Below, piece by piece: positions 1 through 64,000 of a stretch of 64,000 bases of DNA (position 1 is the first letter of the stretch; the number at the start of each line of letters is the position of its first letter). This DNA comes from Naegleria gruberi (taxonomy: Eukaryota). The translations under genes and the position numbers were made by a program. The DNA lies in NCBI GenBank assembly GCA_000004985.1, contig GG738888.1. One strand, given 5' to 3'. The notes beneath the pieces are model-generated. The model was not told the DNA's origin. It made no database searches and was given only the letters and a program-made list of their open reading frames with translations.

Positions 1-964
1 GAGACTTGCCATCAAGAATGATAAAAGAGTGATCATTGTAAAAATTGAAAATGTACCAATACCAGTAACAACAACGGAAGAAACCAAATGTGAAATTATT
101 GATAACTGCACCCAAGAAGTATCTACAGAACATATCAGTAGTATCAGCAGTCCATTCGAATCTCATTTCAACTGGTGAAGTAATTGGTTGACCAATGATT
201 GGATATTGTGAGCTATATTGAACATTGTAATTGATTTGAGTTTTCTTATTTCTTTCTCTCAATTGAGAAGCAACTTGTGGTGGAATAACAACGAATTGAC
301 CTCTTCCATATCTAACTTGTTCCAAAAACTTTGGATTATAATATTGGTGGACGAAAGGATATAAGAAACCAAATGTCAAAATAGCACAAGTCTTCATCAA
401 GGTATATAACAATTCTCTTTGCCATCCAAGATGAACACCATAATAACGAATCACTCCACGACAATCATTTTCAGGTTGCCAAACCACAAACTCATCCAAA
501 TTTGGAAAACTTCCACTTGCTTCCATCTTTTCATCTTGAGTTGGTTTTCTTGGCTTTACCTCCTCTGCCCAATGAATTCTCTCATCCAAATGAGAATAAT
601 AATGAACTGTCATTTGTCCACTAATGTACCAAATGCCGAGCGTCAAATAATTCAACATGTTATTCCAGAAACATCTAAAAATAATGCCAAAACCATGAGA
701 AGTATCATAATTCAAACGACGATTACCAATTCTCATCTTTCTAACTTCGTAACGAGTAATTTGATTGACGAATAAGAGTTCTGAAAGTCCCAATGTGATT
801 ACCTTGAACAAGAAGAACATTATTGCTTCACATGGGTTGTGTTCTCTGCAACCAAAGATTCTATTCTTGACATGACGTTCTTGGTTGAGTTGGTGGATAT
901 TGAGAGGGGTCTTTTGCGAGGAAGGAGAGGTGGAGGTAGCTCCTTGCATTTCGTATGAAGCCAT
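1..964 (-). CDS. Hypothetical multi-pass membrane protein, N-terminal 321 codons; the C-terminus lies beyond the window start
   Basis: Uninterrupted reverse-strand reading frame from ATG (revcomp of cat at 962-964) to position 1, translated by hand (MASYEMQGATSTSPSSQKTPLNIHQ...YWYWYIFNFYNDHSFIILDGKS). It is missing from the ORF track because no stop falls inside the window. Codon usage matches neighbouring genes, and several aromatic-rich hydrophobic segments suggest TM helices. The + strand ORF 419..775 is antisense to it. Confidence 0.55.
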   Translation of the reverse strand, partial: MASYEMQGATSTSPSSQKTPLNIHQLNQERHVKNRIFGCREHNPCEAIMFFLFKVITLGLSELLFVNQITRYEVRKMRIGNRRLNYDTSHGFGIIFRCFWNNMLNYLTLGIWYISGQMTVHYYSHLDERIHWAEEVKPRKPTQDEKMEASGSFPNLDEFVVWQPENDCRGVIRYYGVHLGWQRELLYTLMKTCAILTFGFLYPFVHQYYNPKFLEQVRYGRGQFVVIPPQVASQLRERNKKTQINYNVQYSSQYPIIGQPITSPVEMRFEWTADTTDMFCRYFLGAVINNFTFGFFRCCYWYWYIFNFYNDHSFIILDGKS

Positions 965-1438
965 TTTGAATAGTTTTTTTTTGAGTATTGTGAAGAAGTG
1001 AAGAAGAGAAGAATGAGGGGAAAATTTATTCGAAAGTTGTTTTAAGTTTGTTTTCATGTACTTTCTATATTTGTTATCTTCATGTGGTTTCACTAAATTT
1101 CAGTATGCGAAACATCACAATAAACTTGTTACTTGTCATTTTCCTTCTTCATTTGACTGAAGTCTAACATATTACACAAGACATATCCTAATTCACTGAA
1201 GTATATTCAAGACATTAGACTTACTAAACTTGGAAGGTTGTCCAAGTTTTTTTTCTTCATGCTGAAAACAAACTTGGCATCTCATGACAACTAACACAAA
1301 TTCGACTCGGAATACAATTGTAATAACTAAGGTTTTTACAATTTCATACACTTTCTTTTCTTTTAATAGAATCGAATTAACCAAAGCTCTTTTGGTTTAT
1401 TGGCCAGTAGTTCTATAATATTAATATAATTATAAAAA

Positions 1439-2595
1439 ATGCGTAAACGGACAGAAAGTGATTCTTCTCTGTTGAAATTACCTACAGAAATTCTTAGAGT
1501 CATTCTCTCCTTTCTGAACTATCCGAATACATCAGAATATTGGAAAGTTGCAGACGAAACACTTTTCCATCATCCTATTTCAATGATACTTGAAAATATG
1601 AAACGAATGGTTTTAAATTTGCAATCTATTTGTTCATTCTTTCAAAATGATGACATTCCGATTGGAAGGGAATTAAACGAATTTTGGATAATTTTAATCC
1701 AGAGAGAATTTTACTTTCCAAAAGGATTTATTGAAAGTAAAAAGGAAAAGATCAGACCAAAAGCTAAAAGATGTTATCTACTATTACATAAAATGGTAGA
1801 AATGAAATTTAATAATGATTGTTGTGCTATTCGAAACATTCAACATTCAGTTCAAGAATCTAATAATTTCAAAGTGTGTGTAATGGGAGAAGTAGGAGCA
1901 GGAAAATCAAATCTATGTAGAAGATGCGCCAATGATGATTTCTTTGAAGTGTTTGATATGGGAACTGTGGAAGAAATTTTTAGAAAACAAATTAGTGTCA
2001 ATAATCAAAAATTTGACATTGAATTTGAAGAACCTTCCATTTATGGTAAGTTTATTTGAGGATTTTTGAATTCAAAATTGGAATAGATGAGTTTGAAGCA
2101 CTTAGAGATATGTCAGTTCGTAACTGCCAAGTGTCAATTATTGTATTTCCATCGATTCATGATTCTGTAAAATCACTAGAACATAGTTTTTCTCATTTGT
2201 ATTATGAAATGCATCGAATATTGAGAATTAAGGATTGTGATGATACTCCATGCATAATTGCATTCACAAAAAGTGATTTACTATCCGAATCAGCAAGTAA
2301 TAATTCTCAAATCGATACCAAAACTAAAGAAATACTTATTAGAAGATTAATTCGAAACAGGGTCATGCTAAATTGTGGAATTGTGCACATGAGTGCTAAA
2401 ACTGGACAAGGTACTGAGGAAATTATGAAAGAAATTATTAATCGATATTTAATTTATTCAACCCCAAAAAATCCAACAAAAAAACAAAATTACCAAAATT
2501 GGAATACTGAAATAATTTTACAAAAAATAATTAATAATGAAAAGGAAATTACAATATTATATCCAATCAAAAAAGGGGAGAGAAATGTAACATGA
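1439..2595 (+). CDS. F-box-like N-terminus fused to a Ras-family small GTPase domain with degenerate G3 motif; 2 exons (1439..2045, 2087..2595), 41-nt GTAAGT..AG intron
   Basis: ATG at 1439. Track ORFs 1439..2059 and 2056..2595 are joined by a phase-1 intron (donor gtaagt at 2046, acceptor ag at 2085-2086), giving 371 aa. The N-terminal LKLPTEILRVILSFL is F-box-like. The P-loop GEVGAGKS (G1), TKSD (NKxD-like G4) and SAKTGQG (G5) are present, but the DTAGQE G3 position reads EEPSIY. Confidence 0.7.
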
Positions 2596-2666
2596 TGTAA
2601 AAAAGGCAAATTTGTAAGTTTTACAAATTTAGAAAGCCAAAACTTTTTGTTTTTCAATACAAAAAA

Positions 2667-3968
2667 ATGCCGTCACATAAACGAAGCCGATCCTCGCTCA
2701 CTTCAACAACATCATCATCAGCATCTAGCGAGGAAAATTCTTCACTGCAAGAAAAGCCTAGCAAGAAAACAAAACGTCCAAAGGCTTTGAAAAAAGTTTG
2801 TTCGGATGAAGATTTGGATGATATTCGTATTTATTTATTAACTAGAAAGGTTGATGATACAAGTGATGATTCAGATGAGAAGAATTGGAAACGAGCTGAT
2901 TATAGAGTGTTGAAGAATATTCCAAATCATGATGATGAGGATGATGAGGTTGAACCTGAATCCGAGCCTGAAGTTGTAGAAAGATCTATTGCTTGTTGTA
3001 TTAGTGAATTTAATTCTGGACTGTCGGATGATACTGGAGGAGAGGAACAAGTTCGTATTGGATTTTTGTTGGAAAATAAGAGTTCTATTGATGTTGCCTA
3101 TGTAATTGGGTTTAATGGATTGGAGGCTGCTTCAAAAATTCTTAAGAGTGAACGAACAACACTGATTGGAGATTATAGAAATAATACCAAAGGCTTTTCA
3201 CAAGACTTTATTGTCAGCAAGAGTAAAATGGCTCAGGACGAAAGTGAAGTAGTTGATCGTGCACTATTAGATAAATTAGGTGTTATTGAGGTGAAGATTC
3301 ATCGTGCCCAGAAATCTCATCAGGGAAAATCTCATGGTGATAATTCAAAAATTAAATCCACTGAATCTCCACAAATCAAAATTAAAGAGTCCATGATAAA
3401 GACTTCAGCCGCAATGAGCTTGAATTTTGGAGCTGTCAAACAAATCCCTTCCCAAAAAGCTGGTGGATTGACAACTTATTTCGATTATAAGGAGCTTCTT
3501 ATTAACCTTGAAATTAAATATCGTAATTACATTGGATACTTGGTCGAGTTAGCCAAAGCAAATGTTCCAATTGAGCAAAAGAAAACAACTACGGAGTCAG
3601 AAAAGAATGAAGAAGAGATTATTGAAATTGAGAGTGATGAAGATGATGAAATTCAAGAAACTACTGCACCTCCACCAATCCAAACCACTCCAGCTTTGGT
3701 GTTAACACCATTCAAAAGTCAATCCTTAATGAGCAAAGTGAAAGAAAATGTGTCACAACTAGAAGCCATGTCAACAGAAGACCTTATCAAATTTATCAAA
3801 TTAATAGACGAAAAGCTATATGAATCCGTGAAAGATCCTTTCAGAAATGAAAACATTGATGGCAGTGTCTTTTTAGCTCTCTCAGGCCAAGAATTAAAAG
3901 AATTAGGTATTAAAATTGGAGAACAAATCAAAATCAAGCAAATCATTCAACAAGTAAGAGAGAATTAA
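2667..3968 (+). CDS. SAM-domain-containing protein (acidic and Ser-rich N-terminal region, C-terminal sterile-alpha-motif-like domain)
   Basis: 433-aa ORF with ATG start. The C-terminal ~65 aa (TEDLIKFIKLIDEKLYESVKDPFRNENIDGSVFLALSGQELKELGIKIGEQIKIKQI) has the helical pattern of a SAM domain. No intron is needed. Confidence 0.65.
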   Translation: MPSHKRSRSSLTSTTSSSASSEENSSLQEKPSKKTKRPKALKKVCSDEDLDDIRIYLLTRKVDDTSDDSDEKNWKRADYRVLKNIPNHDDEDDEVEPESEPEVVERSIACCISEFNSGLSDDTGGEEQVRIGFLLENKSSIDVAYVIGFNGLEAASKILKSERTTLIGDYRNNTKGFSQDFIVSKSKMAQDESEVVDRALLDKLGVIEVKIHRAQKSHQGKSHGDNSKIKSTESPQIKIKESMIKTSAAMSLNFGAVKQIPSQKAGGLTTYFDYKELLINLEIKYRNYIGYLVELAKANVPIEQKKTTTESEKNEEEIIEIESDEDDEIQETTAPPPIQTTPALVLTPFKSQSLMSKVKENVSQLEAMSTEDLIKFIKLIDEKLYESVKDPFRNENIDGSVFLALSGQELKELGIKIGEQIKIKQIIQQVREN

Positions 3969-4081
3969 CCTCCATGTAAATAATTTCACATCAAATTCAA
4001 CAACAATACAAGCCAAATATTGAAATTCGTGTGCTCACTCGACCTTCCTAATAAGCCAATTACACAAAAAAATGCAACAAC

Positions 4082-5149
4082 ATGAGGAAGGAAATTCTTC
4101 AAAGTAGGATTGCGGTTATTTTGAAAAAGAAAACATTATCATCATCAACAAGTGTGGAAGAAGAGACGGAGGAGAGAATAGAATCATCATATGGAATGGA
4201 ACAATATGATATTAATGATGACAAATTAATAAAAACAACAACGGATGAAATAATTATCAAGGAGGAAAGAATTTCGGAATGTAAGAAGGATGAAAATATT
4301 CCTGATAATGATGAGGAACAAGAAGAACAAACAATGGCTGAAGAAGGTGCTGCTTGTGAGGAACAAGAAGTGATTCAAGTCAAGACAGAGAAGAAGAAGC
4401 GACCTTCTCTGACAAAGGAGGAACGTTTGGAGAAGAAGAGAAAGAAATTTGAAGAAGTGAAAAGAAAAAGTGGTGAGTTGGTGGCAACTTTGGTCCTGAA
4501 AGCATTGAAAAAGAAAATGAAAAAGGAGAAGCCAGAAAGCAAGACGAAACAAAGCAAAAAACGAAGCCAAACAAGGAAGAAAGCCGAGAAGATCAAAATT
4601 GAAGAAAAGGTCGAGGAAGACGATCGTTCAGAGGCAGAAAATACAGAAGCATTAGAAGTCAATGAAGAAGCTCAGGAATTTGATCAAGAGCTAGGAGGAA
4701 TGGAATGTGGAGATTTATTGGAAGAAAAACAAGTAACAAAGCCACTTTGGCTTATTTTGATGGAAAAGATGGAAAGAGACTTGGCTCTTTTGAGTACTCA
4801 AGAAGAGGAACAAAAAGAACAAGAACAGCCAACACTTTCACCCTCACCCCCACAAGTATCACAATCACAGGAATCTCATTCGCAAGCAGAAAGTAACATT
4901 GAAGAGGATGATGAAGAAGAAATAGTATTACGAAAAACTACGGTCGAAAAGCCAAAACAAAAGAAACCTACAAACAGATCAAAAACGAAAACCACACAAA
5001 GGAAAACAAAAGTATCCAAAGCAGCTCCCAAACGAAAGCTCGTTACCTCTGATATTCACACAAATGAAGACTATGAAAAGAATAGAAAGAGAACAAAACA
5101 AACGAAAATCTTGAGTTTTTTTCAAAGTAATCAAGTAAGCTCTCAATAA
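4082..5149 (+). CDS. Hypothetical highly charged K/E-rich protein (nucleolar/chromatin-like low complexity)
   Basis: 355-aa ORF with ATG at 4082 and lysine/glutamate runs (KKKRPSLTKEERLEKKRKKFEEVKRK). The antisense ORFs 4226..4662 are low-complexity mirror artifacts. Confidence 0.5.
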   Translation: MRKEILQSRIAVILKKKTLSSSTSVEEETEERIESSYGMEQYDINDDKLIKTTTDEIIIKEERISECKKDENIPDNDEEQEEQTMAEEGAACEEQEVIQVKTEKKKRPSLTKEERLEKKRKKFEEVKRKSGELVATLVLKALKKKMKKEKPESKTKQSKKRSQTRKKAEKIKIEEKVEEDDRSEAENTEALEVNEEAQEFDQELGGMECGDLLEEKQVTKPLWLILMEKMERDLALLSTQEEEQKEQEQPTLSPSPPQVSQSQESHSQAESNIEEDDEEEIVLRKTTVEKPKQKKPTNRSKTKTTQRKTKVSKAAPKRKLVTSDIHTNEDYEKNRKRTKQTKILSFFQSNQVSSQ

Positions 5150-5215
5150 TATGAATTCATAACATTCAACCTAGGACACCTAAGAATTTTAATTTTCAAT
5201 ATATTTAATAATTTA

Positions 5216-8200
5216 TTAATGGTCGTGTTCTTGTGACTTTTTCAATTCCTTCATATAATCCAATTCTCCCATGACAATTGATCTCAAATAGGAAGCGTTA
5301 TTTCTTCCAGTTTCCTCAATCAAAGAAGCAAAGATGGATTGTTCACTTCTGGTGAGCAAGTTTCTTGGAGTATCGAATTCAGCTAATTGACCTGCCTTCA
5401 AAGCAACAATTCTATCAGAGTCAATGATAGTGTTGAGTCTGTGAGCAACTGTCAAGACAGTTCTGTCAGAGAATTCAGTTCTAACAGTTTCTTGAAGAAG
5501 GGCATCAGTTTGCATATCAACATTGGCAGTAGCTTCGTCCATGATAAGAATCTTGGTCTTTCTCAAAATTGCTCTGGCAACACAGATTAATTGTCTTTCA
5601 CCAATAGAAAAGTTTTCACCATATTCAGCAACCTTGTAAGAAAGTTGACCTTCCAATGACTTGATCTTTTCCTTAATGTGAGATCTTTCCAAAGCTTGCC
5701 AAATTTGTTGATCAGTATATTCATCAAATGGATCCAAATTGAATCTGACAGTTCCTGAGAATAAAATTGGATCTTGAGGAATAATTGCCAATTTAGATCT
5801 GAGATCATGTAAACCAATCTTGGAAATATCTACACCATCAACAACAATTTGACCTTGAGCTACTTCTGTAATTCTGAACAGAGCTTGCATTAAGGTTGAT
5901 TTACCACAACCAGTACGTCCCACAATACCAATCTTTTCAGTTGGGTTTACATGGAGGCTGAGATCTCTCAACACAAAGTCGAGTTCTTCTCTGTACTTGA
6001 AGTAGACGTTTTTGAGTTCAATTTCACCCTTTTGTGGCCATTCTTCAGCTGGCTTGGTTTCTGGAATACTCTTTGGAGCTTCTTGTGGAATTTCTTCACA
6101 ATAGTAGAGAACTCTTTCAACAGAGTTCATGGCAGCTTCAGCTTCTGTTGCACAACGAACCAACCAAGAGGCAGTCGAAGTAACAGAAAGAGCATATGAC
6201 AATGACAGACCAGCCATAGCAGCTGTTGTACCTCCAACTAGGGCAGCAAGTGCAGCAAATAGAATAACTACAGCTCCCACCAATTCCAAACGGAAAGCCA
6301 ACCATCTTTGAGAAACAAGTTGAGCAAAGTAGGCCTTGTTATTTCTGTCCAATAACTTGTGATTTTCCAATACGAATTCTTCTTGTCTTCTGTATGCTCT
6401 AATAGTGGCAATACCAGTGAGGGTTTCACCAAAGTGTGCAAAGAGTGGACTTCTACTGATGGAATCAAGTCTCTTCAATTCACGAGAAGTACTTCTGTAA
6501 TACTTTTGAACAAAATAGTAAACCAACAAGACTGGAATAATTGGAATGATGAAAAGATAACTGACAGTAGCAATCAAAATCAAAGTACCCAATACTGAAA
6601 AGATGCAATTCAGCAACATTCTCAAAGTACCGATAAGACTTCCGTCAATACTTTCAGTATCCTTAGAGAATCTGTTAATAATACGACCGACTGGATTGGT
6701 GTCAAAGAAATGAGTTGGTGAGTTCATAATCTTATCCAAAGCCTTGGAGTGCAATTGTTTGGCAGCTCTAAGACCAGAAAAACCAAAGGAAAGTTCTTGG
6801 AAGAACATAAAGACGGCACTTCCAACACCCAAAGCAACGTAAATACCAATAAACATTGGCAAATTGTAGCCTAATTCGGTAGGAGTGGCTGGTAGAGTGC
6901 CATTAGTAGCATTATTGACATCATAAGATGAGAATACGGTATCAAAGAGTTCAGTGGAGTTGTACATTGTACTATTGGATGCAGTACCATTGGTTGGCAG
7001 TATACTTTGTGTGGCAATAGTTGACCATTCAGCCAAGAACCAAGATGTCATAATTTGAGAAGCCTGATTCAATGTAAAGAGTAAAAGAATGGCCAACAAG
7101 ACAATATAACCACCAGCATATCTAATATAACTCTTATAAACACTAGCCTTGACACTACCTTCAGCACGTTCCTCAGTAGACATTAATTTACCATCTCTCT
7201 TCTTGATACTCTTTTCTCCTTCTTCTTCCTTTTCTTTCTTTTCTTCAGTTTCTTCTTCCTTGTCTTGCTTGAAATAGCTCTTGAGCATGGAAGAGAACTT
7301 GGAATCACTTTGAACTAATTCAGAGTGAGAGCCTTGAGCAACAATGGCACCATTTTCAACCACAATTACATGATCAGCATCCTTCAAATATTGCCATTGG
7401 TGAGTGACTAATACACGAGTCTTGTTTGATAATAATCCACAAATACAATTTTGGAATACAGATCTACCAACATGTTGATCCAATGCAGAGAGAACGTCAT
7501 CGAATAAATAAACATCAGCATCAGAGTAAACTGAACGAGCTAAAGAAACTCTTTGCTTTTGACCACCTGACAAAGTGATACCCTTTTCACCAATTTCAGT
7601 CATGTCTCCGGCTGTTAAAATTTCCAAATCATTTTCCAAGCAACAAGCTTCAATAGTCTTGTAATATTTTTCAGTATTGAAAGGATTTCCAAACAAGATA
7701 TTATCTCTTACAGTGGCATTTCTAATCCAGGCTTGTTGAGGAACATAGGCAACACTACCAGAAACTTGGAGGTTTCCTGATTGTTTGAACATTTCACCGA
7801 TAATTGCTGACAAGAGTGATGATTTACCAGAACCAACCAGACCCACAATAACAACCAAATCACCCTTCTTGACTTGAAGGTTAACATGTTGAAGTGTGAA
7901 GTCTTTCTTTTCTGGTGCTGATGCCTTTTCCTTATCATCTACAAATTGCAATTCACCTTCAGAAGCTTCTACTACCTCTTCCTCTTCTTCCTCACCTTCA
8001 GCAAGTTCAATAGTGACTTGATCTGCTTCTGCTTCTTCTTCATCTTCAAATTCATTGTACTTTTTCTTTTCAGTCTTTGATCCCTTACTCTTGGTCTTTG
8101 ATTTGAGAGTAGGTTGAGCTGGCTTTTTGGCTTCAGGCTTCTTCTTATCCTTGCTTGCTGGTTCTTCCTTCTTTTCTTGGTTGGACTTCCAAATAAAGGT

Positions 8201-9802
8201 ACCATCTTCAATAATAATTGGACAATCAATATCAGATCCTAAAGTAATATCCTCAATTTCATCGGCAAGTAAATAGTTTTGAAGTCTGTCCAAACTGACC
8301 TTAGCTTCAGCAAGGAGGGCAAGAATAGTTGGCAAGAAGGTAGCTGGGAATCTCAACAAGTTGAAATAGGAAAGGGATGGGAAAATAATGTCAGCATCCA
8401 ACAATCCACCAGTGGCAGCAAAGATAGCAAAAGTGGCAACACCGACAAACAATGGAGCCATAGTCATTAACATACTGGTAACAATACCAATAAATGTTGA
8501 TTGAGTAATCTTCCACATTTCCTTATTTCTGATTTCCATAATCTTTTTTACAAATGAATTTTCCCAAGCATAGAATTTGATAATTCTAATACCTTGAATA
8601 GCTTCATTAACAAACTTGATACGTTCACCAGTAAATTGAAGCATGGCCTTACGAATTTTTTGAACTACTCTGGCAATAGCACCATTTAAGGGAATAACAA
8701 CAACAATAATAGCAACACCAGCTAAGGTTGACCAACCAATGAGTGAGAATAACATCGCCAAGCATACAAAAATTTGGAAAACACCACTCCATGTCATGTG
8801 TAGATATGTCACTAGACCACAAAGCTTGTTAGCATCAATTGCCATATAATTGATAATATCACCAGAACTGATTTTTTGTCTTGCTGAATTGGATAACCTT
8901 AAACTCTTTGCATAGATGGCAGCACTCAACCCTGTCTTGAGACGCATACCTTGTGACATGACAATGTGGAAATATTGTTGAATAAATAAAGTACTAAATG
9001 TTTGAAGAAGGAAAAGCCCTAAAACTAATAAATAACCCTGATAAACTGGAACTGTCTCGGAATCTCTAATTGTTGAAATGATCATCTTTACCAAAATTGG
9101 ACTGGTCAATTGAGAAATATCGTAGACAACTTTTAACAAACCAGCCAAGTAAAATCTGAGACCATATGTCTTGTGAATTGCATAAATTAAACTTGGTTTG
9201 GATTGTTTTTTCTTCTTAATATTTTCATCGAGTTCGTGTGACTCGACATCTTGATGATCTTTTGCTTTGGCTGCTTCCTTGTCCCAATTCTTCTTAAAGT
9301 CATCGGAAAGGTATGCAGCTTCATCAACTTTTCTCAATTTATACAGATCAGATAATTGAAGAACCTTATTGTAACCAGTTTTCATCAATGGATTAAACCA
9401 CCAAAATGATAATCTGGAGAAGATGTTTGCTGTTTCTTCAGGACAGTCTTGTCTATTTTGTGTGTTTTCATTGAAAGAATTTATCAATGATGATGAAAAT
9501 GACAGGTATAATGATGATGGTATAATGATGACAATAAATACTAATTAGAAAACTAATAAATTACAAAATAAAACATACTGATGCTCCTCTGCAATTTGAA
9601 ATTCATCCACTTCTTGAACATCTCTAAAGTATTGATCAACATTTTCAGCCATCTTTTTAGGCTCCGAAGCTTCTTCTTCAGTTTCTTTAAAAGCCAATTG
9701 AGGATTCATCACTGTAGGTTGTGAAGCTGTTCCTCTCGTAGCAACATTAGTAAAAACACCACCACCATCATTCTTATTGTATGTCGGCGATGGTTGCATC
9801 AT
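5216..9802 (-). CDS. ABC transporter, ABCC/MRP subfamily (full transporter with two TMDs and two NBDs); proposed 2 exons (9802..9579, 9452..5216) on the minus strand
   Basis: The 1423-aa track ORF begins with TTG, not ATG. Both NBDs have Walker A (GLVGSGKSS, GRTGCGKST), ABC signature (LSGGQKQRVSLAR, FSIGERQLICVAR) and Walker B motifs. The N-terminal motif ANIFSRLSFWWFNPLMKTGY matches the ABCC4-type start. An ATG-initiated 74-codon ORF (9802..9579, MMQPSPTYNK...IAEEHQ) lies in the same frame, separated by a single TAA, and ends at a strong donor GTATGT. The phase-2 acceptor aaaatag|A at 9453-9454 joins it to ...QDCPEETANIF. Total length is 4461 nt, a multiple of 3. The body is high confidence; the exon-1/intron model is moderate. 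Confidence 0.8.
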
Positions 9803-11054
9803 TTTTAATTCTATTTAATTCTATTTGATGATGATAATGAGGATGGAACAATTGAAAAAATGGCGTATGTACGCTTCTTGATGTTCCTGTTCCGAATCAG
9901 ATTCTTCTTTGGCTACAAAAGCTATTGATAGACTTTTTTGCTTTTTTTTTGCTTCAAGAATAATTGTTGTTGATTCTTTTTTGAAGGGAGGAGATGAGAC
10001 ATTAATTCAATGTTGATTGTTGAACAAGAAGAAAGTGCTAGCTTGATGATATTGCACCCGCACGGCCAAAAATTGTGCGTCTCTTACAATGGTGTTGAAT
10101 AATGTAATTCTGAGTGAAGGAATTTGCTTTGATACCATTCGATAATATTCATGAATGGTGTGAAACTCTTGCTTAATGCACCTTATTGATGTAATTCATT
10201 GGAAAGTAAAGATTATCTTGGTGAAGAAAATAATTTTCCGATTTAAAATTAAAAAATTAAAAAAATTTCTGAACAACAACAAGCAACACGGTTCAGAGAA
10301 TTGATGATTTTCAACAGCAATTCTTTATGACATTAAAAACCGTTCAATGTACAACATGATAGGACTATAAGGAATGTGAATAACATTATTTTGGAGAAAT
10401 TTGTAAATAGCTACAGATTTTAAGAAGCAATTATTAATTTTCAAAAAACAATTGATGGATTGTGGAATTACAACATATATTCCTTGTTGGTAATCATCGG
10501 ATATTGTACAAGGGAATATGTGCAAATGTTTTACTTCCTGATTGCTGCATCAAATTATTGAATTTAATACTTTTATCACAATAATACTCATCATTTAGAA
10601 TAATTAGAACGCAATATAGCCTTGTTCTAAATGATCATCAATAGAAACTTCCCTTTCAACATTTGAAGAGCAAAATTTAATTTCACTCGTGTGAGAAGGA
10701 ATTATTACCATGATTGAGGAAGATACAACAATAAATACATCCGGGTTGATATAATTATTTGTTATTATTAATAAATTTAATGATGATGATGGTGATGATG
10801 AATATTATCTATGATAATGAAATCTACAATCTTCATTTGAAACACCACCATCATCTGTTTAACCAATTTCAATCATTCACTGATGTTATTCTTGAAGCAA
10901 AACCCAATCGTCCATCATCACATCATTCAATCATCATTAACTTGTCAAAAACTATTTCTCGTCAACATCAAGTAAAAAAAATTCACACCTTTCACAAGTG
11001 TTGAGAGTCGTCATCCATTCTGAAGCACAGAAACAACACATAAAAAACAAAAGG

Positions 11055-14000
11055 ATGAGTAGAAATCGCAAATCCACCAACACTGAAATCATTGAAGATG
11101 AGTCCCAATATAAAATCAAAGTCAATGATGATGTTTGGTTACCACTTTCTTCAACAGCTTCAAATACAAGTGAACCTAATACACCAACAACACCATCCGT
11201 AGTAGATTCTGGTGCTGAAGCTTTCCAATTGGCACGTGTCGTTTCAATTGATGAATCAAAACAAACAGCAGTCTGTGAAAATTCACTTACAAAACAACAA
11301 GAAACTTTTAAATTGACTCAACTCTCACCATCAAATCCACTCAAATTAGATTATGCTTTGGATATGGCCAGTTTATCTCATTTGAATGAACCATCTGTAT
11401 TACACAACCTCAAATTGAGATATACTAGAGATGATATCTATACATATTCTGGCTTGTTCTTGTTGGCTGTAAATCCATATAAGAATTTGCCAATCTATAC
11501 AAATGAGGTGATTAAAAAACACTCTGGAAAGAGGAGAGAAGATGTTGATCCTCACATCTTTACCGTTGCTGATGTTTCCTATAGACAAATGTTGTTGAAT
11601 GAGAAGAATCAATCCATGTTGGTTACAGGTGAATCAGGTGCTGGTAAAACTGAATCAGGTATGTTATTTTCAATATTCAATCAGTTTTTTTTATATTAAT
11701 ATCTATTCTATTTGATTTAATTACTAATTGTATTTTTTTTACAATATTTTGTAATAATTTTTAACAAATTGTAAAATATTCAATAATACTACAGTCAAAA
11801 AGATTATTCAATATCTTGCAACTGTTGCTGGTGCAACAAGCCACGCTTCATCAGGAGGTGGTAACTTGGAGCAAAAACTCTTACAAACCAATCCATTGTT
11901 GGAAGCTTTTGGTAATGCTAAAACTATTAGAAACAACAATTCTTCTCGTTTTGGTAAATTCATTTCCATTGATTTTGGTCTTCAAGGATACATTGTTGGT
12001 ACTAAAATTACTCACTATCTCTTGGAAACCACTCGTGTTATTTCACAAGCTAGTAATGAACGTAACTTCCACTTTTTCTATCAAATTTTAGCCGATCCAG
12101 AATCATGTAAAAAGTACAAACTCACCTCTGGTGTTAATTCATTCCATTTTGTAAATCAATCAGGTTGTACTCACGTTCCTGGTATTGATGATAAGAAGGA
12201 ATTCCAAGATACACTCAATTCTATGCGTGTTATTGGTATTAATGAAGATGAAATTGATGCTTGTTGTAGAGTTATTGCTGCCATTCTTCATTTTGGTAAT
12301 ATTGAATTCAAGAATAATGAAGATGAATTGTCAACTTTGCCAGATCGTTCATGTTTGGAAGTTGCTGCTGAATTGGTTAAGGTCAATCCAGATGGTTTAG
12401 CTAAAGGTTTCATGAAACCAGATATTATTACTCCAACTGATCGTATTGAAACTCACGTTACTGCACTTCAAGCTTCTTACAATAGAAATGCTTTGGTTAA
12501 ATCAACTTACAATCGTTTGTTTGATTGGCTCGTTTCTCGTATCAATGAAAATTTGATTGCCAGAGAAAGTATCAAGAATTTCATTGGTTTGTTGGATATT
12601 GCTGGTTTTGAAATTTTCGAAAACAACAGTTTCGAACAATTGTGTATCAACTTTACTAACGAAAAATTGCAACAATTCTTCAATCATCACATGTTCAAGA
12701 AGGAACAAGAAGAATATTTGAAGGAAAAGATTGAATGGACATTTATTGATTTTGGTTTGGACTTGCAACCAACTATTGATTTGATTGAAAAGCCATTGGG
12801 TATCTTGTCAATTTTGGACCAACAAACTTTCATGGCTCAAAAGAATGAAGCTGGTCTCGTTCGTGAAATTACCAAGAATCATGGTACTAAACCAATTTTC
12901 GAAACTTCCAAGTTTAATGAATTGGAATTCACCTTGAAACACTATGCTGGTAAAGTTATCTATGACACCAATGATTGGTTCAAACGTAACGTTGATCCAT
13001 TGAATGATGATTGTAAGAAGGCAATGCTTCAATCCTCAATTCCATTCGTTAAGGCTCTTTACAATAGAGCTTCTGATCGTGAAGAATCTTCAAACTCTGG
13101 TAAGAAGCAACAAGGAGCTGGTACTCGTTTCAAGACTGTATCTGCTCAATACAAGCAACAATTGACTGAATTGATGGAATTACTCGGCTCTACTGAACCA
13201 CACTTTATTCGTTGTATCAAACCAAACAATTTACAAAAGCCAGGTATTGTTGAAGATAACAATGTTCTCCATCAATTGAGATGTAACGGTGTCTTGGAAG
13301 GTATCAGAATTTCAAGAAAGGGTTATCCAGGTAGAATCTTGTACAAGGACTTTGTCAGACGTTATGAATTATTAGTTGAAGATCGTACCAAATTACTCTC
13401 TGATAAGAATGCCACTGATAAGGAGAGAACCAAGGCAATTTTGGAATATATCGAATTCGAAGAAACCAAGCAATATAAACTTGGTCTCACTAAGGTCTTT
13501 TTGAAGTCCTCACAAGAAGCTGAATTGGAAAGCTTGAGAGAAGTTCAAATTTCAAAGATTATTGGTGTTGCTCAAGCTGCTGCTTTGGCTGGATATGAAA
13601 GAGCTTGTTACAAAAAGTTACAAAGAAGATTGTTGAGTATCAAGACCATTCAAAGAAACTTCAGAGGTTATACCAAGTTGCGTGAATGGGATTGGTGGAA
13701 GTTGTTGGCAATTGTCAAGCCACTCTTGAAGGAATTCGCTTCTGAGAAACAAACTGAAAAGTTGAAGCAAGATCTCGTTGATTTGCAAGAAGCTGTCAAG
13801 AGAGAACAAGAAGATAAGAAGAAGATTGAATTGGAAAGACAAAAGATGATTCAAGAACGTGATGTTGCCAAGGAAGCACTCAAAGCAGCTCACAATGAAT
13901 TCGAAAAGGTAACTGCTCAAGTCAGAAGTCTTGAACAAGCTGGATCTGAAAAAGATCAAAACATTCGTTCATTGAAGGATGATGGTGAATACAAACAAAG

Positions 14001-17000
14001 CACCATCAATGATTTGAACAAAACCATTCAAAATCTTGAAGAAGCTATCAAGGTTATGAATGAAAAGATTCACAATTTGGAACAAGAAGTCAGATCTAGA
14101 GATGTCCAATTGAAACAAAAGCAAACTGATATTCAAAATCGTGAAAATGACATTGAATTTTTGAGAAAGAAGCAAAAGGAATTGGAAGGAACTGTTTCTG
14201 AATTGGAAAACAAGTTGATCGTCGCTGGTAATGAAGTTTCAAGCAGAGATCAAAAGATCATGTTATTGGGCTGTGAATTGGAAGATGAAAGATCAAGACT
14301 CACCTCCGAAAATAAGACTAGATCTCTTAAGGAAGAAGATTTGAGAAAGTCTGAACAAGCCAACAAGAAACTCAGCCAAGATATTGAACAACTCCAAAAG
14401 GAAGTTGAAGATTTGACTTTGGATTTGAACAAGACCAAGGTTGAAAAGACCAATTTGATTGATGACACTGAAAGAAAGCAAAAGCAAATTGAAGAACTCA
14501 ATAGAAAGCTTGAAAGTGCTCAACAATCTGCTCGTGACTTGCAATACAAGTTGGATAATGAACAACAAAACTTGAAGAGTTCTGAAACTAAGGGTAAGAG
14601 CTTGTCTGGTGATTTGGAATCTGCCACTTTGAGAATTCAATCATTGACTGAAGAAATTCAAGGTTTGGAAGAAACTGTTGCCACTCAAAAGTCTCAAATC
14701 TCTCAACTTACATCCAAGATTGCTACCTTGGAAGAAGTTGAACTCAGATCTCGTGATGCCAAGATTAGAGAACTTGAAAACAACTTGCAAGAACAAAAGC
14801 AAAGATTTGAAAATGAACTCAACCTCAAGGTTACTGAATTGCTCAGATTGAAGCAAAAGACTGACCAAGAACGTGTTGAAGCTGAACAAGTTCAATCCAA
14901 GTTGACTCAAGAAAAGAAGGATCTCAATGAAAATGCCAAGAATCTTGAAAAGGAAATCAAGAAGCTCCAAAAGACTATTGATGCCACCAATCAAGAAAAG
15001 AATGACGTTTTGCAAAAGGCTCAAAAGTTAGATTCTGGACTCAACCAAGCCAGTGATGAAAAGGAACAACTCCAAAAGAAGGTTCAAGAACTCGAGAATA
15101 CCATCAGACAACTCACTCAAGACAAGAATCGTATTGAATTGGACTTGCAATCCACCAATGAAAAGTTGGGCATGACTTCATCAAAGCTTGAACAAGTCAC
15201 CAATGAATTGAACACTGAAAAGAGACGTGCTGAAAAGCTCGAAAGCGATGTTGAAGATTTGGAAAAGGACAAGAGCTCATTGAATGATCAATTGACTAAG
15301 GCCAGAACTGAACTCGAAAATGAAAAGTCATCCACCTTAAAGTTGAAGGGCGAACAACAAAAGTTGGCCAACGACATTGAAAATTCCAAGTTGGAAAAGG
15401 TCTCCTTGTCAAAGGATAAGGATGAACTCAACTTTGAATTGAACAGATTGAAGGAAAGATTAACTCAACTCGAAAAGGAGAAGGAAAATGAAGCTTCCGA
15501 AAAGTCTCAAGCTCAAAAGAAGGCTACTTCATTGGCTAAGGAAATTGAAAAGCTCCAACAACGTATTGGTGAATTGGAAAATTCAGTCAAGTCTGAACAA
15601 TCATCCAAGAGTGAAGTTGAAGGTGATGCCAAGAAGAAGGACTCAGCTCTCAAGGAAGCTAATGAAGAAATCTCTCATTTGAAGAGCAAGTTGACTGCTG
15701 TTCAACAAGAACACGAATTGGCTAAACGTCAAGTTGATGAAGAAGTCAGAAAGGCTGCTCAAATCAGAAATGAACTCAAGGACGTTCAACTCAAATCTAA
15801 GGATGCTTCTGCTGAAAGAGATGATTTGGAAGATGAAATTTCCAAGTTGACTTCTGAAATCAATGAATTGAACTTGAAGCTCCAAGATGCTGAAAGAAAG
15901 ACTTCTGACGAACAAAGAAATGCTCAACAACTCGAAGAAGAAATTGAAAGAATTCGTCAAAATGCCTCCAGATCCAGAGAAGAAGTTGAAAATGACAATA
16001 GACTCTTGAAGCAACAAATGACCTCTCTCACTCAACAAAGTGAAGGTTTTGGTCGTGAACTCAACGATCAAATTCTCAAGTTGAAGCAAGAAAACTTAAA
16101 GCTCAAGAAGGATTTGAAGAATGCCAAGAAGGAAACTCAACCAACTGATGCTGTCGATTCTCAATTAGTTGAAGGTTTGAAGAGAAAGTACGAAATTGAA
16201 GCATCCAACCTCAAATCACAAATTGAACAATTGAGTCTCTTGAAGCACAATTTGGATAACAAGAATATCACAATTGAACAAGAAAACTTGTTACTCAAGG
16301 CCAGACTCGAAACTGAAGAAAAGCTCAAGAATAAGTTCAAGTCTCAAAAGGAACATGCCGAAAGAGAAATTGATGAATTGAGAAGTATTGCTGAAGAAAC
16401 TGAAGATTTGAGAGATGAATTGATCAAGATGAGATCTGAATACCAATTAACCATTAGCAAGTTGCAATCTGAACTTTCTGATGAAAAGGAAAGATATAAC
16501 ACTTTGGATAAGGTTCTCTTACAAACTCGTAAGGATTTGGATCAAGTTAAACTCGATTTGGTTAGTGAACGTAAAAAGTTGGATCTTGGAAGTCTTTCTG
16601 CCAAGCAACATTACGAAATGGAAATGGCCAATCTCAATCAACTTATCCAAGAATTGAGAAAGGACAAGGTTGACTTGGTCAAGCAAGAAAAGAAGACTGC
16701 TCAAAAACTTGCCGATTTGAAACGTGATTTGCAAGAAGAAATTTCATCCAAGCAAGAATTTGAAAAGAGAGCTTCCAAAGCTGAACGTGAATCTCGTTTG
16801 TCCAACTTGAATTTACAAGAAAGTGAAACCAAGTATAGACGTGTTGAATCTGAAAAGAAGAGACTTGAATTGGAAGATACCATGAATCGTGATCAAATCA
16901 AACAACTTGAAAATGAAATTGATAGTTTGAGAACTCAATTGAGACAAGAAAAGATCAAGTCTTCTGCCAAGACTGAAAAGAAGAAGAGAAAGAATCAAGT

Positions 17001-17109
17001 CAAGAAGGTTCTTGCTGATTTGGAAGATGATTTGCAAAGTGGATTATTGAAGGAAGATGATGAAACTGTTGCTGCTGATTCATCTGCTCCAGTTGAAGCT
17101 GAAGAATAA
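11055..17109 (+). CDS. Myosin II heavy chain (conventional myosin: motor domain, IQ region, ~1100-aa coiled-coil tail); 2 exons (11055..11658, 11795..17109), 136-nt intron
   Basis: True ATG at 11055, since the track start at 10998 is GTG. Motor motifs are present: P-loop GESGAGKT, switch I NNNSSRFGKF, switch II LDIAGFE, and the SH helix region LRCNGVLEGIRI. A GTATGT donor at 11659 and tactacag acceptor at 11794 (phase 1) join the ORFs at 10998.. and 11866... A long heptad-repeat tail follows. Total 5919 nt = 1973 codons. Confidence 0.9.
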
Positions 17110-17200
17110 ATTATTTTAAAATTATATTTCACACATCTTGCAAACTCCATGATAACTTGCTTATTAGAAAAGAAGTTGTGATGTTTCCTTAATTCGTTTA

Positions 17201-18325
17201 TTAATTTTTCAAAATGAAATCTCTGAGACGATTTTGGCTAGATGAAAAGGATAAACAAGATACAAGGGATTCACAATTTTGTCTACGATCCCAAATGTAT
17301 GGACACAAGTCACGGAGAACATGGTCCTTATTACTATCGTGTGCAAATGATCTTACAAGTGAACATGCAGTGGAACAATCCATTGTTGCAATATTATTGG
17401 TTTTCTTCAATTGTTGCACGGCTTTTACCTTGTCAGATTCGAATCCAAACAATGAAATAACTCGGATGAGATCACTACCGGCCATTGGAGAAACTTGGGA
17501 TGTGGAATATGTTACAACAATCTTCATCTTGTCACTATCAAAACTCTTGCCTTGGCAAGCATTAATAATTGTATTAGCAAGTGAGCTAGTTGATGTTATT
17601 GACATTGGTTGGACATAAACTTGAGGTTGAACAAATGGCTGTGGTTGAGAGAATGGTTGTGGTTGACCAAAAGGTTGAGGTTGTCCAAATGGCTGTGGTT
17701 GACCAAAAGGTTGTGGTGGAGGATAATTCATTGGAGGAGGATTATAGACAGAGGTTGTGGTTGGTGGAATAATTGTACTTGGAGTTGTGAATGAAACATT
17801 AATACCAGAATTTCCAATAGAAATACCATATCCAGTATTCAGAGTTGGTTGTATTGATGGAGGAGTCATAAGACATCTAAAAACATCACCATTCGAAAGT
17901 GGAATATTTTTCATGTCAAATGTTTCAGATTTCACAGGATATGGATTTCCTTGAAATTGAACATAAATGGTATGCTTATTTGAAGAGACATCTTTGGCAA
18001 CATAAAACTCTGCATTTCTTCCATCTTGTTGATTTCTCATAATGAAATATCCAGCATGTGGACAAGAAGTGATTGACCAAGCTTTTCCAGAATTTTCAGT
18101 ATAAGTAGTATTGAGAGTTTGTTGATTCATCATTCCTGAGGCCATCATTCCTGAACTCAATCCATACACATTATAAACACTTGGTTGAGCAAAATTTGAA
18201 TTCGATGAAACTCTATAAAAGTTATCACCCATTCCATACAGAGTATTTCCATCAGGACTAGAAGTTAATCTCCAATGTAAATTTCCATCAAATGTAATAT
18301 GAATCACCCAATCACTCGGACCCAT
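17201..18325 (-). CDS. Hypothetical protein: N-terminal repeat/lectin-like domain, (PQPFGQ)n linker, conserved Cys-containing C-terminal domain
   Basis: Track ORF 17201..18349 on the minus strand. The first in-frame ATG gives MGPSDWVIHITFDG... at 18325. Tandem PQPFGQPQPFGQ repeats at 17600-17700 are coding. A 43-codon ATG uORF (18476..18345, WREGSGRIWHSTQNYNTFQW) resembles the N-terminal repeat but ends in TGA with no workable splice. Confidence 0.55.
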   Translation of the reverse strand: MGPSDWVIHITFDGNLHWRLTSSPDGNTLYGMGDNFYRVSSNSNFAQPSVYNVYGLSSGMMASGMMNQQTLNTTYTENSGKAWSITSCPHAGYFIMRNQQDGRNAEFYVAKDVSSNKHTIYVQFQGNPYPVKSETFDMKNIPLSNGDVFRCLMTPPSIQPTLNTGYGISIGNSGINVSFTTPSTIIPPTTTSVYNPPPMNYPPPQPFGQPQPFGQPQPFGQPQPFSQPQPFVQPQVYVQPMSITSTSSLANTIINACQGKSFDSDKMKIVVTYSTSQVSPMAGSDLIRVISLFGFESDKVKAVQQLKKTNNIATMDCSTACSLVRSFAHDSNKDHVLRDLCPYIWDRRQNCESLVSCLSFSSSQNRLRDFILKN

Positions 18326-18850
18326 CGGAGCAGATTTAGTTGATATCAATGTACCAGTCGCAATTCACCTGTTCCCTCTTGCACCCACTGAAAGGTATTG
18401 TAATTTTGTGTCGAGTGCCAAATTCTACCGCTTCCTTCTCTCCATGAACCGCCAATAATTGGTGTTACGTTGCCCATTTTTTCTTTTTCTTTTTAAATTG
18501 TGATGATCAAATGATTTGGAGGCTTTTTTTTAAAGTTTTAAAAGGTTACCTTGGAAGCAAAATTGAGGAGATTGATGTTACAAGTTTATGTTATCATGGT
18601 TTGGAGTTGTAATGAAGTGAAAAATGTTGAAAGTGGACTCGTAATTGATCAAGAGGTTGAGTTGTAGAGATGATGATCTGGAACAATTTTCATGGCAGCT
18701 AGATCATTATCTATTAAACAAATTTTTTGGTGGGAAAAAACTGTCAAATGTCGTGAGAGTGTGAAGAAAATATCACAAACAGCTAAATCTAATAACACAA
18801 TTCCAACAAATTATTTAAAAAAGTATTTATTCTAAACTAGCATCATCAAA

Positions 18851-19090
18851 TTATTGAGAAGCTTGATAGATCTTGAAACCCCACCAGATTGACCAGAACC
18901 AACCGATCAAGAAATAGGCCAAGATGAATTGGAGAATACCAACAATAATAGCTGGAGTCTTCTTTTCAGCTTCTTGAGTCAAAACACCGGCAATGACGGT
19001 ACCCCAACCTGGGAAGAAAATGTTCAAAATCAAAACGATCAAACCCATAGAGGATTCAACCTTTGGAGTGGAGTTGTTAATCATGTCCAT
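18851..19090 (-). CDS. Stum/SPEC3-family small membrane protein (79 aa)
   Basis: ATG at 19090. The sequence GWGTVIAGVLTQ....GILQFILAYFLIGWFWSIWWG matches the Stum/SPEC3 C-terminal signature (G.GT..AG...GILQ......GW.WSI.WG). Two predicted TM helices. Confidence 0.55.
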   Translation of the reverse strand: MDMINNSTPKVESSMGLIVLILNIFFPGWGTVIAGVLTQEAEKKTPAIIVGILQFILAYFLIGWFWSIWWGFKIYQASQ

Positions 19091-19704
19091 CTTGTTGTAT
19101 GAAGTAGTTGTGTTGTTTGTTTTTTTTTAACGCAAAAATTTCTCTTCAACTCGCCGCGTTTTTATGAGCCAATGAAGGTCAAAGAAGTTGAAAAGTTGGC
19201 AAGAGTTCAACTGGATGATAAATGGCGGGAAAAAATCACGCAACTCAAAAATGAACGGCAACAGAAAAAATTCCATCTGTGGCATTTGGCTGATGACAGG
19301 ACTGTTTTTGATTACACAGAAAAGGACAGTAGATTTTTCAAATCTCTTTCATAGATGATTTTTTTGTACTGTAGATGGTGTTTGGGTGATATTGTAATGA
19401 ATTACGGTTATTGGAAAGGTTGGTAGAAAGTGGAAGAAAGGTAAGTTACATTATCTCATTGTTGTGTAGAGCTTCTCAAAGGTCTGTATGAATGCGAAAT
19501 GTGATGTTATCTAGTATGGAATCGGAAGAGGTCACCACTTGTGTTGAACATGGTTACAAAGTTCGTTGTAAAAAACATGGAACCTCTACAGTAAAATTAT
19601 TGATCACTGTGTTAATTGGATTCTAATTGTAACACAACTACAATAAACTTGTGTTCCATTCCTTGAATACGTTAGTTAATTAGAAACCGTTTAGTTTCGA
19701 ACAA

Positions 19705-22128
19705 CTACAGTGTATCAACAACATCCCTCTTTCTATTTTGTGCAAAGAACAAATTCCTATGGAGTGTAACTTCATTTCGTTCAACAATGAAACTCTTCTT
19801 GACCACCAACAAGGAATTCGATTGAGAGATAATTTCTTCTACTGAACATTTGCTTGGTTTGATCACAAACTCTTCGAGTGCTAGTGATTTCTTCGTGGTT
19901 CCTCTTGTTACTTGCTTGTAAAGAGGGGTGTGAATATTTGGATAGTTTTCTTTGAATTCATTGAGTAGGTCGAGTGCTGTCTTTCCTCTGGAATTTTTCA
20001 CAATGTCAAATTTCAATCCTCTTGCAATTAAAATGCTCATAACGTCCTCTAGAGCATAATGTGTTTTGCTCAAGATTTGTTGAGTGCATAATCGAATGAG
20101 AAAATGTGAAATGTCGTCTCCCTCCTCTCCACCATACCATTGAAATCCTCCTGTTATTCTTGGAATATTTGAACTTTCTAATTTGAAATGAATTGAATTA
20201 TCCTTATTAAGAATAGTAATGTGAATAAGCTTGGGATGATTTTCGGTTGAGTAATCAAATCCAATTACGTTAGCATCTGATTTTAAATGTCTTTCGTCTT
20301 TTGATTTTAGTAAGAAATACATTATTCTGTTGAAACCTAAATTATCAAAGTAACCAGAAATGTTGATCGTAGGAGATTCGTTCCATTCAGCAATAGAGGA
20401 TAATAAATCTCTGTATAAATTAGTGCAGGAGTGAAGAAGAAAGGTACCATTATGATCTGGTGTCAGTAATATTTCTTCAGCTGATAAATTTGGAAGTACA
20501 TTTTGTATGTCCAAATAATCAAACTTTGTAAAATAATGAATTAAATGCTTTCCATTTCGATCTCTGTAATCAATGTCTTGGTAAATTGAATAATCAATTG
20601 TTGGATTAATTACTCCGGCTACTGCATAAAGAATAGCCAAATCAACTTCAAATCCATCCAATAATTTAAATGATCGAATACCATTAATTAATTTCTCTAT
20701 AGATTTAAAATGAAATATTTTAGTGAGTGGCTGGAATTTGAAATGATTCCATTCATTGGCAACAGCTATTTCTACTGGAGTTAATCCAAAATTATTTTCT
20801 TCTTGTTCCAATTTATACAAAATATCATTGGGAATGTTTTTGGAAAATTGAGTGTCAGAATAAGTAAAATAATTAGAGCTGTTTCTATTATTTGTAAAAA
20901 AGTAGTGTAAAAAGTTGTTTCCATAAATATCCTTCATCATTATTTGTTGTAAAGTCATTGGTTTATCTTGGTTCTTTTGCATTAAAGGTGTCACACCAAA
21001 TACATCAGGGTTATCCAACGTGTCAAAACAAGAGGTTAAACCCAAATACGAAAAGCAATACTTTCCAATTTTGCTAAATCTGTTGACGAGTTCAGATTCA
21101 CTTATTTCATCAGTGGGAAATAGTATACATCTTTTTACATCAAATTTAATAAATGGATATTTGTCAAGAATTTTCAATTGTTCCAACACTATCCCCTTAA
21201 CAATAAAAATTTTAAATTCTGGATATTTCAAATAAATTAGACATAAAATATCCAAAATGTTGTTACTCAGTCCTCCGGAAAATATAGATAATACTATATT
21301 CCAATAATGTTCAAAATATCCAATATCAATATCAATATTGTTAATGATGAATTTACAAGTATCAATTCTCTGAAAATATATTGAATAGGCAAGGATTATT
21401 TCTACATGAAATGGTCTCTTTCCCATTAATTTTGAAGCTTTTTTCAAGTATTCAATTTCTTCCATTTCTGTAGGAAAATTAGCACCAATACTTCTTGGAG
21501 CAAGTCCTCCAGATTCCATGAATAAATTTTGTTCATAAATACATGAGATGGTGCTTTGAACTAATGGATAATTCGAAACTAAATATTTCACATTTTTAAA
21601 TATCTTTTTTAATGGAATATTTCCTCCTCTCTTAGTCCAATAATTCTTTCCAAATGGAGCAAAACAGCTCACATACACCACTCTATCAAAAACATTTTCA
21701 TATCTTGTCTTGATTCTTTCCAATACTTTGTGTACATAATTATTATCTTGCAAACACTCCTCCGTATACAGGTTTTGGACACTCCTAATCAATGTAAGAG
21801 ATTCAAAATACGATCTATCAATTGGATATCTTGCCCAATTCTTCTTGTCTCCATTAATCATTTGTAGTTTAATTTCCATCGGTTGAAACGACACAAAGGC
21901 TTCATAAAAAGATTTACAAGTAATACACAGTGGTTCCCAAGAGTTGTATTCCGATAATCCATCATCCGAATACTCCAAATCCATCACCTCATTAAAATCA
22001 TCAATTTCCCATCCACGAACATTTGTAAAATCCAACACTGCTAATTTTCGAAGTCGGAAAATATCACGAAAATAATCCAAGTAACTGAAAATGTGATGAA
22101 GGTTTTCGGGTGGAAGTTTGTTAATCAT
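19705..22128 (-). CDS. F-box / ankyrin-repeat-like protein
   Basis: The track ORF starts at a TTG. The first ATG (22128) gives MINKLPPENLHHIFSYLDYF, an F-box consensus (LPxEILxxIFSYL). Downstream segments (GVTPLMQ, GNNFLHYFF, GLTPVEIAV) look like ankyrin repeats. About 807 aa, single exon. Confidence 0.65.
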   Translation of the reverse strand: MINKLPPENLHHIFSYLDYFRDIFRLRKLAVLDFTNVRGWEIDDFNEVMDLEYSDDGLSEYNSWEPLCITCKSFYEAFVSFQPMEIKLQMINGDKKNWARYPIDRSYFESLTLIRSVQNLYTEECLQDNNYVHKVLERIKTRYENVFDRVVYVSCFAPFGKNYWTKRGGNIPLKKIFKNVKYLVSNYPLVQSTISCIYEQNLFMESGGLAPRSIGANFPTEMEEIEYLKKASKLMGKRPFHVEIILAYSIYFQRIDTCKFIINNIDIDIGYFEHYWNIVLSIFSGGLSNNILDILCLIYLKYPEFKIFIVKGIVLEQLKILDKYPFIKFDVKRCILFPTDEISESELVNRFSKIGKYCFSYLGLTSCFDTLDNPDVFGVTPLMQKNQDKPMTLQQIMMKDIYGNNFLHYFFTNNRNSSNYFTYSDTQFSKNIPNDILYKLEQEENNFGLTPVEIAVANEWNHFKFQPLTKIFHFKSIEKLINGIRSFKLLDGFEVDLAILYAVAGVINPTIDYSIYQDIDYRDRNGKHLIHYFTKFDYLDIQNVLPNLSAEEILLTPDHNGTFLLHSCTNLYRDLLSSIAEWNESPTINISGYFDNLGFNRIMYFLLKSKDERHLKSDANVIGFDYSTENHPKLIHITILNKDNSIHFKLESSNIPRITGGFQWYGGEEGDDISHFLIRLCTQQILSKTHYALEDVMSILIARGLKFDIVKNSRGKTALDLLNEFKENYPNIHTPLYKQVTRGTTKKSLALEEFVIKPSKCSVEEIISQSNSLLVVKKSFIVERNEVTLHRNLFFAQNRKRDVVDTL

Positions 22129-23339
22129 TTTTTTTTGTAATTCGTCTTTAAAAAAATACAACAACTGTTTGAGGGAAACAGTTAGCGTCTTTGGCTAGAG
22201 GCCAGGTGCTAGCAGCACAGAGGTTGATCAACTACCAAAACTTGAGCATCGGGTTTAGAAGTCAGAGCAAATCGCGTACTCATATTAGCATGGAGGGTAA
22301 TATAGTACAACTACCTTACGGTTCAAAGGTTTAAAGTAGATTTGGGTTGATCAATATGGGCAAAAATAAAATAGCTAAGGTAATAGGAGAAGTGGAGAGT
22401 AATGATTTAATTATGAAAAGAATTTGAATGTATTGTAAAACGAAAACACATTGGTTCGTTGATATTGGTGAAGAATTAATTATTAGCATAAGACTTCCTG
22501 GTTAACTCTTATAACATCTTTATTAAGTGTATTCCTATTTATGGATAATCAAAAGGTTTAGTTTCGTTCCAAATCAAGCTTGAAGGCTAGGCGATAACTC
22601 CAATGTCTCTACAAAAGTCCCCTTCATTTTAAATAATGATGTATCTGTGAAAGAAGCGCTGCTTCCTGCGAACTGTTTACAATTGGAGATCATTGACTTC
22701 ACGTCTTTGAAGCAGGAATCTGAATAGATTCGTATTGTAAACGTAATAAAACATTACCAGATTTTTTTTTGTAATTTTTAAAGCTGCATTATTTAAAGTT
22801 TCAATGTTATTAAAGAATTCGAAACTTAGTGTCAAGATTGAATTCTTTTATTAAGGGATTAACATCACTTGTTGAGTGGTGATTTCCATGATTGAGAAGA
22901 TGGAAAGTGTAACTTTAGTTTTTCAGCATTTGTCTGAACAAAAGTTTTTACAAAAGAGAGTTCTTCCCATTATTGACCAAGAGGTCTACACTTTTGGAAA
23001 TGAGTAAAGAATAGAATAGCAGAGACGAAACCGTCATTGTCATACATTGGAACAACTGGTAAAAGAGTCAAACTTCTCTTTGTCATTGTTGGATGATTTA
23101 GTAAATTGATAGGATATTTGTTGAGCTTGTGTTTCTGTGAGTGGAATCTCAACAGGTCTTTGACTATATCTAAATCAAACGATCACCAATTAAACCTCCA
23201 GAATGATCAAAAGCTCCAGAACATGCAAAGGAAGGATCACGAGTTGCAGTTTCAATTTGATTGCACAACAGAAACAATCAAGACTATTAGCAAACTGATG
23301 GTCTATTACAATGAGTTTACTATTTTACAATTAATTTAC

Positions 23340-35779: not shown

Positions 35780-35801
35780 ATATTTAGTAATACTGGTGAA
35801 G
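35780..35801. repeat. 5' target-site duplication of the LINE (22 bp, atatttagtaatactggtgaag)
   Basis: Exact 22-bp match to 40647-40668. Confidence 0.7.
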
Positions 35802-35815
35802 GGGGTTAAAAAAAA

Positions 35816-37171
35816 ATGTCTAGACGTAAAAAACTACAACAACAACCGGAACCAGCCACTCCAAGGAAGAATGGTTCTGCCTCTAATTCCGATGCCGCTT
35901 CATCTACTCAAGCTACTCCTACCAAGTCATCTGGTAGCAAGTCTCCAACCAAGTCTCCTGGCAAAACAGGTGCCAGCAAGTCTCCTAGCAAACCTGCTAG
36001 CATTCCGAAGACGAAGTCAAAAGCCGATACTCTCGTACATCACTCCTTCCCTTCCTACAAGCGTAGGTTTAGGGTCCTTCTGGCAGGTTTTCCTGAAGGG
36101 AGTAATCAACAGCAGGTGCTTGAGCACTTTAACATTGATTTAAATAGTGTTTATGGTGTTCAATTGACCTCGGATGTCAAAAGTGTGGCATTTGTCTACT
36201 TCATCAGCCATGAACTTGCTGTAAAGGCTGTTAGTGTCAATCGGGAGGATCTCAAATCTGCTACTATTTCTAAATTGTTATATGTTGGTGGTATTGTTGT
36301 AAATAATCTTTCCTTCAATCCCAGAAAAAACAAACCTTCTCTTATGACCAGAGTGAAAGAGCTTATCCAAGAAACTGCCACCAAAGGTACTGCTGTTGAC
36401 CTGAAGCACCTTGCCACCAATTCAAGTCTCGAAATGTTGGAGAAAAGAGTGAAAACTCTTGAATCCTGCGTGAAGAGCTTAGAGGAAGAGAACTCCGCTT
36501 TGAAATCTAATTTGGAGAAATTGGTGAACAAAGAAGATTTTAAAAATGATATGAATCAAGTTAATATCAAAACCACCAATGTTGGCAAGGATCTTTCTGA
36601 CTTCAAATCCTTTATGGATGGGGAATTGAAAAACAACGGCTCACGTATGAAACATCTTAATGACTCAATGACGGACATTAATGAAAATATTAACAAGCTT
36701 AAAGAATCCATCCAGTCTGCTGTAGAGAAAGTCAAGTCTGACTTTTCTAGTGAAATCAAATCCCTTCACAGTGATCTCTCCTTAAAGAAAAAAGATGTCG
36801 AAACTCTATTAAATAGTTTTAAAATGGATTTAAACAAACTCAAAAAGGACAGATCAGACTCCGAATTTTCAATCAGCTCTCAAATTCAGGCCCTTCAAAA
36901 GTCTATAGATGGAGTCAACTCTAACGAGGGAGGAATAAGTAAGTTCGTTTCCCAAACAGTAGATGACGACTTGGATTTGGATAGGAAAAACAGTTTATTC
37001 CAAACTCCAAGAAAGAAGTCTGTTTCTATTAGGAAAAAGAAAAAACTAGGCAGTCCTTTTAAGTCTGCTATTGTTCTTCGAAACGTGAATCTGAGAGTTT
37101 CCACTACTAAGGCAGCCGATTCCCCATGTATGGCTGTAGATAAAAGTGAACTCTCAGAGGAGGACAATTAA
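35816..37171 (+). CDS. LINE ORF1 protein (nucleic-acid-binding, RRM-like + coiled-coil)
   Basis: 451-aa ATG-initiated ORF directly upstream of the endonuclease/RT ORF. The region FRVLLAGFPEG...VAFVYFISHELAVKAV is RRM-like, followed by a heptad-repeat segment. Confidence 0.6.
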   Translation: MSRRKKLQQQPEPATPRKNGSASNSDAASSTQATPTKSSGSKSPTKSPGKTGASKSPSKPASIPKTKSKADTLVHHSFPSYKRRFRVLLAGFPEGSNQQQVLEHFNIDLNSVYGVQLTSDVKSVAFVYFISHELAVKAVSVNREDLKSATISKLLYVGGIVVNNLSFNPRKNKPSLMTRVKELIQETATKGTAVDLKHLATNSSLEMLEKRVKTLESCVKSLEEENSALKSNLEKLVNKEDFKNDMNQVNIKTTNVGKDLSDFKSFMDGELKNNGSRMKHLNDSMTDINENINKLKESIQSAVEKVKSDFSSEIKSLHSDLSLKKKDVETLLNSFKMDLNKLKKDRSDSEFSISSQIQALQKSIDGVNSNEGGISKFVSQTVDDDLDLDRKNSLFQTPRKKSVSIRKKKKLGSPFKSAIVLRNVNLRVSTTKAADSPCMAVDKSELSEEDN

Positions 37172-37185
37172 ACATCACCTTAGAA

Positions 37186-40100
37186 TGGCCAGTTGCAACC
37201 TCTCGTCCTTTTCAATCGACAAACAGGCCATTCTTCTTCACCACATCAAGAACGAGAGGCTTGATGTTATTAACATCCAAGAATCGCACTGGGACTCCAG
37301 CGTGTTCAAGGATAATGTTAGTAAGGCTGCTAAGTTCTTTTCCCCTTGCAAGATTTATGGAACTCCATGTAGTCCAAATGATAAGGCAGCCGGAATCCTC
37401 ACTATTATCAAAGGTACTCTGCATTGAAAGGTAATTTCTTTTGAAGTGCTAGTTTCAGGCAGAGTTTCATGTTTAAAATTAGAAACTGATTATGGTGTTG
37501 TCAACATCATTAATTGGTACGGTGTGCAAAAGTATAGTAGTGAATTCCAGAACATCTTAACTAAGCTCTCAGAGTATTTACTGGAAGCTATGTTTCACTC
37601 GGAACATGTTATTATAATGGGTGACCTTAATATCAACACCTTGTTTGGCTCGGAGAAGAGGAAAGCGAGCGCCTTCAATGAATGGTTACAAGTATTTAAC
37701 CTGAATGATCTTGTTCCATGTCCGACTCGCCCCTCTTTTAAGTCTAGTAGAGGTAGCAAGAAGCCATATTCTACCAGACCAGATCATATTGTTAGCTCCC
37801 TACTCTCCAGCCAACTGTGGGATGTTGAAATGTTTCTTCAACACAAAATGGTCTGTGCTGAGTTTCAATTATTCGATTTGGAGAGCACTGCTAAATTTGA
37901 GGAGGTTTTCTATATGTCTAAATTCAATAACAAAGCGTTTACTGAGAATCTAGACTGCATCAATTCAAAGATTGCTTCCTTTTCAGGAAAAGATCTTCAA
38001 TCCTTCTTAACTGAGCTGTGCTCTCAGTATCATTCGCCGATTAGGAAATCTCCTTTGATTACTGATATTAAAGAATATAGAGATTTAGAGCGTATTCGGA
38101 GGGCTCTCCAAAAGGCTAAATGGTCTAACCGACCGAATAAGATAGCCAAGGAATTTATGGCTACTGTTGGTGTAGATAATGCAACTGTAGCCTATAAAGA
38201 TGTGGTGAAGAAACAACAGAACGTTATCCTCAGTGCTCTTAAAGCTAGAAAAGAGGCCTTCAAAAAGGCAGTTAATAACCTTAAAAGTAGTGTTCCTTAT
38301 AGATACGCGTTTAAATCGGAGCGTAACTCTAGCTCTGTGTTTAAAATCTCTGATCCAACTCAAGTCACGGAACACTTTGAAAAGATGTTCAATACTGCAC
38401 TCGGAGACTCTAATTTGGATGAGAAATTAATCACAGGACACCCCAAACTTGCAGAATTTAGGGTCCCACCTGCTAACCCAGGTTTGCTTGCGAATGTGGT
38501 TAGCCGGATGAAACACTCAATGCCTGGTAGTGATAAGGTGCCAATGATTGTTTTCAAATCTATGAATGAAGATGCTCTCCTTACAGTGTGTTCAATCTTT
38601 AACAAAATCCTTGTTGATGGTAACCCCATCCCTGATTCTTGGAAAGCAGGTCTGCTACTTCCCTTACCTAAAAACTCGAATCCCAAATCACTCTCTGACT
38701 TCAGACCTATTGTTGTTCTCCCTATTATTTATAGAATTTTTTCTTCCTATGTTAACTACCACCTCATGAACAAGGTGGACGAGGAAAAAGTGATTCACTC
38801 AGCCCAAAGGCTTCAAACGCCTTGCCTCAACTACTGACCAGCTCGTGGTGGTCAAGTCTATCATTTCCGAATATAGAAAAACAAAGAAACCATTATTCAT
38901 GTGCACCCTCGATATTAAGAATGCATATGGAAGTGTGGTCCATAGCAAGTTGAAATCTATCCTTCCCAGGATAGGTTTTAATGAGTCAGTAACCAATCTT
39001 GTTATGAAAATGGTTACGGGGCACAGAATCAAAGTGCTTGCTAATGGCTCAACATCACCAGCTTTTGAAGCAAGGTTTGGAGTCCCACAAGGGGATCCTA
39101 TTAGCCCTCTTGTGTTCAATCAATACTTTAACACTGTTACTTCAGTGATTGATTCATATCAAGGAGCTTCCATTTGCGGAGAAAAAGTAGTTCTCCTTCT
39201 ATATGCAGACGATATCTTGGTTCTTTCTGAATCAGCTTCGGAATTAACCAATATACTTACTGTATTAAACTCAATAGCCCTACAGCTAGGGTTGCACTTC
39301 GCCACTCACAAGTGCAAAGTATTTGGTATCACTGCATCTGGCCTCAGATCTCGAGCAAAAGTTTACCTAAATGGTACTAACATTAATAGTTCTAAGAATA
39401 ATCCGTTAGAGTATCTGGGTGCCTCCTTTATTAATAACATGTCTTGGTCTCCCTCCGATGATAAGGTTCTCTTAAAAGTTGAATCCAGATTACTAAATTT
39501 CAGACCAAAACACTTGAGACTCGGTCCAATGAGGAACGTAATATTATCTAAGGTGCTTTCTGTACCTAGATACCTCTCAAGCGTAGATGCTATTCCACTT
39601 TCACTATTGGAAAAATTGGAAGTCAAAATTAGTGGAATTATTAAGAAAAGAATTGGATGTGACAACAGGCTCTCTAAAGCCGTTATATATGGTGATAAAT
39701 CCCAGGGTGGACTTGGGCTTTCATCTCCAGTTGATATTAGTCACGTGGAAAGGATGGCATCTGTCTGTAGGTTTGTCAATTCTACCTCTCCTATCACCCA
39801 AAAAATCGCAAGAGCCATGATAAATAAGGCGCTCAAGGGTGAAACTACAGATTCACTGTGGAAAAATACTGCCGCTACAATGAAAGATCTGAAATATTAC
39901 TTCAAATCCACAGATAATGGATGGGTCTTGTGTAACCGTACCAATCACAAGCCTGTCTCCAACCTTAGAAATGCTATCATTGAAACTCAGCGATCCAAGA
40001 AAATTATTAATAAGTTGGGCCAATTAGACAATGACTATAATTGGCATAATTGCACTCTCTCCTTCTGGAGAAACTCTCTCTTGTCTTATTATCAGCAAAG

Positions 40101-40557
40101 ACTCCTCTACTTTAATCTCCACCACTCAATTTTACTAGGTAACGACAGTATTTGTGACAAATGTAATGTCAAGGAAGATTGGACCCACGTATTCCAAACT
40201 TGTCCCAAATGCAATCCTGAAAAGGATGAACTGTATGCCACATGGGACGCTATCTCCCAGAAATTTAGCCTTAACAAGATTCGTTTCCCTCCTGATATCT
40301 CAGAATCCTCTCAACTTAGGATAGAATTTGATGGTCGTTGCTCCCGTAATGACTGGCTTAACTGGTCTAAGCGCAAAAGAATACCTAAGAATGTGGCCCT
40401 AGAAGTCTACAAAGCACTAGCTATTTATTTGGAAAATTGCTACAAGAACTCAGTGTGGTACAACCGTCCCAATGCAAGCTTCACTATTAACAGGAAATAC
40501 CTCTCTGCCTACCACAGGCAAGCTCAGTCTAACCAACCACTTAGCATCAACCCATAA
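37186..40557 (+). pseudogene. LINE ORF2 (AP-endonuclease + reverse transcriptase + Cys-rich C-terminal domain), disrupted by an in-frame TGA (37425-37427) and a 1-nt frameshift near 38800-38815
   Basis: ATG at 37186 (MASCNLSSFSIDKQ...). Track ORFs 37146.. and 37446.. share a frame and are separated by one stop only. ORF 38845.. is in the +1 frame, and the shift falls inside the RT finger/palm region (...HSAQ / KGFKRLASTTDQL...). This is either an inactive copy or assembly errors. Confidence 0.6.
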
Positions 40558-40646
40558 CACTTAAACGCTGAACCGAAACTTACTGGTTGTAGACCTCGTC
40601 TCTCAGGTCTTTACGATACAAGAGACGTTAATAAATATTACAATTT

Positions 40647-40668
40647 ATATTTAGTAATACTGGTGAAG
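40647..40668. repeat. 3' target-site duplication of the LINE (22 bp)
   Basis: Exact 22-bp match to 35780-35801, immediately after the element 3' end. Confidence 0.7.
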
Positions 40669-40889
40669 TCTTTGCATATTACTTCCACAAATATTACTTC
40701 CACAAGTACTATATTATTAAATTGATGAATGATGTTTGGTGAAGAATAGATGCTGAAATAATCATTGCTCTATATATTTATATATTGTTGTATTTTTTTA
40801 GAAAATTAATACCAATCAATTTGAACACCAAAAAATATTCAACAAATGGTCCTCTATGTACATGATGATTCTAGGAGTGGTTTTACATA

Positions 40890-41440
40890 ATGAAAGCACC
40901 AAACTTTCACATCATCATCTCAACATCATCTAAATAGTAGTAATAGTAGAAATTTTTATTGGTGGATTATCATCATGAAGTTAGAATTTATTTTTCATGA
41001 TGGAAAATCTCAAGTTGGTGTTCCATCATCGGATCATTCACCAACCATCATCATTATTGTTTTCCATCCAAATAATAATAGTATTTGTGGAAATTAATTT
41101 TGATGTTTTTGGTTGAAATGTCAAAATTTTCACTAAATTCATCATCACTGCTGAATCTACTGAACAAGTTGGAAAACTGTCAATGTAGTATTGTTCGGAA
41201 TGGTCAATAGTAGGTATGAGAACTTTCTCTTATCAATTTTGGTCAAGTTATGATAGGGTTAGGTACATTGTGAATTTTGAAAAAGTACATATCATAACTC
41301 AACATGTACTTCACCAACTTGAATCTTGTCTTTTAGTACTACTATTTAAATAGATAATAAACATCATATTTATTATCAAACATACATGTACCACTACCAT
41401 CACCAACTTGAATACATTATGTTGAAAAAAAAATCTTCAT
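40890..41440. repeat. Diverged ~550-bp non-coding repeat unit, copy 1 (catcatc-rich motifs, conserved cores such as tcaacatgtacttcaccaacttgaa)
   Basis: Aligns by eye at ~75% identity with 41640-42200. Shared blocks: aaatagtagta.taatagta, caagttggt..catcatcgga, ccaaccatcatcatt.tt.tt, aatagtaatatttgtggaaat, ttttcactaaa.tcatcatcac, tctcaacatgtacttcaccaacttgaa, ataataaaca..atatttattatca. Confidence 0.6.
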
Positions 41441-41639
41441 CTCATCATTGCTGATTATCTTCATCATTTCAATACCTGATGTTATAGGCGAAAAAAAACT
41501 GTTCGCATAATTGAGCTATGCGAAAAATATCTTTGGACATACCGATCCTTAGTTATAATCAACAAGAACTTAGAAAAATATTTCAAAAATATTGACAACA
41601 AGTAAGTCCATCACGACTCTGTTGATTCTTGGAGTAGTT

Positions 41640-42200
41640 TCACATCTATTAACTCCAAGAATTTCACCACATCATCTCATCATCATTTAAATAGTAGTAT
41701 TAATAGTAATTTTTGGAATTTAATTGTTCATCATGATTTGGAAATAATTTTATTATTTGGAAAAATTCAAGTTGGTACATCATCATCGGAACAACTACCA
41801 ACCATCATCATTGTTATTTACCATCATTATAATAGTAATATTTGTGGAAATAAATCTGATAATAATAATATTTTAGTGAAATTCAATATTTTCACTAAAA
41901 TCATCATCACCGCCAGATTTATATGATAATTTGGAAAACTTTCAATCTAGTATTGTTCAGCATGGTCGATTCCATCAGGTAAAATTACTTCCGAATATTT
42001 TCCTATTGGTTATCATGATGATAGGTTCATGTATATTTTCAACATGTACATATACCATATCTCAACATGTACTTCACCAACTTGAAAAATGTCTTTCGTC
42101 ACTACTATTCAAATACATAATAAACAATATATTTATTATCAGATTTTTATCATTTTGTGTTTTTGCCAACTTCGGGTTATTCATGGTCACCAATCATGAT
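41640..42200. repeat. Diverged ~550-bp non-coding repeat unit, copy 2; partial third copy near 42530-42720
   Basis: See copy 1. The 42540-42700 segment repeats the catcatc / aatagta / tttaat.tcatcatc blocks. Confidence 0.55.
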
Positions 42201-43110
42201 CCATGCCAAAAGTACACAGCCAATCATCTTGAAACATTAATAAACTTTTATTAGTATTATTGTAGATGTACTATATAAATTATTTCGTCTTGTTTCGTTG
42301 AAATCATGAAGATTTGGATTTTGCTGTTTTTCATTAAATTTCACATCACCTACACCATATTTGTTGATGTAAGCTAGACTAGTTACATGTACATAATCAA
42401 TGGTTGATTCTCTAATCATGTTTTAGTGTTGTTTTGTGTATTTAGGATTTTGAAATCTTGAGAATTATCCTGAGGTTATTCTTCATATAAATATGATTCC
42501 TCACTTCATGATATGAGGAGGGATTGATATCATGATTATTTGGAAGTGTTGTACAAATATTCAATGTACATCATCTTTGGATATCCATCAATAGTAGAAT
42601 AGTAATTTTATTGTTTGAAATTTTAATCATCATCAAGAAATTTAATATCATCATCCTTGGTCAAATTTCAAAGCAATAAATACATCTCGGATGTTTTTAG
42701 AACAGGTTAATTTGTTGTTCTAATAGTATTTAAATAGTATTCCGCAAGTTTACTCTTTAAAATTATTTTTATTTGGCTCAAAGTCGATTTTTCATCAAAC
42801 TCTACACATCTTGTTCAGAATGGTAACAATTTATGTGGGGTCAATTTTGGGGATTGGATTCTTGTCTTCATTGGTATGGATTTACATACACCATACTCAT
42901 CCCTACTTTCTTCAATAGTATGGTCATTTTGGAGGTTTCATCAATAACCACGATTGGAGCAACCAACAATAAACTAGTGTTTTCCATCAATATACTTACA
43001 CCTTTTATTTGTTTTCCATCAATATACTGAGTATTTATTTAATTATTACATGTTGTATCGTAAGTCTTGTATCGGAATACATCAAGATCATCGATATACT
43101 GGTGTGTACA

Positions 43111-46100
43111 TNNNNNNNNNNNNNNNNNNNNNNNNNNNNNNNNNNNNNNNNNNNNNNNNNNNNNNNNNNNNNNNNNNNNNNNNNNNNNNNNNNNNNNNNN
43201 NNNNNNNNNNNNNNNNNNNNNNNNNNNNNNNNNNNNNNNNNNNNNNNNNNNNNNNNNNNNNNNNNNNNNNNNNNNNNNNNNNNNNNNNNNNNNNNNNNNN
43301 NNNNNNNNNNNNNNNNNNNNNNNNNNNNNNNNNNNNNNNNNNNNNNNNNNNNNNNNNNNNNNNNNNNNNNNNNNNNNNNNNNNNNNNNNNNNNNNNNNNN
43401 NNNNNNNNNNNNNNNNNNNNNNNNNNNNNNNNNNNNNNNNNNNNNNNNNNNNNNNNNNNNNNNNNNNNNNNNNNNNNNNNNNNNNNNNNNNNNNNNNNNN
43501 NNNNNNNNNNNNNNNNNNNNNNNNNNNNNNNNNNNNNNNNNNNNNNNNNNNNNNNNNNNNNNNNNNNNNNNNNNNNNNNNNNNNNNNNNNNNNNNNNNNN
43601 NNNNNNNNNNNNNNNNNNNNNNNNNNNNNNNNNNNNNNNNNNNNNNNNNNNNNNNNNNNNNNNNNNNNNNNNNNNNNNNNNNNNNNNNNNNNNNNNNNNN
43701 NNNNNNNNNNNNNNNNNNNNNNNNNNNNNNNNNNNNNNNNNNNNNNNNNNNNNNNNNNNNNNNNNNNNNNNNNNNNNNNNNNNNNNNNNNNNNNNNNNNN
43801 NNNNNNNNNNNNNNNNNNNNNNNNNNNNNNNNNNNNNNNNNNNNNNNNNNNNNNNNNNNNNNNNNNNNNNNNNNNNNNNNNNNNNNNNNNNNNNNNNNNN
43901 NNNNNNNNNNNNNNNNNNNNNNNNNNNNNNNNNNNNNNNNNNNNNNNNNNNNNNNNNNNNNNNNNNNNNNNNNNNNNNNNNNNNNNNNNNNNNNNNNNNN
44001 NNNNNNNNNNNNNNNNNNNNNNNNNNNNNNNNNNNNNNNNNNNNNNNNNNNNNNNNNNNNNNNNNNNNNNNNNNNNNNNNNNNNNNNNNNNNNNNNNNNN
44101 NNNNNNNNNNNNNNNNNNNNNNNNNNNNNNNNNNNNNNNNNNNNNNNNNNNNNNNNNNNNNNNNNNNNNNNNNNNNNNNNNNNNNNNNNNNNNNNNNNNN
44201 NNNNNNNNNNNNNNNNNNNNNNNNNNNNNNNNNNNNNNNNNNNNNNNNNNNNNNNNNNNNNNNNNNNNNNNNNNNNNNNNNNNNNNNNNNNNNNNNNNNN
44301 NNNNNNNNNNNNNNNNNNNNNNNNNNNNNNNNNNNNNNNNNNNNNNNNNNNNNNNNNNNNNNNNNNNNNNNNNNNNNNNNNNNNNNNNNNNNNNNNNNNN
44401 NNNNNNNNNNNNNNNNNNNNNNNNNNNNNNNNNNNNNNNNNNNNNNNNNNNNNNNNNNNNNNNNNNNNNNNNNNNNNNNNNNNNNNNNNNNNNNNNNNNN
44501 NNNNNNNNNNNNNNNNNNNNNNNNNNNNNNNNNNNNNNNNNNNNNNNNNNNNNNNNNNNNNNNNNNNNNNNNNNNNNNNNNNNNNNNNNNNNNNNNNNNN
44601 NNNNNNNNNNNNNNNNNNNNNNNNNNNNNNNNNNNNNNNNNNNNNNNNNNNNNNNNNNNNNNNNNNNNNNNNNNNNNNNNNNNNNNNNNNNNNNNNNNNN
44701 NNNNNNNNNNNNNNNNNNNNNNNNNNNNNNNNNNNNNNNNNNNNNNNNNNNNNNNNNNNNNNNNNNNNNNNNNNNNNNNNNNNNNNNNNNNNNNNNNNNN
44801 NNNNNNNNNNNNNNNNNNNNNNNNNNNNNNNNNNNNNNNNNNNNNNNNNNNNNNNNNNNNNNNNNNNNNNNNNNNNNNNNNNNNNNNNNNNNNNNNNNNN
44901 NNNNNNNNNNNNNNNNNNNNNNNNNNNNNNNNNNNNNNNNNNNNNNNNNNNNNNNNNNNNNNNNNNNNNNNNNNNNNNNNNNNNNNNNNNNNNNNNNNNN
45001 NNNNNNNNNNNNNNNNNNNNNNNNNNNNNNNNNNNNNNNNNNNNNNNNNNNNNNNNNNNNNNNNNNNNNNNNNNNNNNNNNNNNNNNNNNNNNNNNNNNN
45101 NNNNNNNNNNNNNNNNNNNNNNNNNNNNNNNNNNNNNNNNNNNNNNNNNNNNNNNNNNNNNNNNNNNNNNNNNNNNNNNNNNNNNNNNNNNNNNNNNNNN
45201 NNNNNNNNNNNNNNNNNNNNNNNNNNNNNNNNNNNNNNNNNNNNNNNNNNNNNNNNNNNNNNNNNNNNNNNNNNNNNNNNNNNNNNNNNNNNNNNNNNNN
45301 NNNNNNNNNNNNNNNNNNNNNNNNNNNNNNNNNNNNNNNNNNNNNNNNNNNNNNNNNNNNNNNNNNNNNNNNNNNNNNNNNNNNNNNNNNNNNNNNNNNN
45401 NNNNNNNNNNNNNNNNNNNNNNNNNNNNNNNNNNNNNNNNNNNNNNNNNNNNNNNNNNNNNNNNNNNNNNNNNNNNNNNNNNNNNNNNNNNNNNNNNNNN
45501 NNNNNNNNNNNNNNNNNNNNNNNNNNNNNNNNNNNNNNNNNNNNNNNNNNNNNNNNNNNNNNNNNNNNNNNNNNNNNNNNNNNNNNNNNNNNNNNNNNNN
45601 NNNNNNNNNNNNNNNNNNNNNNNNNNNNNNNNNNNNNNNNNNNNNNNNNNNNNNNNNNNNNNNNNNNNNNNNNNNNNNNNNNNNNNNNNNNNNNNNNNNN
45701 NNNNNNNNNNNNNNNNNNNNNNNNNNNNNNNNNNNNNNNNNNNNNNNNNNNNNNNNNNNNNNNNNNNNNNNNNNNNNNNNNNNNNNNNNNNNNNNNNNNN
45801 NNNNNNNNNNNNNNNNNNNNNNNNNNNNNNNNNNNNNNNNNNNNNNNNNNNNNNNNNNNNNNNNNNNNNNNNNNNNNNNNNNNNNNNNNNNNNNNNNNNN
45901 NNNNNNNNNNNNNNNNNNNNNNNNNNNNNNNNNNNNNNNNNNNNNNNNNNNNNNNNNNNNNNNNNNNNNNNNNNNNNNNNNNNNNNNNNNNNNNNNNNNN
46001 NNNNNNNNNNNNNNNNNNNNNNNNNNNNNNNNNNNNNNNNNNNNNNNNNNNNNNNNNNNNNNNNNNNNNNNNNNNNNNNNNNNNNNNNNNNNNNNNNNNN

Positions 46101-46634
46101 NNNNNNNNNNNNNNNNNNNNNNNNNNNNNNNNNNNNNNNNNNNNNNNNNNNNNNNNNNNNNNNNNNNNNNNNNNNNNNNNNNNNNNNNNNNNNNNNNNNN
46201 NNNNNNNNNNNNNNNNNNNNNNNNNNNNNNNNNNNNNNNNNNNNNNNNNNNNNNNNNNNNNNNNNNNNNNNNNNNNNNNNNNNNNNNNNNNNNNNNNNNN
46301 NNNNNNNNNNNNNNNNNNNNNNNNNNNNNNNNNNNNNNNNNNNNNNNNNNNNNNNNNNNNNNNNNNNNNNNNNNNNNNNNNNNNNNNNNNNNNNNNNNNN
46401 NNNNNNNNNNNNNNNNNNNNNNNNNNNNNNNNNNNNNNNNNNNNNNNNNNNNNNNNNNNNNNNNNNNNNNNNNNNNNNNNNNNNNNNNNNNNNNNNNNNN
46501 NNNNNNNNNNNNNNNNNNNNNNNNNNNNNNNNNNNNNNNNNNNNNNNNNNNNNNNNNNNNNNNNNNNNNNNNNNNNNNNNNNNNNNNNNNNNNNNNNNNN
46601 NNNNNNNNNNNNNNNNNNNNNNNNNNNNNNNNNN
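43111..46634. other. Assembly gap (3524 N)
   Basis: Run of N. By homology with the downstream copy, it hides the 5' ~5 kb of gene copy A. Confidence 1.
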
Positions 46635-49600
46635 AAAAGACTACATGTCTTGGTCATGGAGCATGTGATTCCACAGGCACTTGTGTGTGTTATGCAGATA
46701 GAGAACAGGGATATTGGAATGGTCCTAATTGTGATTCTTGTTTGAAAGGGTATTTTGGAAGTGAATGTTCAACCTATTTCTCTTCAGTCAATTCTTCATC
46801 AACATCAAATATTATTGGTCAAATATCAAAATATTTTGATGGAATATTGTTCAAGTTGTTTGGACCTTCATCTTATTCAATGAATTCATTAATGTGTTCT
46901 TTATTGATTCATTCCCACGATCTGGCCTTACTAGGTTCTGAACCAAAATGTTATTGGACTGACAAGGAGACTGGAAATTTCAAAATTGAATTTGATAATG
47001 ACTTCATTTTTGATATTTCTCAAACAAAAAGTATTAGATTGAACACTAACGTATTTTCAAAATCCAAGGTAGCTGATTTTATTGGATTGTCATTAATTTT
47101 GTCAGAGGAAATGCAGCAACCAATTTCTGTTATCCAAACTACAAAGAAACTCTATTCAACTTCTGAAAATGTTCATATCAGTGGTGCAAATAGTTTTTCA
47201 GGAGACAAGAAAGGATTAGAATATTATTGGGATGTTAGTGGAAATATTACTAGTAATTTATTTCAGTCCATCAGACTGATTCGAGATCCAATACTTAAAA
47301 TTGATAAGGGAAAATTAACTAGTGGTTTTTATACCATAAATTTGATTGTAAAAAGCCAAGTAAGCAAATTAGTAAGCTCCCAGTCCTCAGAAAATATTGA
47401 AATACAAAATGTTGAATTTCCCTCAGTTGTTATTTCAGGAAAAAAGGAATTGGTTATGCTCTCAACTGAAAAGTCAGTTATTATTAAAAAGACAACAAGT
47501 CTTCCTACTTCATTGAAAGATAAGGAAATGAAGGTTGAGTGGCAACTTGTTGCAGGACCGACAATCAAATTTGAGAAGGATTCGTACAATAATTTACTGA
47601 TCCCACAATTTTCAACTGGAAAACGTGTCTATAGCTTCAAAGTTTCAATTTATTCTGTTGAAAATCCTTCATTAACCTCAAGTGATACTGTAATAATTAA
47701 TACTGAACAACCATCCCTCACACTTTCACTTATACTAACAAAGAACTCAAATGCTTCTCAATCTTGTCTACAAATTAATTTTCAAGATCCTGAGAATAAT
47801 ACAGATGAAATAGAAGTTTGGAGTTGGACCTGTATTGATTCAGAAACATTTGGTTATTGTGGAGATTTCATAGTTGAGAAAATGTATCAATACGCAAAAG
47901 ACCGTTCTAGTATTGTTGTGGTGGCAAAAGAGGATTTCTCAAATCAATTAATTAATCCAACATTCACACTTACAATTACAAAAGGAAAAAGATTTGTTTC
48001 CAGTTCCATCACTTTGAAAATTTCTCATCCGCCTCCAATTGTTAATGTTATTGATATTTCACCTAAATTGAAAACAAAAATTAATGACAATGACAAGATA
48101 TCCATAGAGATTAAACATCCTGACCAAGATCCAGCAGATTCAACTCTGTCAGTGAAAACTCAATGGAAAATTGATGGCACAATTGTTTCTGAATGTGAAA
48201 CCTCAAAAGTTTCTAATGAAATTCAAACAATATCCTCCACAATTTCTTCTCCATATAGTAACATCAAGATTGTTAACAAGAATCAACAAAGTTCTATTAT
48301 TGTTGACTCAAAAGAATTAGAGTATGGAATGAAACATTCAATTCAACTCAAAGTTTCGTTTGTAAATAAGAACCATGATGAAATTGCAGCCTCAGAAGTG
48401 TTCAACAATTTTGTAAAATCCCAACCCCCAAAGAAGTGTCCTTGTAAAATCTCTCCTTCTACTGGTATTTCAATGAAGACTGACTTTTCATTCAGTTGTG
48501 ATAATTGTCAAAACGAAGACAACACAATTGAAATCAAACAAGGATACATTGATAGGGAAACTGGAATTAAAGTTTCTGTTCCACTGTCACAAGATTCCAC
48601 AATGAAAATACCTTCCATTCCATCCTCTTTGAATGATGAAACTGTTACTTTATTCATTGAATTGATTGACACCAATACAGGTGAATCAAGACTTATGAAG
48701 TCTATCGTTACCGTTAGACCAGATACTGTTTCAAGTTTATCTGAAATAATGGAGCAAGTCTCGAATCAAACAAACCTTATTTCCGCCTTTGTAAAGGATG
48801 GTGATACAAGTAGGAGCGTTTCTCAAACAATCAACACTGTTATTTCAACCACTCAACTGCTCCAAAGTTTGCCATCAACTTCTAAGGATTCATCAATTAT
48901 CAGCTCAATTCAATCCAAGTTACTAGATACCTTGGCTAGTTCAGTTCAAACTGCTGGTAAGGATTCTGCTCCAGAATCATCAGCAATCACAATTTTAGCT
49001 GTGAATGCAATGATTAAAAGTGAGAATAGAATGGAAACTCCAGTCATCAGAAAATCAATTACAGTTCTTAACAATGTTATACAATTGACAATTAAGAGTA
49101 AGGTAGATATATTCTCTCAATCATTCAAACCACTGATGAATACTATTGGTACTCTTAGCACACAAGTTTCAAAGATGAAATTGTTGAGAGATCAATTCGA
49201 ACACTACGAGTCCATAGCAATAATTGCTAAAGATTATGTTCTTTCTTTCGTTCAGGTCCAATCAGTGTCTGTTGATCCAGCTGCTCTACAACAAGAGGTT
49301 GCTAATGTAAAGGCAGACAAGGTTTATTTAACAGATTTTTCTTCATCTATTGTGACCTCTCCTCCAACCAAAGAAAGAGTTATTTCTTATCAAGCTTATG
49401 TCAAAATACCATCGATTGAGTTTACTGAAATTAATGAGTATGCAGAGTTGACATATTGTATTGTGATGAAAGATCATGTTCCCACAATTTTCACACAAAT
49501 AATTGAACAAGATTTGAATATCTCATCCTTAATAGTAGTATCACCACAGAGTGTCAGCTTTTCACTTTCTTCCCCTAAATTGCTAACCGCTGATTTACCT

Positions 49601-50095
49601 AACAAGATTGCTGTTAATGTTCACATCAACGACGAGGAATTCATCTCAAGTGAGGACTCATTATATTCTTGTATTATTATTCAACCAGATTTAGAGTATG
49701 ATACAAGTATGTGTACAGTCTTTGGGCGTGATAGTGCTACCAATTCAATAACTTGCAATTGTAACTTTGAATCATGGAAAATAGAAAATCTCATTGTTGT
49801 TAAGGATTTGAAAAAATCTCGTTCACCACCCAAATCCTCGAAACTTCAGAATAATAGTAGTATCATTATTATTATTCTTTCTGTTGTTATCCCTAGTGGA
49901 TCATTGATTATTATATTATCTGGTGTTGTTGCATTGTTATGTTGTGTTTATTGTGTTAAGAAAAGAAAACCAAAGATTAATCCATACAATGAAAGCAATG
50001 GCTTGCATTCGCATAATATCAAACAGCCCTCCAAAATTATGGATAGCTCTTTAATATCTATCCACCAATCAGACTCGTCAATGTCATTACTCTAA
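46635..50095 (+). CDS. Copy A of duplicated large type-I membrane protein gene, 3' portion only (1152 codons; 5' exons and EGF region lie in the gap)
   Basis: From the gap edge in frame to TAA at 50093-50095. About 99.4% nucleotide identity to 54868-58320, with roughly 20 substitutions giving about 11 amino-acid changes. The same C-terminal TM helix (IIIIILSVVIPSGSLIIILSGVVALLCCVYCV) and 45-aa tail are present. Confidence 0.8.
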
Positions 50096-51009
50096 TCTAA
50101 TATATTTTCGTGTTTTTAAAAACACATAACAATAAAAAAATATAAATTAAGACAAATGGATTAAAGCTCAATTGAGATACCGTTTGGTGAATCAACCTTG
50201 GAACCTTTGGATTGTAACCGAACCTCGGATACATCTTACTCCAATCTCTTATTGATTAAAGATTTTGAAATATGTACTTTTAGAAGTGGGTTTGGAAATA
50301 CATACTCTTTGATTATTCAATGAAAAACTACTTAACCATTCATTATGATATCTTACAAACTTGTTCTATACATTTAGGAGGAGCTACCCTGAAAGGATGA
50401 CATCTTTAAATCAAATATTCATCGAACAATAAGGCACAGGTTTGAAAGACAAATATTGAAAGTTAGAAAAGCGAGTAAAAATGAAAATTTTATAATTTAA
50501 AATCGGGGAACAGACCAAATGATGGATAAAGAACGTTGTTCCTCCTTGATCGACTAAGTAATTATCAAGAAGGAAGGTTTCTAAATATTTGCAAAATTTC
50601 ATCTTCAATGATAATTTTCAAACCGAAAAATTTAAAAATAGAATAGATAATTGTGAGACGGAAAAGTAACATACAAAAAAAATGTGATGTCTCTTTCTCT
50701 TCCTCATTCAATCATCTCATCATATCATCATATCATCAGGAGTTGTTTCATAATAATTTTAAAAATATATATTGATTGGAATTATTTGGAAGATGATGTT
50801 TCGGAATTGGAATAATATTTATTTGGAAGTTATTATAAAGGTGGAGGTGTGGTGCCTTTGGCACTCACTTCCACCAAGTTGCAAAATTAATTGGAAATTT
50901 AGGATAGCTTTAATAATGTAATTGGATTGGATTGGTAGATGTATCACCTCTTGGTCATCAAGTTGGATCTTCCCTTCCATCATTTGGAAGGGAGCAACTT
51001 CTCCCTTCA

Positions 51010-51078
51010 ATATTATTAATAAATTAATATTATTAATAAATTAATATTATTAATAAATTAATATTATTAATAAATTAT
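51010..51078. repeat. Minisatellite (17-bp unit attaatattattaataa x4)
   Basis: Direct tandem copies visible in the sequence. Confidence 0.8.
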
Positions 51079-51269
51079 AATTTATACTTGTTGTTATTTG
51101 CAGCCGTAGTAATGTTCTTCTTAATGCTACATATTCTTGTTTGTATAGATATTTTTAGAAATAAAACCTATCGCGCTGTTAGCTCAGCGGTTGCATAATG
51201 GCAATGTTCACTAATGGACGTGCGATCGATTCTCGGTCATTTTACTCATTTTTGTCTCTAATAAGGCTT

Positions 51270-51700
51270 TTTTTTGAAGATATTGAGCCATGAATTTGAA
51301 ACTTTCTCAGATTGTTCTCCTCATCTAGGGGAGTATATCCATACTTGATACTTGTATGATATATTGTAAAATGAATGAGATGGAGTATATTCTATATGTT
51401 GAAATATGACAATTTGACAGATTGTTATTATTATCATATTGAATTCAATTCTAAAACACTAAAATTGATACCAGATGTATATTAGTGTGACTAAATGTAT
51501 CTGGTAAAGTTACAGGATGATTGGATGTACTTTCATTGAGATAGAGTGTTCACTAAGATATATTAAGTGTTGACATTGAACATTTACTGATTAATTTTAT
51601 GAAAGTAGTTTGAAATGTTTCTAAACTATTATAGATTTATTTAATTGATGTATAGACTATGTGGTATCAATTATAGACTGATTGTACGTATAATGAGTGA
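51270..51700. repeat. ~430-bp dispersed repeat, copy 1 (downstream of gene copy A)
   Basis: About 85% identity to 59855-60300. Shared blocks include gaaactttc.cagattgttctcctcatc.aggggagt, gacaatttgacagattgttattattatcata.tgaattcaattctaa, ggtaaagttaca.gatga.tggatgtactttc..tgagatagag. Confidence 0.7.
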
Positions 51701-51835
51701 GTTGGATTATAAGTTTTATTCTTTTAAGAATAACTTGTCTAATATTACTTCTGGTAAAGGTAATCCAATTATTGATTTAATGTTGTCTACTGTTGTTTCT
51801 ACTCATTCAAATACTATTTCCCATAGTTCTTCTTC

Positions 51836-51910
51836 TCAAGTTTGCGTGTTTCTGCTTCTTTTTCTCATGCTTCTGCTTCTTCTTCTCGTGCTTCTGCTTC
51901 TACTTCTCGT
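51836..51910. repeat. Hexanucleotide-type microsatellite (tgcttc/ttctcg variants) abutting a gap
   Basis: Reads ttctgcttctttttctcatgcttctgcttcttcttctcgtgcttctgcttctacttctcgt, then Ns. Confidence 0.7.
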
Positions 51911-51960
51911 NNNNNNNNNNNNNNNNNNNNNNNNNNNNNNNNNNNNNNNNNNNNNNNNNN
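51911..51960. other. Assembly gap (50 N)
   Basis: Run of N. The ~30 nt after it (atcaagatcatcgatatctggtgtgtacat) nearly duplicates the ~30 nt before gap 1 (43082-43110). Confidence 1.
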
Positions 51961-52218
51961 ATCATCAAGATCATCGATATCTGGTGTGTACATGTATTTA
52001 TTACTCATATGGCCTTGTTGAGAAGGAGATGACTTGCACCAAACACTTTATCTCGATATCTTTCAAAATAAAAGAGCATTGTGTTTGAGGTTTTCCAGCT
52101 ATTCTGTCATTGTACAATGTGCGTAATGTATTGTGGCGAACTTTACATCCTTAATTAGAATGAAACCAACTACCATCGACTTTTAAGGGCACGAACAAAC
52201 TGGAAAAAATACATTGAG

Positions 52219-55200
52219 ATGGCAAATCCACTCTCAGATCAACACATGCTTTTGCGTCATTGCTTGTTGTTGTGTTTGATAGGAAGTTTGATGATTATCA
52301 GTGGCAATTGTTTGGCAATTCAACCATACTCACCTAAATCAAAAATTATTGCTGGAATATTACCTGCTGGTAATATATCAAGTTCCGACACCAATATATT
52401 TCCAGATTCCTCTCTGTTTATGGATGGTGAGGCTGGAATTTTGTATTTCTATGAGAGTTATCGAATAAGGAAAATAACTCTAGCTACAGGAATTATTTCA
52501 ACAGTGGTATGTAATTCTTCTTGCTTAATTAGAAATTATACAACAATCATCTCAGGTTGGTTCAGGAAAAGAAGGAAGTATTCATACAAACAATCCCTTA
52601 ACATCTCAAATTGGATTAGTACGGAACTTACAACGATGGAAAGATAGTTTAATTTGGAGTGAAAATTGTTTTATTAACAAATTAGATTTAAAATCAAATC
52701 AAATAACAAGGGTATTTGGTAATGGATGGGGAACTGACTCTGATGCCACAATTACTGACCCTTTAAAGGTAGTAATCTCAGATGATATCACCTCTGTGGA
52801 AATAGACAAAAGCACGGGAGATATTTATATTGGAGGTATGTATACTGGACAATTAATCAAAGAATTTTATTTCTTTTAGAAATTACATGTATAAGAAAAA
52901 TTGACGCTAAAACAGGTAGAGTAAGCATTTATGCTGGTAACTGCAGAGTTTCAAGTAGTTTTTTTGATGTTGCATTGTCTAACTCATTATTCGAACAGAT
53001 TCATTCGTTACAATTTTGTAATGGAGAATTGTACTTAGTAAGTTCTTAATGTTATAAAGCATAACATTTTCTTCAAGACTACAAAGAATAGGTTGCAGAA
53101 AATATTCAATAATAACGGTCAAATGTGGTTAACCACTTTAAAATTTGGATCTTCTATGAACTGGTTAGAATGTTTTAATGGTTCCTTAATTGTTGATTTT
53201 AAATTCAACGGATTATCTGGAAAACCTAATATTGCATATGCAGCAGTTGATGAAACTAAGGGTGATATTTATTTTGCGGACAATAAGCTCTGTAACATAC
53301 AAAAGTTGTCTGGGGGAAATTTTTCCACAACTATTGATTGCAAGAAAGAAGTGGATATCCAAACTCTTCCACTCTCAATTTATGCCGCTGATTCATCTTT
53401 CGATGACACTGGTTTGTATATAGCTGATAGAAGGAGTATCAAATTCCTTAATTATTCAACAAATGCTCTCAGTTTTGTTGGTGGTTATCCAGAAGCTTCC
53501 ACCGATATTTGCTTCTCAAACATTAGGTCTATTCATAGTACTGATAAGGGAATATTTATAGGTATGTTTTCAAGTTTCAAGTTACTGACCCATGTCTAGT
53601 GGATGATAATATGATCAAGTTACTGTCTGGTCCGAACCTTACTTATATTCTAGGTTCTTCTAATTATAATATTGTTTGTGTTAATGGTTCATTAGCAACA
53701 AGCTGTCATTTCAATGTGAGTATGGTTAAATTAAGGCAGTATTAACACTTGTTTTTAAAACAAAGTCTTACGGTCCTATTAAGCTTGAATTATTCGAAGA
53801 TGAACTTTACTTTTTATTGCCAAGTTGGTATACTCAAAGATTGGGTAAAATTACACTGAATGGTTTAATTTTTTTCTTTGATATTCCACAACCGACTGTT
53901 GACACCTTCAGTATGAATGATGGTAAAATTTATTACAGCTACGGTGGTAGTCTTTATGTGTATGACTTGTATACTGGAAGTTTAACATTATCAATTTCTG
54001 TAAGTGAGATTATCAATATTAATATTCACCTTTAAAAAGAATTTTAATCAAGAAATTTTTTACATTGAGAATGAACAAATGTTTTATTTTGATTATGAAA
54101 ATGAAGGAAGTTATGCAATCAAGGAATATTCATTGGACACAAAAATAACTAGATATTGGGACAATAACTTTAATTTCGAGAAAGATACTTTACTTTTTAG
54201 CTATGTTTCTACTTTGGATTTCTATGTGATAGTAGAGTTTAATCAAGTAAGAAAAATAGTTAAGGAAATGAATTCTTGTTATGGAATTCTGTCATCTGAT
54301 CCAAGTGTTTGTAATGGAAGAGGCCGTTGTGTTGAAACTGACACATGTCAATGTTTCTCTGACTCTAAAGTTAAAATATCAGGATTGTCTTGTGAGCAAT
54401 TGCTTTGCAAAAGCATTTATAATGGTGTAGAGTACTTTTTAGACAGTAATGACCCAAGAGTATGTTCTAAAAACGGAAAATGTACTTTTAACTCAACCAA
54501 TCCAGAAGGTTGCTCTTGTAAATCTGGATACTTTGGAGAAAGTTGTGAGAAATTTGGCTGTTTTTCAATACCAAAGAATGATGCAAATGTTTGCTCAGGG
54601 AAAGGAAAGTGTGTAGACATGGATACGTGTCAGTGTTTAGATGATTCAAATGGTCATTATTATGGCCCAAGTTGTAGTTCCTGCCATCCAGGTTATTCTG
54701 GAATTCATTGCACTGAAAAAGCTTGTTCTGCTTCCACTTGTGTGAATGGTGTATGTGGAGGTGATAACCAATGTACTTGTTCTGGTAATTTTACAGGAAT
54801 TATTTGTGATAATTGTATAATTGATCATTATGGATCTGATTGTAAAGTCTTATGTAATGAAAAGTCTACATGTCTTGGTCATGGAGCATGTGATTCCACA
54901 GGCACTTGTGTGTGTTATGCAGATAGAGAACAGGGATATTGGAATGGTCCTAATTGTGATTCTTGTTTGAAAGGGTATTTTGGAAGTGAATGTTCAACCT
55001 ATTTCTCTTCATTCAATTCTTCATCAACATCAAATATTATTGGTCAAATATCAAAATATTTTGATGGAATATTGTTCAAGTTGTTTGGACCTTCATCTTA
55101 TTCAATGAATTCAGTAATGTGTTCTTTATTGATTCATTCCCACGATCTGGCCTTACTAGGTTCTGAACCAAAATGTTATTGGACTGACAAGGAGACTGGA

Positions 55201-58200
55201 AATTTCAAAATTGAATTTGATAATGACTTCATTTTTGATATTTCTCAAACAAAAAGTATTAGATTGAACACTAACGTATTTTCAAAATCCAAGGAAGCTG
55301 ATTTTATTGGATTGTCATTAATTTTGTCAGAGGAAATGCAGCTACCAATTTCTGTTATCCAAACTACAAAGAAACTCTATTCAACTTCTGAAAATGTTCA
55401 TATCAGTGGTGCAAATAGTTTTTCAGGAGACAAGAAAGGATTAGAATATTATTGGGATGTTAGTGGAAATATTAGTAGTAATTTATTGCAGTCCATCAGA
55501 CTGATTCGAGATCCAATACTTAAAATTGATAAGGGAAAATTAACTAGTGGTTTTTATACCATAAATTTGATTGTAAAAAGCCAAGTAAGCAAATTAGTTA
55601 GCTCCCAGTCCTCAGAAAATATTGAAATACAAAATGTTGAATTTCCCTCAGTTGTTATTTCAGGAAAAAAGGAATTGGTTATGCTCTCAACTGAAAAGTC
55701 AGTTATTATTAAAAAGACAACAAGTCTTCCTTCTTTATTGAAAGATAAGGAAATGAAGGTTGAGTGGCAACTTGTTGCAGGACCGACAATCAAATTTGAG
55801 AAGGATTCGTACAATAATTTACTGATCCCACAATTTTCAACTGGAAAACGTGTCTATAGCTTCAAAGTTTCAATTTATTCTGTTGAAAATCCTTCATTAA
55901 CCTCAAGTGATACTGTAATAATTAATACTGAACAACCATCCCTCACACTTTCACTTATACTAACAAAGAACTCAAATGCTTCTCAATCTTGTCTACAAAT
56001 TAATTTTCAAGATCCTGAGAATAATACAGATGAAATAGAAGTTTGGAGTTGGACCTGTATTGATTCAGAAACATTTGGTTATTGTGGAGATTTCATAGTT
56101 GAGAAAATGTATCAATACGCAAAAGACCGTTCTAGTATTGTTGTGGTGGCAAAAGAGGATTTCTCAAATCAATTAATTAATCCAACATTCACACTTACAA
56201 TTACAAAAGGAAAAAGATTTGTTTCCAGTTCCATCACTTTGAAAATTTCTCATCCGCCTCCAATTGTTAATGTTATTGATATTTCACCTAAATTGAAAAC
56301 AAAAATTAATGACAATGACAAGATATCCATAGAGATTAAACATCCTGACCAAGATCCAGCAGATTCAACTCTGTCAGTGAAAACTCAATGGAAAATTGAT
56401 GGCACAATTGTTTCTGAATGTGAAACCTCAAAAGTTTCTAATGAAATTCAAACAATATCCTCCACAATTTCTTCTCCATATAGCAACATCAAGATTGTTA
56501 ACAAGAATCAACAAAGTTCTATCATTGTTGACTCAAAAGAATTAGAGTATGGAATGAAACATTCAATTCAACTCAAAGTTTCGTTTGTAAATAAGAACCA
56601 TGATGAAATTGCAGCCTCAGAAGTGTTCAACAATTTTGTAAAATCCCAACCCCCAAAGAAGTGTCCTTGTAAAATCTCTCCTTCTACTGGTATTTCAATG
56701 AAGACTGACTTTTCATTCAGTTGTGATAATTGTCAAAACGAAGACAACACAATTGAAATCAAACAAGGATACATTGATAGGGAAACTGGAATTAAAGTTT
56801 CTGTTCCACTGTCACAAGATTCCACAATGAAAATACCTTCCATTCCATCCTCTTTGAATGATGAAACTGTTACTTTATTCATTGAATTGATTGACACCAA
56901 TACAGGTGAATCAAGACTTATGAAGTCTATCGTTACCGTTAGACCAGATACTGTTTCAAGTTTATCTGAAATAATGGAGCAAGTCTCGAATCAAACAAAC
57001 CTTATTTCCGCCTTTGTAAAGGATGGTGATACAAGTAGGAGCGTTTCTCAAACAATCAACACTGTTATTTCAACCACTCAACTGCTCCAAAGTCTGCCAT
57101 CAACTTCTAAGGATTCATCAATTATCAGCTCAATTCAATCCAAGTTACTAGATACCTTGGCTAGTTCAGTTCAAACTGCTGGTAAGGATTCTGCTCCAGA
57201 ATCATCAGCAATCACAATTTTAGCTGTGAATGCAATGATTAAAAGTGAGAATATAATGGAAACTCCAGTCATTAGAAAATCAATTACAGTTCTTAACAAT
57301 GTTATACAATTGACAATTAAGAGTAAGGTAGATATATTCTCTCAGTCATTCAAACCACTGATGAATACTATTGGTACTCTTAGCACACAAGTTTCAAAGA
57401 TGAAATTGTTGAGAGATCAATTCGAACACTACGAGTCCATAGCAATAATTGCTAAAGATTATGTTCTTTCCTTCGTTCAAGTCCAATCAGTGTCTGTTGA
57501 TCCAGCTGCTCTGCAACAAGAGGTTGCTAATGTAAAGGCAGACAAGGTTTATTTAACAGATTTTTCTTCATCTATTGTGACCTCTCCTCCAACCAAAGAA
57601 AGAGTTATTTCTTATCAAGCTTATGTCAAAATACCATCGATTGAGTTTACTGAAATTAATGAGTATGCAGAGTTGACATATTGTATTGTGATGAAAGATC
57701 ATGTTCCCACAATTTTCACACAAATAATTGAACAAGATTTGAATATCTCATCCTTAATAGTAGTATCACCACAGAGTGTCAGCTTTTCACTTTCTTCCCC
57801 TAAATTGCTAACCGCTGATTTACCTAACAAGATTGCTGTTAATGTTCACATCAACGACGAGGAATTCATCTCAAGTGAGGACTCATTATATTCTTGTATT
57901 ATTATTCAACCAGATTTAGAGTATGATACAAGTATGTGTACAGTCTTTGGGCGTGATAGTGCTACCAATTCAATAACTTGCAATTGTAACTTTGAATCAT
58001 GGAAAATAGAAAATCTCATTGTTATTAAGGATTTGAAAAAATCTCGTTCACCACCCAAATCCTCGAAACTTCAGAATAATAGTAGTATCATTATTATTAT
58101 TCTTTCTGTTGTTATCCCTAGTGGATCATTGATTATTATATTATCTGGTGTTGTTGCATTGTTATGTTGTGTTTATTGTGTTAAGAAAAGAAAACCAAAG

Positions 58201-58320
58201 ATTAATCCATACAATGAAAGCAATGGCTTGCATTCGCATAATATCAAACAGCCCTCCAAAATTATGGATAGCTCTTTAATATCTATCCACCAATCAGACT
58301 CGTCAATGTCATTACTCTAA
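52219..58320 (+). CDS. Copy B of duplicated large secreted/type-I membrane protein: signal peptide, ~450-aa NHL/beta-propeller-like repeat region, ~7 tenascin-type EGF repeats, ~1050-aa extracellular region, single TM, 45-aa cytoplasmic tail; 7 exons
   Basis: Hand-built exon model: 52219..52506, 52556..52835, 52880..53037, 53078..53561, 53600..53715, 53766..53999, 54040..58320. All introns are GT..AG (gtatgt, gtatgt, gtaagt, gtatgt, gtgagt, gtaagt donors), 38-50 nt, with consistent phases. Total 5841 nt = 1947 codons. Exon 1 encodes MANPLSDQHMLLRHCLLLCLIGSLMIISGNCLA (signal peptide). Repeats such as TGDIYIGG, GDIYFADNKLCNIQKLSGG, TGLYIADRRSIKFLNY and DGKIYYSYGGSLYVYDLYTG are propeller-blade-like. 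EGF units follow the CxCxxGxxGxxC pattern. It joins track ORFs 52219, 53093, 53817 and 54004. Confidence 0.8.
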
Positions 58321-58473
58321 TCTAATATATTTTAAGAATAAAAAAATATAAATTAAGACAAATGGATTAAAGCTCAATTGAGATACCGTTTGGTGAATCA
58401 ACCTTGGAACCTTTGGATTGTAACCGAACCTCGGATACATCTTACTCCAATCTCTTATTGATTAAAGATTTTG

Positions 58474-58925
58474 AAATATGGACTTTTAGAAGTCAAATGT
58501 TTGGGACGTGAATCTACTCATTAGATCGAATAGGTATTGCTAATAAAGGAACATTTCATTGATTTATTGATTATAACGGTCAAATTGAGTTCCATCCAAG
58601 TGAATCACATGGTTGGGTTTGGTTAGGATTCAGAGTTGATTTATTTGGGTTATTTAAGAGATTACTTAGTGAAGATTCATATCATTGATTATATTTCTTA
58701 TCATCTATTAATGATGTAAATTTGATGGTTTCATTTCTTATATTGATAGATATTTAAAGGTCAGGTCAGTATCAACTTTTGAAATATGGACTTTGAGAAT
58801 TCAAATGTTTGGGACGTGAATCTACTCATTAGATTGAAAGGGTATTGCTAATAAAGGAACATTTCATTGATTTATTGATCATAACGGTCAAATTGAGTTG
58901 AATGGAAGTGAATCACATGTTGATT
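58474..58925. repeat. Two ~150-bp homologous segments (58474-58625, 58779-58925) forming a local tandem-like repeat downstream of gene copy B
   Basis: Both share ttttgaaatatggactttt/gagaagt/attcaaatgtttgggacgtgaatctactcattagat.gaa.gggtattgctaataaaggaacatttcattgatttattgat.ataacggtcaaattgagtt. Confidence 0.7.
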
Positions 58926-59854
58926 GATCGTGGATGGGTAGTTTCGCCACGTAGTGGTGCAACTACCAACCTTTGTAGATTGAATCACGTTGATTTGCAT
59001 CAATCTTCAATATGTATCATTATCAAGAGTGATTATTCACCAATTCAATGATCAATATTCAATAATCGGTTTGATTTCAATCAAAACTTGATCATCAAGC
59101 TTTGAATTAATATTCCAGTAATCAACGGCAGTCTATTTTTAAATTTAATCAAAGACCATATATAGTAGCTTGACTTTTATGATTTGGAAACTATCTAGAT
59201 TTGTTCTATATTGAATAATCTATTTGAAAATGAGAAGAATTAACTCTTCAATTTAGTTTATTGATATTACTATATATATGGTATTATTTCTTACAGAGTC
59301 TTCCACAGAACTCACTCTTGAAATATTAATTGTACTAGAGCGTGTGAGAAACATAATGGTGGTGGAGTTAATCAATAACTCGTTGAAATGACTGAGATGG
59401 AATGTAAACTATGGTCTATTTGTCTTGTAATGGTGACCTGACAGTGTCAATTTCATCAAATTATTTCAAATTGATTACATTCAATAAAAAACCGTTCTAT
59501 ACATCAAACATGTCATATAGAATGAGTTTCAATATTTAATATTATGAACTGACTCTGTTGGATACCATCTCTATAAATATAACAAGATGAAAAGTGTCAA
59601 CATTCAATTTCACATGCATGTTACTATGGAGAGTCATCATTATATCATCTAGATAGGTAATATTTCAAGTTTCAGTCGAATTGACAGTCTAGATATTGAG
59701 ATGTGAAAACTAAGGTTGATGAAGTGTCACCTTCACTGATTACTGACATGAGAAGAACAATTGAATATATTATTCTTGTATAAATAATTCATTATTCAAC
59801 GATTTTGATATGATGGTAAAATTTAATTTTGGAAATATAATTCTTCCTTAGTTG

Positions 59855-64000: not shown

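Follow-up and report, generated by a model that had tools for sequence, protein, structure and literature searches.

NAEGRDRAFT_71165 of Naegleria gruberi: a probable REJ/GAIN-superfamily membrane protein and its seven-exon gene model

Gene B of Naegleria gruberi (NAEGRDRAFT_71165) lies at positions 52219-58320 on the + strand of the window, the 64,000-nt stretch of contig GG738888.1 that was analysed. It very probably encodes a 1946-aa type I membrane glycoprotein of the REJ/GAIN superfamily, with the order signal peptide, NHL, EGF, REJ, GAIN-like domain, transmembrane segment (TM) and tail. The locus is already public as a "predicted protein" of 1843 aa (JGI model EFC41042.1). A preliminary description had proposed a gene of ~1946 aa with seven exons and six introns of 38-50 nt at the 5′ end, and its ORF pieces, splice sites and phases were reproduced here. 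With the six introns spliced out, the model translates to a single 1946-aa ORF from the ATG at 52219 to the stop at 58318-58320 (Table 1). The acceptors are AG in six cases out of six. None of the six intron lengths is divisible by 3, and removal of all six is therefore needed to maintain the frame. The start codon may be M1 or M10. On the sequence evidence the seven-exon model was confirmed, and is better than the public JGI annotation.

Table 1. Coordinates of gene B, its predicted domains and the neighbouring tandem copy
Feature	Positions	Strand	Details
Tandem copy A, visible 3′ part	46635-50095	+	NAEGRDRAFT_71164; 5′ part inside N gap 43112-46634
Exon 1	52219-52506	+	aa 1-96; start codon, signal-peptide-like segment, first NHL-like blade; JGI ends exon at 52442
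Signal-peptide-like segment	52219-52317	+	aa 1-33; hydrophobic stretch aa 9-35
NHL-like repeats	52396-54249	+	aa ~60-590; about 10 blade-like repeats; genomic span contains all six introns
Intron 1	52507-52555	+	49 nt, phase 0, GTATGT...CAG
Exon 2	52556-52835	+	aa 97-189
Intron 2	52836-52879	+	44 nt, phase 1, GTATGT...TAG; same in JGI model; blade register preserved
Exon 3	52880-53037	+	aa 190-242
Intron 3	53038-53077	+	40 nt, phase 0, GTAAGT...AAG; same in JGI model
Exon 4	53078-53561	+	aa 243-403
Intron 4	53562-53599	+	38 nt, phase 1, GTATGT...TAG; ACTGAC branch-like site
Exon 5	53600-53715	+	aa 404-442; missing from JGI model
Intron 5	53716-53765	+	50 nt, phase 0, GTGAGT...AAG
Exon 6	53766-53999	+	aa 443-520
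Intron 6	54000-54039	+	40 nt, phase 0, GTAAGT...AAG; same in JGI model
Exon 7	54040-58320	+	aa 521-1946 + stop; 4281 nt, intronless; continuous ORF
EGF-like array	54265-54999	+	aa 596-840; 36 Cys; about six 6-Cys modules, teneurin/tenascin type
Segment between EGF array and REJ	55000-55749	+	aa 841-1090
REJ domain	55750-57042	+	aa 1091-1521; Pfam PF02010
Probable GAIN-like domain	56962-58032	+	helical subdomain aa ~1495-1666, beta subdomain aa ~1733-1851
GPS-like motif	57895-58029	+	aa 1806-1850, CIIIQPDLEYDTSMCTVFGRDSATNSITCNCNFESWKIENLIVIKD, within GAIN-like domain just before TM
Transmembrane segment	58084-58182	+	aa 1869-1901; single; Kyte-Doolittle window maximum 2.94
Cytoplasmic tail + stop	58183-58320	+	45 aa, Ser/Lys-rich, KKRKPK...SMSLL

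Domains of the predicted protein

The protein had been described as secreted or type I membrane-bound, and hydropathy agreed with this, giving a signal-peptide-like N-terminus, one TM segment and a short tail. The TM segment was helical in both AF2 models, and single-pass topology was also found in most paralogues. The proposed order, in which NHL-like repeats precede the EGF-like modules, was likewise upheld, and we agree that this is not the arrangement of a teneurin or a tenascin. The repeat region matched bacterial NHL / TEN_NHL proteins in phmmer searches (best E=1.7e-37), and a Pfam search of gene B gave no NHL call for it. These repeats probably form a beta-propeller. In Pfam the EGF array scored slightly below the curated cut-offs, for EGF_2 at E=3e-4 and for EGF_Teneurin at E=2e-3; BLASTP aligned it with the EGF array of an NHL+EGF protein from Acrasis kona (E=1e-25).

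Beyond the EGF array, the preliminary description had seen ~1000 aa of ectodomain without recognisable motif. This view has to be given up: the stretch holds a REJ domain followed by a probable GAIN-like domain with GPS-type cysteines, and only aa ~841-1090 are still without assignment. The REJ match had an E value of 2.4e-20 and a score of 73 bits (cut-off 25), covered profile positions 13-446 of 452, and recurred in eight of the nine aligned family members. The Pfam search found no match in aa 841-1090. In the homologues P0215, P0236 and P0237 a K319L-like PKD domain lies immediately N-terminal of REJ and, by analogy with these, the segment probably has an Ig/PKD-like fold.

The ~340 aa after REJ are probably a GAIN-like domain, as judged from structural models. 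In two AF2 models a 7-helix bundle came first, a beta region second and the TM segment last. The top Foldseek matches were GAIN crystal structures: 4DLO was the sole match with E<=1e-3 in one search (E=7.4e-5), and 4DLO_A/B and 8OEK were found in a second at E=2.7e-5 to 5.4e-5. Strong natural-protein fold matches of the combined helical and beta module were restricted to adhesion-GPCR GAIN domains. The GAIN domain has been defined as six helices and a beta sandwich, ending in a membrane-adjacent GPS (PMC3321182), and the helical bundle, beta region and juxtamembrane GPS-like motif of gene B agree with that layout. Neither GPS nor GAIN was called in the Pfam search of gene B itself. In the family member P0272, Pfam identified both REJ and GPS (GPS E=2.7e-10, CQCTHLTDFAVF), and the four GPS cysteines of P0272 align with C1806, C1820, C1834 and C1836 of gene B. 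All four cysteines are kept in the gene B motif, and the His-Leu/Thr(Ser) autoproteolysis triad is absent.

Intron clustering and the tandem copy

Tiny introns confined to the 5′ end had been reported for this gene, and this was confirmed: all six fall within the first 26.7% of the CDS (P ~3.6e-4 under uniform placement). In their tiny size and GTAAGT/GTATGT donors, the introns are of the type seen in related Naegleria genes. P0206 of N. lovaniensis shows 5′ clustering as gene B does: its gene is 7.9 kb long, and the four introns (~49/52/49/102 nt) are confined to the first 2.3 kb. A myosin II gene in the window has a 137-nt intron with a GTATGT donor.

Reverse-transcriptase-mediated 3′ intron loss is the standard inference for 5′-biased introns. 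In gene B the intron-bearing stretch and the NHL-repeat module coincide exactly, and some introns occupy equivalent blade positions, so that a module-specific intron history is an alternative. The introns would then have spread with the NHL-repeat module, and the EGF-REJ-GAIN-TM cassette shared with paralogues would never have been intron-rich. This alternative is plausible, if somewhat doubtful. The repeat region contains all six introns and continues into the first intron-free exon. Introns 2 and 4 occupy the same blade position in phase 1 (GDIYIG/E and KGIFI/V, with the slash marking the junction), and intron 3 is one residue off. The four P0206 introns are all in NHL repeats, three at one ...G/DGG position and the fourth at GDLIFV/D, which is the position of gene B introns 2 and 4. 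On the other side, intron-poor genomes generally show a 5′ intron bias, for which the classical explanation is recombination with reverse-transcribed copies of mRNA, and RT-mediated loss and module history are not mutually exclusive.

Copy A and gene B form a subtelomeric tandem pair in which gene B is the second and distal member, a few kb from a (TTTGGG)n telomere. Positions 46635-50287 and 54860-58493 are 98.9% identical over 3653 nt, and the copy A and gene B proteins are 99% identical, with dN/dS 0.30 and dS 0.012. Copy A, copy B and an independent contig, L001, all have an intact ORF, with dN/dS 0.23-0.31, as expected of a functional gene. These ratios indicate that the tandem pair is under purifying selection.

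An artefact of assembly, in which two alleles or a collapsed repeat were set side by side around gaps, is an unlikely explanation of the pair. The scaffold is a Sanger-era draft, the copies are only 1.1% different, and N gaps flank both of them (43112-46634, 51911-51960 and 60786-62906). However, their similarity ends ~170 nt past the stop codon, and is followed by ~1 kb of unrelated sequence and then a 433-nt block at only 83% identity, which is not the pattern expected from alleles. Both copies also have an intact ORF, with dN/dS 0.30, and subtelomeres often carry such duplicates.

Comparison with the deposited gene model

Introns 2, 3 and 6 are identical between the seven-exon model and EFC41042.1, which has five introns. 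The models differ at two sites, where EFC41042.1 has introns at 52443-52710 (268 nt, donor GTATTT) and 53562-53739 (178 nt). At both, the evidence from codon usage, blade register and NHL homology favours the seven-exon model. Splicing across introns 1-4 produces NHL-like blades in register with uninterrupted blades; for example, b1 YFYESYRIRKITLATGIISTV/VG lines up with b3 YIG/EITCIRKIDAKTGRVSIYAG.

We consider it improbable that EFC41042.1 is the true transcript and that the extra coding segments of the seven-exon model are intronic. EFC41042.1 is the deposited annotation, and its longer introns are compatible with the mean intron length of 203 bp in the N. gruberi annotation (PMC8296547). 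At the first site, however, the segment that is coding only in the seven-exon model (aa 76-148; 52443-52506 plus 52556-52710) raised the match to bacterial NHL-repeat proteins by 25.5 bits on average, with a gain for 35 of 35 proteins, in a test that is somewhat biased because these homologues were retrieved with the seven-exon model as query. A clean NHL motif spans the intron 1 junction, ISTV/VGSG matching the consensus TGxISTVAGxG, and the JGI donor GTATTT departs from the GTAAGT/GTATGT consensus of all other introns examined. The codon score of 52556-52710 was best in the claimed frame (-4.8 vs -28.2 and -24.0 in the others).

At the second site, homology scoring did not separate the two models and so did not favour exon 5, and all three exon 5 substitutions relative to L001 are non-synonymous. 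Both L001 substitutions (53746 and 53752) in the 24 nt that are coding only in the JGI model are also non-synonymous. The codon usage of exon 5 was coding-like in the correct frame only (+4.8 vs -36.8 and -28.0); in-frame coding windows scored 7.7±6.7 and intergenic windows -25.3±13.8, and 1% of intergenic windows reached the exon 5 score. The exon 5 junction GIFI/VDDNMIKLL fits the blade motif and restores the ~50-aa blade spacing, whereas the JGI joins cut one spacing to ~22 aa and substitute a conserved acidic position. L001, which is from another sample and 98.8% identical, carries a 1-nt insertion at 53723, inside intron 5, indicating that this stretch is non-coding; L001 lacks one codon at aa 1870, its sole coding indel relative to gene B.

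Frame alone permits 36 acceptor combinations, and the seven-exon model is the one with the shortest introns. Alternative acceptors for intron 3 at 53086 and 53098 were rejected, as they would disrupt the blade register. The acceptors of introns 5 and 6 are predicted, having been placed by consensus and frame only.

The locus had been read as one gene, and we concur. That the upstream exons form a separate gene, leaving only the long last ORF (1438 codons by itself), for example as the 1412-aa protein starting MFYFDY (P0189) that a prokaryote-style gene caller predicted on L001, is very improbable: such a product would begin mid-repeat without a signal peptide despite its EGF/REJ/GAIN ectodomain and C-terminal TM, six frame-restoring GT-AG introns join the last ORF seamlessly to the signal-peptide exon, and NHL and EGF occur in one protein in both Acrasis P0035 and N. 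lovaniensis P0206, the latter also with REJ. Exon 7 aligns without a break to paralogues and to Pfam REJ.

Relatives and possible role

With a REJ and a GAIN-like domain in its ectodomain, gene B does not belong to a family without known relatives. The earlier suggestion of a lineage-specific receptor family holds in so far as this branch of the superfamily is much expanded in Heterolobosea, but not as regards its isolation, since relatives exist in the polycystin-1 / REJ / GAIN superfamily. Family members were found in N. gruberi (at least 16 proteins named among the matches), N. lovaniensis, Willaertia magna, a picozoan and metagenomic eukaryotes.

As to ligand, localisation and signalling, we can offer pure inference. 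The distal propeller and EGF modules might bind a ligand or surface outside the cell; prey, substrate, matrix or another cell would be examples. The REJ-GAIN stalk, as a single uncleaved piece, would tether them to the membrane, and a signal could be passed on by the short tail or by lateral partners.

Gene B is an ordinary additional member of the polycystin-1 / sea-urchin egg-jelly-receptor (REJ) superfamily. Its polypeptide is without a channel or 7TM/11TM part, and its ectodomain relates this protist protein to those of sea-urchin REJ1 and polycystin-1.

Exon–intron structure and public annotation of gene B

In the gene B region, a 288-nt open reading frame (ORF) starts at the ATG at 52219, several short ORFs lie in changing frames, and one of 4.3 kb runs to 58320. 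Introns were enumerated from donors of the form GT[AG][AT]G[TA] and AG acceptors 30–90 nt downstream, and combinations were kept if the frame remained open from 52219 to 58320. This recovered the six introns of the preliminary description, which had proposed seven exons encoding 1946 aa. A further 35 combinations of acceptors also keep the frame open, so the acceptors are not fixed by frame alone; the seven-exon model takes the shortest intron at each donor. None of the intron lengths is divisible by three, and every intron must therefore be removed to maintain the frame. Intron GC content is 0.23–0.37. When the NHL-like repeats (blades) of the N-terminal region were aligned on their aromatic anchor, the junctions of introns 1–4 gave the same residue spacing as uninterrupted blades, which supports the exact splice sites of these four introns.

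Positions of gene B, its introns and protein regions, and other features of the window
Feature	Position	Strand	Length	Detail
Gene B	52219-58320	+	1946 aa	seven exons
Intron 1	52507-52555	+	49 nt	phase 0
Intron 2	52836-52879	+	44 nt	phase 1
Intron 3	53038-53077	+	40 nt	phase 0
Intron 4	53562-53599	+	38 nt	phase 1
Intron 5	53716-53765	+	50 nt	phase 0
Intron 6	54000-54039	+	40 nt	phase 0
JGI intron, site 1	52443-52710	+	268 nt	donor GTATTT
JGI intron, site 2	53562-53739	+	178 nt	
Signal-like segment	aa 9-35			hydrophobic
NHL-like repeats	aa ~60-590			about ten
EGF-like modules	aa 596-840			about six; 36 cysteines
REJ domain	aa 1091-1521			Pfam PF02010
Transmembrane (TM) segment	aa 1869-1901			followed by tail
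Myosin II heavy-chain gene	11334-17109	+		
Intron in myosin II gene	~11659-11795	+	137 nt	donor GTATGT
EGF-rich ORF	31938-35726	+	1262 aa	
Probable retroelement ORFs	35816-37171, 37446-38837, 38845-40557	+		
Gap	43112-46634		3523 N	
Copy A segment and its match in gene B	46635-50287, 54860-58493		3653 nt	98.9% nt identity
Direct repeat	51274-51706, 59857-60289		433 nt	83% identity
(TTTGGG)n array	63568-64000		~70 units	reaches window end

Cluster look-ups identified gene B as NAEGRDRAFT_71165 (EFC41042.1, XP_002673786.1, D2VQ49), a "predicted protein" of 1843 aa. When this JGI protein was mapped on the window, introns 2, 3 and 6 were identical to those of the seven-exon model, and two sites differed. 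At site 1 the JGI model has a single long intron and loses residues 76–148 of the seven-exon model. The lost segment holds RIRKITLATGIISTV/VGSGKEG (slashes in sequences spanning introns mark the junction), which matches the NHL-repeat consensus of bacterial homologues across the junction of the 49-nt intron. Restoring the segment raised the score by a mean of 25.5 bits, with a gain in 35 of 35 comparisons, a somewhat biased test since the homologues had been found with the seven-exon query. At site 2 the JGI model again has one intron, reading VLTLVFKTK, where the seven-exon model has introns 4 and 5 separated by a 116-nt exon 5. Homology scores did not tell the two models apart at this site. 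The codon usage of exon 5 scored +4.8 in the seven-exon frame and −36.8 and −28.0 in the other frames, compared with 7.7±6.7 for in-frame windows and −25.3±13.8 for intergenic windows, 1% of which reach the exon 5 score. The exon 5 junction, GIFI/VDDNMIKLL, conforms to the blade motif, and the blade spacing of ~50 residues is restored.

The seven-exon structure is thus supported by frame, NHL homology at site 1, exon 5 codon usage and blade register. Judged on sequence, it is the best available model of gene B, and the public model errs at both sites. EFC41042.1 and XP_002673786.1 lose 103 residues, the equivalent of about two NHL-like blades, two sets of tiny introns having been fused into longer ones. 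Gene finders applied to Naegleria should therefore permit introns of 38–50 nt. This N. gruberi gene had been catalogued before but annotated incorrectly, and it is worth a database correction. A ciliate or other non-standard genetic code was rejected, as standard stop codons behave normally.

All six introns lie within the first 26.7% of the coding sequence (p ~3.6e-4 under uniform placement). The N. gruberi genome (33% GC) averages 1.7 exons per gene, and its annotated introns have a mean length of 203 bp (PMC8296547); six introns are therefore many for this genome. Elsewhere in the window, a myosin II heavy-chain gene whose product reaches 49% identity with the Dictyostelium myosin II motor contains a homology-defined intron that serves as a local reference for Naegleria splice signals. 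In N. lovaniensis, the gene for P0206 (C9374_005657; positions 2001-9866 of the PYSW02000025.1 stretch L002), which has the same NHL, EGF and REJ content as gene B, contains four introns of ~49, 52, 49 and 102 nt with GTAAGT or GTATGT donors. All four lie in the first 2.3 kb of the 7.9-kb gene and are followed by a 5.5-kb intron-free exon. The tiny, 5′-clustered introns first described for gene B therefore recur, and are normal for its family.

Short, 5′-biased introns are expected in intron-poor protists, and the textbook explanation of the bias is loss of 3′ introns mediated by reverse transcription. Against this, every gene B intron sits within the NHL-repeat module, and introns 2 and 4 share both blade position and phase. 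In P0206, three of the four introns are found at one position of successive NHL repeats (...G/DGG), and the fourth, at GDLIFV/D, corresponds in blade position to introns 2 and 4 of gene B. Since intron positions recur at equivalent places of the repeats in both genes, the introns may have spread together with the NHL-like blades.

Domain organisation of the protein

The N-terminal signal-like segment and the single C-terminal TM segment, which is followed by a 45-aa Ser/Lys-rich tail, agree with the predicted type I topology. The NHL-like repeats share the motif G-x-[IL]-[YF]...[IL]-x-K-[IL]...G and showed homology to NHL and TEN_NHL proteins (PF01436, PF25021) down to E=1.7e-37; the Pfam scan of gene B itself gave no NHL match. 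When the whole protein was used in a word-indexed search for homologues, almost all matches were bacterial NHL proteins, and gene B itself was absent. In the cysteine-rich region that follows, Pfam EGF_2 and EGF_Teneurin both fell just under their cut-offs, and BLASTP matched the EGF array of an Acrasis kona NHL+EGF protein at E=1e-25. Homologues carry a K319L-like PKD domain at the position equivalent to aa 841–1090 of gene B, the one stretch between EGF array and REJ left without a domain assignment. The Pfam scan at E<=1 matched no lectin family; PLAT, PKD_channel, PKD repeats, 7tm_2, YD/Rhs, fn3 and fibrinogen were also unmatched. The window also encodes a second EGF-rich surface-type protein within the subtelomeric 64 kb, from an ORF with EGF_Teneurin, EGF_2 and fn3 matches and weak similarity to the gene B EGF array.

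About 1000 residues of the ectodomain had been considered unassigned. Most of this stretch proved to be of known type, a Pfam REJ domain followed by a GAIN-like fold. The REJ match (E=2.4e-20, 73 bits against a cut-off of 25) covers profile positions 13–446 of 452. By sequence, no PDB chain matched the C-terminal 1150 aa at E<=1, and a word-indexed homologue search with the C-terminal 567 aa gave no match either. Two AlphaFold2 models of aa ~1495–1860, from alignments of 9 and 21 sequences, both consisted of a seven-helix bundle (pLDDT 70–89), a poorly predicted linker, a beta region and the TM helix. The final strands of the beta region bear a cysteine motif and have a pLDDT of about 73–80. 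In Foldseek searches against the PDB, GAIN domains came first: model 1 matched BAI3 (4DLO, E=7.4e-5, the sole match at E<=1e-3), and for model 2 the E-values of BAI3 and BAI2 were 2.7e-5 to 5.4e-5, with 332–344 columns aligned. The predicted fold has the composition of a GAIN domain (Arac et al. 2012), with a helical subdomain A and a beta-sandwich subdomain B, ~320 aa in all, ending before the first TM segment.

Four GPS-type cysteines of gene B (1806, 1820, 1834 and 1836) align with the Pfam-positive GPS motifs, which end GAIN domains, of the family members P0272, P0215 and P0223. P0272 has a Pfam REJ domain and then a Pfam GPS motif (E=2.7e-10, CQCTHLTDFAVF); at the GPS, P0215 reads CSCSHLTAF and P0223 reads CDCTHLTSF. 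With the threshold relaxed to E<=1, gene B still had no match to Pfam GPS (PF01825), and it lacks the conserved Trp residues. The GPS-like site of gene B reads CNCNFESWKIENLIVI, that is CNC-NFES-WKIENLIVI compared with the canonical CxC-xHL/T-xFAVL. The autoproteolysis triad, His-Leu followed by Thr, Ser or Cys, is not present at this site, so that cleavage is not expected; the gene B GAIN domain is predicted to be non-cleaving. Uncleaved GAIN domains are known, in the BAI3 structure (PMC3321182) and in BAI2 8OEK, which was deposited in the uncleaved state.

Gene structure, type I membrane topology and the succession of NHL-like, EGF-like, REJ, GAIN-like and TM regions are thus established or well supported. 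In such a protein the distal modules, a probable propeller and the EGF array, would bind an extracellular partner, the REJ-GAIN stalk would remain uncleaved, and signalling would proceed through the short tail or through partner proteins.

Genomic setting and copies of gene B

The 3′ part of gene B is matched by a near-identical segment upstream, which makes gene B the distal member of a tandem pair. The upstream partner, copy A (NAEGRDRAFT_71164; EFC41041.1, 1071 aa), is partial, its 5′ half being hidden in the gap. Similarity between the copies ends ~170 nt beyond the stop codon. Next comes ~1 kb of unrelated sequence, and a direct repeat then lies downstream of each copy. The end of similarity and the diverged block after ~1 kb favour a real duplication over stacked alleles. 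The repeat itself may be an older duplication layer or a dispersed repeat.

A third copy was found on a metagenome contig, L001 (ENA ERZ929261, contig k127_25426, 5299 nt), which is 98.8% identical to 53061-58331; a strain resembling N. gruberi was therefore present in that sample. L001 has a 1-nt insertion at 53723, inside intron 5, and its sole coding indel is the absence of one codon at aa 1870. Its prokaryote-style gene call, P0189 (1412 aa), begins within exon 7. Between copy A and gene B, dN/dS was 0.30 and dS 0.012; between these copies and L001, dN/dS was 0.23–0.31 and dS 0.026–0.033. Both copies evolve under purifying selection, and they resemble each other more than either resembles the other strain, a closeness that fits either recent duplication or gene conversion. 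With three intact copies and dN/dS of about 0.3, a pseudogene was rejected.

The array at the end of the window is near-perfect, with two variant units, and its G-rich strand runs 5′ to 3′ outward. As (TTTGGG)n is the candidate telomere repeat of N. gruberi (PMC3622300), the window represents a chromosome end, and copy A and gene B are subtelomeric. A near-identical tandem copy in this position hints at the way in which the gene B family expands. Just upstream of the gap and copy A lie three ORFs, the last of which has a Pfam RVT_1 reverse-transcriptase match (E=2.7e-23); together they are probably a retroelement.

Relatives and comparison with known receptors

An exhaustive HMMER search, for which the last 1150 residues served as query, gave 135 relatives, the top ones being N. 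gruberi proteins according to cluster look-ups. The REJ-containing C-terminal half is common to at least 16 N. gruberi proteins and to proteins of N. lovaniensis, Willaertia magna, a picozoan and metagenomic eukaryotes. The majority cross the membrane once and end in a short tail; a few have several TM segments. P0190 (NAEGRDRAFT_48552), P0206 and W. magna ABK040_000315 are direct homologues, the first with 49% identity over 780 aa. They share EGF_Teneurin arrays, REJ and the single C-terminal TM segment with gene B; P0206 also shares the NHL repeats and tiny 5′ introns. The heterolobosean paralogues are all uncharacterised "predicted proteins" with varying N-terminal modules. L-T is retained at the GPS site in several of them (KQLT, SKLT, VRLT) but not in gene B or the family member P0191. 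Full-text literature searches for Naegleria together with "REJ domain" or "GAIN domain" yielded no paper.

With most of the formerly unassigned part of the gene B ectodomain now ascribed to REJ plus GAIN, the polycystin/adhesion-GPCR cassette occurs in Heterolobosea in a family of single-pass receptors. We offer with considerable doubt the wider reading that Heterolobosea have a large family of NHL/EGF-REJ-GAIN single-pass receptors, partly subtelomeric and diversifying by tandem duplication or gene conversion, in which the GAIN domain, having lost autoproteolysis, forms a rigid or mechanosensitive stalk. If this were true, the REJ-GAIN cassette would be a free-standing, single-pass module for surface recognition (of prey, substrate or mating type) far from animals, and would have existed prior to its fusion to 11-TM polycystin or 7-TM adhesion-GPCR bodies, or independently of that fusion. 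GAIN and REJ domains were already known as ancient, "from Tetrahymena to mammals" (PMC3321182). The gene B protein is an uncharacterised new member of a known superfamily and as such not surprising. The heterolobosean expansion is worth a note, but the practical value of the findings is modest and current understanding is not overturned.

The closest described architecture is that of sea-urchin suREJ1, a single-pass REJ protein resembling gene B, with a GPS region, one TM segment at the C-terminal end and a short tail. Both have a large modular ectodomain in which one or more EGF modules precede REJ. suREJ1 has one EGF module, two C-type lectin modules and a REJ module of ~700 residues (PMC2120838), whereas gene B has ~10 NHL-like repeats and about six EGF-like modules without a lectin; the former is from an animal gamete, the latter from a heterolobosean amoeboflagellate.

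In Polycystin-1, PKDREJ and PKD1L, REJ directly precedes a juxtamembrane GAIN/GPS region, as it precedes a GAIN-like domain in gene B, and GAIN is present in all PKD proteins (PMC3321182). Polycystin-1 proper was rejected as an identity for gene B, which has one TM segment and a 45-aa tail, with no 11-TM region, PLAT domain, channel-like C-terminus or Pfam PKD repeats. The GAIN domains of adhesion GPCRs (BAI3 4DLO, BAI2 8OEK, GPR110 8HC0, ADGRG6 6V55) gave the best natural-protein fold matches to aa 1490–1905, the modelled region resembling them in its helical subdomain, beta sandwich and GPS cysteine pattern directly preceding the first TM segment. Gene B differs from these receptors in having one TM segment instead of seven and no HormR domain, and sequence identity is only 8–10%; with 7tm_2 unmatched, an adhesion GPCR was also rejected. 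The best EGF matches of gene B are EGF_Teneurin and EGF_TEN, and TEN_NHL is found on bacterial homologues of the repeats and weakly on P0206. A teneurin or tenascin had been discounted at the outset, and topology, domain order and the empty YD/Rhs, fn3 and fibrinogen searches uphold that judgement: tenascins combine heptad repeats, EGF modules, FN3 domains and a fibrinogen globe, and teneurins are type II proteins with EGF modules before the NHL propeller, a YD shell and a toxin-like C-terminus, whereas gene B is type I, with NHL before EGF.
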